Source: an uncultured Spirochaetota bacterium (GTDB lineage: Bacteria; Spirochaetota; Spirochaetia; SZUA-6; CAVTHK01). Taken from it: a stretch of DNA of 64,000 nucleotides. How positions within the stretch are numbered: position 1 is the first letter of the stretch; every line of letters starts with the position of its first letter. The stretch spans positions 195,346 through 259,345 of the forward strand of contig CAVTHK010000002.1 of NCBI GenBank assembly GCA_963734495.1, given 5' to 3'. A program made the translations under genes and the position numbers. Positions 1-64,000 of the stretch are shown here, in pieces. Below the pieces are notes generated by a model. It was not told the origin of the DNA. It made no database searches and worked only from the letters and a program-made list of their open reading frames with translations.

Positions 1-113
1 CAGTCTGAGAGGGTTTGGGGTATATAGGGCGTCCGTGCCCGGAGCCGGCTTGGGCTGGGGCGCGGGGCTGGGTTTAGCGGCGAGAGGCTGCGGGATCCGG
101 CGGTGGATGGAGA

Positions 114-124
114 GATCTTTGACA
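114..124 (+). promoter_or_regulatory. rrn leader boxA-like antitermination element
   Basis: GATCTTTGACA resembles boxA; the same core (TCTTTGACAGG) recurs at 2125-2135 before the 23S gene. Confidence 0.6.
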
Positions 125-252
125 GGTAAGAGGGAAGGGGAGTAGTGGGGAGAGGGGAGATCCACGGAAGGGTGGATTTCTCGAGATGCCCGTTGGTTCT
201 TTTGGGATCGATCGCTGTGGGTATGATGCTGTCCCTTCGGGGACAGCAATTA

Positions 253-1808
<1,556 letters not shown>

Positions 1809-1985
1809 TAGAGAAAGCTTTTCGTAGAACCGGTAAAACGGACATCCGGTGTCCGCTTCTTCCGTCCTCCCCCTGGAGCGCCCCAAAGGCTCTCCACCCC
1901 ATTACTCCCCTCCCTCTTTCTTGAAGTCTCCGCGGAGCTGAGGCGTGCGCGCTCGATGCAGGTTGCTCCGCGGGGTGTTGCGCCG

Positions 1986-2059
<74 letters not shown>

Positions 2060-2122
2060 GCAGGGCCGGCGGTGATGGCCGGCGGCGCCGGGACAAAAGG
2101 GTCCTGCGCGCTCGTGGGCGTG

Positions 2123-2135
2123 GTTCTTTGACAGG
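2123..2135 (+). promoter_or_regulatory. spacer boxA-like element
   Basis: GTTCTTTGACAGG, matching the leader copy, upstream of 23S. Confidence 0.6.
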
Positions 2136-2207
2136 TTCGAGGCTGGGTTGGGGGTGCTTGAGGGCACGATTGGCTCAGCCGTAAGGGAAGGGGACAGGAG
2201 TTAATAT

Positions 2208-5196
<2,989 letters not shown>

Positions 5197-5394
5197 ATAT
5201 TATCTTGTGTCCTTTCCCCCCCTGCGATGCAGGGGCCCCCGTGGGCTTTGCCATTCCCGACCTTCGGTCGGGACCAGGGCGCCCTGGCGCCCACGGGGCC
5301 CTACATCCTGTAGGGCTGTCCGACATAGGCGAGGCTCGCGCCTCGCCGCACAAGCCTGCCCGCCCGCGGGGCAGGGGCAAGACAGACACTCAAT

Positions 5395-5511
<117 letters not shown>

Positions 5512-5540
5512 TTTTTTTTATCCGCGCCGACGCGTGCCGC

Positions 5541-5562
5541 CGCCGCTTCCGCGGGGGCGGCG
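5541..5562. terminator. hairpin between the convergent rrf and GRE genes
   Basis: CGCCGCTTCC/GGGGGCGGCG stem next to the GRE stop codon; no adjacent U-tract. Confidence 0.3.
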
Positions 5563-5563
5563 C

Positions 5564-7966
5564 CTACGCCAGCCCGTGCTCGACGCGGCTGATGTGTATG
5601 AGTTGCTGCTCCTCGCCGAGCATGACGAAGTAAGCCGACCAGCCGCCCATGCGGACGCGCAGGTGGCGGTACTTCTCGGGCTCTTTCATGGCGCGCCTCA
5701 GCTCCTCGACATCGGTGACCGTGGCGGTGAGCATGTTGCCGCCGAGGTCGACGAACGCGCGGATCAGGGCCGCCAGGCGGCGGGTGCCCTGCTCGCCGCG
5801 CATCCCGCTCGCGGAAAAGCGCAGGTCGATCGGCGCGCCGCCTGCGAGCTCGTCCACGCTCATCTTGAGGTAGGAGTTGATCGCGGCGGTCGGCCCGGAC
5901 ACGTCGGCGCCGGCGGCGGGGGACAGGTTGGCGGCGATCGCCTCGCCGGCATGCCGCCCGTCCGCGCTCGCCGCGAGCTCCTTTCCGATCATCGCGTACC
6001 AGGAGAAGGTGCCGATCGAGCACGGGAAGATCACACCCGGGTGGCGCGAGGCGTGGGCGCGGGTGCGGTCGACGTACCAGCGCATCATCTCACGGCCGAT
6101 CTCGTCCGCGGAATCGTCGTCGTTGGCGAAGCGCGGAGCGCGCGCGGCGAATCGGCGGCGCAGGTTCTCGAATCCCTGCCAGTCGGCATCGAGGGCCTCG
6201 AGGAGCTCGCCCATGGTCACCGCGCCCTGCTCGAAGACGAGCGTGCGGATCGCCGAGGCCGCGTCGACGGCGTTGGCCAGCGCCTCGCCCATCACGTGCC
6301 AGATGCGGTAGCGGGCGCCGCCGCGGATGATGTCCCGCTCGCGCGCGAGGCAGTCCAGGGTGAGGGCCGACAGCAGGGGGTTGTAGCGGAAACGCCCGTG
6401 GCTGCTGTGCTCGAGCGAGCCGCTCTCGATGCCGGACCCGATGTGGTCGATCCCGCGCTGCAAGTGCGTGTCCGCCTGCTGCTTCCAGGCTTCCATGAGC
6501 TGGTCAAAGGACTTCCACTCGCGCGGGTCGCCGGTGTCGAGCCCCATCTGCCCGTGGACGCGCGAGCGGCCCCTGTGCAGGGCGAGCTCGAGGAACAGCA
6601 GGAAGTTCATCCCCCGGATCAGCTCCTGGTCGCTGCGCCCCTCGATCATCGTCTCCCAGCAGTTGGAATTGGCGTAGTCGCGGGCGTCCTCGATCGGAAC
6701 CCCGAGGGCGGCATAGGCGGGCGCGAGGACGTCGTCGTTGTTGATAAAGGGCATCCCCCCGCCGCCTTTGAGCACCTCCGCAGCCCGGTCCACGAGCTCG
6801 TGCGGCGAGCCCTTGTGCAACCGCAGCGTCACGACCGGCTGCGTCACCGCGAGCTTCTCCATGGCGTTCAGGCAGAGCCACGTGAGCTCGTTGGTCCCGT
6901 CGCTTCCGTCGGGCCTGATGCCGGCGAGCAGGAGGTTCTGCCCGAAGTGGTTGATCGCATCGGCGGCGTCGGTCGCCTTGCCCGGCCGCTTGCGGTGCCC
7001 GGCCGCTTCGCTCTCGTCGGCGGTATCGACGATCATGACGGCGTCGGGGGGGCGCCCGGCCGCATCCGCGCCGGCGGCTTTCGTGTAGAAGTTCTCGCGC
7101 ACGATCTGCGAGCGGTCGTTGAACCGCAGCCACAGACAGTCGATCAGCTCCTGCGCGGCTTCCAGCGTGATCGCGCCCGACTCGAGGTCGCGCCGCAGGC
7201 TGGGGTGGAGGTACTGGTCGAGGCGTCCGCAGGAGATCTTGGTGCCCGATACATGGAACGCGTGGTTCAGGAACCAGAAGGACTGCACCGCTTCGTGGAA
7301 GGATCCCGCCGGGTGCTCGGGCACGCGCCGGCACGCGGCAGCGATCCGCGCGAGCTCCGCGCGCCGCGGCCCGGAGGCGCCGGTGGCAAGCGCTTCGGCG
7401 AGCGCGGCGTAGCGGCGGGCAAAGCCGATGACGGCGCGGCACTCGATGCCGCAGGCTTCGAGGAACGCGAGCGTCTCGCCGCGTTCGGCGTCAGGCGGCC
7501 GGCGGCGGACTTCTTCAATTTTCTCCTCGATCTCCTCTATGACGCCGCCGAGCCCCTTGTCCATGAGGTCGTAGTAGTAGGGCGTCTTGTGCGAGAGGTG
7601 GTCCGTGATGGGAGCGCCGAGCCTGCGCGCCTCCGCGTGCTCGGCGGCGGTGGCGAAGTCCGGAAGCCCCGTGCGCAGCACCACCCCGTCGCGCAGGACC
7701 ATGCCGACGACGAGGTCGTCGGCCTCGATCGCGATCGGGATCTCGCGCAGCAGCTTCTCGAGGGCCCGCGCGTGGCGCACCGCGAGCGGCGAGGCGGCGA
7801 CCTCGGGGTCGTCGAGGACGGTGAGCTGCCTTCCCCACGTCACTTGAGGCCGAGTCATGCGGTCGCGCAGAACGGCGTAGAGCCGTTCCACGCGATCGGT
7901 GTGAGCCACGGCTGCGAGCGCGGCCGGCGCGAAGAGCGTTGTCCGTCCAGGTGATGCGACTGCCAC
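5564..7966 (-). CDS. glycyl radical enzyme (PFL2/glycerol dehydratase-like superfamily), ~800 aa, substrate unknown
   Basis: GRLDQYL, NELTWLCL, RFANDDD, Cys loop YANSNCWE, C-terminal Gly-radical domain PEKYRHLRVRMGGWSAYF; GTG start at 7966 with AGGAGG RBS. Confidence 0.92.
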   Translation of the reverse strand: MAVASPGRTTLFAPAALAAVAHTDRVERLYAVLRDRMTRPQVTWGRQLTVLDDPEVAASPLAVRHARALEKLLREIPIAIEADDLVVGMVLRDGVVLRTGLPDFATAAEHAEARRLGAPITDHLSHKTPYYYDLMDKGLGGVIEEIEEKIEEVRRRPPDAERGETLAFLEACGIECRAVIGFARRYAALAEALATGASGPRRAELARIAAACRRVPEHPAGSFHEAVQSFWFLNHAFHVSGTKISCGRLDQYLHPSLRRDLESGAITLEAAQELIDCLWLRFNDRSQIVRENFYTKAAGADAAGRPPDAVMIVDTADESEAAGHRKRPGKATDAADAINHFGQNLLLAGIRPDGSDGTNELTWLCLNAMEKLAVTQPVVTLRLHKGSPHELVDRAAEVLKGGGGMPFINNDDVLAPAYAALGVPIEDARDYANSNCWETMIEGRSDQELIRGMNFLLFLELALHRGRSRVHGQMGLDTGDPREWKSFDQLMEAWKQQADTHLQRGIDHIGSGIESGSLEHSSHGRFRYNPLLSALTLDCLARERDIIRGGARYRIWHVMGEALANAVDAASAIRTLVFEQGAVTMGELLEALDADWQGFENLRRRFAARAPRFANDDDSADEIGREMMRWYVDRTRAHASRHPGVIFPCSIGTFSWYAMIGKELAASADGRHAGEAIAANLSPAAGADVSGPTAAINSYLKMSVDELAGGAPIDLRFSASGMRGEQGTRRLAALIRAFVDLGGNMLTATVTDVEELRRAMKEPEKYRHLRVRMGGWSAYFVMLGEEQQLIHISRVEHGLA

Positions 7967-7980
7967 GGCGATCCCCTCCT

Positions 7981-8937
7981 CTATCCCCCGATGTGAATCT
8001 CGAGGCCGCTCGCGCGGCCGACGGCTGCGAGGCGATCCATGGTCCCGCCGCTCTGGGCCTGCGTCCCCTCGAGGGGGTAGCGGCGGCCGATCCAGCGATA
8101 CTTGGCGGCGGCGGCGGCGTTGTAGGGCAGGAGCGTGAGCTCCCTGAATCCGAGGCCCGCGACAAAGGCCGCCACGCGCGCGATGTGGGGCTCGTCGTCG
8201 TTGACGCCGGCGATGCACGGCACGCGCACATGCACCGCCGGGTGGGAGGCCGCGAGCCGCTCGAGGTTGGCGAGGATCGTGTCGTTCGGAGCCCCGGTGA
8301 GGCGCGCGTGCGCTTCGGAGTCCATGTGCTTGACGTCGTAGAGGACGAGGTCCGCGGCGCTCGCGACCGCGGCGAGGGTCTCCCAGGGGGCATAGCCGCA
8401 GGTCTCGAGCGCGGTGTCGATGCCGTCCCCGCGGCACGCCCGGAGCAGCTCGCACGCGAACTCCGGCTGCTGCGTCGGCTCACCGCCGCTCAGCGTCATG
8501 CCGCCGCCGCTGGCGCGGAAATAGGCGAGGTCGCGGGCGATCGAGCGCGCGAGCTCGGCGGCGCTCACGGAGCGGCCCGCCATCCGCAGCGCGCCCGGGT
8601 AGCAGACCGCGGCGCAGCGGCCGCACGCGGTGCACGCGGAGCGGTCGATGGCCGCGCGGCCGCCGGGGCCCGCCTCGTCCGCGAACAACGCGCCTTCGGG
8701 GCACTCGCCGAAGCAGAGGCCGCACGCGGTGCAGCGTTCGGGCTGGTAGATCAGCTGGGGCTTCGCGGCCTGGGACTCGGGGCTGTGGCACCACCGGCAG
8801 GCGAGCGGGCACCCCTTGAGAAAGACCACGGTCCGGATGCCGGGTCCATCGTGCGAGGCAAAACGGTCCACGTCCAGGACCAGGCCCCTGACCGCACGGG
8901 GGTCGCCTTCGCTTGGTTCCGCTTCAGGTTCGCTCAC
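7981..8937 (-). CDS. glycyl-radical enzyme activating enzyme (radical SAM with 2x[4Fe-4S] ferredoxin insert)
   Basis: HDGPGIRTVVFLKGCPLACRWCHSPE (CX3CX2C), CTACGLCFGEC and CTACGRCAAVC, SGGEP. Confidence 0.95.
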   Translation of the reverse strand: MSEPEAEPSEGDPRAVRGLVLDVDRFASHDGPGIRTVVFLKGCPLACRWCHSPESQAAKPQLIYQPERCTACGLCFGECPEGALFADEAGPGGRAAIDRSACTACGRCAAVCYPGALRMAGRSVSAAELARSIARDLAYFRASGGGMTLSGGEPTQQPEFACELLRACRGDGIDTALETCGYAPWETLAAVASAADLVLYDVKHMDSEAHARLTGAPNDTILANLERLAASHPAVHVRVPCIAGVNDDEPHIARVAAFVAGLGFRELTLLPYNAAAAAKYRWIGRRYPLEGTQAQSGGTMDRLAAVGRASGLEIHIGG

Positions 8938-8946
8938 TGATCCTCG

Positions 8947-8976
8947 ATCGTAGCGCGACGGGCGGCGGGGTGTAAA
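8947..8976 (-). promoter_or_regulatory. sigma70-like promoter for activase-GRE
   Basis: TTTACA-N18-TACGAT on the minus strand, 9 nt before the GTG. Confidence 0.45.
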
Positions 8977-8979
8977 GCG

Positions 8980-10023
8980 CTATGCGCGACCCTGCACGCC
9001 GCGGACCATCGCCTTGATCGTGCCGACTGCGAACGCTTCGGCTGCGCGCGCGCCGCCGACCATGCGCGGGAGGTGATCGGACATGACGGCTCCGTCGTAG
9101 TCGACGCCGTGCAGCGCCTCCATCACGCGATGCATGTCCATGTACCCGTCGTCCAGGAACGTCTCCGTGAAGCCTTCGGGCATCGGCGCCGTGACGTTGC
9201 GAAAGTGCACCTTGAAGAGCTTCCGCCGCTTCCCGAAGTACCGGATCGCCTCGACGACGTCCTTGCCCATCGCGGTTCCGCCTTCGAGCCAGCATCCGGT
9301 GCAGAGGCAGACGCCGACGTTCGGGCTGTCCGCGATCTCGATCGCCCTCTTGTAGCCGGCGAACGTGCCGAAGAGGCAGCGGGGCACGCCCCCGAGCGGA
9401 TAGACCGGCGGATCGTCGGGATGGATGCCGATGAACACCCCCGACTCCTCGGCCACCGGGACGACCTTGCGGATGAACCAGGAAAAGTTGTCCCAGAGCT
9501 CTTCCTCGCTGTAGCGCCGGCCGTGCGAAAGCGGCTCGCGCCACTCCTGCCCGACCCATCGCCCGACCGTCGGGCGATCGATGTGGAAGGCGCGCGCCAC
9601 CGCTCCGCCGCGGATCGGCTCGGGCTCGCCGCTCCAGATGCCGTTCCCCATGTGAGCGTACGTGGAGTAGCGGATGCCCGCCTCGCCCAGGGCGCGGATG
9701 TAGGCCAGATACTCCTCGATCTTCGCGTCGCGGCCCTCGAGGGCGAGCGTCACCTCGGGCATGTTGTGGCATCGGAGGTTCCCGAGGCGATAGACCTTGA
9801 GCCCGTGCCGCTCGACGCGCTCGCGGAACGACGCGTAGCTCTCGGCCGGGCGGCCGTGCTGGTCGTGGGCCATCTCCGTCATGACCCACTCGACGCCGAG
9901 CTGCTGCACGAACCGGATGTCCTCCTCCGACGCGTCCCAGGCCAGCTTGGTGCCGACCTGGATGCCCGGCCGGCCGGCGACGTAGCCGGGCACGGCCTTG
10001 AGCGGGTAGCCTTTTGCTTCCAT
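8980..10023 (-). CDS. mannonate dehydratase (UxuA)-family TIM-barrel protein
   Basis: EEELWDNFSWFIRKVVPVAEESGV, IHPDDPP, VHFRNV, ETFLDDGYMDM, SDHLP. Confidence 0.85.
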   Translation of the reverse strand: MEAKGYPLKAVPGYVAGRPGIQVGTKLAWDASEEDIRFVQQLGVEWVMTEMAHDQHGRPAESYASFRERVERHGLKVYRLGNLRCHNMPEVTLALEGRDAKIEEYLAYIRALGEAGIRYSTYAHMGNGIWSGEPEPIRGGAVARAFHIDRPTVGRWVGQEWREPLSHGRRYSEEELWDNFSWFIRKVVPVAEESGVFIGIHPDDPPVYPLGGVPRCLFGTFAGYKRAIEIADSPNVGVCLCTGCWLEGGTAMGKDVVEAIRYFGKRRKLFKVHFRNVTAPMPEGFTETFLDDGYMDMHRVMEALHGVDYDGAVMSDHLPRMVGGARAAEAFAVGTIKAMVRGVQGRA

Positions 10024-10103
10024 GGGGATCCTTTCGCGCGTCGAGTATGGTCCGGCGGTCGCCGCCCGCGCAAGCCGGGCCTCTTTGGGATTAAGCTGAA
10101 GGT

Positions 10104-11042
10104 ATGCATCCGCTCTGGGGCCCCTACGGCCGCGCGGCCGCCGCGCTGGCCGCGCGCGTCGCGGAAAGCGGCGCCAACGCGATCTGGTTCCACGGCTTCG
10201 ACCCGGAGGCGTTCGAGTCCTGCGCGCGCGCCGGCCTTGAGCCCTGCGTCGAGCTCAAGACGTTCCGCGCCGACTTCGCCGCGAGGCCCGACCTCGCGCC
10301 GATCGGCGTCGACGGGAAGCCGATCCGGTACGGCCGGCTCGTGCAAGGCGTGTGCCTGAGCCGGCGCGATTTCGTCGACGCGATCGGGGAGAGTCTCGAG
10401 GCGGGGCTCGACGCGTTCGCTCCGGCGGGCGTGTGGCTCGACTACCTGAGCTACGCCGGGTGGTTCGAGACGCCGGAGCCGGACCTGCAGGAGAGCTGCT
10501 TCTGCCGCGACTGCATCGCCGAGTTCTGTGAGGCCACCGGTATCGACGCAGGCACGCCTGCCGGGATCCTGGCGCACCACGCGCAGGCCTGGACCGACCA
10601 CAAGTGCCGGCGCATAGCGGCCTTCGCGCGCCGGTATGCGGCCATCATCCGGGCGAAGCGGCCGGGCTGCGTCGTCGGCGCCTACATGTGTCCCTGGACG
10701 CCGGCGGAGCACGACGGCGCGCTGCGCCGGATCTTCGCGCAGGACTACTCCCTGCTCGCCGGCGCGATCGACGTCTTTACGCCCCTGATCTACGCGCAGA
10801 AGAGCGGCCGCCCGCCGTCGTGGGCCGCGGAGCTCCTCGCGGGCTCGCGCGCCTTTGTTCCGCCGGGCGCCCGCGTGCAGCTCATCCTCGACGCGCTGGA
10901 CTTTCCCGCGTCCATGGAGGCGGCGGCCGCATCGCCCGCCCGGTCGTACGGGCTGCAGATGTTCGGCGGCGCGTCCCTGTTCGAGGATCAAGACAGGCTC
11001 GCGGTCTGGACGCGACTCGTCACGCGCATGCGCGGCCGCTGA
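10104..11042 (+). CDS. hypothetical protein, probable glycoside-hydrolase-like TIM barrel with a Cys cluster
   Basis: GVWLDYLSY, ESCFCRDC, FAQDYSLL, DVFTPLIY resemble GH-like barrel proteins; typical codon usage. Confidence 0.55.
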   Translation: MHPLWGPYGRAAAALAARVAESGANAIWFHGFDPEAFESCARAGLEPCVELKTFRADFAARPDLAPIGVDGKPIRYGRLVQGVCLSRRDFVDAIGESLEAGLDAFAPAGVWLDYLSYAGWFETPEPDLQESCFCRDCIAEFCEATGIDAGTPAGILAHHAQAWTDHKCRRIAAFARRYAAIIRAKRPGCVVGAYMCPWTPAEHDGALRRIFAQDYSLLAGAIDVFTPLIYAQKSGRPPSWAAELLAGSRAFVPPGARVQLILDALDFPASMEAAAASPARSYGLQMFGGASLFEDQDRLAVWTRLVTRMRGR

Positions 11043-11918
11043 TTACGGCTTCGGCTCCTTGCGCGCGACCCACGCCGTGGGGTTCTTCCATTCGTTCGCC
11101 TTCCACGGCATGTTCTTCGGCGTCACGAGCGGCAGGATTTCGCGGTAGAGCGCAAGGCGCTCCTCGCCGGTCATCGGCTGGAAGCTCTCGGCCACGGCCA
11201 GGTCCGCCTCCAGCTCCTCCATCTGGGAGCAGCCCACGATGACCGTGCTCACGGGGAGCGCGAGGGTGTATCGCAGGGCCCGATCGGCGACACGAACGAG
11301 CGCGCCGAGGGCGAAGACCTTCATGCCGATCGTGGCCACGCCGCGCGCGTTGGCGAACGGGAGGAGCTCCTCGGCGAAGCTGTAGACGAAGTGGTCGAGC
11401 GCCGACAGCGCGACGAGCACGCTGTCGAAGGGGAAGCGGCGCAGGGCCTCGATCTGGATCTGCGGGTCCGTGTGGCCGCTGATGCTGATGTGCCGGACCA
11501 AGCCTTCATCTTTTGCCTTGACCATGGCCTCGAGGACGCCGCCTTTCGCGAACCCGCTGTCCAGGTCCGGGAAGCTCTTGACGTTGTGCATCCGCCACTC
11601 GTCGACGTGGTCCGTCTGCAGGCGGCCGAGGCTCTGCTCGAGCTGCCTGCGCGCGCCGTCGCGCGTGCGGTCCGTCGCCTTGGTCGCGATCCACATCTCG
11701 CGGCGCCGCCGCTTCGCCACGAGGCCGACCCGCTGCTCCGACTGGCCCTCGGAGTAGGCCCAGGCCGTGTCGAAGTAGCGGATGCCCCGCTCGAGGGCGC
11801 GCTCCAGGATCGCGACCGCCTGCTCTTCGCCGCACCGGTGGGCGTCGACGATCCGCTGGCATCCGAGGCTCAGGATCGGGAAGCGCTCGCCGGTCCTGCC
11901 GAAGGGACGCGTATCCAT
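11043..11918 (-). CDS. aldo/keto reductase
   Basis: MDTRPFGRTG, GIRYFDTAWAY, IATK, LEQSLGRLQTDHVD; AGGAGG RBS before the ATG at 11918. Confidence 0.9.
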   Translation of the reverse strand: MDTRPFGRTGERFPILSLGCQRIVDAHRCGEEQAVAILERALERGIRYFDTAWAYSEGQSEQRVGLVAKRRRREMWIATKATDRTRDGARRQLEQSLGRLQTDHVDEWRMHNVKSFPDLDSGFAKGGVLEAMVKAKDEGLVRHISISGHTDPQIQIEALRRFPFDSVLVALSALDHFVYSFAEELLPFANARGVATIGMKVFALGALVRVADRALRYTLALPVSTVIVGCSQMEELEADLAVAESFQPMTGEERLALYREILPLVTPKNMPWKANEWKNPTAWVARKEPKP

Positions 11919-12012
11919 GGTCGGGCCTCCTTTACGGCCCGGCAGCATAGCCGCGGCCGGGCGGCGTGTCCATGCTCTTGATCCGTGCGCGCAAACGGGT
12001 GATGATCGCGCC

Positions 12013-13011
12013 GTGGCAAAGAGCATAAAGATCGCGATCGTGGGATTCGGGAACGTGGGGCGCGGCGTCCTCGCGGCGCTGGGCAGGAACCCGGACATGA
12101 GCCTCGCCGGGATCATCTCGCGGGATCCGCAGCGGGTGCGGGCGGCGGCGCCCGATGCGCGCGTCTTCGCGCTGGCCGAAGAGAAGGCCTGGCGCGAGAA
12201 GCTCAACGCCGACGTGGCGATCCTCTGCGGGGGCTCCGCCGTCGACCTCCCGATCCAGGGGCCCTTTTTCGCGAGGTTCTTCAACACGGTGGACAGCTTC
12301 GACACCCACCACGACATCCCCGCGTACTTCGCCAGGATGAACAGCGTCGCGCGCAAAGCCGGAAAGACCTCGGTCATCTCGACCGGCTGGGACCCTGGCG
12401 CGTTTTCGCTCGAGCGCGTGCTGGCCGACGCGTTCATCCCGGGGGCGGTCCGCCACACCTTCTGGGGCCGCGGCGTGAGCCAGGGGCACTCTGACGCGGC
12501 CCGTCACGTCGAGGGAGTCAGGGATGCCCGTCAGTACACGATTCCCATCGAGCAGGCGATCGACCGCGTGCGTTCCGGAACCGGCGCGGCCCTCTCGACG
12601 CGCGACAAGCACCGCAGGCTTGTTTACGTGGTGGCCGAAGAGGGAGCCGACCGGGAGCGGATCGCGCGAGACATCAGGACGATGCCGAACTACTACGCGG
12701 ACTACGAGACCGAGGTCGCGTTCGTGAGCGAGGAGCAGATGAAGCGCGACCACTCCGCCTACCCGCACGCGGGCTTCGTCCTGACGGCGGGCACGACGGG
12801 GGCCGGCGAGCCCGGCAACAAGGCTCTGATCGAGTACCGCTGCGAATGGGGGAGCAACCCCGAAGCCACGGGCAGCATCCTGGTGGCCCACGCGCGCGCG
12901 GCCGCGCGACTCGCCCGCGAAGGCCGCCACGGCGCCTTCACGATCCTGGACATCCCCCCGGCGTACCTGAGCCCGCGACCAGCCGCCGAGCTGCGCGCGA
13001 GCTTCCTGTGA
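12013..13011 (+). CDS. ddh: meso-diaminopimelate D-dehydrogenase
   Basis: IAIVGFGNVG, TVDSFDTH, GWDPG, TFWGRGVSQGHSDA, DARQYTIP, HAGFV, NPEATGS; upstream of lysA. Confidence 0.93.
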   Translation: MAKSIKIAIVGFGNVGRGVLAALGRNPDMSLAGIISRDPQRVRAAAPDARVFALAEEKAWREKLNADVAILCGGSAVDLPIQGPFFARFFNTVDSFDTHHDIPAYFARMNSVARKAGKTSVISTGWDPGAFSLERVLADAFIPGAVRHTFWGRGVSQGHSDAARHVEGVRDARQYTIPIEQAIDRVRSGTGAALSTRDKHRRLVYVVAEEGADRERIARDIRTMPNYYADYETEVAFVSEEQMKRDHSAYPHAGFVLTAGTTGAGEPGNKALIEYRCEWGSNPEATGSILVAHARAAARLAREGRHGAFTILDIPPAYLSPRPAAELRASFL

Positions 13012-14343
13012 GCGTCGCAATGGCGGTCACTCTCGGTCCGGGCAGCGTGTCCCCCCGACACGTCGTCGAAGCGGCGCGCGCGTTCGGCACGCCGCTCTAC
13101 CTCTACGACGAGCGCGCCATCGCCGAGCGGTGCCGCGAGGTCCTCTCGATGCCCCACGCGTTCGGGCTCGAGCCCCGCTACGCGATGAAGGCCAACTCGA
13201 GCAGGGCGATCCTGCAGCTCGTGGCTGCGCAGGGCTTCGGCATCGACGCGAGCTCGCTCAACGAGGCCCGCCGGGCGTACGCCGCGGGGATCCCCTGGCC
13301 GCGGATCATGCTCACGACGCAGGAGGTGCCGCGCGGGAGCGAACGCGCTGATCTCGAGCGGATGATGCGTGCAGGCCTGCGCTACACGGTGTGCTCGCTG
13401 CTGCAGCTCGAGCTGGCGGCCGGCTTCGCCGCGCGCGAGCGGCTGCCGCTGGCCCTGCGCGTGCACCCGGGTGTCGGCTCGGGCGAATCAGCGACCCGCA
13501 ACACGGGCGACAAGTACTCCTGCTTCGGCGTCCACCTCGTCGATCTGCCCGCGGCGCTCGACCTCGCGCGGTCCGTCGGCGTGAGGTTCGATACCGTCCA
13601 CGTCCACATCGGTTCCGGGGGCGACCCTGTCGCCTGGCGCCGGAACGTCGACCGCGAGCTCGCGATCGTGGAGGAGCACTTTCCCGACGCTGCGCGCGTC
13701 AGCTTCGGAGGCGGCCTGAAGGTGGCGCGCATGCCCGACGAGACCCCGGCCGATCCCGCGGCGCTCGGCGCCTACGCGAAAAAGCGGATCGAGGAGCTGG
13801 CAGGCCGGACCGGCCGCCGCCTCGTCATGGAGGTCGAGCCCGGGACCTACATCATGGCAAACGCCGGTTACGTCGTGACCTCGGTTCTGGACGTCAAGCG
13901 GACGGGGCCCGACGGCTTCGAGTTTCTCGTCTGCGATGGAGGCATGGAGGTCAACGCGAGGCCGCTGCTCTACGGCTCGCGTCATCCGTTCTACGTGGTC
14001 GGCGCGGACGGGGCTCTGAAGTCATCGGAGCACGACCTGTCGGGGCTGGACCCCGAGCGCGATCTCCGCGTCGTCGTGGGCCGCTGCTGCGAGAGCGGCG
14101 ATTCGCAGAGCCTCGACGCGGCAGGGCATATCGTGCCGCGCGTCATGTCCGCAGCCGCCCCCGGCGACTACTCTCGTGGTGGGCGGCGCCGGAGCGTACT
14201 GCGCGAGCATGAGCCCCTCGAACTACAATTCTCACGTCCAGGCCACCGAGGCGCTGCTGCGCGCCGACGGCAGGCTCGAGCTCATCCGCCGGAGGCAGAC
14301 CCTCGAGCAGATGACGGCCAACGAGATCGGTCTGGCGGAGTAG
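13008..14343 (+). CDS. lysA: diaminopimelate decarboxylase with an apparent +1 frameshift at ~14172
   Basis: FGTPLYLYDE, YAMKANS, HVHIGSG, FGGG, EPGTY, GRCCESGD; C-terminal GAYCASMS..NYNS lies in another frame ending at TAG 14341-14343. Confidence 0.88.
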
Positions 14344-14365
14344 GCGAAGCCCCCGCGCGGCGCGC

Positions 14366-14397
14366 AAAAAAAGGGCCACCCGCGGGGGTGGCCCTTT
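14366..14397 (-). terminator. rho-independent terminator (possibly bidirectional)
   Basis: AAAGGGCCACC/GGTGGCCCTTT stem with an A7 tract (U7 on minus) between convergent genes. Confidence 0.8.
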
Positions 14398-14413
14398 CCG
14401 TTGGTATCTGACC

Positions 14414-15409
14414 CTAGAACTTGAAGAATGTTTTGAGCTGGAAGGTGACCGCGCTGTTGGCGAAGGAGACGTTCTTGCCCGCGAGCGGGTACATGTAGCC
14501 GACCTCGACCTCGAAAGGCATCGGGATCACGCCCACCACGAAGGCGGCCACCCACGGCCGGATGTTGAGGCTGTACCCTTCGTCGTTCTGGCCAGTGCCG
14601 TCGACCTTGACTTCGGGAGTCATGACGTAGGTGACCGGGATGCCGGCCTTGAGCTGGAGCTTCTTGGGCGTCATCCACTTCTCGAAGTGGGGCTCCGCCT
14701 CGAGGGTGAGCTGGTATCCGAAGTCGAACTCGGCTTCGAGCTCCGTCGGCGCCGGCGTGAAGTCCAGGAACTTGACGTCCCGCTTGAGGTACTTGATGAA
14801 CTCCGAGTAGAGGTTCACATAGAACATGTCGGGGGCTTCGCCGGGCTCCGCCAGTCCGCCTTGATCCTTTACGAACACGTAGTCGAAGTAGGCGCGGCCG
14901 CCGAGCCCGAACACGTGCCTGTCGGCGCTGGCGAGCGCGAAGTCATCGCCGGCGAGCGCGTCCTTGGCCGCCTGCTTGAAGTCGGGGCCCGGAAGCGGCA
15001 CGACGACGCCCGCCGCGGCGGCGAACCGCATCGTGTCGTTCTTCATCGTGGTCACGGGGTCGTCACCCAGGATCTGGACCTTGCCCCCGAGGAACAGGTC
15101 GAAAGCGCCGGCGACGTGGGCTTTGTCGGCCGTGTCGAGCGTCGAGGAGACGATGTAGCCGGGGATCCACTGGGCGGCCAGGTTCACGCCCGGGATGATG
15201 CCGTACTCGAGCGCCGCGCCGATGTTGAAGGTGGTGAGCGTGTCGCTCGCGTCGACCCGCTTGCTGCTGTCGTCGAACGCCTTGTCAGCCATCGTGTAGG
15301 CGCCGGCCACGCGCGCCCTCCACACCCCCTGGGGCAGCACGAGCGCGTCGTCGGCGAACAGCGCGGCTGCCGCGAAGAGAACCAGTGTCACAACCAGCAG
15401 TCTTCTCAT
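14414..15409 (-). CDS. secreted protein, probable outer-membrane beta-barrel
   Basis: Signal peptide MRRLLVVTLVLFAAAALFA, alternating aromatic/hydrophobic strands, C-terminal FQLKTFFKF; AAGGAG RBS. Confidence 0.7.
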   Translation of the reverse strand: MRRLLVVTLVLFAAAALFADDALVLPQGVWRARVAGAYTMADKAFDDSSKRVDASDTLTTFNIGAALEYGIIPGVNLAAQWIPGYIVSSTLDTADKAHVAGAFDLFLGGKVQILGDDPVTTMKNDTMRFAAAAGVVVPLPGPDFKQAAKDALAGDDFALASADRHVFGLGGRAYFDYVFVKDQGGLAEPGEAPDMFYVNLYSEFIKYLKRDVKFLDFTPAPTELEAEFDFGYQLTLEAEPHFEKWMTPKKLQLKAGIPVTYVMTPEVKVDGTGQNDEGYSLNIRPWVAAFVVGVIPMPFEVEVGYMYPLAGKNVSFANSAVTFQLKTFFKF

Positions 15410-15633
15410 TTACGAACTCCTTTCGGCTTCGACGCCGTCATTCAGTGGGACCATTCTACACGAATTGCGTCCTCGCGCAACCCACGCGGGCAAGCCTACC
15501 TGAAACCTCGGCATATCTCACCTTTGGCTGGAGCCCCCGGCGGCGGGAAGCGGGCGACTGGGGAGGATCCGGCCACGCGCTGCGCAAGCTCTGCAAGTCT
15601 CGTCTGATCTTTCAGCAAGCGTTCAGAAAACTC

Positions 15634-15662
15634 TTGACTCGAGCGTCGCCCATGAGAACAAT
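15634..15662 (+). promoter_or_regulatory. sigma70-like promoter, probably leaderless lacI mRNA
   Basis: TTGACT-N17-AACAAT, then 6 nt to the GTG start; no SD. Confidence 0.5.
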
Positions 15663-15668
15663 TGAGCC

Positions 15669-16691
15669 GTGAGCAAGCTTCCCGCAGCGCCCACCCTGGA
15701 TGACGTGGCGCACCGCGCCGGCGTGTCGCCCGCTTCGGTCTCGCGGGTGCTGAACGGCGTCGGCCCGACGAGCACGGCCCTGCGCGATGCCGTACGGAAA
15801 GCCTCCGAGGAGCTGGGGTACGTGCCGCGCCGCTCCCGGCCCTCGGGCGCGCGCCCCGTCGTCGCGGTGCTGACGCCGGACCTGCTGAACCCGTATTTCA
15901 ATGAGATCATCCGCGGCATCGAGGAGCGCGCCTGGATCGCCGGGCTGGTGACGTCCGTCATGGAGGTCGCCGGCAGCCCGGACGCGGGCGGCGCCGCGGC
16001 CGAGTGGCTGAGCTCCGAGCGCGTAAGGGGCACTGTGGTCTTTGGCGGCATCTTCTCCAACGAAGAGCTGAAAGCGTTTGCCGCCTCGCGCACCGATCCG
16101 CTGGTGGCCATCAACCAGGTCATCGAGGACCGGGACATCCTCTGCATCAACATCGATTACGCGACCGCGATGCAGCAGGCGACCACGCACCTGTTGGAGC
16201 TCGGGCACCGGCGGATCGTGTTCGTGGGGAGCGAGAGCTCGCTGACCTCCGAGGCCAAGGTGCGCGGGATCCGGCAGGCTATGGCCCTGAGGGGGCTCGA
16301 GCTCGCCGACGAGGACATCCTCCACGGGGCGGGGACCGTGGAGTGGGGGTTCCAGGCCACGAGCGCGCTGCTGGCGAGGCCGCCGGAAAAGCGGCCCACG
16401 GCCGTCATCGGCGCCAGCGACCTGATCGCCCTCGGAGTGCTGCACGCGGTCCGCAGCGGACAGCTATCGGTCCCGCGCGACGTCTCCGTCGTCGGCTTCG
16501 ACGACATCGCCATGGCGTGCCACGCCAACCCGCCTCTCACGACGATCTCCGCGCCCAAGCCGAACATGGGCCGCCTGGCGGTCGACCTGATCCTGCGCGG
16601 CGGCGACGCGAAGCCGCTGGCGCTCTCGAGCTTCATCATGCTCGAGAGCCCGCTCGTCGTGCGCGAGTCGACGGCCCGCGTGGCCGGGTAG
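15669..16691 (+). CDS. LacI-family transcriptional regulator
   Basis: TLDDVAHRAGVSPASVSRVLN HTH; LGHRRI, SDLIALG, VPRDVSVVGFDD, PPLTTI, LVVREST. Confidence 0.96.
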   Translation: MSKLPAAPTLDDVAHRAGVSPASVSRVLNGVGPTSTALRDAVRKASEELGYVPRRSRPSGARPVVAVLTPDLLNPYFNEIIRGIEERAWIAGLVTSVMEVAGSPDAGGAAAEWLSSERVRGTVVFGGIFSNEELKAFAASRTDPLVAINQVIEDRDILCINIDYATAMQQATTHLLELGHRRIVFVGSESSLTSEAKVRGIRQAMALRGLELADEDILHGAGTVEWGFQATSALLARPPEKRPTAVIGASDLIALGVLHAVRSGQLSVPRDVSVVGFDDIAMACHANPPLTTISAPKPNMGRLAVDLILRGGDAKPLALSSFIMLESPLVVRESTARVAG

Positions 16692-16709
16692 GCGGCCCCC
16701 GGCCGGCGG

Positions 16710-18182
<1,473 letters not shown>

Positions 18183-18187
18183 CTATT

Positions 18188-18205
18188 GCTTGACAGCGGT
18201 CAAGC
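18188..18205. promoter_or_regulatory. palindromic operator candidate overlapping TTGACA
   Basis: GCTTGAC-AGCG-GTCAAGC in the divergent GH1/SBP intergenic region. Confidence 0.5.
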
Positions 18206-18246
18206 GCGGGCGGATTATTCTGGGGCAATACTCCGGAGGAGGTGTC

Positions 18247-19509
18247 ATGAGAAAGCTCGTTTTGCTCGTAGTCATCGTCTCTCTGAGCGGGATCGCCTGG
18301 GCAAGCGGCGGACAGGAAGGCTCCAAGGGTCCCGTCACGCTGACCTGGTGGGCGCTCGACTTCAACAAAGGGCGCGAAGGCGATCTCGCCAAGAAGTACA
18401 TGGATGCCAACCCCAATGTGAAGATCTCCGTCCAGCAGAACACGTCGCTCGGCCTGCAGGACAAGGTGCTCGTGGCGCTGCAGTCCGGGTCCGTTCCCGA
18501 CATCATCGACATCCAGGCGGGCTGGAACATCCCGTACGCCAGCACGGGGCAGGTGCTCGCTCTCGACAGCTACATCGCCAAGTCGACGGTGGTGAAGAAA
18601 GAGGACTTCTGGCCCGCCAACTGGAACTCCGCGAACTACAACGGCAAGGTCTACGGCGTCCCCTACCGCGCCGAGTCCCACGGCTTCATCTACAACAAGA
18701 AGCACTACACGCAGGTCGGCCTCGACCCGAACCAGGGCCCCAGGACCTGGAAGGAGCTGATCGCCAACGCGCAGAAGCTCACGCGGACCGCCGACGGCAG
18801 GAAGATCTACGGCTACGCCATCTGCGGCGGCGGCGAGATCGGCAACATGATCTTCAACATGGTGCCGCAGATCTGGGCCAACGGCGGCGACGTGCTCTCG
18901 GCCGATTACAAGAAGGTCACCATCAACGAGCCGGCCGCGGTCGAGGCCGTGCAGTTCTACACGGACTTCTACACCAAGTACCACACGTCGCCGGACACGA
19001 CGCTGCAGAACGGCGGCAACCAGAATCGCGACCTCTTCATCCAGGAGGTGGTCTCGCAGTTCCAGAGCGGCTCCTACGTCATCTCGGTGGCCAGGGCCGG
19101 CAATCCCAACATGAAGACCGACATGGGGTTCGCGATGATCCCGCCTCCCGAGGGCAAGAAGCCGGCCGCGGTGCTCGGCGGCTGGAACTTCATGATCCCG
19201 CAGAAGACCGCGAACGCCAACGCGGCGTGGAAGCTCGTCGAGTGGCTGGCCCAGCCCGACAACATGGCGTACTACACCGACACGTTCCCGGCGACGGCCT
19301 CGGCCATGAAGAACGCGAAGTTCTCGGATCCGGAGCTCAAGCCGTTCATCGACATGCTGCCCTACACGCACATCAGCCCGCCCCTCAAGGGGTGGATCCA
19401 GATGCAGGCGGCCATCTTCAAGGAGGTGCAGAACGTCCTCCTCGGGCAGAAGCAGGTCAAGCCGGCCATGGACGACGCGGCCGCGGCCATGACCAAGCTG
19501 CTCGACTAG
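18247..19509 (+). CDS. sugar ABC transporter substrate-binding protein
   Basis: Signal peptide then ASGGQE; PDII, YNGKVYGVP, YNKK, PRTWKEL, LGGWN; GGAGGAGG RBS. Confidence 0.92.
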   Translation: MRKLVLLVVIVSLSGIAWASGGQEGSKGPVTLTWWALDFNKGREGDLAKKYMDANPNVKISVQQNTSLGLQDKVLVALQSGSVPDIIDIQAGWNIPYASTGQVLALDSYIAKSTVVKKEDFWPANWNSANYNGKVYGVPYRAESHGFIYNKKHYTQVGLDPNQGPRTWKELIANAQKLTRTADGRKIYGYAICGGGEIGNMIFNMVPQIWANGGDVLSADYKKVTINEPAAVEAVQFYTDFYTKYHTSPDTTLQNGGNQNRDLFIQEVVSQFQSGSYVISVARAGNPNMKTDMGFAMIPPPEGKKPAAVLGGWNFMIPQKTANANAAWKLVEWLAQPDNMAYYTDTFPATASAMKNAKFSDPELKPFIDMLPYTHISPPLKGWIQMQAAIFKEVQNVLLGQKQVKPAMDDAAAAMTKLLD

Positions 19510-19540
19510 CGGGCGGCCGGCCGAACGGGGAGCGTGAGTC

Positions 19541-20417
19541 ATGCGGCACCGGGGCTCGGGCTACGGGCGTCGCGGCGGCGTGGCGTTCACGCTCCCCGTC
19601 ACTCTCTTCCTGCTCACCTTTATCGCGTTCCCCCTGTTCTTCAACGTGCAGCTGAGCTTCGTCTCGAACGGGCATTTCGCCGGGGCCAAGTACATCAGCG
19701 CCGTGCTCACCGACGCAACGATGTGGGACTCGCTGCGGATCACGGCCATCTATGTCGTCGGATCGGTCGTGTTCCAGATCCTGCTCGGGACCGCCGTGGG
19801 CATCGCTCTGGACCAGGAGTTCTACGGAAGGGCCGCGGCGCGCAGCATCACGCTGATCCCTTGGGTGGTCCCGGGGGCCGTAGCCGCGACGACGTGGGCG
19901 TGGATGTACCACGGGGATTTCGGCATCGTCAGTCGCGTGCTGATCGAGCTCGGGGTGGACATCGCCCGCAAGGGGCTGCTCACGGTGCCCTCCACGGTCC
20001 TCGGCGCGTTGATCCTCGTCAACGTCTGGAAGATGTTCCCGTTCGTGGCCGTCATGGTGCTCGCGGGCCTGCAGGGCATCGACCGCAATCTCTACGAGGC
20101 GGCCAAGGTCGACGGGGCGACCTTCTGGCAGGAGGTGCGGCATGATCACGATCCCGAACCTCCGCCACGTCCTGCTCTCCGTGCTTCTGTTGCTGACCAT
20201 CTGGGGGGTCAACAGCATCACGCTCATCTACACGATGACCGGCGGCGGCCCGGCGGATCTCTCGCTGATCCTGCCGCTGCACGTCTACCGGATGGGGTTC
20301 CAGTTCTTCAACTTCAACGTGGCCGCTGTGGAGTCGCTCTTTCTGTTCGTCATGCTCGCGGCTCTGATCGCAGTCTACTTGAGCCTGTTCGGGGAGCGCG
20401 AGGAGCGCCGCAGATGA
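19541..20417 (+). CDS. sugar ABC permease 1 with an apparent +1 frameshift at ~20141
   Basis: IPWVVP, LAGLQGIDRNLYEAAKVDGA (EAA loop); continuation ITIPNLR..MTGGGP is in another frame ending at 20417. Confidence 0.85.
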
Positions 20418-21238
20418 AGCGACGGCCGCGCGTCGGGCTCCACGCCTTCATGATCGTCGTTTGCCTCTTCAGCCTCTTCCCGTTCGTGTGGATGATCACG
20501 ACGTCGCTCAAGACTCTGGGCGACATTCACTCGATCCCGCCGAGGCTGCTGCCGAAGCAGGTGACGGTCGAGAGCTACGGCAACGTCTTTACGAAGTCGA
20601 ACATCCCGCGTTACTTCATCAACAGCGCCATCACCTCCACCGGGGCCACCGCGATCGCGCTGGTCTTCGCCGTGCTGGGCGGGTACGGGTTCTCGCGCTT
20701 CCGCTTCCGGGGCCGCGGCCTGCTGCAGACGGCGGTGCTCTCGGCGCAGATGATGCCGACGGCCGCGATCATCGTGCCGCTGTTCATCATCCTGCGGTCC
20801 ATGGGGCTGCTGAACACCTACCTGGGATTGATCCTGGCCTACCTCATCATCACGCTGCCGCTCAGCGTCTGGATGATGACCGGCTACATCCACTCGATCC
20901 CCGTGGAGATCGAGGAGGCGGCGACGATCGACGGCTGCAGCCGCCTGCGGGTCCTCACGCGCCTCGTGATCCCCATCTCGATGCCGGGCATCGTGGCCAC
21001 GGCCGTGTACTCGTTCGTGGTGACCTGGAACGAGTTCCTGCTGGCGCTCAGCCTCGCGACGGACAAGAAGGTCATGACGCTGCCGATCGGCCTGGCGGAG
21101 TTCACCAAGGAGTACGTCACGGACTGGGGCGCTCTCATGGCGGGCTCGGTCATCATGACCCTGCCCATCGTGGTCGCGTTTTTCGGGCTGCAGCGCGCGT
21201 TCGTGAGCGGACTGACCGCGGGCGCGACCAAAGGATAG
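20414..21238 (+). CDS. sugar ABC permease 2
   Basis: LFPFVWMITTSLK, IPVEIEEAATIDG, WNEFL, LQRAFVSGLTAGATKG; ATGA overlap with permease 1. Confidence 0.93.
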   Translation: MKRRPRVGLHAFMIVVCLFSLFPFVWMITTSLKTLGDIHSIPPRLLPKQVTVESYGNVFTKSNIPRYFINSAITSTGATAIALVFAVLGGYGFSRFRFRGRGLLQTAVLSAQMMPTAAIIVPLFIILRSMGLLNTYLGLILAYLIITLPLSVWMMTGYIHSIPVEIEEAATIDGCSRLRVLTRLVIPISMPGIVATAVYSFVVTWNEFLLALSLATDKKVMTLPIGLAEFTKEYVTDWGALMAGSVIMTLPIVVAFFGLQRAFVSGLTAGATKG

Positions 21239-21249
21239 GACTTCCGGGC

Positions 21250-22182
21250 ATGGTGACTTTCCCCTCGCAGATCGGCATGGGGTCGTTCCAGTTCCGCGAG
21301 GCCGTGCCGGGCAGCGACGCCCTCCGTGTCGCGGCCGAGGTGTGGCGGGCGGCGTGGGAGCACGGCGTGCGCCATATCGACACCGCCCAGAGCTACGGGA
21401 ACGGCGTGTCCGAGGCTGCCGTGGGCGAGATCGTGCGCGGCTACGACGACGCGTTCGTGGCCACGAAGATCCACTACAAAGCGAGCGCCGACGAGGTCGT
21501 GGCCGCCGTCGAACAGAGCCGCTCGCGCCTCGGGCACGACGTCATCGACCTGGTCTACCTGCACTGGCCCCGCCGCGGCCAGGCGTTGCGGCCCGTGATG
21601 GAGGGGTTCGCGCGCTGCCGCGACAAGGGATGGATCAGGCACGCCGGAGCGAGCAACTTTTCCGTGGTGGAGCTCGAGGAGGCGTCCCGGGTGTGCCCGA
21701 TCGACGCCTACCAGATCGGCTACAGCCTCCTCTGGAGGTATCCCGAGCGCGACGTCATCCCGTGGTGCCGCGAGCACGGCGTCGCCGTGATCACCTACAG
21801 TGCTCTCGCGCAGGGGCTGCTGGCGGGAAAGATCCGCGACCGCAGCCAGATTCCGGCGGACGACCCGCGCCTGAAGACGCTGTACTACGACGAGGGGGTC
21901 TTCGAGCGCATCCGGCCCGCGGTCGAGGCCATGGTCCAGGCCGCGGCGGGCGCGCGGGAGCCGCTCGCGCGCCTCGCGTTGGACTGGGTGCTGAGCCGCC
22001 CGGGCGTGTCGGCCACGCTCCTGGGGGCGAGCTCCGCGCGGCAGATCGTCGAGACGCTCCCCGAGGGCTACCCGCACGACGCGGCCGCGGCGGCCAGGGC
22101 CCTGCGGGAGCTCACGCGGCTCTCCGACGAAGTCGCGCCCTTCATTCCCGACATCGGGAACATCTTCAAGCACTACCCGTAG
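21250..22182 (+). CDS. aldo/keto reductase
   Basis: HIDTAQSYGNGVSE, VATK, DLVYLHWP, GASNF, YSALAQGLLAG. Confidence 0.92.
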   Translation: MVTFPSQIGMGSFQFREAVPGSDALRVAAEVWRAAWEHGVRHIDTAQSYGNGVSEAAVGEIVRGYDDAFVATKIHYKASADEVVAAVEQSRSRLGHDVIDLVYLHWPRRGQALRPVMEGFARCRDKGWIRHAGASNFSVVELEEASRVCPIDAYQIGYSLLWRYPERDVIPWCREHGVAVITYSALAQGLLAGKIRDRSQIPADDPRLKTLYYDEGVFERIRPAVEAMVQAAAGAREPLARLALDWVLSRPGVSATLLGASSARQIVETLPEGYPHDAAAAARALRELTRLSDEVAPFIPDIGNIFKHYP

Positions 22183-22331
22183 ACGCAAAGCCGTAGACAC
22201 AGAGGGCCGGTTGGTGCGATTCTGCAGCGGCCGCGGCGGCCCCGGGCGGCCGGAGCCGCCGGACGCGATCAAGCGCGGGCCGGCTGCCCGCGCACAAACA
22301 GCTCCCGCGGGAACAGCAGGAGGAGGGAAGA

Positions 22332-22778
22332 ATGGAACAGATTGGCACGAAGGCCTTTATGCAGATCTGCCTCGTGGTCAAGGACGCGGAGAAGACCATG
22401 AAGAACTTCATGGACACGTTCGGCATCGAGAAGGGGACGCTCAAGGTCATCCCCGAGCCGGAGACCTTCCGCACGATCTACCGCGGCAAGCAGATCAAGA
22501 CCAAGACCAAGTACTACGTGTTCAAGATGGGCGAGATGACGATCGAGCTCACCGAGCCGGACGAAGTGCCCAGCGTCTGGAAGGAGATCTTCGACGAGCA
22601 GGGGCAGGGGCTGTGCTACCTCGGCGTGATGGTCCCGGATTCCGCAAAGGCCGTGAAATCGCTCGAGAAGGCGGGGAACCCCTGCATCCACTACGGCGGC
22701 AACGAAAAGTCGAACTACAACATCGTGGATTGCCGGGAGTCGCTCGGCTTCTACATGAACGTCAAGATGCAGAAGTAA
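22332..22778 (+). CDS. VOC/glyoxalase-superfamily protein (methylmalonyl-CoA epimerase-like), metal ligands partly lost
   Basis: QICLVVKD, IELTEP, SVWKEIFDEQGQGLCYLG; GGAGG RBS. Confidence 0.8.
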   Translation: MEQIGTKAFMQICLVVKDAEKTMKNFMDTFGIEKGTLKVIPEPETFRTIYRGKQIKTKTKYYVFKMGEMTIELTEPDEVPSVWKEIFDEQGQGLCYLGVMVPDSAKAVKSLEKAGNPCIHYGGNEKSNYNIVDCRESLGFYMNVKMQK

Positions 22779-22826
22779 GGGCCCGCCGAGTACGGCGGAC
22801 TCGGGACTTCGCGAGGGCGCGAAGTC
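22779..22826 (+). repeat. divergent member of the GGGCCC..CTCGGGACTT-hairpin repeat family
   Basis: Shares the 13-mer GGACTCGGGACTT with 61751-61763; hairpin GACTTCGCG/CGCGAAGTC followed by an RBS. Confidence 0.5.
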
Positions 22827-22840
22827 ATAGGAGCAGGAAG

Positions 22841-23257
22841 ATGGCGATTACGGGAATCGGGCACCTGGCGCTGACCGTCAGCGACATGAAGAAGTCGCTG
22901 GATTTCTACACCGGGCCCATGGGGTTCACCAAGGTCTTCGAGATTCCGGACGACAGCGGCAAGCCCTGGATCGTGTACCTCAAGGTGGGCAGCGGCCAGT
23001 TCGTCGAGCTCTTCTATCCCGCCGGCGAATCGGCGGCTGACGGCGTCAAGCGGGCGGGGTTCAATCACGCCTGCTTCCTGGTCGACGACATCCACAAGAC
23101 CGTGGCCGACATCCAGAAGCGCGGCGGCGTCCTCGACCGGCCGATCAAGACGGGCAAGGACGGCAACGCCCAGGCGTGGGTCAAGGACCCCGACGGGACG
23201 CGGATCGAGCTGATGCAGATCATGCCGCAGTCCCCGCACGCGAAGCACGCGAAATAG
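22841..23257 (+). CDS. VOC family protein (glyoxalase I-like)
   Basis: GIGHLALTVSD, FVELF, FNHACFLVDDI, DPDGTRIELMQ (H/E/H/E ligands). Confidence 0.9.
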   Translation: MAITGIGHLALTVSDMKKSLDFYTGPMGFTKVFEIPDDSGKPWIVYLKVGSGQFVELFYPAGESAADGVKRAGFNHACFLVDDIHKTVADIQKRGGVLDRPIKTGKDGNAQAWVKDPDGTRIELMQIMPQSPHAKHAK

Positions 23258-23316
23258 GGGCGCCGGGGCGGCCCGGGGGACGCCCCCGGGGGCGCCCTGC
23301 ACGAGGGGAGAAGCAG

Positions 23317-23769
23317 ATGAAGCAGCCGCTGGACACCAGCGTGGTGACCCAGGTCGCCATCATCGTCAAGGACATCGAGAAGTCGGCGAAAGATTTCGCC
23401 GAGTTCCTGGGCGCCGCCGTGCCCGAGATCCGGGTCACCGCGCCGCGGGAAACCGCGCAGACGATGCACCGCGGAAAGCCGAGCGAGGCGCGGGCGAAGC
23501 TCGCCTTTTTCGACATCGGGCCGGGGCTCCGCCTGGAGCTCATCGAGCCCGACGAGCACCCGAGCACCTGGCGCGAGTACCTGGACGAGCACGGCGAGGG
23601 CGTCCATCACATCGCCTTCAACATCAAGGGGACGAAGCAGAAGATCGACCGCCTGGGCAAGGACGGCATGCCCCTGATCCAGACGGGCGAGTACAAGGGC
23701 GGCCGGTACGCGTACATCGACGCGCTCGGCAAGCTCAAGACCGTCATCGAGCTGCTCGAGAACGATTGA
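23317..23769 (+). CDS. VOC family protein (methylmalonyl-CoA epimerase-like)
   Basis: TQVAIIVKDIE, LELIEP, YLDEHGEGVHHIAF, IELLE. Confidence 0.9.
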   Translation: MKQPLDTSVVTQVAIIVKDIEKSAKDFAEFLGAAVPEIRVTAPRETAQTMHRGKPSEARAKLAFFDIGPGLRLELIEPDEHPSTWREYLDEHGEGVHHIAFNIKGTKQKIDRLGKDGMPLIQTGEYKGGRYAYIDALGKLKTVIELLEND

Positions 23770-23806
23770 GCCGGCCGCGGTCCGCCGCGACGCCGATTGC
23801 GGCCCG

Positions 23807-24994
23807 TTGAAACCGTCCGATCTGCCGTACCCGAGCGTCTCGTTCCTCGCGGGCATCTTCCTGCTGAGCATCCTCGCTCGGTCCGTCCTCGGGCCCTTTC
23901 TCGTGGCGATCGAGCGGGAGATGGGCCTGAGTCACGGGGCCTCGGGCGCGCTGTTTCTCTTTGTCGCGGCGGGCTACAGCGCCACGATGCTCCTCTCGGG
24001 CTTCGCGGCCCGGCTCATCGGCCACAGGCGCACGATCGCGGCGTCGCTCGCCGCGGTCGGCGCCGCGTCGCTGGCGGCGTCCGCCGCGCCGACGCCGTTC
24101 CTCCTGCGCGTGGCGCTGGTGCTGCTGGGGGCAGGCGCGGCGCTGTACATGCCGTCGGGCGTGGCGACCCTCTACCGCATAACGGCGCCCGGGCGATGGG
24201 GCGGGGCCATCGCCATCCACGAGCTCGGCGCGAACCTCGCCTTCGTGCTCGCGCCCCTGTACGCGGAGCTCGCCCTGCGCCTCGCTTCCTGGCGGGTCGG
24301 GGCGGCCGTCCTGGGCGCGGCCGCCTTGGCCGGGGCGGCAGGCTTTGCCCGCTTCGGCCCGGCGGGCGATCAGACCGGCGAGGCGCCGCGTCTCGGCAAC
24401 ATCGGCGTCTTCCTGCGCGAGCCTGAGTTCTGGGCGATCGCCTTCCCTTTCTGGCTCTCCGCCGCTCTCGGGGTCGGGGCGTACTCGATCCTGCCTGTCT
24501 TTCTGACGGCCGAGCGCGGTCTCGAGCGGGGAACGGTCAACGTCCTGCTCGGGCTCTCACGGCTCACGGGGCTGCCTGCCGTCTTCCTCGCGGGCGCTCT
24601 CGCCGACCGGATGAGCCCCAGGCTCCTCGTCGGCCTGCTGGTCGGCGGGGCGGGCGTGCTCGCCGTTGCGATCGGTCTCGGCAAGGGTCTGCTGCTGATC
24701 GTTGCGGTCTTCGGCCTCCCGCTCGCCACCAGCTGCTTTTTTCCCGCCGCGTTCGCGGCGCTCAAGCGCATTGGTCGCCCCGGCCTGGACAACATCGCCG
24801 TGTCGCTGGTGGTGCCCTTCGGCTACCTCTTCGGCGGCGGGCTGGTGCCGACGGTGATGGGCAGGCTCGGAGAGGACGGCCGCTTCTGGCTCGGCTTCGT
24901 CGAGCTGGGAGCGCTGGCGCTGGCCGCAGCCATCGGCACGAGCTTCCTGCAGGCGCTTCCGCGGTCCGCCGCGCGCCCGCCCCGCGGGCGGTGA
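23807..24994 (+). CDS. MFS transporter
   Basis: About 12 hydrophobic segments, GFAARLIGHRR and GALADRMSPR loop motifs; start uncertain. Confidence 0.85.
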   Translation: MKPSDLPYPSVSFLAGIFLLSILARSVLGPFLVAIEREMGLSHGASGALFLFVAAGYSATMLLSGFAARLIGHRRTIAASLAAVGAASLAASAAPTPFLLRVALVLLGAGAALYMPSGVATLYRITAPGRWGGAIAIHELGANLAFVLAPLYAELALRLASWRVGAAVLGAAALAGAAGFARFGPAGDQTGEAPRLGNIGVFLREPEFWAIAFPFWLSAALGVGAYSILPVFLTAERGLERGTVNVLLGLSRLTGLPAVFLAGALADRMSPRLLVGLLVGGAGVLAVAIGLGKGLLLIVAVFGLPLATSCFFPAAFAALKRIGRPGLDNIAVSLVVPFGYLFGGGLVPTVMGRLGEDGRFWLGFVELGALALAAAIGTSFLQALPRSAARPPRGR

Positions 24995-25028
24995 GATGAA
25001 AGCGGCCGCCCGGCGCCTCGCGCCCGCC

Positions 25029-26054
25029 TCAGGCGCCGGCCAGGCCCGCCGCCACTGTCGCGAGGACCTCGAGCGCCTCGCCGGGGTCCTTCTCCTCGGT
25101 CAGATCGAAGGCCGAGCGGGTGCCCGCCGGCGTCGCCACGGTCGGGTTGCGGAGCAGCGCATGCACCGTTGCGGCGGCGAAGCGCGCGGCGAGCGCCCTG
25201 CCGAAAGCAAAGTCCTCCACCGGCCGCGGCCGCGGCGAGGCGGACAGGTCGCTCGCGAAGCGGCGCAGCTCCACGAGCGCCTCGAGCGGGCCCGCCGACA
25301 GGTGCACGCCGTTGAGGTTGGCCGAGACTTCGGGAAGCGCGAAGTCGCCCTGCCTGCGCAACAGCTCCGCGCGCAGGCTCCCCGGCGACGCCCTGGCGGG
25401 GTCGGTGGCGCCGCAGAACCGCTGCCTCGCCGCTGCCCACGGGACGTCGCCGCGCAGCACGAAGCCCGCCACCCGGCTCGCCGGCGCCGTGAAGGCGCGG
25501 AGCATCCGCGGGTAGAAGCCGTTCACCAGGTAGAGGCCCTCGCCGGGGAGCGGCCGGCAGTAGGTCCCGCCCGCGAGCTTGTCGGCGCCGCCGCTGAGCC
25601 ACAGCTTCGCCAGCGCTTCCGCGTCGAGCTCGGGGTGGGCGGCGAGGTAGTCGAGGCCCCCGACCACGCGCTCGTCCGGGTCGCGGCCGTAGAGCTCGCG
25701 GAACCGCACGCGCGCCTGCTCCGACAGGTTCGCGGCGGGGTCGCGGGCGACCGCGTCGATCACGCCGTAGTGCTCGGCCACGATCCCGTGCTCCTCCATG
25801 TACGCCCCGGACAGCAGGACCACGCTCTCGACCGCGAGCGACGCAGCAGCGAGCGAGCCGGCCACCAGCTCGACGACCAGCGGCAGCCGCGGGCTGCGCA
25901 TCAGCTCGGGCTTCAGGAAGAAGAGCATCTGGCTGCCGCCCGCCGGTGACCGAAGCGCGCTGTAGATCCGCTCGTAGAAAGCGCGGTGGGGCGGCCTGGC
26001 CGATTCCACGAACGCCCGCGAAAGGTTCGCAGCCGTCGGTTCGCTGATCCTCAT
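25029..26054 (-). CDS. nucleoside-diphosphate-kinase-like protein with a large insertion
   Basis: FFLKPE, GATDPARASPGSLR, NGVHLSAGPLEALVELRRF; start could be 26054 or 26090. Confidence 0.65.
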   Translation of the reverse strand: MRISEPTAANLSRAFVESARPPHRAFYERIYSALRSPAGGSQMLFFLKPELMRSPRLPLVVELVAGSLAAASLAVESVVLLSGAYMEEHGIVAEHYGVIDAVARDPAANLSEQARVRFRELYGRDPDERVVGGLDYLAAHPELDAEALAKLWLSGGADKLAGGTYCRPLPGEGLYLVNGFYPRMLRAFTAPASRVAGFVLRGDVPWAAARQRFCGATDPARASPGSLRAELLRRQGDFALPEVSANLNGVHLSAGPLEALVELRRFASDLSASPRPRPVEDFAFGRALAARFAAATVHALLRNPTVATPAGTRSAFDLTEEKDPGEALEVLATVAAGLAGA

Positions 26055-26152
26055 GCCTCTACCAATGACATGAATGAAGGCCCCCGGCAAATGGCCCCGA
26101 TGGCCCGCGGGAGCGCTGCCGTTTCGCGGGTGAGCGTGCTGGCCGTTCGGCT

Positions 26153-27433
26153 TCAGCAGAGATCGCTCGCCTCAAGCAAGCCACTTACCGCGAGGTCGTA
26201 GTCCGGCCTCGTCCCGTCCCACGCCGGGAAGTTGACGTGAGGACCGAGGTCAAGGTTGCGCTCATCGGCCCAATCGCGCATCCAGGCGACGGCGTCGTCC
26301 ACCGGCTGCGAGTGCGGATTCTGCGCCAGCGGTATGCCCGAGGGCGAGTGGAAGATCCAGGCGCCATCCGCGCCTCGGCTGATGCTCCAGCCTCCCTCGT
26401 GGAGCAGTCTATGGTGGCGAGGGCAGGCCAGCAGGGTATTCCCGAGGCTGGTCTCTCCCCCATGCAGCCAGTGCTTGACGTGGTGGCCGTGCAGGAACCT
26501 GGTGTGGGTGCACCCGGGAAAGGCGCAGCCGCGGTCCCGCACCATCAAGGCCCGGCGGAGGGCGGGGGGAATGCTGCGGGTGCGGCGGCCGATGTTCAGA
26601 CTCTCCCCCTCCCCACCCACCGCCACCAGACCGCAATCGCAAGCGACTCGTCGAAGCGCTTCCGGGGAAACACGGGTTCCGTCCTCCAGCGTCGCCGACC
26701 ACTCGCCGTCGGCACCGAGCACCTCCTGCTCGAGATGAATCATGACCTGGAAGCGCTCCCCTCCGGTTCCCGTCACCTGATGGCCGGCCAGGAACGACTC
26801 GGCGACTTCGACCGCGCCATCCGCCCGGGATGGCCACGGCGCTTCCGCGGAAGCGTCCGCGGCCGCCTCCGCCGCTTCCTTCGCCGGCTCGGCCTGCTCG
26901 GCGTGCACCTCCCGGGCTCGCTCGATGGCGCGCATCACCAGGTCCGCCTCGTCGGGCTCCAGCACCAGCTCCAGCTTGACCATTCCCCCCGGCAGCAATC
27001 GCCGATATACGGACCGCTCCTCCGGCAGCGGCGCAGTCTCCGGGTCCACAGCCGCTCGATAGCCCCGGCACAGCCGTTCAAGCTGCGCCGCGGTTGCCAC
27101 GAGCGCCAGCTCCAACAGCTTGCCCTCGTTCTCCGCCGTTGCCACTCGCGTGAGGGCTCGGACCTTGGCGTAGGAAAGGGTGGCCGAGCGGAACGCTTCG
27201 TCGATCGCGGGCAGCTTGCCCAGAGCGCGCGCCACCCGCACCTTCTCGCGCGCGGTGGCCGGGTCCCATCCGAGCCGCCAGGCCAGCCAGTGCGCGCAGG
27301 AAACGGCGCCCTGGTCGCACCAGCCGCCGGCCTCGTCAAAGTGCCTGATGCATTCGAGCAGCCGATGCATGGCCGCATCGAGGTGCGCCGACAGGCTGGC
27401 GATCTCCTCGCCGAGTCGCTCCGTGGTAGTCAT
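26153..27433 (-). CDS. DUF222-domain / HNH endonuclease (13E12 repeat-like family)
   Basis: SCAHWLAWRLG, AREKVRVARAL, LSYAKVRAL, LRRVACD, IGRRTRSIPPALRRALMVRDRGCAFPGC, HHVKHW..GGETSLGN..LACPRHHRLLHEGGW. Confidence 0.9.
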   Translation of the reverse strand: MTTTERLGEEIASLSAHLDAAMHRLLECIRHFDEAGGWCDQGAVSCAHWLAWRLGWDPATAREKVRVARALGKLPAIDEAFRSATLSYAKVRALTRVATAENEGKLLELALVATAAQLERLCRGYRAAVDPETAPLPEERSVYRRLLPGGMVKLELVLEPDEADLVMRAIERAREVHAEQAEPAKEAAEAAADASAEAPWPSRADGAVEVAESFLAGHQVTGTGGERFQVMIHLEQEVLGADGEWSATLEDGTRVSPEALRRVACDCGLVAVGGEGESLNIGRRTRSIPPALRRALMVRDRGCAFPGCTHTRFLHGHHVKHWLHGGETSLGNTLLACPRHHRLLHEGGWSISRGADGAWIFHSPSGIPLAQNPHSQPVDDAVAWMRDWADERNLDLGPHVNFPAWDGTRPDYDLAVSGLLEASDLC

Positions 27434-27439
27434 GCTGAT

Positions 27440-27468
27440 AGTATACATCCGTATAGTATCAAGCGCAA
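27440..27468 (-). promoter_or_regulatory. sigma70-like promoter of the HNH gene (leaderless)
   Basis: TTGCGC-N17-TATACT, then 6 nt to the ATG at 27433. Confidence 0.6.
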
Positions 27469-27563
27469 GACCTATCCCGCGCTGGAGAATCGCGCCCGCC
27501 GTGTCGGCTGCGGATGGGCAGCTGCGGACCCGCAGCGCTGCCCGCAAAACTGCGGCAGGCCGG

Positions 27564-27592
27564 TTGAGCCACCGCGCGCGCGCCGGTAGAAT
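27564..27592 (+). promoter_or_regulatory. sigma70-like promoter of the HAD gene (leaderless)
   Basis: TTGAGC-N17-TAGAAT, then 6 nt to the GTG at 27599. Confidence 0.6.
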
Positions 27593-27598
27593 CCGGCA

Positions 27599-28252
27599 GT
27601 GATGATCAGAGGCCTCATCTTCGACATGGACGGCGTGCTCGCGGACAGCGAGCCGCTCCACGCGCGCGCCTGGGTCCGGACGCTCGAGCGATACGGCGTC
27701 CGCGTCGACGAGCGTTACTTCGACCGCTGGATCGGGATCCCGAACGGCGACACGGCGCTCGACCTCGTCGAACGCTTCCGCATCCCCGTCCCGGCCGAGC
27801 GCCTCTCGGCGGAGAGACAGGCGGCGTACCTGCGGCTCGCGGAGAGCGAGCTGCGGCCGTTCCCGGGGCTGGCCGAGACGCTGGCCGGCCTGCGCCTCCC
27901 GAAAGCCGTGGCCACGTCGAGCACGCGCGCCGACGCGGCTCTGATGCTCTCGCGGCTCGGCCTCTCCCCGCACTTCCGCGTCGTGGTGACCGTCGAGGAC
28001 GTCGTGCTGACCAAGCCGGACCCTGAGATCTACGTGAAGGCGGCCGCCGGCCTGGGCCTTTCCCCCGGCGAGTGCGCGGCGATCGAAGACTCGCCCGCCG
28101 GCGTCGCCTCCGCCCGTGCGGCGGGCTGCTACGTGGTCGCCGTGACGACGACGCACGCGGCGCCGCGCCTGGCGGCTGCCGACGACGTGTGCGCAGGCAC
28201 CGTTGCCGCGATCGCAGCGCTGCGGGCCGCGGGGCGCCTCGCGCCGGGCTGA
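27599..28252 (+). CDS. HAD-family phosphatase (beta-PGM/CbbY-like)
   Basis: LIFDMDGVLADSE, AVATSS, KPDPEIY, IEDSPAGV. Confidence 0.93.
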   Translation: MMIRGLIFDMDGVLADSEPLHARAWVRTLERYGVRVDERYFDRWIGIPNGDTALDLVERFRIPVPAERLSAERQAAYLRLAESELRPFPGLAETLAGLRLPKAVATSSTRADAALMLSRLGLSPHFRVVVTVEDVVLTKPDPEIYVKAAAGLGLSPGECAAIEDSPAGVASARAAGCYVVAVTTTHAAPRLAAADDVCAGTVAAIAALRAAGRLAPG

Positions 28253-28316
28253 ATACCTTCAACCTGATCTCCTCTCGTTGTGGCGGCCGGGACCGAACCG
28301 TGCTACGCTGGCCCCG

Positions 28317-29324
28317 ATGGAACAGACGCTCTACGTGTCCCTGCAGGACGACGAACGGATCCTGGGATTCGACATCGACGCGCGGACGGGCCGCCTCGCC
28401 CCCGAGGGGAATTTCCAGGTCCCGGGCGGCCCCGCTCCCCTCGCGCTGCGTCCCGACGGACGGATCCTCTACGCGGGCCTGCGCGGCAGGGCGGGCCTGG
28501 CCTGGCTCGCGCGGGAGCCGTCGACGGGTGCGCTGCGCGAGGGCGGCCGGATCCCGCTCGAGACCGATCCCTGCTTCCTGTCCACGGACCGGTCGGGACG
28601 CTTTCTCTTTTCCGCCTACTACCGGGCGGGGCTGATCGGGGTCCACGCCCTCGAGCCGGACGGCTCGATCCGCACGCCTCCCGTGGAGTGGCGCGCGACC
28701 GCGGTCAACGCCCACTTCATGCAGACGGACCCGGGCAACCGGTTCGCCTTTGTGCCGCACACGGGGCCGAACCTGATCCTGCAGTTCCGCTTCGACCCCG
28801 CCTCGGGCCGCCTGACACCTAACGATCCGCCGCGCGCCGCCCCTCCCGCGGGGGTCGGCCCCCGTCACTTCTGCTTCCATCCCGGCGGCAGGCTCGTGCT
28901 TTTCTCCAACGAGCTCGCGAGCAGCGTGAGCTCCTACCGCTTCGACTCCGCGTCGGGGACGCTGTCGCTTCTGGACACGGTCTCCACGCTTCCGGCGGGG
29001 TTCGCGGGCGCCAACACGTGCGCCCAGATCCACATGGGCGCCGACGGGCGCTTCGTCTACGTCTCCAACAGGGGCCACGACAGCATCGCAGTGGTGGCCG
29101 TCGACCCGGCGGGCGGCCGCCTTCACCTGGAGGGCACGGCCGCATCTGAGCGCGTTCCGCGCGCCTTCAACCTGGACCTGAGCGGCCGGTGGCTCTACGC
29201 CGCGGGACAGGAATCGGGCCGGCTTGCGGCGTACGCCGTGGGCGGCGACGGGCTGCTTTCGCAGCTCGCGGGCGTGCCCCTCGGCCGCAAGCCGCTCTGG
29301 GTGCTGGCCGCGGCGAAAGGGTAG
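28317..29324 (+). CDS. lactonase, 7-bladed beta-propeller (6-phosphogluconolactonase family)
   Basis: NAHFM, GPRHFCFHP, SNEL, FVYVSNRGHDSIAV, PRAFNL. Confidence 0.9.
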   Translation: MEQTLYVSLQDDERILGFDIDARTGRLAPEGNFQVPGGPAPLALRPDGRILYAGLRGRAGLAWLAREPSTGALREGGRIPLETDPCFLSTDRSGRFLFSAYYRAGLIGVHALEPDGSIRTPPVEWRATAVNAHFMQTDPGNRFAFVPHTGPNLILQFRFDPASGRLTPNDPPRAAPPAGVGPRHFCFHPGGRLVLFSNELASSVSSYRFDSASGTLSLLDTVSTLPAGFAGANTCAQIHMGADGRFVYVSNRGHDSIAVVAVDPAGGRLHLEGTAASERVPRAFNLDLSGRWLYAAGQESGRLAAYAVGGDGLLSQLAGVPLGRKPLWVLAAAKG

Positions 29325-29341
29325 GGCAGGGGGCGGCCGCA

Positions 29342-30019
29342 GTGACCGAGACGCAGGCGTCGCTCTTCCCGGACGCCGATCCGCGCGCGGAGCGCATGGT
29401 CGAGCGGCAGCTCGCGTCCCGCGGGATCTCCAACCCGCGGGTGCTCGCCGCGATGAGGCGGGTCCCTCGCACGCTCTTCCTCCCCGCCGGAAGCGGCGCG
29501 GACCCCTACGCCGACGCGCCCGTTTCGATCGGCTGCGGCCAGACCATGTCGCAGCCGTACATGGTCGGGTTGATGCTCGAATCGCTCGCCTTGCGGGGAG
29601 GCGAATCGGTGCTCGAGATCGGCACCGGCAGCGGCTACCAGACCGCGCTGCTCGGGCTGCTCGCCGGTCGGGTGTTCAGCGTCGAGCGGCTGGCGGTGCT
29701 CGCCGAGCGGAGCCGGAGGACGCTCGAGGGGCTGGGCTACGCCAACGTCATGCTGCTCTGCGGCGACGGGTCGCTGGGCTGGCCGGAGCACGCGCCCTAC
29801 GACGCCGTCGTGGTCTCGGCGGCCGCCCCGCGGGTGCCGGCCGGGATCAGGTCGCAGCTCGCGGACAGCGGCGTCCTGGTGCTGCCCGTGGGGCCGGATG
29901 AGTCCGTGCAGATGCTGTGCGTCGTCCGCCGGATCGGCGCCCGCTTCGAGACGGAGCGCACGATTCCCTGCCGGTTCGTTCCTCTCGTCGGCGCGGAGGG
30001 CTTTCCCGAGCGGCCTTGA
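29342..30019 (+). CDS. pcm: protein-L-isoaspartate O-methyltransferase
   Basis: VLAAMRRVPR, GQTMSQPYMV, VLEIGTGSGYQTA, GDGSLGWPEHAPYD, CRFVPLVG. Confidence 0.95.
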   Translation: MTETQASLFPDADPRAERMVERQLASRGISNPRVLAAMRRVPRTLFLPAGSGADPYADAPVSIGCGQTMSQPYMVGLMLESLALRGGESVLEIGTGSGYQTALLGLLAGRVFSVERLAVLAERSRRTLEGLGYANVMLLCGDGSLGWPEHAPYDAVVVSAAAPRVPAGIRSQLADSGVLVLPVGPDESVQMLCVVRRIGARFETERTIPCRFVPLVGAEGFPERP

Positions 30020-30082
30020 GCGGGGGAGCGCCTCGGCACGGCCTGTTGATCAGAGCCTGCGATCCCTCTATTCTTCCCCCCC

Positions 30083-31117
30083 GTGGCCACGAACATCCCC
30101 CTCTTTCGACCGACGATCCGGCGCCGGGACATGGACCGCGTGCTCGCGTGCATGGTGTCGGACAGCATCGGTGCGGGCACGGCGAACCGCGAGCTCTGCG
30201 CCGCCGCCGCCGAATACCTCGGCGTCTCCGGCGGCGCGGCCGTCGGCAGCTACTATGGCGCGCTGCTCGCCGCCTTCGACGCGCTCGACCTCGCCGCGGG
30301 CGACGCCGTCGTCGTCCCCGCGCTCGCCCCGGGCGTGTACCGCGCCGCCGCGGCCCGCCGGGGCCTCGCCCTGCGCGCGATCGACGTGGACCCCGCATCG
30401 GGGACGCTGCTCGTGGAGCGCGCCGCCGCTGAAGTGGCGGCGGGCGCCAAGGCCGTCGTGGCCCACTACACCCTCGGCATCGTGCCCGACGTCACCGCCC
30501 TTCTCGGCCTCGGCGTGTCCGTGATCGAGGACCTGTCCCAGGGCCTCGGCGCCAACCTCGGCGAGCGGCGGTGCGGCAGCCTGGGGCGGGTCACCGTCGT
30601 GTCGCTGAGCCCCGATTCCATCGTCACGGGCGGCGGCGGAGGGCTGGTCCTGTCGGGCGACAAGGCGCTGGCGCGCAAGCTGCAGGACTCCGGCGAGGCG
30701 CGCCTCGCGCCGCTCGCGGACCTCAACGCGAGCCTGGCGCTCGCGCAGCTTCGGGAGATCGAGCGCTTCATCGAGGCGCGGAAGCAGATCGCCTCGGCCT
30801 TCGCCCGCAGCCTGGCCCGCACCCGCCACAAGGCCCTGGTCCAGGGCGACGAGGGCGAAAACGTCCACTACTCCTTTCCCGTGATGCTGGCCTCCGGCAT
30901 GAAGGACGTGCGCCAGTACGCACGCAGGAAGGGCGTCGAGACGGCTCCGGGGCACGCGGGCAGCCTCCTGGCCGAAGGCGAGGACGCGGGCGACGGAGGC
31001 GGCGACTGGCCGGCCGCCCGGTCGGCGCTGATGCGCTGCCTCCTCTTCCCGCTCTACCCGACGCTGGGAAAGACGCGCGTCGACGCGGTGGCGAAAGTGC
31101 TCGCGACGCTCCCGTAG
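30083..31117 (+). CDS. DegT/DnrJ/EryC1/StrS aminotransferase-like protein lacking the PLP lysine
   Basis: IPLFRP, GDAVVVPA, DVDP, VIEDLSQGLG, SLSPDSIVTGGGGG, LLFPLYPTL. Confidence 0.8.
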   Translation: MATNIPLFRPTIRRRDMDRVLACMVSDSIGAGTANRELCAAAAEYLGVSGGAAVGSYYGALLAAFDALDLAAGDAVVVPALAPGVYRAAAARRGLALRAIDVDPASGTLLVERAAAEVAAGAKAVVAHYTLGIVPDVTALLGLGVSVIEDLSQGLGANLGERRCGSLGRVTVVSLSPDSIVTGGGGGLVLSGDKALARKLQDSGEARLAPLADLNASLALAQLREIERFIEARKQIASAFARSLARTRHKALVQGDEGENVHYSFPVMLASGMKDVRQYARRKGVETAPGHAGSLLAEGEDAGDGGGDWPAARSALMRCLLFPLYPTLGKTRVDAVAKVLATLP

Positions 31118-31183
31118 GGAGGGGCGGCACGCCGCCCCCGTCGCTTTACAGCGGCGCGCGGCGCCCGCTATATTGGCGGGGAG

Positions 31184-32038
31184 TTGGAACGCACGGTCCG
31201 CAGGGTCCTCGCCATCGTCAACCTCAACAAGCCCGATGCGGGCACGGTGCTCGGCGACATCGTCAAGTATTTTGACGGCCTGGGCATCGAGGTCCTGCGC
31301 TATTCCTTCGACCAGCCGCTCGACGACGAGGCGGTCGACGGCGTCGACATGGCCATCACGCTGGGAGGCGACGGCACGCTGCTGTACAGCGCGCCCGCGC
31401 TTGCGGCGCGGCGCATCCCGATCCTTGCGGTCAACCTCGGCAAGGTCGGTTTCCTCACCGAGGTCTCGCGCGACGAGTGGGTCGAGGCGTTCGAGCAGTA
31501 CCGCCGCTGCGGCATCGGGGTGAGCGCGCGCATCATGCTGCGCTGCGACGTCGCCCGGGCGGGCCGCGACGTCTTCTCCTCGGAGGGTCTCAACGACGCC
31601 GTGATCACGACCAAGGGCGTATCGCGCCTCATCCACCTCCAGCTCCAGCTCGCAGGCAGCGAGGCCGGGCGCTACCGCGCCGACGGCGTCATCGTCTCCA
31701 CGCCGACAGGCTCCACGGCGTACTCCATGGCAGCGGGAGGCCCGATCGTCCACCCGGAGATGGAGGCCTTCCTCGTGGTCCCCATCTGCCCCTACACCCT
31801 CTCCGACCGGCCGCTGGTCGTGCCCGCGCACGAAGCCATCGAGATCCGGGTCGAAGCGAGCCGCAGGGCGGAGGTGATCCTCACCATCGACGGGCAGCTT
31901 GCCTTTCCGCTTGAACCGGGGGACCGCGTCCGCTACAGTATGGGCCGTGAAAAGTGCTCGATCATTCGCTCGGACAAGCGCAATTTCTACGAGGTGCTCC
32001 GCTCCAAGCTGAACTGGGCGGGGGAGCCGAATGCTTGA
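31184..32038 (+). CDS. nadK: NAD kinase
   Basis: LGGDGTLL, VNLGKVGFL, GLNDAV, ADGVIVSTPTGSTAYSMAAGGP. Confidence 0.95.
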   Translation: MERTVRRVLAIVNLNKPDAGTVLGDIVKYFDGLGIEVLRYSFDQPLDDEAVDGVDMAITLGGDGTLLYSAPALAARRIPILAVNLGKVGFLTEVSRDEWVEAFEQYRRCGIGVSARIMLRCDVARAGRDVFSSEGLNDAVITTKGVSRLIHLQLQLAGSEAGRYRADGVIVSTPTGSTAYSMAAGGPIVHPEMEAFLVVPICPYTLSDRPLVVPAHEAIEIRVEASRRAEVILTIDGQLAFPLEPGDRVRYSMGREKCSIIRSDKRNFYEVLRSKLNWAGEPNA

Positions 32039-33716
32039 AGAGCTGTCGGTTCTGAACTACGCGCTCATCGACAGGGTTCACGTGCGCTTTTCGCGGGGCC
32101 TCAACGTGCTCACCGGGGAGACCGGCGCGGGGAAATCGATCCTGGTCGGCGCGCTCGGGCTGCTGCTCGGGCAGAAGGCCGACACGACGGTCATCCGCGC
32201 GGGAGCCGATGAGACCGTGGTTCACGGCGTCGTGAGCGTCTCCGAGAACCCCGAGGCGATGGCGTGGCTCGCTTCCCGCGGCCTCGAGCCGGAGGACGGG
32301 TCGGTGATCGTGCGGCGCGTCATCAAGCGCTCCGGCCGCGGCGCCGCGTTCGTGCAGTCCGCCGCGGTGACGCGCGCGGACCTGCAGGAGCTCTCGGCGC
32401 TGCTCTTCGACTACCACGGACAGCACGAGCACCAGTCCCTCCTCGAGGTCGAGAACCACAGGCGGCTGCTCGACCGGTTCGCCGGGGCCGAGGGGCTCGC
32501 AGCCGAGGTCACGTCGCTCTTCCAGGGGTGGTCGACCGCCCGGGCGAGCCTCGCGAAGCTCGCGGCGAGCGAGCGGGAGCGTCTCCGCGAGATCGACCTT
32601 CTCGGCTTCGCGGTCAAGGAGATCGACGAGGCCGCGCTCGCGCCCGACGAGGAGGAGCGGATCGAGGCGGAGCACAACGTGCTCGCGAACCACGAGAAGC
32701 TCTTCCGCCTGCTCGAGGAGGTGCACGAGCTGCTCACCGCGAGCGGCGCCGGCGCGCTGGCCGCGCTGCGCCGCTCGCGCGAGGCCATGGAGGAGATCGC
32801 GCAGATCGACGCGGGCCTCGCCAAGGCGAGCCACCAGCTCCAGGATGCCTTCTTCGAGATCGAGGACTTCGCCGCGACCGTCCGCGGCTACATCTCCGAT
32901 GAGCGCTACGACCCCGCGCGCCTCGCGGAGGTCGACGCCCGGCTCGCCCTCATCCAGGGGCTCAAGCGCAAGTACGGGGACTCGCTGGCGGACGTCCTCG
33001 CGTACCGCGAGCGGTGCGCGAGGGAGCTCGACGCGCTGGAGAACTTCGAGGGAGAAAAGGAAAAGCTCACCGCCGAGATCCAGCGCCTCGCGGGCCTGTT
33101 GCAGCAAAAGGCGTCCGAGCTCTCCGAGCGCCGCAAGGCCGCGGCCGTGCGCCTCCAGCAGGCGATCGAGGCCGAGCTGGCCCAGCTGGGCATGCCGAAG
33201 TCCCGCTTCGGCGTCCTCGTGCAGCCGCACCGCAGCGAGGAGGGCAAGCCCGCCATCGGGGCGCAGGGGCTCGACGATGTCGAGTTCGTCATCGCGCCCA
33301 ACGTGGGCGAGCCGTTCAAGCGCCTGCGGCTCATCGCCTCGGGAGGCGAGATCTCGCGCGTGATGCTCGCGATCAAGAGCGTGCTCGTCGAATCCGACCA
33401 TATCAGTACGCTGATCTTCGACGAGGTGGACACGGGCGTGGGCGGCCAGGTGGCCCTCGCGGTCGGCGAGCGCCTGGCGAAGCTCGCTTCGAGCAAGCAG
33501 CTCCTGTGCATCACCCACCTGGCAACGATCGCCGTGAGGGCCGATAATCACCTGAGGGTGGAAAAGACCGAGAGCGGGGGCCGCACCCTCACGCGCGTCG
33601 AGAGCGTCAAGGCGGAACGGCAGGCCGCGGAGATCTCGCGGATGCTTTCCGGCGACGCCGAGAGCGAGACGTCGCTCCATCACGCCCGGGAGCTGATGGA
33701 GCGGTACGGAGCGTAG
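32031..33716 (+). CDS. recN: DNA repair protein RecN
   Basis: LTGETGAGKS, HGQHEHQSL, IASGGEISRVMLA, LIFDEVDTG, LCITHL. Confidence 0.97.
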   Translation: MLEELSVLNYALIDRVHVRFSRGLNVLTGETGAGKSILVGALGLLLGQKADTTVIRAGADETVVHGVVSVSENPEAMAWLASRGLEPEDGSVIVRRVIKRSGRGAAFVQSAAVTRADLQELSALLFDYHGQHEHQSLLEVENHRRLLDRFAGAEGLAAEVTSLFQGWSTARASLAKLAASERERLREIDLLGFAVKEIDEAALAPDEEERIEAEHNVLANHEKLFRLLEEVHELLTASGAGALAALRRSREAMEEIAQIDAGLAKASHQLQDAFFEIEDFAATVRGYISDERYDPARLAEVDARLALIQGLKRKYGDSLADVLAYRERCARELDALENFEGEKEKLTAEIQRLAGLLQQKASELSERRKAAAVRLQQAIEAELAQLGMPKSRFGVLVQPHRSEEGKPAIGAQGLDDVEFVIAPNVGEPFKRLRLIASGGEISRVMLAIKSVLVESDHISTLIFDEVDTGVGGQVALAVGERLAKLASSKQLLCITHLATIAVRADNHLRVEKTESGGRTLTRVESVKAERQAAEISRMLSGDAESETSLHHARELMERYGA

Positions 33717-33724
33717 AGCGGGTC

Positions 33725-34567
33725 ATGGCGAAGATCGGGGAGCTCGCGCGCAAGCGCTACAACGACTTTATCAAGGAGTACAAGGGGGCCTCCGCGGCGA
33801 TCCTCGAGGAGGACCGTCGCGAGTCGGCGGGCCTGCGCAAGGGGGACCTCGCCCAGACGGAAACCCGGGTCAAGCTCGCGAACAGGGCCCTCAACCTGGT
33901 CGCCTACTACACCCTGATGAACTCGCTGTCCCTGGCGCTGCTGAACGTCAGGAACGACTCCATTCTCAACGAGGCGCGCAAGGCCTGCTACAAGGCGATC
34001 ATCCACCTCGAGGACGTCGTCTCCACCTGCATCGACTGCCCCTTTGGCGACTACGAGGCCGGCGTGGCGGCCATCGACGGGGTCCTGGGGGACAAGGAAA
34101 AGCACGACCTGGTGCGCAAGCTCGGCTATTCGATCGCGAGCGTCAAGGACGGCTTCGGGAGCAACTCCAAGTGGAAATGGTCCTTTGTAGAGATCGAAGG
34201 CCGCTTCGCGGTCGTGGTCAAGAACCTGATCAACTTCAAGAACCTGCTGGCGAAGCTCGACCCCTCGCACAGGAGCTATGACGCCGTGCTGTACCACCTC
34301 GGCCTCGCGCAGCGGACGCTCGAGAAATCCGCGCTCGACTATCGCGAGAAGTACGAGCTCGTCACCCGGCGGCACGACGACATGGAGCGCGCGATCGCCT
34401 TCCTTTCCGCGCTGCGCCGCGTGTACGTCCTGCTCGGCGAGAGCGACAAGGCCGAGGGCCTGAAGCGCAAGGTCGACGTCTGGCGCACCAAGCTCACCAC
34501 GGACCTCAAGGGGAAGAAGACCGACCAGCAGGTGCCGCGCGCCAAAGAAGGTCAGAGCGGGACGTGA
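33725..34567 (+). CDS. hypothetical helical protein
   Basis: 280-aa ORF with typical codon bias in operon position; LNEARKACYK and SKWKWSFVEIEGR segments. Confidence 0.75.
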   Translation: MAKIGELARKRYNDFIKEYKGASAAILEEDRRESAGLRKGDLAQTETRVKLANRALNLVAYYTLMNSLSLALLNVRNDSILNEARKACYKAIIHLEDVVSTCIDCPFGDYEAGVAAIDGVLGDKEKHDLVRKLGYSIASVKDGFGSNSKWKWSFVEIEGRFAVVVKNLINFKNLLAKLDPSHRSYDAVLYHLGLAQRTLEKSALDYREKYELVTRRHDDMERAIAFLSALRRVYVLLGESDKAEGLKRKVDVWRTKLTTDLKGKKTDQQVPRAKEGQSGT

Positions 34568-35637
34568 GCGCGAAAAAGAAGAGTCACACCCTCGCCGCCG
34601 CGGCGGGGCTCGCGGTCGCGTATGTCGCACTGTTCCCGCTGCCGATGGAGCGGGAGCTGGTGGCGGGGCCGGCGTGGGCGATCGAGACGGGCGGGCCGGT
34701 GTCGGCCGGCGCGGGCGCCGGCCGGGCGCGGCCGTTCCTGAGCGGCGGCCGCGTCGGGTACTACGATCCCGCGGGCGCGCTGCTGTACTCCGAGCCTGTC
34801 CTCTACAGCGCTTCCACCGGCGCGGCTTCCTTTATCAATTACTCGAGGCTGCCGACCAGCCTGGTCGTCAAGGACCCGCGCGGGGCCTTCCTCGAGGCGA
34901 TTCCGGCGCGCGGCTACCCGCTGCTCGACGCCGCCGGCGAGCGCATCCTCCTCGTGTCGCTCGACGGCAAGGGGCTCGCGGAGGTGGACCGGTCCGGGGA
35001 CACCCTGTGGCGCCTGGAGTTCCCCTCGCTGATCACGACGCTCGATTTCCGGGACGCCGGCCTGCTGGTCGGTCTCCTCGACGGCACTCTCTCGCTCTAC
35101 GACCGCGCCGGCAAGGCCCTCTACAGCCTGAAACCGCCGGCCAGCCGCGTGCCCGCGGTCTTCGGGTGCGCGGCGCGCTCGGACGCGCTCGCGTGCGTCG
35201 CCGGGATCGACCCGCAGCGGCTCATCGTCGTGGCCCGCAACGAGGGCCGGTTCCAGGTCGCGGTCGACACGGCGCTCGCCTCGGATTTCCGCCGCGAGGT
35301 CCTCGTCCGCTTCGCCGCCGCCGGCCACACCCTCTACTTCGAGGAGCCTGAGGGCCTGGGGCTCCTGGATCTCCGCTCGCGGGCCGTGCGCACGGTGCCG
35401 CTGCCGGGCTCCGTGCGGGCGATCGCGGAGGCGCCCGGCAACCGGCTGTGGGCGGCGCTGTACTCCGGAGCCGGCTCGGGCGGGAGCGCCTCCGGCCTGC
35501 GCATCTACGCGGCTGCCGATCGCCTCGTCTTCCGCGAGACCCTTCCCCCGGCGGCCGATTTCCTGGCCGGGTCGGACACGGGGTTCGTGGTGGGGCTCGG
35601 GCCGCGGCTCGTGGGCCTGGAGGTCCGCCGTGAGTAG
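34564..35637 (+). CDS. membrane-anchored beta-propeller-like hypothetical protein
   Basis: N-terminal TM segment, repeated DxxGxxLW/Y blades; GTGA overlap. Confidence 0.65.
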   Translation: MSAKKKSHTLAAAAGLAVAYVALFPLPMERELVAGPAWAIETGGPVSAGAGAGRARPFLSGGRVGYYDPAGALLYSEPVLYSASTGAASFINYSRLPTSLVVKDPRGAFLEAIPARGYPLLDAAGERILLVSLDGKGLAEVDRSGDTLWRLEFPSLITTLDFRDAGLLVGLLDGTLSLYDRAGKALYSLKPPASRVPAVFGCAARSDALACVAGIDPQRLIVVARNEGRFQVAVDTALASDFRREVLVRFAAAGHTLYFEEPEGLGLLDLRSRAVRTVPLPGSVRAIAEAPGNRLWAALYSGAGSGGSASGLRIYAAADRLVFRETLPPAADFLAGSDTGFVVGLGPRLVGLEVRRE

Positions 35638-36712
35638 GGCAGGGCGGGCCGCGGCCCTCGCGGCCGCCGCGCTCGGCCTGGCGGCCGCGGCGTCGGGGCT
35701 CGACTGGCCGGTCGAGCAGCCGGCGCTGCTGGGAACGTTCGGGGCGAGCGAAGCGGGGGCTTTCGCCGACGGCATCGAGCTGAGCGGCGCGGGCCAGGCG
35801 GTCTGGCCGGTCGCGGACGGGGAGGTGATCTTCCGCTACCGCGACGGCGACTACAGCTCGTTTCCGCGGGGCAGCGGCAACATGGTGGCGCTGCTGCACG
35901 AGGGCGACATCATGTCTGTCTACTCGCACCTGGCGCCCCCGACCGCCTCGGCCGGCGCGGGGCCGGGCGGCTCCGTTCGCGTGCGCGCCCGCCCGCGCCA
36001 GCTCACCGCGGCCGAGCTCGACGAGGTGGCGCGCGCCGCCGGCGACGCGGGGGCTCTCGTGCGGTCGAGCTACGAGAGGCGGGGCGACCGCTTCGTGCTG
36101 CGGCCGGACGTGCCGGCCGCGACCCTGGCCCAGCTCTGGGCCGCGGCCGCCCGCTCGGCCGCGTTCGCCCCGCTCGGCGTCGTCGGCGACAGCGGCGCCG
36201 TGGAGGGCCCGAGGCTCACGCTCGTTCTCCTCGACGAGCGCGAGCGCCGATTCCTGAACCCCATCAAGCCCGACAAGGCCCCGCTGCAGCCCCCGCTGCC
36301 CGCGGGGCGCGCCGCACCCGTGATCGAGCAGGTGCTGCTCGAGCGCGAAGGCGACCGGACGCCGCTCGCCGACGGCATGGTGGTGTCCGCGGGCTCCGCG
36401 CAGGTCCTGGTCGTGGCCTACGACTCGGTGACCCACGGCGGGTTCGCCCGCAGGGTGGCGCCCTATCGGCTCACGCTGACGTACTCGGGGCAGATCGTTC
36501 GGGAGGTCAAGCTGGAGGGCCTCATGGAGTCCGAAGGAAAGCTCGTCCTGGCGGGAACCCGCTCGAGCCATGACGACGTCTACGCGGACCGATGGACCTA
36601 CCGGCTCGGCCGCGTCGTGCTGCCCGAAGGGCAGGCTCGCCTGCAGGTGCGCGTCGAGGGGATCGGCGGCGCCAGCGGCACCTTGGACCTGCGCCTGCAG
36701 GTCGTGCCGTGA
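35630..36712 (+). CDS. M23 peptidase-like secreted protein, degenerate active site
   Basis: Signal peptide, LDWPV, FG..DGIEL, VWPVADGEVIF, GNMVALLH, SVYSHL, GDSG, FLNP. Confidence 0.65.
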   Translation: MSRAGRAAALAAAALGLAAAASGLDWPVEQPALLGTFGASEAGAFADGIELSGAGQAVWPVADGEVIFRYRDGDYSSFPRGSGNMVALLHEGDIMSVYSHLAPPTASAGAGPGGSVRVRARPRQLTAAELDEVARAAGDAGALVRSSYERRGDRFVLRPDVPAATLAQLWAAAARSAAFAPLGVVGDSGAVEGPRLTLVLLDERERRFLNPIKPDKAPLQPPLPAGRAAPVIEQVLLEREGDRTPLADGMVVSAGSAQVLVVAYDSVTHGGFARRVAPYRLTLTYSGQIVREVKLEGLMESEGKLVLAGTRSSHDDVYADRWTYRLGRVVLPEGQARLQVRVEGIGGASGTLDLRLQVVP

Positions 36713-37584
36713 AACGAGCCCGCCGGCAAAGGACCCCTGCCCCGATGAAGACCTTTTCCGTCGGGCCGCAGGCGGAGCGCTTTCTCGAGGTAGGCTGCAA
36801 CCTCTGCGGCTCCCGCGAGAGGCGGCTCGCGCTGCGCTGCGAAGGTTTCAGCTTCTGGCGCTGCCGCCGCTGCGGCCTCGTCTACCAGAACCCGCAGCCC
36901 GTGTTCGAGGACCTGCGCCGCCGCTACGGCGAGGGCTACTTCGATTACGAGCTGGAGAACGACCGCAACTTCTTCAACCTGATGAAGCTCGGCCTGCGGG
37001 ACATCGGGTTCCACGACCTGCCGGTCGACCGCTTTGCCGCGCGCAGCTTTCTCGACGTCGGCTGCGCGACCGGCATGCTCGTCGAGCACATGCGGGGGCT
37101 CGGGTGGCAGGCCCGGGGGGTGGAGATCTGCGAGGCGTCCGCGCGATACGGCAGGGAGCGGCGCGGCGTGGACATCGCCCTCGGCACCCTCGAGGAGCTG
37201 CGCCTCGACGACGCCTCCTTCTCCGTCGTCCACTTCTCCCACGTCATCGAGCACGTCCCCGACCCCAAGGCGATGCTGCGCGAGGTGCGCCGGATCCTCA
37301 CCCCCGATGGGATGGCGATCATCACGACCCCCAACGTCAACGGCTTCCAGGCGCGCCTCTTCGGACGCCGCTGGCGCAGCGCGATCGCGGATCACCTGAC
37401 CCTGTTCACCAGGCGGACCCTCCGCGCCATGCTCGCCGAGACCGGGTTCCGTGTCCTGCGGGTCGTGACGTGGGGCGGGCTCGCCGTGGGCACCGCGCCG
37501 CCGCTCATCAAGCGCCCCGCGGACCGGCTCGCGAAGAAGCTGGGCTTCGGTGACGTCATGCTCTTCCAGGCCGTGCCCGAGTAG
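36709..37584 (+). CDS. class I SAM-dependent methyltransferase with an N-terminal Zn ribbon
   Basis: CNLCGS..CRRCGL, FLDVGCATG, HVIEHVPDP, ITTPN; start 36709 or 36745. Confidence 0.88.
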   Translation: MKRARRQRTPAPMKTFSVGPQAERFLEVGCNLCGSRERRLALRCEGFSFWRCRRCGLVYQNPQPVFEDLRRRYGEGYFDYELENDRNFFNLMKLGLRDIGFHDLPVDRFAARSFLDVGCATGMLVEHMRGLGWQARGVEICEASARYGRERRGVDIALGTLEELRLDDASFSVVHFSHVIEHVPDPKAMLREVRRILTPDGMAIITTPNVNGFQARLFGRRWRSAIADHLTLFTRRTLRAMLAETGFRVLRVVTWGGLAVGTAPPLIKRPADRLAKKLGFGDVMLFQAVPE

Positions 37585-37678
37585 GTCCCTGCAGGGTTGC
37601 TCGACACGCCGACCGTTCGCGCCGCTTCCGCCGGCGCTTCCGATCCGCGCTCTCGCCCGCAGCTCTCGCCCGCAGGGG

Positions 37679-37708
37679 TTGACACTCGCTTGCGCACTTA
37701 GCTAGTAT
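37679..37708 (+). promoter_or_regulatory. sigma70 promoter of the DUF4912-GH57 operon
   Basis: TTGACA-N18-TAGTAT. Confidence 0.65.
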
Positions 37709-37808
37709 GGCCGTGCGCGGTGCATCACGATCACTCCTTCGAGTCCATTGACGGCATCCGTCATCAGTGGGGGCAGCCCGCGCAAGAGGGGGATGAGAAG
37801 GAGAGGGC

Positions 37809-38519
37809 ATGACCAGAGAGCGACTGCAGTCTCTTCCTCTGGAGGAGCTGCGACGGTTTGCTGAGAGACAGAGCATCGAGTTCGACAGCGCCATCGACAA
37901 GGACTCACTGGTCAGCCTGCTGGTCGATCTCTTCGAGGAGATGGCCGAGGAGCGCGAGGAGCAGGCGGGCCGCGAAGTCAAGGTCGAGGCAAAAAAGTTC
38001 AGCATCAGCTCGGACGAGGAGATCGAGACCGGGGATGCGGGCTATGCCCCGGTGCCCGAGAGCTACAACGAGACGCGGCTGGTCGCCATGCCTCGCGACC
38101 CGGCGTGGGCATTCGCCTACTGGGAAATCCAGGCGGACAAGCTTGCGCAGCTGCGCAAGGACAAGGATGTCCGCCTCGTGCTCCGCGTCCACGACGTCGA
38201 GGGCGTCCGCTTCAACGGACGCAACTCGCGCTCGAGCTTCGACATCCCCGTCAAGCTCACCGATTCGCGGTGGTACATCAATCTGCCCCGCGCGGGCGGG
38301 CGTTTCGTCCTGGAGCTGCTGTACAAGAAGCGGGGCAAGGAGCACGAGCTGGTGCGGTCGAACGTGATCGAAACCCCGTCCGAGGGCTTCTCGGAGCGTA
38401 CGGACCCGGGCTGGAGCTCCGCGAACGGAGAGACGGTGCTCACGATGTCGCTGCACCGTTCCGTCGGCGAGATCCCGAGCTCGGGATCCATCCCCCAGCG
38501 GATCCTGTCCGAAGGTTAG
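37809..38519 (+). CDS. DUF4912 domain protein
   Basis: Rho-N-like N-terminus; PESYNETRLVAMPRDPAWAFAYWE, LRVHDV, WYINLP, RSNVIETP; upstream of GH57. Confidence 0.85.
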   Translation: MTRERLQSLPLEELRRFAERQSIEFDSAIDKDSLVSLLVDLFEEMAEEREEQAGREVKVEAKKFSISSDEEIETGDAGYAPVPESYNETRLVAMPRDPAWAFAYWEIQADKLAQLRKDKDVRLVLRVHDVEGVRFNGRNSRSSFDIPVKLTDSRWYINLPRAGGRFVLELLYKKRGKEHELVRSNVIETPSEGFSERTDPGWSSANGETVLTMSLHRSVGEIPSSGSIPQRILSEG

Positions 38520-38526
38520 GGTGCCC

Positions 38527-40107
38527 ATGCCGAAGGCCTTCCTCGCTCTCGTGCTCCACGCGCACCTCCCGTTCGTTCGCCATCCGGAGTACAAGCGCTT
38601 TCTCGAAGAGAACTGGCTGTTCGAGGGCATCTCCGAGACGTACCTGCCCCTGATCCGCGTGTTCGAGCGCCTCATCGAGAAGAACGTGAAGTTCCGCATC
38701 TGCGTCTCGGTGTCACCGACGCTGACGACGATGCTGCGCGATCCGCTGCTGCAGGAGCGCTACATCGCGCACCTCAAGCTCACCATCGACCTCGCGCACA
38801 AGGAGGCCGACCGGACGCGCTCGGTGCCGGAGCTCCACAAGCTCGCCCTCATGTACCTCTCGCTGTACGAGCGCAATCTCGAGGACTTCGCCGAGAGGCA
38901 CGGCCGCGACCTGCCGGGGGTCCTGCGGAGGATGCGCGACCAGGGGTTCCTCGACCTGATCACGACGAGCGCGACTCACGCGTTCCTGCCGGCGCTGCGC
39001 GATTACCCCAAGGGGGCGGAGGCGCAGATCAAGGTCGCGGTCGACTACCATTCGGAGGTCTTTGGAAGGCGGCCGCGCGGGTTCTGGCTTCCGGAGTGCG
39101 GGTACTACCCCGGCCTCGAGGAGCTCCTGGAGAAGCACGGGCTCACGTACTTCTTCGTGGACTCGCACGGAATCGCGTACGCGGACACGCGGCCCGAGTA
39201 CGGCGTCTTCGCGCCGATCGCCTGCCCCAACGGCATCGTCGCGTTCGGCCGCGATCCCGAGGCCGCGCGGGCGGTCTGGTCGCAGGAGGAAGGCTACCCC
39301 GGCGACGTCTCCTACCGCGAGTTCTATCGGGACATCGGCTTCGATCTCCCGCTGGAGTACATCCGGCCCTACATTCTCGAGGGCGACATCCGGGTCAACA
39401 CCGGGCTCAAGTATCACGCCATCTCCGGCCGCCACGAGCAGAAGGTGCCCTACGACCGCGAGGAGGCGCTGCGCAAGGTGCGCGAGCACGCCGAGAACTT
39501 CCTCTATCGCCAGCGCAAGCAGGCGGAGAAGCTCGAGCGGCTCATCGACCGGCCGCCGCTGATCGTGGCGCCCTTCGACGCGGAGCTGTTCGGTCACTGG
39601 TGGTTCGAGGGGCCCGAGTGGATCGAGGCGGTCATCAGCAGGATCGCCTCCGACGAGACATGGCTGGAAATGATCGCGCCCGAGGACTACCTCAAGCGAT
39701 TCGACAAGAACCAGCCCGCGACGCCGTCATTCTCGAGCTGGGGCGACAGGGGGTATGCGTCGGTCTGGGTCGACGGCAGCAACGACTGGATCTACCCGCA
39801 CATGCACAAGGCGATCGAGCGCATGGGCGAGCTGGCCCACCGGTTCGAGACGTGCGACGGGATGCGGCGCCGGACGCTGAACCAGGCGGCGCGCGAGGTC
39901 ATGCTCATGCAGGCTTCGGACTGGGCCTTCATCATGAAGACCGGGACCACGGTGCCGTACGCCGTGCGCAGGGTGCGGGAGCACATCAGCAACTTCAACC
40001 GCATCTACACCGACCTGCTGGCCAACTCCGTCGACCTCGAGTGGCTGGGTCAGCTCGAGAAGCGCAACAACGTGTTCCCGGAGATCGACTACAAGATCTT
40101 CGGCTGA
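38527..40107 (+). CDS. GH57 1,4-alpha-glucan branching enzyme (DUF1957)
   Basis: LVLHAHLPFV, ETYLPL, GFWLPECGY, YREFYRD, PFDAELFGHWWFEG, QASDWAF. Confidence 0.93.
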   Translation: MPKAFLALVLHAHLPFVRHPEYKRFLEENWLFEGISETYLPLIRVFERLIEKNVKFRICVSVSPTLTTMLRDPLLQERYIAHLKLTIDLAHKEADRTRSVPELHKLALMYLSLYERNLEDFAERHGRDLPGVLRRMRDQGFLDLITTSATHAFLPALRDYPKGAEAQIKVAVDYHSEVFGRRPRGFWLPECGYYPGLEELLEKHGLTYFFVDSHGIAYADTRPEYGVFAPIACPNGIVAFGRDPEAARAVWSQEEGYPGDVSYREFYRDIGFDLPLEYIRPYILEGDIRVNTGLKYHAISGRHEQKVPYDREEALRKVREHAENFLYRQRKQAEKLERLIDRPPLIVAPFDAELFGHWWFEGPEWIEAVISRIASDETWLEMIAPEDYLKRFDKNQPATPSFSSWGDRGYASVWVDGSNDWIYPHMHKAIERMGELAHRFETCDGMRRRTLNQAAREVMLMQASDWAFIMKTGTTVPYAVRRVREHISNFNRIYTDLLANSVDLEWLGQLEKRNNVFPEIDYKIFG

Positions 40108-40127
40108 CCGGCGGGCCCGGGTCGCGC

Positions 40128-40352
40128 TCAGAGCTCGTCGCGGCGGACGAGCTCGAGATGATACGAAACCGTTTCCTCGCCCCTTTCGACGTCCGTGCTC
40201 ATGCGGTAGACGCGGTAGACGATCATGCGCGCGCCGGGCGGCGGGTCGACGGGATTGCCGTTCAGATCGACGAGCTGGTTGATGCGCAGGCGGTGCGCGA
40301 TCTCCTGGGCGTCGCCTTCGGGATAGACGACCTGGTAGGAGGTGCGCGTCAC
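40128..40352 (-). CDS. small hypothetical protein (74 aa)
   Basis: GTG start overlapping the upstream stop; protein-like sequence YQVVYPEGD..YHLELV. Confidence 0.6.
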   Translation of the reverse strand: MTRTSYQVVYPEGDAQEIAHRLRINQLVDLNGNPVDPPPGARMIVYRVYRMSTDVERGEETVSYHLELVRRDEL

Positions 40353-40639
40353 TCCGTGTCTTCCCCCTGCTTGTCCGCCACGAGCCCGAACGGCATGACC
40401 CTGCGCCCCTTCTTCTCCTCGAGCTCCTCGATGAGGATCACGGTCTGAAACGGGATCATGATGTGATTGCTCTCGCTGAAAGTGCGCCGCACCTCGTCCT
40501 CCGACGGGTTGATGATGATCTTCTTCCCGGCAGGGAACACGAGGTCCTTGATGGAAACGAAATAGGGGTGAGTCAGGTCGAGACTGCGGGCCTGGAGGCT
40601 GATCTCCTTGTCCTTCCACTTGAAGTGGACGCGGTACAT
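40349..40639 (-). CDS. DUF1820-like small protein
   Basis: MYRVHF..FVSIKDLVF..IIINPSEDEVRRTF..IPFQTVILIEE; GGAGG RBS. Confidence 0.7.
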   Translation of the reverse strand: MYRVHFKWKDKEISLQARSLDLTHPYFVSIKDLVFPAGKKIIINPSEDEVRRTFSESNHIMIPFQTVILIEELEEKKGRRVMPFGLVADKQGEDTE

Positions 40640-40846
40640 TCGCGGCTCCTCCGAGGCCCGCGTACAGTAACACCAGCCGCTGCGGAGCGTCAAACCGGCG
40701 CCGGCCGGGCTGTGGATCGGGGAAACTGCGCCGCAGGGACGCGCAGGGTTGCTCTGTCCGGCGCACCGGACGAGAATCACTTAACAGACATATAGATTAT
40801 TGCGCTTCTCACCGCGGGAATTCTGTCGATTGAAGGGGCCCGGGAA

Positions 40847-40918
40847 TTGACAACTCTCCGGCGCAGGCTAATATAGGCTCTGGGTGGGAAAAAGTGGGAA
40901 TAAGTGGAAGTGAGTGGC
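40847..40918 (+). promoter_or_regulatory. dcw promoter with MraZ-binding GTGG(G) direct repeats
   Basis: TTGACA at 40847, TAATAT at 40869; GTGGG/GTGGG/GTGGA/GTGGC at 40884, 40894, 40904, 40914 (10-bp period). Confidence 0.75.
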
Positions 40919-40919
40919 G

Positions 40920-41363
40920 ATGATCACCGGCGAGTACCGCTATTCACTCGACGAAAAAGGAAGGCTCATGATCCCCGCCAAGGTGAGGGCCGAGATCACG
41001 GGAAACGTGCTCGTCCTGACCCGGGGGATCGATCGGTGCCTGTGGCTCTTTCCGCCGGAGCAGTGGAAGGCCAAGTCCGAGCAGCTCCTTTCGTCGACCT
41101 CCTTGTTCCACGAGAAGGATCGGCTGATCCACCGCCGGATCATCGCTCCCGCCCAGGAAATCGAAATCGACCGTCCGGGAAGGATCATGATCCCGGCGAC
41201 GCTGCGCGAGTACGGAGGTCTCACAAAGGACTGCATCGTCCTCGGCATGCTGACCCATCTCGAGGTGTGGGACGAGCCGACCTATCGGCAGTACTGGGAG
41301 ACGAGCGAAAGCCGCTTCCTCGAGGCGGCTGAGGAGATCGGAGACCGCCTGAGGACGAGGTAG
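40920..41363 (+). CDS. mraZ: transcriptional regulator MraZ
   Basis: GEYRYSLDEKGRLMIP, EIDRPGRIMIP, LEVWD. Confidence 0.96.
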   Translation: MITGEYRYSLDEKGRLMIPAKVRAEITGNVLVLTRGIDRCLWLFPPEQWKAKSEQLLSSTSLFHEKDRLIHRRIIAPAQEIEIDRPGRIMIPATLREYGGLTKDCIVLGMLTHLEVWDEPTYRQYWETSESRFLEAAEEIGDRLRTR

Positions 41364-41369
41364 ACGCCG

Positions 41370-42311
41370 GTGAGCGGAAGCGTTCCGACGATCCACACGC
41401 CGGTGCTTCTGGCCGAGGTTCTCGGCCTGCTCGACCCGCCCGCGGGGCCGAGCCTGTTCGTGGACGCCACGCTCGGCGAGGGAGGGCACGCCGAGGCGTT
41501 TCTGGATCGCGCCCCCGGGCTGAGCCTGGTGGGCATCGAGGTGGATTCCGGCATTGCGGCCGTGGCGCAGGCGAGGCTGGCCCGATTCGGGCGGAGGTTC
41601 AGCCTGTGGCGCGGCTGGTTCTCGGATTACTTCGCGGGGCTGCGGGCACATGGGGGGGGGAGGCCCGATCGCGTGTTGTTCGACCTGGGCGTGTCGAGCT
41701 ACCACTACGAGGCCAGCGGCCGCGGGTTCTCGTTCGCCAGGGACGAGGCGCTCGACATGCGCCTCGACCTCGCGGCCGAAACGACCGCGGCGCACCTGGT
41801 CAACCGGCTCGACGAGACAGAGCTCGCCGACCTCTTCTATCGCTACGGCGAGGAGCGGCGCTCCCGGCCGATCGCGCGCGCTATAGCGCGCGAGCGCGAC
41901 CGCGCGCCGATCGAGACCTCCGGCCGGCTGGCGGACGTCATCCGCCGCGCCGTCCCCGCCTCGTACCGCCGCGGCCGCATTCACCCGGCCACCCGCTGCT
42001 TCCAGGCGCTGCGCATCGCGGTCAACGGGGAGCTCGACCGGATCGAGACGGCCGTGCGGGACGCGGCGTCTTCGCTGGCCCCGGGCGGCCGCGTGGGCGT
42101 GATCGCCTTCCATTCGCTTGAGGACCGGATCATCAAGACGATGTTCCGCAGCCTCGCCCGGGAGAATGAAGCTGAAGGGCGGCAACCGGATTCCGGCGCG
42201 CGCTACCGGCTGGTCACCCGCAAGGCGGTCATGGCCACGGAGGACGAGGTGCGGGCCAACCCGCCCTCGCGGAGCGCGCGGCTGCGCGTCCTCGAGAGGG
42301 TCGTCGCATGA
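41370..42311 (+). CDS. rsmH: 16S rRNA m4C1402 methyltransferase
   Basis: HTPVLL, DATLGEGGH, FDLGVSS, RGFSF, FQALRIAVN, FHSLEDR, NPPSRSARLR. Confidence 0.97.
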   Translation: MSGSVPTIHTPVLLAEVLGLLDPPAGPSLFVDATLGEGGHAEAFLDRAPGLSLVGIEVDSGIAAVAQARLARFGRRFSLWRGWFSDYFAGLRAHGGGRPDRVLFDLGVSSYHYEASGRGFSFARDEALDMRLDLAAETTAAHLVNRLDETELADLFYRYGEERRSRPIARAIARERDRAPIETSGRLADVIRRAVPASYRRGRIHPATRCFQALRIAVNGELDRIETAVRDAASSLAPGGRVGVIAFHSLEDRIIKTMFRSLARENEAEGRQPDSGARYRLVTRKAVMATEDEVRANPPSRSARLRVLERVVA

Positions 42312-42616
42312 AAAGGGCGCTTCTCCTCCTGCTTGCCGCCTCGATCCCGATCCTGCTCGGAGTCAAGGTGTGGCAGGTGCAGCGCACGCAGGCGCTGCTC
42401 GAGAAGGTGGAAGCCCTCGACCAGGAGCAGCGCGACTGGCTGGAGCGGAACAAGAAGCTGCTCTCGGCCATCGCGGTGTTCCGCTCGCCGGCCAGGATCG
42501 AAAAGCTGGCAAAGGAAAAGCTGGGGCTCGGCGCGGGCGTCGAGCCGGACCTGCGCATCGAGCTCCCGTCCACGGGAGCCCCGGGAGCCGCGGAAACCGG
42601 GGGAGGGGGGCCCTAG
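42308..42616 (+). CDS. ftsL: cell division protein FtsL-like
   Basis: TM segment plus coiled coil, SPARIEKLAKEKLGL; position after rsmH. Confidence 0.75.
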   Translation: MKRALLLLLAASIPILLGVKVWQVQRTQALLEKVEALDQEQRDWLERNKKLLSAIAVFRSPARIEKLAKEKLGLGAGVEPDLRIELPSTGAPGAAETGGGGP

Positions 42617-42618
42617 GC

Positions 42619-44025
42619 ATGGCCGCGAGCCGGCTCGCCCTCGACCGCGGGCAGCTCCTCGAGAGCACCCGCGGGACTCTCCTGGCCGACGCGCCCGTGT
42701 GGCCGCTCGACAGCGTGGTGATCGACTCGCGCAAGGCCGCCCGGGGCGCCCTCTTCGTGGCGCTTGCCGGCGCGCGGACCGACGGCCACGAGCACGTCGC
42801 GGATGCCGTGAGCCGCGGCGCGCGCTGCCTGCTGATCCGCCGCGACAGGCAGGAGCTCGTGCGCGAGCGCCTCGCCGCCGCGGGCCGCGACGCCGTCGCC
42901 GTCGTTGCCGTCGACGACACGCTCGCCGGGCTGCAGGACATCGCGGCGCGGCGCATCGCGCGGCTCGCGGGGATGGTCAAGATCGGCGTCACGGGAAGCT
43001 CGGGCAAGACCACGACCAAGGAGGCGATCGGGAGCATCCTCGCCCAGGCTGCCCCGACCGCGATCAGCGAGGGCAACCTCAACTCCGAGTCGGGCCTTCC
43101 CCTCGCGCTGCTCTCCGCCGGGCCGGAGCACCGCTACGGCGTTTTCGAGCTGGCGGTCGACCACCCCGGCGAGATGGACCGGCTTTCCGCGATCCTCCGG
43201 CCCGACGTCGCGGTGATCACCAACATCGGCAGCGCGCACGGCGAGCAGCTCGGCTCCCGCGACGGGATCGCCGCGGAGAAGAAGAAGATCTTTTCGCGCT
43301 TCGACGGGCGCGGGACCGGGTTCGTGTGGGAGGGAGACGATTACCGCGAGTTCCTCTCGCGGGATGTAAAAGGCAAGGTTCTGACCTTCGGGGAGCGAAG
43401 CACCCCGGGGTACCGGGGGAGCGTGGACCTGGGGCTGGATGGCTCTGCCATCGACTGGGAGGGGCTCCGGGTCCACTTCCCTCTTTTTGGGCCTCACAAT
43501 CTCCTGAACGCGCTGGCCGCGGTCTCGGTGGCCGTCGAGCTGGGCATCGCGCCGGAGCATGTTCGGGCGGGGCTCGAGCGCGTGCGTCCGCTGTTCGGCC
43601 GCTCGCAGGTCGTGCGCGGCGCCTGGACGCTGCTCGTGGACTGCTACAACTCCAACCCCGAGTCGCTCTCGGCGGTGCTCCGCTTCGTGAGCGGCCTGCC
43701 GTGGCCAGGGCGCCGGGTCGCGGTCCTCGGCAGCATGCTGGAGCTGGGAGCCGCGAGCGGGGCCGCGCACGAGGAAGCCGGCCGCCGGCTGTGCGAAAGC
43801 CGCGTCGATCGCGTCTTTCTCTTCGGCGAGGAAATGAAGGCAGCTGAAGGCGTCTGCCGGGCGCTCTGCCCCGAGCGGCTCGCGCTGGCCACCGTCGAGA
43901 TCGAGCGCCTGATCGCGGCCGTGCGCGCAGAGCTCCGCGGCGGCGACCTCGTGCTGATCAAGGGGTCGCGCGGCATGGCGCTCGAGCGGCTGCTGGAGCC
44001 CGTGGGGGAGCCGCGATGCTGCTGA
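42619..44025 (+). CDS. murF: UDP-N-acetylmuramoyl-tripeptide--D-Ala-D-Ala ligase
   Basis: IDSR, DGHEH, GVTGSSGKTTTKE, GNLN, DCYNSNPES, LGSMLELG, IKGSRG. Confidence 0.95.
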   Translation: MAASRLALDRGQLLESTRGTLLADAPVWPLDSVVIDSRKAARGALFVALAGARTDGHEHVADAVSRGARCLLIRRDRQELVRERLAAAGRDAVAVVAVDDTLAGLQDIAARRIARLAGMVKIGVTGSSGKTTTKEAIGSILAQAAPTAISEGNLNSESGLPLALLSAGPEHRYGVFELAVDHPGEMDRLSAILRPDVAVITNIGSAHGEQLGSRDGIAAEKKKIFSRFDGRGTGFVWEGDDYREFLSRDVKGKVLTFGERSTPGYRGSVDLGLDGSAIDWEGLRVHFPLFGPHNLLNALAAVSVAVELGIAPEHVRAGLERVRPLFGRSQVVRGAWTLLVDCYNSNPESLSAVLRFVSGLPWPGRRVAVLGSMLELGAASGAAHEEAGRRLCESRVDRVFLFGEEMKAAEGVCRALCPERLALATVEIERLIAAVRAELRGGDLVLIKGSRGMALERLLEPVGEPRCC

Positions 44026-45095
44026 AGCTGCTGCTGCCCCTCGAGCGCGCGTGGTCCTTCTTCAATATATTCCACTACATCACGTTCCGGGCCTCCTATG
44101 CCGCCATCACCGCGCTGCTCATCGCGTTCCTCTTCGGGCCGTGGGTCATCAAGCGCCTCCGCGAGCTCAAGGCGAGGCAGGTCGTGCGCGTCGACGGCCC
44201 GCAGACGCACCAGGGCAAGTCCGGGACGCCGACGATGGGCGGCGTGCTGATCATCCTTTCCGTCGTGATCTCGACGCTGCTCTGGCAGGACCTCGAGAGC
44301 CCGCACACGTGGCTGCTGCTCGGGACCCTCGTCGCCTACGGAGCGATCGGCTTTGCCGACGACCTGCTCAAGGTGATGCGCAGGGACTCCGGCGGGCTCG
44401 CCGCGCCCGTCAAGCTCGGGGCGCAGCTCGTGCTCGCGTTCCTGATCGGCGCCGTCCTCACCGCGCGTCCCACCGAGAGCACGACGCTGCTGTACCTGCC
44501 CTTCTTCAAGACGCCCGTCGCGGACCTGGGGTGGACGTACGTCCCGCTCGCGGTCCTGCTGCTGGCCGGCTACTCGAACGCGGTCAACTTTACCGACGGC
44601 CTCGACGGGCTCGCGGCGGGGCTGGTCATCTTTGTCGCGGCCACCTTCGCGATCCTCGCCTACGTGACCGGGAGGGTGGACTGGACGCAGTTCCTGCAGG
44701 TCCCGTACGTCGAGGGCGCCGGCGAGATCATGGTCTTCTGCCTCTCGCTGCTGGGCGCCCTCGTCGGATTCCTGTGGTTCAACGCCCACCCCGCCGAGAT
44801 CTGGATGGGCGACACCGGGAGCCTCGCGCTGGGCGGCGTGCTCGGCGTCGTCGCCATGATCATCAAGAAGGAGGTGCTCCTCTTTATCGTGGGAGGAGTC
44901 TTCGTGATCGAGATCATGTCGGTGATCCTGCAGGTGGCGCACTTCAAGCTCACGGGCCGCAGGATCTTCCGCATGGCGCCGATTCATCACCACTTCGAGC
45001 TCGCCGGGTGGCACGAGAGCAAGGTGGTGATCCGCTTCTGGATCCTGGGGGGGCTGTTCGCGCTGCTGGGCCTCTCCACGCTGAAGATCCAGTAG
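44016..45095 (+). CDS. mraY: phospho-MurNAc-pentapeptide transferase
   Basis: KSGTPTMGG, GFADD, NAVNFTDGLDGLA, MGDTGSLALG, MAPIHHHFE. Confidence 0.97.
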   Translation: MLLKLLLPLERAWSFFNIFHYITFRASYAAITALLIAFLFGPWVIKRLRELKARQVVRVDGPQTHQGKSGTPTMGGVLIILSVVISTLLWQDLESPHTWLLLGTLVAYGAIGFADDLLKVMRRDSGGLAAPVKLGAQLVLAFLIGAVLTARPTESTTLLYLPFFKTPVADLGWTYVPLAVLLLAGYSNAVNFTDGLDGLAAGLVIFVAATFAILAYVTGRVDWTQFLQVPYVEGAGEIMVFCLSLLGALVGFLWFNAHPAEIWMGDTGSLALGGVLGVVAMIIKKEVLLFIVGGVFVIEIMSVILQVAHFKLTGRRIFRMAPIHHHFELAGWHESKVVIRFWILGGLFALLGLSTLKIQ

Positions 45096-45105
45096 GAGGG
45101 CCGCG

Positions 45106-46236
45106 GTGGAACGCGTCGACCGGCGCACCGGCGACCTCGCCCTCGTGCTGCTCGCGATGCTGCTGGTCGGCTTCGGCTTCGCGGCGCTGTACTCCGCGTC
45201 CTACGCCCACGCGCGCGACCTCGGCAAGCCGGCCACCTACTTCGTGCAGAGGCAGGGCGTCTGGCTCGCCTTTGGGGCGGCCGCGGCGTTCCTCGCCTCC
45301 TGGACGCCCCTGCCCGCGGTCAGGGCGGCGGTGCCGCCGCTGCTGATCGCGAGCTTCGCGCTGCTCCTGCTGCCCTTCGTGCCGGGGCTCGGCAGCACCG
45401 TCATGGGCGCGCAGCGCTGGATCTTCATCGGCAGCCTCTCGTTCCAGCCCTCCGAGCTCGCCAAGCTCACGATCGTGCTGTACGTGTCCGCGCTCCTCAG
45501 CAAGAAGCAGGACCGGCTCGACGACGCGGTCAACGGGATCCTGCCCCCGCTGATCGTGGTGCTCGTCTTCTCGGGCCTGGTCCTGATGCAGAACAACTTC
45601 TCGACCGCGGTCTTCCTGTTCCTCGTGGCCGTCGCGATCTTCTTTATCGCGAACGTGCGGGTCGTCCACCTCGCCCTCATCGGCTCGATCCTGGTCCCCC
45701 TGATGCTCATGCTGCTGTTCACGCGCGAGCACCGCCTGCAGCGCGTCGTCGCGTTCCTGGACCCGATGCGCGACCCGATGGGCTCGAGCTTCCAGGTGCT
45801 TCAGGCGCGGGCCGCGCTGGCGGCCGGGGGCCTGTGGGGCCGGGGGCTGGGGCTCGGGACGCGCAAGCTCGGGCCGCTGCCCGAGGCGCACCAGGACTTC
45901 ATCTTCGCCGTGGTCGGCGAGGAGCTGGGGCTGCTCGGCATGCTCGGCGTGCTGTTCCTGTTCCTGCTGCTCGCGGCCCGAGGGTACGCGATCGCCGCCG
46001 CGGCGACCGACCCGTTCGCGCGCTACGTCGCCTTCGGCGTCACGACGACGATCCTGTTCCAGGCCCTGCTCAACATGGCGGTGGTGTGCGGGCTGGCGCC
46101 CGCCACGGGGGTGCCCCTGCCGTTCTTCTCCAACGGGGGCTCGTCGCTGGTCGTGTGCCTCGCGATGGTCGGGCTGCTGATCAACGTCTCGCGCGCGACG
46201 GCGCAGCCGCGCTTCGGAGGGCTCTCCGATGTCTGA
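45106..46236 (+). CDS. ftsW: SEDS protein FtsW
   Basis: GAQRWI, FQPSELAK, LPEAHQDFIF, GEELG, PATGVPLPFFSNGGSS. Confidence 0.95.
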   Translation: MERVDRRTGDLALVLLAMLLVGFGFAALYSASYAHARDLGKPATYFVQRQGVWLAFGAAAAFLASWTPLPAVRAAVPPLLIASFALLLLPFVPGLGSTVMGAQRWIFIGSLSFQPSELAKLTIVLYVSALLSKKQDRLDDAVNGILPPLIVVLVFSGLVLMQNNFSTAVFLFLVAVAIFFIANVRVVHLALIGSILVPLMLMLLFTREHRLQRVVAFLDPMRDPMGSSFQVLQARAALAAGGLWGRGLGLGTRKLGPLPEAHQDFIFAVVGEELGLLGMLGVLFLFLLLAARGYAIAAAATDPFARYVAFGVTTTILFQALLNMAVVCGLAPATGVPLPFFSNGGSSLVVCLAMVGLLINVSRATAQPRFGGLSDV

Positions 46237-47065
46237 GGGAGTCGTCATGTCGCGCAGGGTCGAGGAGAGCGAGGGCGGGCTCGGGCGGCGGATCCTGGCC
46301 CCGCTGGTGATCGTGCTGGCGGCGCTGGCGCTCGTCGAGCTGATCGTCCAGGTCGTGCTGATGCCGCACATGGTCGTGCGCAGCATCCTGGTCTCCAGCG
46401 ATCTCAAGATCCCCGAGCAGGAGCTCCTGCAGATCGCGGGGATCAGCGGCCACGAACGCTACCTCTCGCTCGACACCGCGGAGATCGAGCGGCGCCTGGA
46501 GGCCTGGCCGCTCGTGCGCGAGGCGAACGTGCAGAAGGTCTTTCCCGACACGCTGCGCCTCTCGGTGACCGGCCGCAAGCCCCTCGCCCTCGCCATGGGC
46601 CGCTCGGGCGACCGGACCGTGCCCGTGGTCTTCGACGAGGACGGCGTCGTCTTCCAGATCGGCAGCTCGTCGTCCGCGGGAGGGATCCCCGACCTGCCGG
46701 TGATTTCCGGCCTTTCGTTCACGCCGGCCCTCGGCATCGCGATGCCCGCGATGCTCAGGCCGCTGCTCAAGGACCTCGCGGCGCTGCGCCAGCGCTCGCC
46801 GGAGCTCTACGGCCTGATCTCCGAGCTCAAAGTCTCGGCCATCAACAGCGTCGACTACGAGCTGGAGTTCTATCCCTTGGGTCAGAGGGTCAGGGTGCGT
46901 CTCGGCAACCGCATCGACGAGACGATCCTGAGGTACGCGTTCCTCGTCATCGACGTGCTCGCGCGCACCAGGAGCGCCGCCGATGTGGCGGAGATCGATC
47001 TGCGCAACGGCCAGGTCGTCTACAGGGGCGCGGGGAACGATCCGGCGCGCGGGGCGGCGCGGTAA
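46229..47065 (+). CDS. ftsQ: cell division protein FtsQ/DivIB
   Basis: TM segment plus POTRA (WPLVREANVQKVFPDTL), EIDLR; between ftsW and ftsA. Confidence 0.85.
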   Translation: MSEGVVMSRRVEESEGGLGRRILAPLVIVLAALALVELIVQVVLMPHMVVRSILVSSDLKIPEQELLQIAGISGHERYLSLDTAEIERRLEAWPLVREANVQKVFPDTLRLSVTGRKPLALAMGRSGDRTVPVVFDEDGVVFQIGSSSSAGGIPDLPVISGLSFTPALGIAMPAMLRPLLKDLAALRQRSPELYGLISELKVSAINSVDYELEFYPLGQRVRVRLGNRIDETILRYAFLVIDVLARTRSAADVAEIDLRNGQVVYRGAGNDPARGAAR

Positions 47066-47079
47066 AGGAGAGGCGAGAA

Positions 47080-48315
47080 GTGCCCGGGGATGATCTGATC
47101 GTCGGTCTGGACATAGGAACCACCAAGATCTGCGCCGTCATCGGGCAGCTGGACGACGCCGGCCGCGTCGAGATCGTGGGCGTCGGCACCGTCCCCTCCC
47201 GCGGCCTGCGGCGCGGCGTCGTGGTCAACATCGAGGCGACGGTCCGCTCCGTGCTCGAGGCCGTGGAGGCCGCCGAGCTCATGTCCGGCCGCGAGGTCCA
47301 GTCCGTGTTCGCCGGCATCTCGGGCCGGCACATCGAGGGGATCAACTCGCGCGGCGTCGTCGCCGTGACCGGCAGGGGGCGCGAGATCTCGAACGAGGAC
47401 GTCGACCGCGTCATCGACGCGGGCAAGGCGATCCCGGTCCCGATGGACCGCGAGGTGCTGCACGTGATCCCCCAGGAGTTCATCGTCGACGAGCAGCGGG
47501 GCATCCGCAACCCGCTCGGCATGATCGGCGTGCGCCTGGAGGCCGAAGTCCACATCATCACGGGCTCGGTGACCAGCGCGCAGAACATCATCAAGTGCAT
47601 CAACCGCGCGGGGTTCAAGGTCAACGACCTGATCCTCCAGCCGCTCGCCTCCGCCCGTGCGGTGCTGACGTCCGACGAGAAGGAGCTCGGCGTCATGATC
47701 ATCGACATGGGCGGCGGAACGAGCGACGTGATGGTCTACCTGGAGGGCTCGCCCTACCACACCGAGGTGCTGCCGGTGGGGGGCGACCAGGTGACCAGCG
47801 ACCTCTCGATCCTGCTCAAGACCCCCCTCGAAGCGGCGGAGCGCCTCAAGCGTGAGGCCGGCTGCTGCTACCTGGACATGGTGCACGAGGAAGAGACGGT
47901 GAGCATCCCGGGGGTGGGCGGACGGCCGCCCCTCATCCGCTCGCGCAAGGAGATCGTCGAGATCATCCAGCCGCGCATGACCGAGATGCTCGCCCTGGCC
48001 AAGGAGCAGGCGGAGGAGAAGGGCTACCTGAAGATGATGGGCGGCGGGGTCGTGCTCACGGGGGGAGGATCGCTGCTGCCCGGCACGCAGGAGCTGGCCC
48101 AGGAAGTGTTCGGGCTTCCAGCGCGCATCGGGACGCCGGTGCGCCTGCTGGGGCTGATGGAGGAGGTCTCCAGCCCCATCTTCTCGACCGCCATCGGGCT
48201 GCTGCTGTACGGGTCGCAGAAGACGGGGAGCGCGAGCGCGGAGCGGCGCCGCAAGCCGCCGGGCGTCAAGGGCGCGCTCGACCGCATGAAAGACTGGCTG
48301 CGGGAGTTCTTTTGA
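47080..48315 (+). CDS. ftsA: cell division protein FtsA
   Basis: VGLDIGTTKI, GLRRGVVVNIE, IDMGGGT, VLTGGGS. Confidence 0.97.
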   Translation: MPGDDLIVGLDIGTTKICAVIGQLDDAGRVEIVGVGTVPSRGLRRGVVVNIEATVRSVLEAVEAAELMSGREVQSVFAGISGRHIEGINSRGVVAVTGRGREISNEDVDRVIDAGKAIPVPMDREVLHVIPQEFIVDEQRGIRNPLGMIGVRLEAEVHIITGSVTSAQNIIKCINRAGFKVNDLILQPLASARAVLTSDEKELGVMIIDMGGGTSDVMVYLEGSPYHTEVLPVGGDQVTSDLSILLKTPLEAAERLKREAGCCYLDMVHEEETVSIPGVGGRPPLIRSRKEIVEIIQPRMTEMLALAKEQAEEKGYLKMMGGGVVLTGGGSLLPGTQELAQEVFGLPARIGTPVRLLGLMEEVSSPIFSTAIGLLLYGSQKTGSASAERRRKPPGVKGALDRMKDWLREFF

Positions 48316-48404
48316 CGGTGCGCCGCGGTGGTGCGCCGCGGATCGGAGCCGGCCGGGGGGGCCGGCGGGACAGCAAGGGTGCATGCTGAAACTGGGAGGA
48401 TAGG

Positions 48405-49574
48405 ATGACGATTCAGCTGAGCGACGATCGGGGCGCGAGCCTCACCTCGATCAAGGTGATCGGCGTGGGCGGGGGCGGGAGCAACGCGGTCAACCGGATG
48501 ATCGCCTCGGGCCTCCAGCACGTGGACTTCGTCGCGGTCAACACGGACCTGCAGGCGCTGCAGAACTCCCGCTCGCCGCTCAAGGTGCCGATCGGCAGCA
48601 AGCTCACTCAGGGGCTCGGCGCCGGGGGAGTTCCCGACGTCGGCGCCAGGGCGGCGATGGAGGACAAGGAGGCGCTCGAGAACGTCGTCCGCGGAGCGGA
48701 CATGGTGTTCATCACCGCGGGCATGGGCGGCGGGACCGGGACGGGCGCGGCGCCCGTGCTCGCCCAGATCACCCGCGAGCTCGACGTGCTCACGGTGGCG
48801 GTCGTCACCAAGCCGTTCGACTTCGAGGGCCGGCGCAAAATGGAGATCGCCGAAGAGGGCATCGCCAAGCTGCGCGAGGCGGTCGACACCCTCATCGTCA
48901 TCCCCAACCAGTACCTCCTGAAGATCGTGGAAAAGAAGACCCCGATCCGCGAGGCCTTCATGCTGGCCGACGACGTCCTGCGCCAGGGCGTGCAGGGCAT
49001 CAGCGACCTCATCACGATCCCCGGCGAGATCAACATCGACTTCGCCGACGTGCGGACGATCATGAAGGGCAAGGGCGACGCCCTGATGGGCATCGGCGTG
49101 GGCCGCAGCGACAACCGCGCGGTCGACGCGGCGACCAACGCCATCAACAACCCGCTGCTCGAGGACGCCCGCATCGAGGGCGCCAAGGGGATCCTGGTCA
49201 GCGTGACCGGCGGGGAGGACATGGCCCTGTCCGAGTTCGAAGAGGTGCTCAAGATCATCACGGCCAACGCGGACCGCGAGGCGCTGGTGATCGCCGGGCA
49301 CACGATCGACCCCGCCCTCGAGGACGAGATGAAGGTCACCGTGATCGCGACCGGATTCCGCAGCTTGCGCTCCGCGGCCAAGCCGGTCGAGAGGCCTTCG
49401 GCCGAGGAGCCCGCCGAGACCATCTCCAGCGAGGAGTGGGTGCGGATGAGCAAGGGCCTCCGCAGCAAGGGCAACGGCGAGTACCTCCTCGGCCGCAATT
49501 CGCGGGAGGCCGACCTCGGGATCCCGACGGTCATCCGGGAGAGAGAGCGCCTGCACGGCCAGGCGGACTCATGA
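48405..49574 (+). CDS. ftsZ: cell division protein FtsZ
   Basis: [35 protein letters not shown]-terminal DLGIPTVIR. Confidence 0.98.
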
Positions 49575-50455
49575 CCGAGACGTCGCAGACGCTGCTCGAT
49601 TTCGAGTCCCACCTCAGGCTCGAGATGGGACACGCCCGGCAGACCGTCGACACGTACCTGCTCGAGTGCAGGGCCTTCCTCGAGTGGCGGGACCGGCAGC
49701 CCGCGGGCGGGGCGACCGAGGCCGATCGGGTCATGGACTACCTGCTCGCGCGGAAGCTCGAGAACCTCGACGAGCGGACGATCGCCAAGAGCCTGAGCGC
49801 GATCCGCTCGTACTACCGGTTCCTGGTGTCGCGCGGCGAGGCCGCGAGCAACCCCGCCGACCTCATCGAGACCCCCCGCATCGAGCGGCGGATTCCGAGG
49901 GTCTTCAGCATCGAGGAGGTAGAGCGCCTGCTGGCGTGCATCGATCCCGGCACTCCCGCGGGGATCCGCGACCGCGCGCTCTTCGAGCTGATCTACTCCT
50001 GCGGGCTGCGCGTCTCCGAGGCGGCGGACCTGACCCTGGAGCGCCTGAACTTCCGCGAAGCCGCGGTGCGGGTCGTCGGCAAGGGCTCCCGCGAGCGGTG
50101 GGTGCCTCTCGGCGAGGTCGCGTCGGCGTGGCTGCGCCGCTATCTCGAGGCGGGCAGGCCCGAGCTGGCGTCGCGGCGGGCGGCCCCGTGGGTCTTTCTC
50201 AACCACCGCGGGGAGCGGCTCTCGCGCAAGGGAATGTGGAAGCGCTTCAAGGAGATCGCGGCCAAGGCCGGGGTCGAGGGCAAGATCCACACGCTGCGCC
50301 ACTCGTACGCCACTCACCTGCTTCAGGGCGGGGCCGACCTTCGCTCCGTGCAGGAGCTGCTCGGCCACGCGGACATCATGACGACGCAGATCTACACGCA
50401 CATCGGCCGCCGGGAGCTGCAGGACTACCACCGGCGCTTTCACCCGAGGGGATGA
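49571..50455 (+). CDS. xerD: tyrosine recombinase XerD-like
   Basis: [49 protein letters not shown]. Confidence 0.88.
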
Positions 50456-50564
50456 TGAAGGGTCAAGGCGGGAGGCGCGCGAAGCCCGTTTCTCTTGACA
50501 GGGGATTCCCCGCGGCGGGCCTTCGTGCAGCGGCCGGACGGGCCGCGGGCCGGAGGAGACTCGC

Positions 50565-51590
50565 GTGAACGATGACCGCACGCTGCTGCGCCTCTCGCTC
50601 GGCCGGAGCACGGCGCTCAGGCCCGCCGACCGCAAGAGCCTGGATGCGGCGCTCGCGTCGCCCGCGGAGCTGCTGCGCGTGACCCCGGCCGAAGCGGCCG
50701 CGATCACGGGCCGGGGCCTGCGCCCGGGCTCCTGGCAGCCGGAACGCTGGCTGCAGGCCGCGGAGGCCGACGCGGCGGCGCTGGCGCGCGGGAGCCTCGC
50801 GTGCGTCGAGATGGGCGCGGCCGGCTATCCCGCGCAGCTCGAAAAGATCCACGACGCCCCGCTGCTGCTCTTCTGCCGCGGCACGCTCCCGGCCTGGCAG
50901 AGCCCGCTGATCGCCGTCGTCGGGACACGGCGGCCCACCGGCAGCTGTCGGACCGCGGCGTTCCTCCTCGGCTACGAGATCGCGGGGCTCGGGCTCATGG
51001 TGGTGTCGGGGCTCGCCCGCGGCATCGACCGGCTGGCGCACGAAGGCGCCCTTCGCGCGGGCGGGCTTGCCGTCGCGGTGCTCGGGGGCGGGATCGACCG
51101 TGTCTTTCCGGCTTCCAGCGCGCCGCTGGCCCGCCGCATTCTGGAGACCGGCGGCTGCCTGCTCAGCGAGTACCCGCCCGGCACGCCTGCCTGGAGGCAC
51201 CATTTCCCGGAGCGCAACCGCATCGTGAGCGGCCTCTGCCGCGCCGTGATCGTCGCGCAGGCGCCGCAGCGGTCGGGCGCGCTCATCACCGCCGACTACG
51301 CGCTCGACGAGGGGCGCGATCTCTACGTGCACGCCTCGGGAATCGAAGGCGAGCAGTGCGGGGGGACCCGCGACCTGGCCGAGTCGGGCGCCCGGGTGAT
51401 CGCGAGCGCGCGGGAGGTGCTGCGCGACTGGGGATGGCCCGTCCCGACCGCTGCGGACGAGGGCGCCTCCGACGGGCAAGCGGCGGGCGGCGTCGGCCTG
51501 GCGGCGACGATGGAAGCCGAGCTCGCCGGCAGGGGCGGGGTGTTCAACGGCGTCTTCTTCGACGGCCGCGGGAGGGTGGTCGATGGTTGA
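50565..51590 (+). CDS. dprA: DNA-processing protein DprA (Smf)
   Basis: YPAQL, AVVGTR, VSGLARGID, SEYPPG, FPERNRIVSGL, SGALITA. Confidence 0.95.
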   Translation: MNDDRTLLRLSLGRSTALRPADRKSLDAALASPAELLRVTPAEAAAITGRGLRPGSWQPERWLQAAEADAAALARGSLACVEMGAAGYPAQLEKIHDAPLLLFCRGTLPAWQSPLIAVVGTRRPTGSCRTAAFLLGYEIAGLGLMVVSGLARGIDRLAHEGALRAGGLAVAVLGGGIDRVFPASSAPLARRILETGGCLLSEYPPGTPAWRHHFPERNRIVSGLCRAVIVAQAPQRSGALITADYALDEGRDLYVHASGIEGEQCGGTRDLAESGARVIASAREVLRDWGWPVPTAADEGASDGQAAGGVGLAATMEAELAGRGGVFNGVFFDGRGRVVDG

Positions 51591-52551
51591 GCGCTACCTC
51601 GGCTACCTCTCGAGCGTCCGCCACCTCAGCGGAAACACGGTAGCGGCCTACAGGCGCGACCTGTCGCAGTTCGAGGCCTTCGTGGGCGGCAAGTCGCTCG
51701 CGGGGCAGGACCCGCGGACCGTCAAGGCCTTTCTCACGGACCTGGGCAGGCGGCGCCTGGCGCCGTCGACCATCAACCGCGTCACCTCGGCCCTGCGCGG
51801 CTACTTCCGGTTCCGGCAGCGCTTCGGCGGCGACGAGTCCAACCCGATGTCGGGGATCCGCGGCCGCAAGACGCGCCGGGGCCTCCCCGCGTTCCTGTTC
51901 CAGGAGGAGATGGACCGCTTCCTCGCGCCGCCGGGCGGCGACGGCGGCGGCGAGGCTGCCGCGCCGGCGAAGAAACAGCCCGACGCGGAGGCGAGGTTCC
52001 GCGGGGCCCGCGACCAGGCGGTCTTCGAGCTCCTCTATTCCACGGGCTGCCGCGCGTCGGAGGCCATGTCCCTCGACCTGCGCGACGTGGACCTCAAGCG
52101 CGCTTGCGCGCGCGTCGTCGGCAAGGGCCGGCGGGAGCGGACCGTGTTCCTCGGGGAGTCGGCGATCGAGGCGCTGAAAGAGTACCTTGGGATGCGGAGG
52201 CAGCGGACGACGGCCGCGGCTGCGACCTCCGCCCTCTTCATCAACATGAAGGGCGGCAGGCTCACGACGCGGGGCCTGCGCTTCATCCTGGACCGCCGGG
52301 TCGGCGAGCTGGGCTGGAGCCGCCCCCTCGGGCCGCATTCGTTCCGTCACTCCTTTGCCACGCACCTTCTGGATGAAGGGGCGGACATCCGCGTCGTGCA
52401 GGAGCTGCTCGGCCATTCGAGCCTCTCGACGACGCAGGTGTACACGCACGTGGGACTGGAGAAGCTGCGCCGAATCTATCGAGAGGCGCATCCGCACGCC
52501 AAGGCGGGGCCGCCCGGAAGGCAGGAAGCGAATGGGAACGAAACGCGCTAG
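51583..52551 (+). CDS. xerC: tyrosine recombinase XerC-like
   Basis: [45 protein letters not shown]; upstream of hslV. Confidence 0.88.
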
Positions 52552-53107
52552 GGAGGCGCCGGGCCCCGGCAGGGGGCGCGTGCGCAGCACGACGGTCGTC
52601 GCCGTCCGCAGGGACGGCCGCGTTGCCATGGCCGGCGACGGGCAGGTCACGATGGGCCAGACCGTGGTCAAGGGCAACGCCCGCAAGGTGCGCCACATCT
52701 ATGACGGCAAGATCCTGGTGGGGTTTGCCGGGGCGACCGCGGACGCCTTCACTCTCTTCGAGAAGTTCGAGGAGAAGGTCAGGGAGCGGGGCGGCGACCT
52801 CACGCGCGCCGCCGTCGAGCTGGCCAAGGAGTGGAGGACCGACCGGGCGCTGAGGCGCCTGGAGGCGCTGCTCCTCGTCGCCGACCGGGAGAAGACGCTG
52901 CTGATCTCCGGGACGGGCGATGTCATCGAGCCGGAGGAGGGCGTCATCGCGATCGGCAGCGGGGGGAGCTACGCCTACGCGGCGGCGCTCGCCTACCTCG
53001 AGTCGTCGGCGCTCAGCGCGCGGGAGATCGCCGAGCGGGCGCTTCACGTGGCCGCCCGCATCTGCATCTACACCAACGACGAGGTCACGGTGGAGGAGCT
53101 GGCGTGA
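52532..53107 (+). CDS. hslV: ATP-dependent protease peptidase subunit HslV
   Basis: [45 protein letters not shown]; start could be GTG 52580. Confidence 0.96.
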
Positions 53108-54450
53108 AGATAGACCTGGACACCCTCACTCCCCGCGAGATCGTTCGCGAGCTCGACAAGTACATCATCGGGCAGGGCAAGGCCAAGCGCGCCGTCGCGA
53201 TCGCCCTGCGCAACCGCCTGCGCCGGCGCAAGCTCCCGCCCGAGCTGCGCGACGAGGTGGCCCCGAAGAACATCATCATGATCGGGCCCACGGGCGTCGG
53301 CAAGACCGAGATCGCCCGCCGCATCGCGAAGCTGTGCGGCGCCCCGTTCATCAAGGTCGAAGCGAGCAAGTACACCGAGGTGGGCTACGTGGGCCGCGAC
53401 GTCGAGTCGATGATCCGCGACCTCATGAGCATGGCCGTCTCGATGGTCAGGACGGAGATGCAGGAGGGCGTGCGCGAGGAGGCCGCGCGGAGGGTGGAGG
53501 AGGGGCTGCTGGACCTTCTCCTTCCGGGCGTCGGCGCGCCCAAGCCCGAAGAGCCCCTGGCGGAGGGCGCATCCGCGACGCGCGAGAAGTTCCGCCGGAT
53601 GCTCCGCGACAAGCAGCTCGAGGAGCGCCTCGTCGAAGTCGACGTGACTCGCAAGGCCTCGCCTTCGATGCAGGTCTTCTCGGGCACGACGTTCGAAGAG
53701 ATGGACATCAACCTCGGCAACCTGGGCAGCATCTTCGGGCAGAAAAAGAAGAAGAAGCGGGTCACGGTGGGCCAGGCCCGCGAGCTGCTGCTCACCGAGG
53801 AGATGGACCGGCTGGTGGACATGGACCGCGTGTCCGAGGAGGCCAAGTCGCGGGCCGAGGAGATGGGGATCATCTTTATCGACGAGATCGACAAGATCGC
53901 GAGCAAGGACGGGGGCCGCTTCGGGCCGGACGTCTCGCGCGAGGGCGTCCAGCGCGACATCCTCCCGATCGTGGAAGGCAGCACGGTCAACACCCGCTAC
54001 GGGATCATCGACACCACGCACATCCTTTTCATAGCCGCGGGGGCCTTCCACATGAGCAAGCCTTCGGACCTGATCCCCGAGCTGCAGGGGCGGTTCCCGC
54101 TGCGGGTCGAGCTCGCGGCCCTCACCAAAGAGGACTTCACCAAAATCCTGACGCAGCCGAAGAACGCGCTGCTGCGCCAGTACAGCGAGCTGCTCGCCAC
54201 GGAAAAGGTGGCCCTGGAGTTCGACGAGGGCGCCATCGAGCGGATCTCGCAGATCGCGAGCGACGTGAACTCGAGGGCCGAGAACATCGGCGCGCGGCGG
54301 CTGTACACGATCATGGAGCTCCTGCTGGAGGAACTGTCCTTTACGGCTCCGGAGATCGCCGGGCAGGCGGTCAAGATCACAAAGGAGTACGTGGACGAGA
54401 AGCTGCTGGGGGTGATCGAGGATCGCGACCTGACGCGCTTCATCCTGTAG
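53104..54450 (+). CDS. hslU: ATP-dependent protease ATPase subunit HslU
   Basis: [46 protein letters not shown]. Confidence 0.97.
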
Positions 54451-54581
54451 GGGGGAGGCGGGCGGCTCGGCCGGCGTCCGGCCGTAGCCCGGGCGCGGTC
54501 CGCCGCGCCCAGGCCGCATGCAGCAGCGGCGGTCGAGGTCCGCCGCAAGTCGGGCGGCTACCCGACCGGAGCGCTCACCCT

Positions 54582-54609
54582 TAAGGGCGCCCCGGGAACG
54601 GGTCGAAAC
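54582..54609 (+). promoter_or_regulatory. possible sigma28-type promoter for flgB
   Basis: TAAG-N16-GTCGAAAC versus consensus TAAA-N15/16-GCCGATAA, ~30 nt before flgB. Confidence 0.35.
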
Positions 54610-54637
54610 TAGAGGTAACGAGGAGGGGGAGGACCCG

Positions 54638-55054
54638 ATGTTTTTCACCGGCGGATTCGCCAGGAACGTGGAGATGCTCCGGCGGTCGATGGGCGTGGCC
54701 GTGCTGCGCAACGAGGTGATCGCCAACAACATAGCCAACTCCGACACGCCCAACTTCAAGCGGAGCGTCGTCAACTTCGAGAGCGCGCTCAAGCGGGCGC
54801 TGGCGAGCGAGCAGGTCCGGCCGTTCCCGGCCCTGGTCACCGACGAACGGCACATGCAGTTCCAGCGGCCGATCGACTGGCGCGAGGTCAAGCCGTCCGT
54901 CGTCTGGGATTACCTGAGCACGTCGAAGAACAACGGCAACAACGTGGACATCGAGCAGGAGACGATGGACGAGCTGCACAACCAGATGATGTACACGACC
55001 CTGGCGCAGGCGGTCTCGAGCGCCTTCAACCAGGTGAACATCGTCCTGAGGTAG
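54638..55054 (+). CDS. flgB: flagellar basal-body rod protein FlgB
   Basis: VIANNIANSDTPNFKR, NNGNNVDIEQE. Confidence 0.96.
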   Translation: MFFTGGFARNVEMLRRSMGVAVLRNEVIANNIANSDTPNFKRSVVNFESALKRALASEQVRPFPALVTDERHMQFQRPIDWREVKPSVVWDYLSTSKNNGNNVDIEQETMDELHNQMMYTTLAQAVSSAFNQVNIVLR

Positions 55055-55065
55055 GAGAGGCATCC

Positions 55066-55527
55066 ATGGGACTGTTCTCATCGATCAACGTCGCCGCGAC
55101 CGGGCTCACCGCGCAGCGGACCCGGCTCGACGTGGTCGCCAACAACATCGCGAACGCCGATTCCACGCGGACCACCGAGGGCGGGCCGTTCCGCCGCAGC
55201 CGCGTGATCTTCCGGCCGAGGACCGACCAGCCGTACTGGAGGGGGCCGTACCTGCCCGCGTATCTCGACAACAACCCCCAGAGGGGAGTGAGGATCGTGA
55301 AGATCGACAAGGACTACGACAGCCAGCCGCGGCTGGTCTACGACCCCTCGCACCCGGACGCCATCAAGTCCGGGCCGCGCAAGGGGTACGTCGAGTACTC
55401 GAACGTCAACGTGGTCAACGAGATGGTCGACATGATCTCGGCCTCGCGGTCCTACGAGGCCAACGTGGCGATCATCAACGGGGCCAAGGCCATGTTCCAG
55501 CGCGGGCTGGAGATCGCGAGGGCATGA
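55066..55527 (+). CDS. flgC: flagellar basal-body rod protein FlgC
   Basis: GLTAQRTRLDVVANNIANA, YDPSHPDA, NVNVVNEMVDMISASRSYEAN. Confidence 0.97.
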   Translation: MGLFSSINVAATGLTAQRTRLDVVANNIANADSTRTTEGGPFRRSRVIFRPRTDQPYWRGPYLPAYLDNNPQRGVRIVKIDKDYDSQPRLVYDPSHPDAIKSGPRKGYVEYSNVNVVNEMVDMISASRSYEANVAIINGAKAMFQRGLEIARA

Positions 55528-55904
55528 TGTACATACCTCCCGCTGCGGCCAAAGGGCACGTCGTGAGCCTGCTGCGGACCGATCCCCGGCACCTGCCGGG
55601 CACCGGCCTCAAGGGGGGCCCGGGTCCCGCGCCGGGGCCGTCTCCCGCCTCGCAGGCGGTGACGTTCCCCAGGGAAGAGCCCGTCAAGAGCTTCGGCGAG
55701 CTGTTCACAAAGGCGTTCGAGCAGGTCAACCAGACGATGCTCCGCAGCCAGGCGCTGTCGGAGCAGATGATCACGGACCCGGATTCCGTGGACGTCCACG
55801 ACCTTTCGATCGCGATGGCGGAGGCCAACCTGGCGATCTCGATGACCAAGAGCATCGTGGATCGGGCCGTCAGGGCCTACCAGCAGATCACGACGGAGCG
55901 ATAG
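55524..55904 (+). CDS. fliE: flagellar hook-basal body protein FliE
   Basis: SFGELF, DVHDLSIAMAEA, DRAVRAYQQI. Confidence 0.92.
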   Translation: MMYIPPAAAKGHVVSLLRTDPRHLPGTGLKGGPGPAPGPSPASQAVTFPREEPVKSFGELFTKAFEQVNQTMLRSQALSEQMITDPDSVDVHDLSIAMAEANLAISMTKSIVDRAVRAYQQITTER

Positions 55905-56073
55905 CGCGGCCGCGGGCGCCGCGGCGCCGGGCCGGCGCACGGGGGGTGCCCGGGCGACGGGGCCGGCGGGGGCCCGACGGCGGCAAAGCGGGGCGTTTCA
56001 AGGAGGCGCCGGAGTACTCGCGGGGTGCGCCCCGCTTGTGACAACGTGAGGCGTTCATTCATCGGGAGGGGAA

Positions 56074-57786
56074 ATGAACGAGTGGTTGCAGAAGCTCTTC
56101 GCACAGCTGCGTGAGCTGTGGAGCAAGTGGACGACGACGCAGAAGGCCATCCTTCTAGGCGTCGTCGGCGCGCTCGCGGTGGCGCTGGTGCTGCTGGGGA
56201 CTCTGACCTCCAAGCCGCCGATGGCTCCGCTGTGGGGCGTGCCGATCAAAGACCAGTCGCTGCTCACGCGCACGGTCACCAAGCTCGACGACGAGATCCC
56301 CGGCCGCTACCAGGTCCGCCCAGACAACGTGATCCTGGTGGCCGACGAGAAGACCGCCCGGGCGATGAGGGCGGTGCTGTTCAGGGAGGACCTGGTTCCC
56401 AAGGACATCGATCCCTGGGACGTCTTCGACACCGAGCGCTTCACGCTCACGGACTTCGAGCGGCGGGTCAACCTCAGGCGAGCGCTCACCAGGAGCCTCC
56501 AGCTGCACATCGAGGCGCTCGAGGACGTCGACAGGGCCAACATCATCCTCGACATCCCCGAGGACGCGCTCTTCACCCAGGACCAGAAGCCCATCACGGC
56601 CTCCATCCAGATCACGCCGAAGCCCGGAAGCGACATCACGGACAACCGAAAGAAGGTCGAGGGCATCGTCAAGCTGGTCAAGTTCGCGATCGCGGGGCTC
56701 AAGGACGAGAACATCGTCGTCACCGACAACAGGGGCGTGGTCCTGAACGACTTCAAGAACCTCGCCGACGTGGACCGGCTCGACCTCGCCAAGCGCGAGC
56801 TCGCCGAGAAAGCGAAGCTCGAGAACCGGTACAAGGCCGAAGTGCTCCAGAGCTTGAGCGAGTTCTACACGCGCGACCGCATCGAGATCGTCAAGATGGA
56901 GCTCGATCTCGACATGAGCAAGGAGACGAGCAAGACCAAGGAGTTCTTCCCGATCACGCTCAAGCCGGACAATCCCCGCACTCCGTACGACGAGAGCCAG
57001 GTGATCCCCTCCACGACGCTGTCTTCGGAGACTTCGAGCCGCGACTGGACGGGCACGGGCATCAACCCGGAGGGTCCTCCGGGGCAGGAGGGGCAGACGC
57101 CGCCCGCGTACAAGGACCTGAGCAACCTCGCGGGGACCCTCAAGGAGCGCTCGGAGATCAAGAACGAGGCCATCAACGAGCGCAACACGGAGCGGCAGGA
57201 GCGGCCGTGGAACATCCGAAGGGTGACCGCTTCGGTCGCCATTGACGGCGTCTGGAAATGGGCCTATGATGAAAAAGGGAACGTCAAGCTCAACCCGGAC
57301 GGGAGCATCGCGAGGGAGTACGCCCCCGTGTCGCCGGAGGAGCTCAAGACGGTCGAGGCCCTGGTGCGCGACGCGATCGGGTTCAACGCGAACAGGGGCG
57401 ACTCGGTCACCGTGGCCCACCTGCAGAAGGACCGGCGCGCCGAGCACTTTGCCGAAGACAGCGTCTTCCGCAGGCAGAGACAGGTCCGGGAGGCGGTCCT
57501 CTGGGCGCTGATCGGTCTCGGGGCCGTCCTCGCCGTGTTCATTTTCGTGCGGGTACTGTCGAAGTATCTCGAACGGCGCCGGCGCGAAAAGGAAGAGGAG
57601 CTCGCGCGGCAGCACCAGGCCATGCGCGAGGCCGCCCTGCGCAGCGCGGAGGAGCAGGGCATGGAAGTCGAGCTCTCGATCGAGGACCGGGCGCGGCAGG
57701 AGATGCAGGAGAACGCCGTCAACATGGCGCGCGAGCATCCCGAGGACGTCGCCCAGCTCATCCGCACCTGGCTCATGGAGGAATAG
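56074..57786 (+). CDS. fliF: flagellar MS-ring protein FliF
   Basis: Two TM segments, LTDFER, IPEDALF, ASVAIDG, AIGFNANRGDSVTV, PEDVAQLIRTW. Confidence 0.95.
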   Translation: MNEWLQKLFAQLRELWSKWTTTQKAILLGVVGALAVALVLLGTLTSKPPMAPLWGVPIKDQSLLTRTVTKLDDEIPGRYQVRPDNVILVADEKTARAMRAVLFREDLVPKDIDPWDVFDTERFTLTDFERRVNLRRALTRSLQLHIEALEDVDRANIILDIPEDALFTQDQKPITASIQITPKPGSDITDNRKKVEGIVKLVKFAIAGLKDENIVVTDNRGVVLNDFKNLADVDRLDLAKRELAEKAKLENRYKAEVLQSLSEFYTRDRIEIVKMELDLDMSKETSKTKEFFPITLKPDNPRTPYDESQVIPSTTLSSETSSRDWTGTGINPEGPPGQEGQTPPAYKDLSNLAGTLKERSEIKNEAINERNTERQERPWNIRRVTASVAIDGVWKWAYDEKGNVKLNPDGSIAREYAPVSPEELKTVEALVRDAIGFNANRGDSVTVAHLQKDRRAEHFAEDSVFRRQRQVREAVLWALIGLGAVLAVFIFVRVLSKYLERRRREKEEELARQHQAMREAALRSAEEQGMEVELSIEDRARQEMQENAVNMAREHPEDVAQLIRTWLMEE

Positions 57787-57814
57787 CGGATGAGCCGCAC
57801 CCAAGGAGACCGTC

Positions 57815-58915
57815 ATGGCGAAAGCACCCGCTAGGCGCACGCCCTCGGCGGCGGGCGCAGCGGCGGCCGCCGCGCCCGCACTCAGCGTCAAGAAGACCGG
57901 AGGCCCGGGGCATCGCAAGAACCTCACCGGGAGGCAGAAGGCGGCGATCTTTCTCGTGACCCTGGGGTCGGAAGTCGCCAGCGAGATCTTCAAGCACCTG
58001 CGCGAGGACGAGATCGAGCAGCTCACGTTCGAGATCGCCCGCCTGGAGACCATCGAGGCTTCGGACAGGGACCTGGTGCTCACCGAGTTCCAGGAGCTGA
58101 TGATGGCGCAGGACTTTATCTCGACGGGCGGCATCGACTACGCCCGCGAGATCCTCGAGCGGTCCCTCGGGTCGCAGAAGGCCGTCGACATCATCAACCG
58201 GCTTACGAGCTCGCTGCAGGTCAAGCCGTTCGACTTTATCCGCAGGACCGACCCCGCGCACCTGCTCAACTTTATCCAGCAGGAGCATCCGCAGACGATC
58301 GCCCTGATCCTGGCGTACCTGGAGCCGCAGAAGGCCTCGATGATCCTGGGCAGCCTCCCGCACGAGATCCAGTCCGACGTGGCCAAGCGCATCGCGACGA
58401 TGGACAGGACCACGCCGGAGGTCCTGCGCGAGGTCGAGAGAGTGCTCGAGAAGAAGCTCTCCACGCTCTCCAGCGAGGACTACACGGAGGCCGGCGGGGT
58501 GGAGAGCATCGTCGACATCCTCAACCTCGTGGACCGCTCCACGGAGAAGACCATCATCGAGAGCCTCGAGGAGGAGGACCCCGAGCTCGCCGAGGAGATC
58601 AAGAAGCGGATGTTCGTGTTCGAGGACATCGTCCTGCTCGACGACCGCGCGATCCAGAAGGTGCTGCGCGAGGTCGACACGACGGAGCTGGCGAAAGCCC
58701 TCAAGAGCGTGGACTCCGAGGTGCAGGACAAGATCTTCCGCAACATGTCCAAGCGCGCGGCGACGCTGCTCAAGGAGGACATGGAGTACATGGGTCCCGT
58801 CCGGCTCAAGGACGTGGAGGAGTCGCAGCAGAAGATCGTCTCCATCATCCGCAAGCTGGAGGAGCAGGGCGAGATCGTCGTCGCCCGCGCCGGCGAAGAG
58901 GAGATGGTCGTCTAG
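57815..58915 (+). CDS. fliG: flagellar motor switch protein FliG
   Basis: LTGRQKAAIFL, GGIDYA, EHPQTIALIL, MFVFEDI, NMSKRAA, GPVRLKDVEE. Confidence 0.98.
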   Translation: MAKAPARRTPSAAGAAAAAAPALSVKKTGGPGHRKNLTGRQKAAIFLVTLGSEVASEIFKHLREDEIEQLTFEIARLETIEASDRDLVLTEFQELMMAQDFISTGGIDYAREILERSLGSQKAVDIINRLTSSLQVKPFDFIRRTDPAHLLNFIQQEHPQTIALILAYLEPQKASMILGSLPHEIQSDVAKRIATMDRTTPEVLREVERVLEKKLSTLSSEDYTEAGGVESIVDILNLVDRSTEKTIIESLEEEDPELAEEIKKRMFVFEDIVLLDDRAIQKVLREVDTTELAKALKSVDSEVQDKIFRNMSKRAATLLKEDMEYMGPVRLKDVEESQQKIVSIIRKLEEQGEIVVARAGEEEMVV

Positions 58916-58972
58916 GCCCATCCCGCGCGCGGGGTGCGTCCCGCGCAGCGGGGCGGAGCCGGGGGCGCCGCC

Positions 58973-59899
58973 ATGGCAAAGCACGTTTTCCGACCGACGG
59001 AGATCGTCAACCTCACCCGCAAGGTCTATATCGAGCCGCCGCGGCCCGCCGAGCCGGCGCTCGAGCCTGCGCCCCCGGAGGCGGCCGCGCCCGGCACGGG
59101 CGAGCCGTACGCGGGGCCGACGATCGAGGAGCTGCGCCGCGAGGCGGAGGAGTTCCGCGCCGGCTGGGAGAGCGAAAAAGAATCGATGACCGCGGCCGCG
59201 CGGGCCGAGGCGGAGCGGATCGTCAAGGAGGCCGAGCAGGCCGCCTTTGACGAGGTCCGCCGGAAGAACGACCAGGCCAAGAAGGTGCGGCAGGAGGCGG
59301 AGGACCAGGCGCGCGCGATCGCCGAGCAGGCCAGGCAGGAAGCCGCGCGGATCGAGCAGGAGGCCCGCGACCGCGTCGCCGCGCTCGAGAAGGAGACTTC
59401 CAACAAGGGGTTCGAGGAAGGGCGCGCGGCGGGCTTCGAGACCGGCGAGGCCGAGGTCAAACGCCTGGTCGAGAGGCTGCACGTCGTCCTGACGTCCGCC
59501 ATCGAGAAGCGCAACCAGATCATCGAGGAATCGGAGTCGCAGCTCATCAACCTCGTGCTGCAGATCTCGCAGAAGGTGATCAAGGTTCTCTCGGAGAACC
59601 AGAAGAACGTCGTGATCAACAACGTGATCCAGTCCCTGCGCAAGCTCAAGAGCCGCGGCGCCGTGGTCATCCGCGTGAACCTGGCGGACCTGGAGCTCAC
59701 GACGCAGCACACGCAGGACTTTCTCAAGAGCGTCGAGAACGTCAAGTCGATCACCGTCCTGGAGGACAGCACCGTCGACAAGGGCGGCTGCGTGATCGAG
59801 ACCGACTTTGGCGAGATCGACGCGAGGATCTCGTCGCAGCTGCAGGAGATCGAGGAGAGGATCCTGGAGCTCGCGCCGATCCGGACGAGGTCGGGGTAG
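58973..59899 (+). CDS. fliH: flagellar assembly protein FliH
   Basis: MAKHVFRPTE, coiled coil, GFEEGRAAGFETG, IRVNLAD, GGCVIETDFGEIDA. Confidence 0.95.
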   Translation: MAKHVFRPTEIVNLTRKVYIEPPRPAEPALEPAPPEAAAPGTGEPYAGPTIEELRREAEEFRAGWESEKESMTAAARAEAERIVKEAEQAAFDEVRRKNDQAKKVRQEAEDQARAIAEQARQEAARIEQEARDRVAALEKETSNKGFEEGRAAGFETGEAEVKRLVERLHVVLTSAIEKRNQIIEESESQLINLVLQISQKVIKVLSENQKNVVINNVIQSLRKLKSRGAVVIRVNLADLELTTQHTQDFLKSVENVKSITVLEDSTVDKGGCVIETDFGEIDARISSQLQEIEERILELAPIRTRSG

Positions 59900-59982
59900 C
59901 AGACGATTCTGCCCGCCCGGGCGACCGGGGCGGGCCGCGACATGTCACAGCCGTGTCGGCGAGTCCAACCGGGGAGGGGAGT

Positions 59983-61296
59983 ATGGGCGCGCTGGACAAG
60001 TATGCATCCGTGGTCTCCGCGCTCGATCCCATCAAGTACACCGGCAGGGTCGAGAAGGTGCAGGGCCTGCTCATCGAGTGCCGCGGGCCCGTGGCCGTGG
60101 TGGGCGAGGTGTGCCAGATCGCGATCGCCTCGACGGGCCGCTCGGTGTGGGCGGAGGTGGTCGGGCTGCGCGGCCCCCACGTGCAGCTCATGCCCTACGA
60201 CGAGATGGAAGGGATCGAGGTCGGGGACGCCGTCATCGCGTCGGGGGCGCCGCTCTCCATCCCGGTCTCGGAGCGCCTGCTCGGCCGCGTCGTGGACGCG
60301 ATGGGCAGGCCGATCGACGGCCGGGGGGACGCCGGCGGAGGCGCGACCGCTTCGATCTTCAGGGGGCCCCCCGACGTGCTTTCGAGGAAGCGCATCACCG
60401 AGCCTGTCGCGACGGGCGTGCGCTCGATCGACGCCCTGGCGACCGCGGGAAAGGGCCAGCGGCTCGGGATCTTTTCCGGCAGCGGCGTCGGCAAGAGCAC
60501 GCTGCTCGGGATGATCGCGCGCAACACCTCCGCCGACGTCAACGTCATCGCCCTGATCGGCGAGCGCGGGCGCGAAGTGCGCGAGTTCATTGAGAACGAC
60601 CTGGGTCCGGAGGGGCTGGCGCGCTCGGTGGTGGTGGTTTCCACGTCGAACAAGCCTCCCCTCTCCCGCGTGCGGGGCGCGTTTGTCGCCACCGCCATTG
60701 CCGAGTACTTCCGCGACCGGGGCCGCGACGTGATGCTGCTGTTCGACTCCGTGACGAGGTTCGCCTGGGCGCAGCGCGAGATCGGGCTGGCCATCGGGGA
60801 GCCGCCCGCGAGCCGGGGCTTCACGCCGTCGGTGTTCACGCTGCTCCCGAAGCTCCTCGAGCGCTGCGGCACCTCCGACCGCGGCACCATCACGGCCTTC
60901 TACACCATCCTGGTCGAAGGCGACGACCTCGACGAGCCGATCTCGGACGCGGTCCGCGGCGTGCTCGACGGGCACCTCGTGCTGTCCCGCGCGCTGGCCG
61001 AGCGCACTCACTACCCCGCCGTCGACGTGCTGCGCTCGATCTCCCGCCTCGCGATCAAGGTGACGGACGCGCGCACGCGCAAGGCCGCGGCCGCGGTCAA
61101 GCGCCTGATGGCGGTGTACGCCGAGGCCGAGGACCTGATCAACGTCGGAGCCTACGCCAAGGGGACCAGCGCGGACATCGACCTGGCGATCGAGAAGATC
61201 GGGGAGATCAACGCGTTCCTGCAGCAGGACATCGAGGAGAAGGCCGGCATGGAGCAGACCCTTGCCCGGCTCGCGGAGATCGCGGGAGTGGAGTGA
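59983..61296 (+). CDS. fliI: flagellum-specific ATPase FliI
   Basis: GQRLGIFSGSGVGKST, IGERGREV, DSVTRFA, LDGHLVLSR, YPAVDVLRS. Confidence 0.97.
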   Translation: MGALDKYASVVSALDPIKYTGRVEKVQGLLIECRGPVAVVGEVCQIAIASTGRSVWAEVVGLRGPHVQLMPYDEMEGIEVGDAVIASGAPLSIPVSERLLGRVVDAMGRPIDGRGDAGGGATASIFRGPPDVLSRKRITEPVATGVRSIDALATAGKGQRLGIFSGSGVGKSTLLGMIARNTSADVNVIALIGERGREVREFIENDLGPEGLARSVVVVSTSNKPPLSRVRGAFVATAIAEYFRDRGRDVMLLFDSVTRFAWAQREIGLAIGEPPASRGFTPSVFTLLPKLLERCGTSDRGTITAFYTILVEGDDLDEPISDAVRGVLDGHLVLSRALAERTHYPAVDVLRSISRLAIKVTDARTRKAAAAVKRLMAVYAEAEDLINVGAYAKGTSADIDLAIEKIGEINAFLQQDIEEKAGMEQTLARLAEIAGVE

Positions 61297-61299
61297 GAG

Positions 61300-61797
61300 G
61301 TGCTCAGGTTCCGTTTCCGCCTCGAGCGTTTCCTCGACATCAAGCGCTACCGCGAGCGGCAGGCGGAGCTCGCCCTGGCCGCGGCGACCTCGCGATGCAT
61401 CGAGCTGCAGAACCGCATGGCCGACGCGAAGGCGCGCATGGCGCGGGAGCTCGTCGAGAGGGCCGCGCCCGGCAGCCTCGATCTCGATCAGTGGAAATGG
61501 AGCGAGGCCTATCGAAGGCGCCTCGCCGACGTGTATGAGGCCGGCGCCCGGGACCTGGTCATCAGGGAAAAGGAGCGGCGGCAGGCGCAGAAGGTCTACC
61601 TCGACGCGACGCGGGAGCGCAGGGTGCTGGACAAGCTGCGCGAGCGGCGGGAGCGGGACTACTACCACGAGGCGAAGCGCCGCGAGGCCAGGGTCCTCGA
61701 CGACGTGAGCCAGTCGGGCCGCGTGGGCCGATCCGGAACGGGCCCCTCGAGGACTCGGGACTTGGGACCTGGCGAAGACGCCAGGTCGGAGGAGTGA
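61300..61797 (+). CDS. fliJ: flagellar export protein FliJ (FlbA-like position)
   Basis: FRFRLERFLDIK, coiled coil, VLDKLRERR; after fliI; C-terminal tail encoded by a repeat. Confidence 0.85.
   Translation: MLRFRFRLERFLDIKRYRERQAELALAAATSRCIELQNRMADAKARMARELVERAAPGSLDLDQWKWSEAYRRRLADVYEAGARDLVIREKERRQAQKVYLDATRERRVLDKLRERRERDYYHEAKRREARVLDDVSQSGRVGRSGTGPSRTRDLGPGEDARSEE
61740..61787 (+). repeat. 48-bp hairpin repeat, copy A
   Basis: GGGCCCCTCGAGGACTCGGGACTTGGGACCTGGCGAAGACGCCAGGTC, near-identical to the copies at 63889 and 63937. Confidence 0.9.
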
Positions 61798-61800
61798 GGC

Positions 61801-62421
61801 ATGTACGGTGGCATGGGATCGGGTGCGAGGATGCTCGCGCTGCTGCTTCTCGTGCTTGTGCTGGCCGCGGGCGGCCTGATCTGGTTCGACTACCTGGGTC
61901 TGATCGACGCGAGGTCGATGCTCGGGCCCGTGCGGCGCCTCGTGGGGCTGCAGGTCATCGCCCCGGTCGGCCAGCCCGACGACCCCCTGCTCCTGGAACG
62001 GGAGCGGCTGGCCAAGGACCGGGACGCCGTGGAGCGGACGAGGGCGGACCTCGACAAGCGGGAACGCGAGCTCAAGGCACGCGATGACCAGTCGACCGAG
62101 ATCCGGGACCAGCTGGCCGAAAAGGAACGCGCCCTCCAGGACCGGGAAAAATCGTTCAACGAGCGGCTCGCAGCTTTCGAGAATAGAAGGGTAAGCCTGG
62201 AGCAGAACGCCCAGTACCTGGTGGGCATGCCTCCGGAGAAGGCCGTCGCCATGCTCCTGGCGATGACCAGCGACACGGATGTGATCGACATCCTCCGGAT
62301 GGCAGAGGAGAACGCTCGGCAGGCCGGCGAGGTCTCCCTCGTCTCCTACTGGCTCTCCCTGATGCCCCCGGAACGGAGCGCGGCACTCCTGCGGAAGATG
62401 GGGAGGCCGGGCGTTCGGTGA
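61801..62421 (+). CDS. flbB: periplasmic flagellar collar protein FlbB-like
   Basis: N-terminal TM ending GGLIWFDYLG, coiled coil, MPPEKAV, SYWLSLMPPERSA; position after fliJ as in spirochaetes. Confidence 0.8.
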   Translation: MYGGMGSGARMLALLLLVLVLAAGGLIWFDYLGLIDARSMLGPVRRLVGLQVIAPVGQPDDPLLLERERLAKDRDAVERTRADLDKRERELKARDDQSTEIRDQLAEKERALQDREKSFNERLAAFENRRVSLEQNAQYLVGMPPEKAVAMLLAMTSDTDVIDILRMAEENARQAGEVSLVSYWLSLMPPERSAALLRKMGRPGVR

Positions 62422-62439
62422 CAGCGCTGGAGGTGCGCG

Positions 62440-63858
62440 TTGGCGCTATCGATCCTGGAAGCGCTTCCTTCCGACTCGCGGGGGCTGCCCCACGCGAGCC
62501 GCTCGCCGTTGCAGGCCGGGACGGGCTTTTCCCGCATCTTTGACGCCGCGCGCGCCGGCGCGGCGGAATCGAACGACATCGGAATGCCTCAGGCGGCCGC
62601 CGCAGGCTCGGGGCCCGGGCCCCTGCCCGCCGCGGAGCTCCCCGCGCAGGCGCCGCAGCCGCAGCCCCCGCAGCAGCCGCCCGCCGACCGCCGGCAGGAT
62701 GCGGCCGCGGGCGGGCAGCCCGCGGCGCAGGAGCAGCGGCCGGCGGCGCAACAGGCCGCCGCCAAAGCGGAGCCCGCGGAAGCGGGCAGGCCTGCCGAAC
62801 GCGCCGCCGCAGCAGACCGGCGCGCGGGCCGGCAGCCCGTCGACGGGCGCGCTGCCGCGACGCAGGCGCGGGACCGCGGCGCCGCGACGGCGCCGAAGCG
62901 ACCCGAGGCCGGGGCCCGCGGCCGCCTCGCCGCCGCCGCGGAGGCGCCGAAAGCCGCCGAAGCCGAGGCGGCGGCGCGGAAGGGCGCCCGCGTCCATGAT
63001 GGGCGTGCAGCGGAAAAAGCCGCGCCGGACGGCCAGGCGCCGCAGGCGGCCGCACGCAAGGAGCGCGCCGGGGCGGACGGGCGGGCGCGGCATCACGCGG
63101 GGGAGCGGGTCCTCACGGCTGCAGAGCAGCTTGTGGCCGCGGTCGCCGGCCGCCCCCAGGCCGCCCGGCCCGCCTCGGCGTCCGGGAATGCGGGCGAACC
63201 GCAAAAGAAGGTCGAAGGTCCGCGCAAGGACGGTCACGCGGAGCCCCGGGTCGTCGTGATCGACCTGAGGAAGCAGCAGCCGCCGCAACCCGCCAGGGAA
63301 AAGCCGGTGGAGCCCGCTGAACGCGTGAGCCGGACCGTGAAAGACGGCGACCGAGACGGCCATGGCCTCTCCGTCTCCGTCTTCAAGGCCGACAGAAATG
63401 CCGAGCCGCCCGCGGCCGCGGCCGCGCCCCAGGCCGCCGGCCGCTTCCGGGATGCGCTCCAGGCGGAGCTCGTCCGCCACTCGACGATGGTGCTGCGCGA
63501 CGACGGGGCCACGAGCGAGATGCGGCTCGTCCTGAAGCCGGAAAGCCTCGGGGCGGTCCGCATCCACCTGCGCATGGCGGACAACCGTATAGAGGGCCAG
63601 ATAGTTGTCGACAATAAGAACGTGAGGCAGCTCTTCGAGTCGGTGCTGCCTTCGCTGGAGGACGGGCTGCGCCAGCAGGGGTTCGGGAGCGCGAGCCTGG
63701 AGGTTTCGGTCGGCTATCGCGACGCGACGGCGCACCGGGACCCCTTGCCCGAGGCGGGGCGCGTCGGGGCGGTCGGCGCGACGGAAGCGCCGGCGAGAGC
63801 GGCGGACCGCTGGGCGGTCCTCAAGCTCGGAGACGGCCTCGTCGATCTGGTCGTGTAG
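62440..63858 (+). CDS. fliK: flagellar hook-length control protein FliK-like
   Basis: Ala/Pro/Gln-rich low-complexity N-terminus; C-terminal LVLKPESLGAVRIHL..LEDGLRQQGF domain; start uncertain. Confidence 0.85.
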   Translation: MALSILEALPSDSRGLPHASRSPLQAGTGFSRIFDAARAGAAESNDIGMPQAAAAGSGPGPLPAAELPAQAPQPQPPQQPPADRRQDAAAGGQPAAQEQRPAAQQAAAKAEPAEAGRPAERAAAADRRAGRQPVDGRAAATQARDRGAATAPKRPEAGARGRLAAAAEAPKAAEAEAAARKGARVHDGRAAEKAAPDGQAPQAAARKERAGADGRARHHAGERVLTAAEQLVAAVAGRPQAARPASASGNAGEPQKKVEGPRKDGHAEPRVVVIDLRKQQPPQPAREKPVEPAERVSRTVKDGDRDGHGLSVSVFKADRNAEPPAAAAAPQAAGRFRDALQAELVRHSTMVLRDDGATSEMRLVLKPESLGAVRIHLRMADNRIEGQIVVDNKNVRQLFESVLPSLEDGLRQQGFGSASLEVSVGYRDATAHRDPLPEAGRVGAVGATEAPARAADRWAVLKLGDGLVDLVV

Positions 63859-63886
63859 GCCGGTCGCGGGAAGACGACGGGCCCCT

Positions 63887-63984
63887 GAGGGCCCCTCGAA
63901 GGCTCGGGACTTGGGACCTGGCGAAGACGCCAGGGAGGGCCCCTCGAAAGCTCGGGACTTGGGACCTGGCGAGGACGCCAGGTC
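63887..63984 (+). repeat. two tandem 48-bp hairpin repeats (copies B and C)
   Basis: Units 63887-63934 and 63935-63982 differ at 2 positions; a truncated start ACGGGCCCCT lies at 63877. Confidence 0.9.
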
Positions 63985-64000
63985 AGAGGAGAGCGTCATA

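What the first reader, a model, noticed from the sequence alone, without database searches (positions are those of the whole stretch)
5564..8937. Glycyl radical enzyme with non-canonical catalytic loops (SNCWE / RMGGW) and a dedicated activase: candidate new radical chemistry
Seen: an ~800-aa GRE whose Gly loop reads VRMGGWSAYF (putative radical Gly codon 5642-5644) and whose Cys loop reads YANSNCWE (Cys codon 6659-6661). It also has a low-complexity stretch of roughly 40-50 aa, likely an insertion, between LRFNDR and FGQNLLLAG. An adjacent activase carries CX3CX2C plus two ferredoxin motifs. Established: characterised GREs usually have RV(A/S)G(Y/F) Gly loops; Cys loops are GCVE (CutC, glycerol/propanediol dehydratases, HypD), GCLE (IslA, HPAD) or CC (PFL). 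Inference: a single Cys with C-x-E points to an eliminase/isomerase-type enzyme rather than PFL, and Asn before and Trp after the Cys suggest a different substrate pocket and an uncharacterised subfamily.
Basis: partly seen in the sequence, partly recalled or inferred. Interest (0 to 1): 0.8.

Follow-up and report, generated by a model that had tools for sequence, protein, structure and literature searches.

The report
Uncharacterised glycyl radical enzyme clade
This is an intact oxygen-sensitive radical enzyme and its activating partner from a large, widespread family that nobody has characterised; it most likely removes water or a similar group from a small sugar-derived compound.

Summary
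Window 5564-7966 (-) encodes an 800-aa glycyl radical enzyme (GRE), and 7981-8937 (-) encodes its radical-SAM activase.

The enzyme is not an orthologue of any characterised GRE:
- It scores under 40% of every NCBIfam equivalog cut-off.
- It is 24-29% identical to solved GREs.
- It falls outside six named references on a tree.

It belongs to a large clade with the signatures NSNCWET (Cys loop), R(M/V)GGW (Gly loop) and a roughly 40-aa insertion beside the active site. The clade occurs in Chloroflexota including SAR202, Bathyarchaeia, Spirochaetota and Bacillota. A wider "GCWE" sister radiation surrounds it.

The catalytic set is the ordinary eliminase set: Gly775, Cys436, Glu438 and His126, which aligns with His164 of glycerol dehydratase. 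Nothing points to new radical chemistry. The insertion is real but is not low-complexity.

In the Bacillota relatives the GRE sits beside a sugar-type ABC transporter, DhaK/DhaL and a CoA-acylating methylmalonate-semialdehyde dehydrogenase. This suggests, by inference only, a 3-oxo-acid product such as malonate semialdehyde, perhaps from glycerate or a 2-O-substituted glycerate. The window's own clade lacks this context.

Verdict: a new variant of a known kind, of moderate interest.

The parts
5564..7966 (-). Glycyl radical enzyme CDS, 800 aa, GTG start
   Evidence: ORF and start codon. Pfam PFL-like 1e-130 and Gly_radical 5e-19. AlphaFold mean pLDDT 91.4, pTM 0.91.
5627..5656 (-). Gly loop VRMGGWSAYF; predicted radical Gly775 at codon 5642-5644
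   Evidence: Coordinates. Aligns with RVAGYSA of GD, CutC, HypD, YbiW and PflD-like.
6653..6676 (-). Cys loop YANSNCWE; Cys436 at codon 6659-6661, Glu438 at codon 6653-6655
   Evidence: Coordinates. Aligns with GCVE/GCIE of the references. [NS]xCWE is present in 121 of 121 family sequences.
7574..7597 (-). LSHKTPYY motif; His126 (7589-7591) aligns with glycerol dehydratase His164
   Evidence: HMMER alignments and MAFFT table. H126 and K127 are invariant in 62 sequences.
6974..7093 (-). Clade-specific insertion of about 40 aa (residues 292-331), followed by the conserved DAADAINHFGQN (6935-6973)
   Evidence: Absent from five named references and present in clades A, B and C. Not low-complexity. 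pLDDT 68-83 with a beta-hairpin at 318-329.
7981..8937 (-). GRE-activating radical-SAM enzyme, 318 aa
   Evidence: TIGR02494 326.6 bits against cut-off 174.35. CX3CX2C at 8788-8811 and two ferredoxin-type motifs at 8701-8733 and 8602-8634.
8947..8976 (-). Promoter-like site TTTACA-18-TACGAT upstream of the activase (weak)
   Evidence: Consensus scan, 9 of 12 matches. One site found against 0.2 expected. Not evidence of function.
8980..10023 (-). UxuA-like (mannonate dehydratase family) TIM-barrel gene, same strand, 42 bp upstream of the activase; possibly co-transcribed
   Evidence: Pfam UxuA 4e-43. NCBIfam 125.8 bits against cut-off 191. PDB 3ban 4.9e-29. A member of the same ORF cluster (c47) occurs in four loci including the window, and immediately upstream of the activase only in the window and L018.

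Best explanation
The two genes encode a working glycyl radical enzyme system from an uncharacterised clade.

**Inferred mechanism, by homology with known eliminases.**
1. The activase uses its SAM-binding [4Fe-4S] cluster (CX3CX2C), fed by two auxiliary ferredoxin-type clusters, to abstract the C-alpha hydrogen of Gly775.
2. The stored glycyl radical makes a thiyl radical on Cys436.
3. The thiyl radical abstracts hydrogen from a substrate carbon that bears a hydroxyl group.
4. Glu438 deprotonates that hydroxyl.
5. His126 protonates a leaving group on the neighbouring carbon, most likely oxygen-linked.
6. The resulting alpha-carbonyl radical takes the hydrogen back from Cys436. The product is an aldehyde or ketone.

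**Shown.** The fold, the four catalytic residues and the partner activase. The protein belongs to a distinct clade with its own pocket residues and an insertion next to the active site.

**Inferred.** The mechanism, and that the substrate is a small carbohydrate-derived hydroxy compound. My best single guess is glycerate or a 2-O-substituted glycerate, giving malonate semialdehyde. This rests on the gene context of the Bacillota relatives, whose pocket motifs match the window's enzyme. I put it at about 0.15-0.2.
For: **Family and fold.** Pfam and NCBIfam domains. A high-confidence model, pLDDT 91.4. The best structural matches are the propanediol and glycerol dehydratases 5i2g, 9rco and 1r8w, at TM 0.80 and 27-29% identity.

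**Catalytic residues.** C436, E438 and G775 align with the catalytic residues of GD, CutC, HypD, YbiW and PflD-like. H126 aligns with the His that is present in the C-O cleaving enzymes and absent from CutC. The roles of CxE and His164 are as described in review PMC13450708, sections 5.6 and 5.7.

**Activase linkage.** An activase-cluster gene is present in 64 of 70 loci with a full GRE ORF. In 58 it lies within 3 kb, and in 57 it is on the same strand.

**Distinct clade.**
- NCBIfam scores: HpsG 368 against 1000, HypD 358 against 1100, CutC 308 against 1050, TIGR01774 426 against 678.
- Tree: clades A+B have support 100 and A+B+C support 99, with six named references outside.

**Product hint from clades B and C.**
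- 10 of 70 loci carry an ALDH next to the GRE, 5 in clade B and 5 in clade C.
- 7 of 7 tested reach the CoA-acylating methylmalonate-semialdehyde dehydrogenase model, at 550-571 bits against a cut-off of 448.5.
- The other 3 are 64-72% identical to one of those.
- L051 has a 2-hydroxy-3-oxopropionate reductase directly downstream, 432 bits against a cut-off of 397.
- DhaK/DhaL, CUT1-type ABC transporters and DkgA-like aldo-keto reductases recur.

**Transfer to the window's clade.** Clades A and B share SHK, NSNCWET, S(D/N)QE(L/M)IRG, GTFSW and NxSP.
Against: **No biochemical evidence of any kind.**

**The window's own clade (A) lacks the informative context.** Among 28 clade A loci with enough flank, counts are ALDH 0, Dak 0 and ABC permease 0. 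Clade A neighbours are heterogeneous: MR_MLE 4, sulfatase 4, B12-binding 5 and GlpA-like 4 of 28. The window has only a UxuA-like gene upstream.

**The role of DhaK/DhaL is not explained by a glycerate-to-malonate-semialdehyde reaction.**

**The counted loci are not independent.** L075/L077 are one species, and L039/L049 and L043/L045 are near relatives. ORF clusters were built with BLAST thresholds, so the counts are lower bounds.

**Pocket positions that bind glycerol in GD are not conserved here.** The GD residues, recalled from memory, are Ser282, Tyr339 and Tyr640. They correspond here to K243, G342 and G652. A simple diol-dehydratase analogy is therefore incomplete.

**Pocket inferences rest on sequence alignment only.** I had no model coordinates.

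**The Gly-domain fingerprint deviates at two positions.** Val is replaced by Met, and [IV] by His.
Confidence: 0.6

Rival explanations
1. It is a GRE isomerase like YbiW, PflD or HplG. The same Cys/Glu chemistry would cleave a ring C-O or C-N bond, so the product is an isomer of the substrate, for example an anhydro-sugar opened to a deoxy-ketose, rather than an elimination product.
For: Isomerases keep CxE and the His (review section 5.7; table). YbiW 8id7 matches the model at TM 0.81. The activase lies upstream of the GRE, as in ybiY-ybiW. In GD, CutC, HypD and PflD-like it lies downstream. Sugar-type transporters and glycoside hydrolases occur in many loci.
Against: Identity to YbiW and PflD is 25%, no closer than to the eliminases. 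On the tree the clade is not sister to YbiW or PflD-like specifically. No aldolase or sugar-phosphate machinery was seen next to the gene. A semialdehyde dehydrogenase as the direct neighbour in clades B and C fits an aldehyde product better.
Confidence: 0.15
2. It is simply a divergent B12-independent glycerol or 1,2-propanediol dehydratase.
For: The best structural matches are the PD and GD structures. His126, Cys436 and Glu438 are conserved. DhaK/DhaL together with an aldehyde reductase recall glycerol fermentation loci.
Against: The TIGR01774 score of 426 is below its cut-off of 678. GD substrate-contact positions are replaced. A 40-aa insertion abuts the position of GD Tyr339. The neighbouring dehydrogenase is a beta-carboxy-aldehyde-specific MMSDH, not a PduP- or DhaT-type enzyme. 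CUT1 ABC uptake is unusual for glycerol or propanediol; this last point rests on established knowledge, not on a test here.
Confidence: 0.1
3. It performs a radical reaction of a new type. Examples would be C-C cleavage into two C3 units, or a lyase reaction that releases a glycosyl group.
For: The pocket residues and the insertion are unlike any characterised GRE. Co-occurrence of DhaK/DhaL (a C3 ketose kinase) and MMSDH (a C3 semialdehyde) in clades B and C could mean that two C3 products arise from one substrate.
Against: All residues of the standard eliminase mechanism are present and no extra catalytic residue was identified. The evidence is gene context only, and it comes from clades B and C, not from clade A.
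Confidence: 0.07
4. It is a hydrocarbon-activating X-succinate synthase-like enzyme, as has sometimes been proposed for PflD-like GREs of sediment Chloroflexota and archaea.
For: Relatives occur in Dehalococcoidia and Bathyarchaeia from sediments and oxygen-minimum zones.
Against: BssA and MasD are the most distant eliminase-fold matches: E 3e-48 to 3e-57, 22-23% identity, TM 0.74-0.78. No small-subunit genes were seen in the ORF clusters. The context is carbohydrate-related.
Confidence: 0.03

Closest known systems
B12-independent 1,2-propanediol dehydratase (Roseburia inulinivorans, PDB 5I2G; also 9RCO) and glycerol dehydratase (Clostridium butyricum, PDB 1R8W)
   Same: Ten-stranded barrel fold, TM 0.80. 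Radical Gly, Cys-x-Glu and the leaving-group His are conserved. A dedicated ferredoxin-domain activase is present.
   Different: Only 27-29% identical. The Cys loop is NCWE, not GCVE, and the Gly loop is RMGGW, not RVAGY. There is a 40-aa insertion before the QN motif. The strand reads GTFSW instead of LYPSS. GD Ser282, Tyr339 and Tyr640 are not conserved. The activase is encoded upstream rather than downstream.
HpfG, (2S)-3-sulfopropanediol (DHPS) dehydratase
   Same: This is the closest analogy for the proposed reaction. HpfG dehydrates a 2,3-dihydroxypropyl acid (a sulfonate) to the 3-oxo product (review section 5.6.1). I propose the carboxylate counterpart here.
   Different: The HpfG equivalog scores 312 bits against a cut-off of 1000. 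No sulfonate-handling genes were seen in the window. The analogy is an inference.
YbiW / PflD, anhydro-sugar-phosphate isomerases
   Same: CxE and His are conserved. The activase-first gene order matches ybiY-ybiW. Both have a carbohydrate context.
   Different: 25% identity. The PRK09983 equivalog scores 300 bits against a cut-off of 1109. They lie outside the clade on the tree.
The wider uncharacterised 'GCWE' GRE radiation (e.g. Ruminiclostridium cellobioparum DSM 1351 locus L075; Hungatella MAGs)
   Same: Shares the VRMGGWSAY Gly loop, the CWE motif, the insertion and the GTFSW strand. It is sister to the window's clade with support 99.
   Different: 35-41% identical. It has N(N/D)GCWE instead of NSNCWET, GHI instead of SHK, and tDFyF instead of SDQELIRG, so the substrate is probably different. 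It is also uncharacterised.

Membership tests
Glycyl radical enzyme superfamily (PFL-like) | PFL-like barrel domain plus a C-terminal glycyl radical domain | tested here: met
   PF02901 at 437.9 bits and PF01228 at 69.2 bits, both above gathering scores. Foldseek probability 1.00 to more than 40 GRE structures.
Glycyl radical enzyme superfamily (PFL-like) | Fingerprint RVxG[FWY]x6-8[FL]x4Qx2[IV]x2R (as quoted in PMC13450708) | tested here: inconclusive
   The sequence reads R-M-G-G-W, x6, L, x4, Q, x2, H, x2, R. Arg, Gly, the aromatic residue, Leu, Gln and Arg are kept. Val is replaced by Met and [IV] by His. Both changes are shared by the clade. The Pfam model of the domain is still passed.
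Glycyl radical enzyme superfamily (PFL-like) | Catalytic Cys on the Cys loop | tested here: met
   C436 aligns with GD Cys433 and the equivalent Cys of CutC, HypD, YbiW and PflD-like. It is invariant in 62 of 62 family sequences.
Glycyl radical enzyme superfamily (PFL-like) | Cognate radical-SAM activase | tested here: met
   The adjacent gene scores 326.6 bits on TIGR02494 against a cut-off of 174.35. CX3CX2C and two Fe-S motifs are present.
Glycyl radical enzyme superfamily (PFL-like) | Formation of a stable glycyl radical | not testable with these tools
   Needs EPR on anaerobically activated protein.
GRE 1,2-eliminases / isomerases | Single Cys in a C-x-E motif, with Glu as the base | tested here: met
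   C436-W437-E438. The Glu aligns with GD Glu435 and CutC Glu491. The definition is taken from review sections 5.6 and 5.7.
GRE 1,2-eliminases / isomerases | Membership of a characterised equivalog (HpsG, HpfG, HypD, CutC, PflD-type) | tested here: not met
   Scores against cut-offs: 368.5/1000, 312/1000, 357.7/1100, 308.5/1050 and 299.7/1109 bits.
PFL2/glycerol dehydratase subfamily (TIGR01774) | Score above the curated subfamily cut-off | tested here: not met
   426.2 bits against a cut-off of 678.2.
Pyruvate formate-lyase | Adjacent Cys-Cys pair on the Cys loop; PFL equivalog score | tested here: not met
   There is a single Cys (NCWE). TIGR01255 scores 71 bits against a cut-off of 994.2. 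The reference TdcE/PflB has ACCVS.
X-succinate synthases | Close similarity to BssA/MasD and the presence of small subunits | tested here: not met
   These are the weakest matches among the eliminase-fold structures. No conserved small ORF was found next to the GRE other than antisense shadows. Small-subunit HMMs were not searched.

The most novel reading that the evidence does not exclude
The NSNCWET clade may be a radical hydroxy-acid eliminase. It would convert glycerate, or cleave 2-O-glycosyl-glycerate osmolytes such as glucosyl- or mannosylglycerate, to malonate semialdehyde. That product would then be turned into acetyl-CoA by a CoA-acylating semialdehyde dehydrogenase. This would be a GRE reaction not yet described. 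It would give SAR202 and other Chloroflexota, Bathyarchaeia, Spirochaetota and gut Bacillota an anaerobic route from sugar acids or compatible solutes to acetyl-CoA.
Probability: 0.15. Interest if true: 0.7.

Novelty: new variant of a known kind. Interest (0 to 1): 0.45.

Why it matters
GREs carry out chemically hard anaerobic reactions, and each newly assigned clade has revealed a new metabolic route. Past examples are choline to trimethylamine, hydroxyproline, isethionate and anhydro-sugars.

This clade is large. In one-genome-per-species data, 161 stretches (at most 161 species genomes) encode a relative with its motifs. It lies in lineages that dominate anoxic sediments and oxygen-minimum zones, including SAR202, Dehalococcoidia and Bathyarchaeia, and in gut Bacillota.

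Assigning its substrate would fill a gap in models of anaerobic carbon turnover. The conserved neighbour genes in culturable relatives make the question directly testable.

The finding is not, however, evidence of a new kind of radical enzyme. A 2026 review already notes that whole GRE clades remain unassigned.

Tried and rejected
**Orthology with a characterised GRE: rejected.** Evidence is. In the plasmid collection, 157 of 157 records with a match are below 60% identity. The 40 rows listed, spread down the ranking, are at 22.6-33.6%.

**Low-complexity or disordered insertion: rejected**.

**Genome context of the window's own clade.** No conserved partner was found apart from the activase, so it gives no substrate.

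**UxuA-like neighbour as a conserved partner: rejected.** A member of its ORF cluster occurs in four loci including the window, and the protein family itself is very common, with 5174 hits.

**The AKR near the window's GRE.** It is convergent with an intervening gene of unknown function and overlaps a spurious long ORF. It is not part of the operon.

**IQ-TREE run.** It did not finish in 300 s, so FastTree was used instead. Supports are SH-like only.

**Expression.** No RNA holder was listed. No conclusion on expression or habitat is drawn.

- ESM Atlas gave only generic 'PFL family' clusters.
- Earlier findings of this scan gave one unrelated HypD locus.

**Host taxonomy: left unnamed.** The 16S is only 75-76% identical to three Chloroflexia MAGs and 79% to a Caldicoprobacterales MAG that carry relatives of the GRE.

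**Literature.** Six full-text searches found no paper on this clade, and none linking a GRE to malonate semialdehyde. The library holds only CC-licensed PMC papers and bioRxiv. Levin et al. 2017 (GRE similarity network) is recalled and was not seen. No supplements were opened.

**C. termitidis transcriptome paper (PMC4877739), passages only.** Of seven 'PFL' genes, only the true PFL was abundant on cellulose, xylan, cellobiose and xylose. This gives no substrate clue.

**The intervening 312-aa ORF (10104-11042).** It has no Pfam, NCBIfam or PDB match.

Full report
**What is at the coordinates**

The window opens with a complete rRNA operon on the plus strand:
- 16S at 254-1805
- tRNA-Ile at 1986-2059
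- 23S at 2208-5198
- 5S at 5396-5511

Fifty-two bases after the 5S gene, a minus-strand gene ends at 5564. The long ORF 5564..8455 (963 aa) overlaps the upstream gene in another frame. An in-frame GTG at 7966 is preceded by GAGGAGGGG and lies 14 bases after the upstream stop codon. It gives an 800-aa protein.

That protein matches Pfam PFL-like (1e-130) and Gly_radical (5e-19). The upstream ORF 7981..8937 (318 aa) is a glycyl-radical-enzyme activase. It scores 326.6 bits on TIGR02494 against a cut-off of 174.35.

One search places the features as follows:
- Gly775 at 5642-5644
- Cys436 at 6659-6661
- Gly loop VRMGGWSAYF at 5627-5656
- Cys loop YANSNCWE at 6653-6676
- Activase CX3CX2C at 8788-8811
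- Two CX2CX2CX3C motifs at 8701-8733 and 8602-8634

**The insertion**

About 40 residues (292-331) have no counterpart in five named references: C. butyricum GD, K. pneumoniae CutC, P. distasonis HypD, E. coli YbiW and a Vibrio PflD-like enzyme. The insertion is real.

It is not low-complexity. Its entropy is 3.58 bits against a mean of 3.67, and 30% of 40-aa windows are as low or lower. It is a family feature, followed by the near-invariant AGHRxR...DAADAINHFGQN.

AlphaFold2 was run with a 62-sequence alignment and gave mean pLDDT 91.4 and pTM 0.91. It models residues 318-329 as a beta-hairpin at pLDDT 68-83. The insertion ends at the position that aligns with Tyr339 of glycerol dehydratase, which is G342 here. 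The role of Tyr339 in binding glycerol is recalled, not tested.

**Not a known enzyme**

- Every NCBIfam GRE equivalog scores far below its cut-off. The values are HpsG 368.5 against 1000, HypD 357.7 against 1100, HpfG 312 against 1000, CutC 308.5 against 1050, PflD-type 299.7 against 1109, IAD 227.6 against 1100, HPAD 169 against 1150 and PFL 71 against 994.
- The broad TIGR01774 subfamily is also missed, at 426 against 678.
- Against PDB sequences the best match is a CutC at 6e-106. All eliminases lie between 1e-73 and 1e-106.
- By structure the top matches are the propanediol dehydratases 5i2g and 9rco and glycerol dehydratase 1r8w, at TM 0.80 and 27-29% identity. The other eliminases and isomerases are at 24-26%.
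- A FastTree of 75 sequences puts the window's protein in a 25-row set with support 99. Clades A+B have support 100 and A+B+C support 99. All six named references and two paralogues from the same genome fall outside. An IQ-TREE run did not finish.
- Of the 63 sequences scanned (the query and the 62 nearest full-length 50%-identity representatives), none reaches an equivalog. The best E-values are 8e-216 for HypD and 2e-213 for the PflD type. By conversion from E-value these are roughly 700 bits, against cut-offs of 1000-1109.

**The family**

The 5.8-billion-protein search returned 377 hits at E of 0.001 or better among 7998 candidates scored. The best 120 are 56-95% identical. All 121 sequences examined (120 hits plus the query) carry [NS]xCWE: 119 have NSNCWE and 2 have NSYCWE. 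By regex, 88 of 121 read RMGGWSA. The other tails printed read RMGGWTA or RVGGWTA, apart from a few cut or extended C-termini.

In one-genome-per-species data, 165 stretches matched the two motifs and 161 encode a relative. The best 80 were kept. By their record titles the hosts fall into three identity bands:
- 54-66% identity: Dehalococcoidia and SAR202, Chloroflexia, Caldilineales, Anaerolineaceae, Spirochaetaceae, a Gemmatimonadaceae MAG and Bathyarchaeia.
- 42-49% identity: Bacillota (Hungatella, Oscillospiraceae, Lachnospiraceae, Christensenellales) and Treponema.
- 33-41% identity: a further set including Ruminiclostridium cellobioparum, with N(N/D)GCWE but the same VRMGGWSAY.

I call these groups clade A (NSNCWETM; 34 of 70 full ORFs, including the window), clade B (NSNCWE[TI]L; 19) and clade C (GCWE; 17).

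In the 1.84-billion representative library the GRE superfamily has 1857 members at E of 1e-30 or better. Among the nearest 150, 35 carry CWE and 13 of those also carry an R(M/V)GGW Gly loop.

The 2026 review PMC13450708 lists the characterised eliminases and isomerases, all with CxE. It states that entire clades lack validation. I read sections 5.6, 5.7 and 7 and searched passages, and saw no CWE enzyme and no Chloroflexota enzyme mentioned.

**How it probably works**

C436, E438 and G775 align with the catalytic residues of all references. H126 lies in LSHKTPYY, and H126 and K127 are invariant in 62 sequences. H126 aligns with His164 of glycerol dehydratase and with the equivalent His of PD, HypD, YbiW and PflD-like. 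CutC, the C-N lyase, has no His there.

By the mechanism summarised in the review, this points to hydrogen abstraction next to a hydroxyl group, deprotonation by Glu, and acid-assisted loss of an oxygen-linked leaving group. This is inference from homology.

The rest of the pocket differs from every reference:
- SHK replaces G(V/H)GH-type sequences.
- GTFSW replaces LYPSS, LSISN or SSISA.
- SDQELIRG follows the Cys loop.
- ANxSP replaces DGxSP.
- INHFG replaces GYPMY.

Several of the clade-specific residues are basic (K127, R327, R451). This would suit an anionic substrate, but I could not measure distances.

**Gene context**

I clustered all ORFs of 79 loci plus the window by BLAST. An activase is present in 64 of 70 loci, usually directly upstream (median gap -35 bp).

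Among 59 loci with at least 5 kb of flank, counts within 6 kb of the GRE are:

| Feature | Clade A (of 28) | Clade B (of 15) | Clade C (of 16) |
|---|---|---|---|
| ABC permeases | 0 | 6 | 8 |
| Dak domains | 0 | 4 | 7 |
| ALDH | 0 | 5 | 5 |
| AKR | 2 | 5 | 1 |
| MR_MLE | 4 | 0 | 3 |
| Sulfatase | 4 | 0 | 1 |
| B12-binding | 5 | 0 | 1 |
| GlpA-like flavoproteins | 4 | 0 | 0 |

These are lower bounds, and the loci include close relatives.

The ALDH is directly downstream of the GRE in 8 of its 10 loci. Seven of seven tested reach the model for CoA-acylating methylmalonate-semialdehyde dehydrogenase, at 550-571 bits against a cut-off of 448.5. The other three are 64-72% identical to one of those. 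In L051 the downstream gene is a 2-hydroxy-3-oxopropionate reductase, 432 bits against a cut-off of 397.

These enzymes act on 3-oxo-carboxylates (established knowledge). A 1,2-elimination that yields malonate semialdehyde would start from a 3-hydroxy-2-X-propanoate. With X = OH this is glycerate. With X = a glycosyl group it is glucosyl- or mannosylglycerate, which would also fit the CUT1 sugar transporters. DhaK/DhaL remains unexplained by this scheme.

Clades A and B share the pocket motifs while clade C does not, so the idea can be carried from B to the window's enzyme only with caution. Clade A has none of this context.

In the window, the only same-strand neighbour is a divergent UxuA-family gene at 8980-10023. 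It is rarely linked to the GRE elsewhere. A weak promoter-like site lies between it and the activase.

**The host**

The genome held is 5.38 Mb in 18 contigs and 83% complete. It carries three more GRE loci:
- A HypD-like gene on C1, split across two frames.
- A 743-aa NGCME / RVGGF enzyme on C4.
- An RVTGF enzyme on C6.

It also carries an MMSDH-like gene on C11, split across two frames, and three Dak1 genes. None of these is linked to this locus.

Of 40 relatives in the same order, including one same-genus genome at 99% completeness, only one has a family member at E of 1e-150 or better, at 59% identity. The gene was not found in the others with this query. Its closest relatives lie in other phyla. 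The host's 16S is only 75-79% identical to the 16S of four genomes that carry relatives of the GRE. This patchiness fits lateral spread of an accessory catabolic gene.

**Verdict**

It overreaches in suggesting new radical chemistry.

What is new is a large clade with its own active-site signature and a testable, context-derived product hypothesis. No experiment or paper assigns it: six searches in a library limited to open-licence papers and preprints found nothing.

Noticed in passing
window 254-5511: A complete rRNA operon (16S, tRNA-Ile(GAT), 23S, 5S) ends 52 bp before the stop codon of the GRE, which is encoded on the opposite strand.
   Followed up: partly
own genome G000:C1:277301-279647 (loci L087/L088): A HypD-like GRE (GGTSGCVETGC, RVAGYSD) is split across two reading frames. 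An MMSDH-like gene on C11:646319-647753 is split in the same way. Either both are pseudogenes, or the assembly carries indel errors.
   Followed up: partly
own genome G000:C4:35824-37626 and C6:84959-86713: Two further divergent GRE paralogues: one with an NGCME Cys loop and RVGGF Gly loop, and one with an RVTGF Gly loop and no C-x-E found. Both sit on long branches outside the clade.
   Followed up: partly
window 10104-11042 (+): A 312-aa ORF with high GC3 (0.93) is divergently placed next to the UxuA-like gene. It has no Pfam, NCBIfam or PDB match.
   Followed up: partly
loci L001-L079 compared with L094-L097 and L099: In this clade the activase is usually encoded upstream of the GRE (median gap -35 bp). 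In the GD, CutC, HypD and PflD-like reference loci it is downstream. Only ybiY-ybiW shares the upstream order.
   Followed up: no
clade A loci L002, L004, L021, L022, L032, L059: Corrinoid-binding (B12-binding) proteins lie near the GRE in several Dehalococcoidia, SAR202 and Bathyarchaeia loci, with URO-D-like and DUF1638 genes alongside in L022. B12-binding is seen in 5 of 28 loci with enough flank.
   Followed up: no
L027 (record titled Candidatus Collierbacteria, 37.8% GC): A partial homologue at a contig end shows 81% identity to residues 212-608 in its best segment, the highest among named records, on a low-GC contig.
   Followed up: no
window 40914-49574 and 54518-63858: A dcw cell-division cluster (MraZ, MraW, Mur ligase, MraY, FtsW, FtsA, FtsZ) and a flagellar cluster (FliE, FliF, FliG, FliH, FliI, FliK-like). 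Two tyrosine recombinase genes flank a DprA gene at 49436-52551.
   Followed up: no
window 15669-21238: A LacI-family regulator, a GH1 glycosidase and a CUT1 sugar ABC transporter lie 7-12 kb from the GRE. They are separated from it by lysine-pathway genes (DAP dehydrogenase, LysA-like).
   Followed up: no
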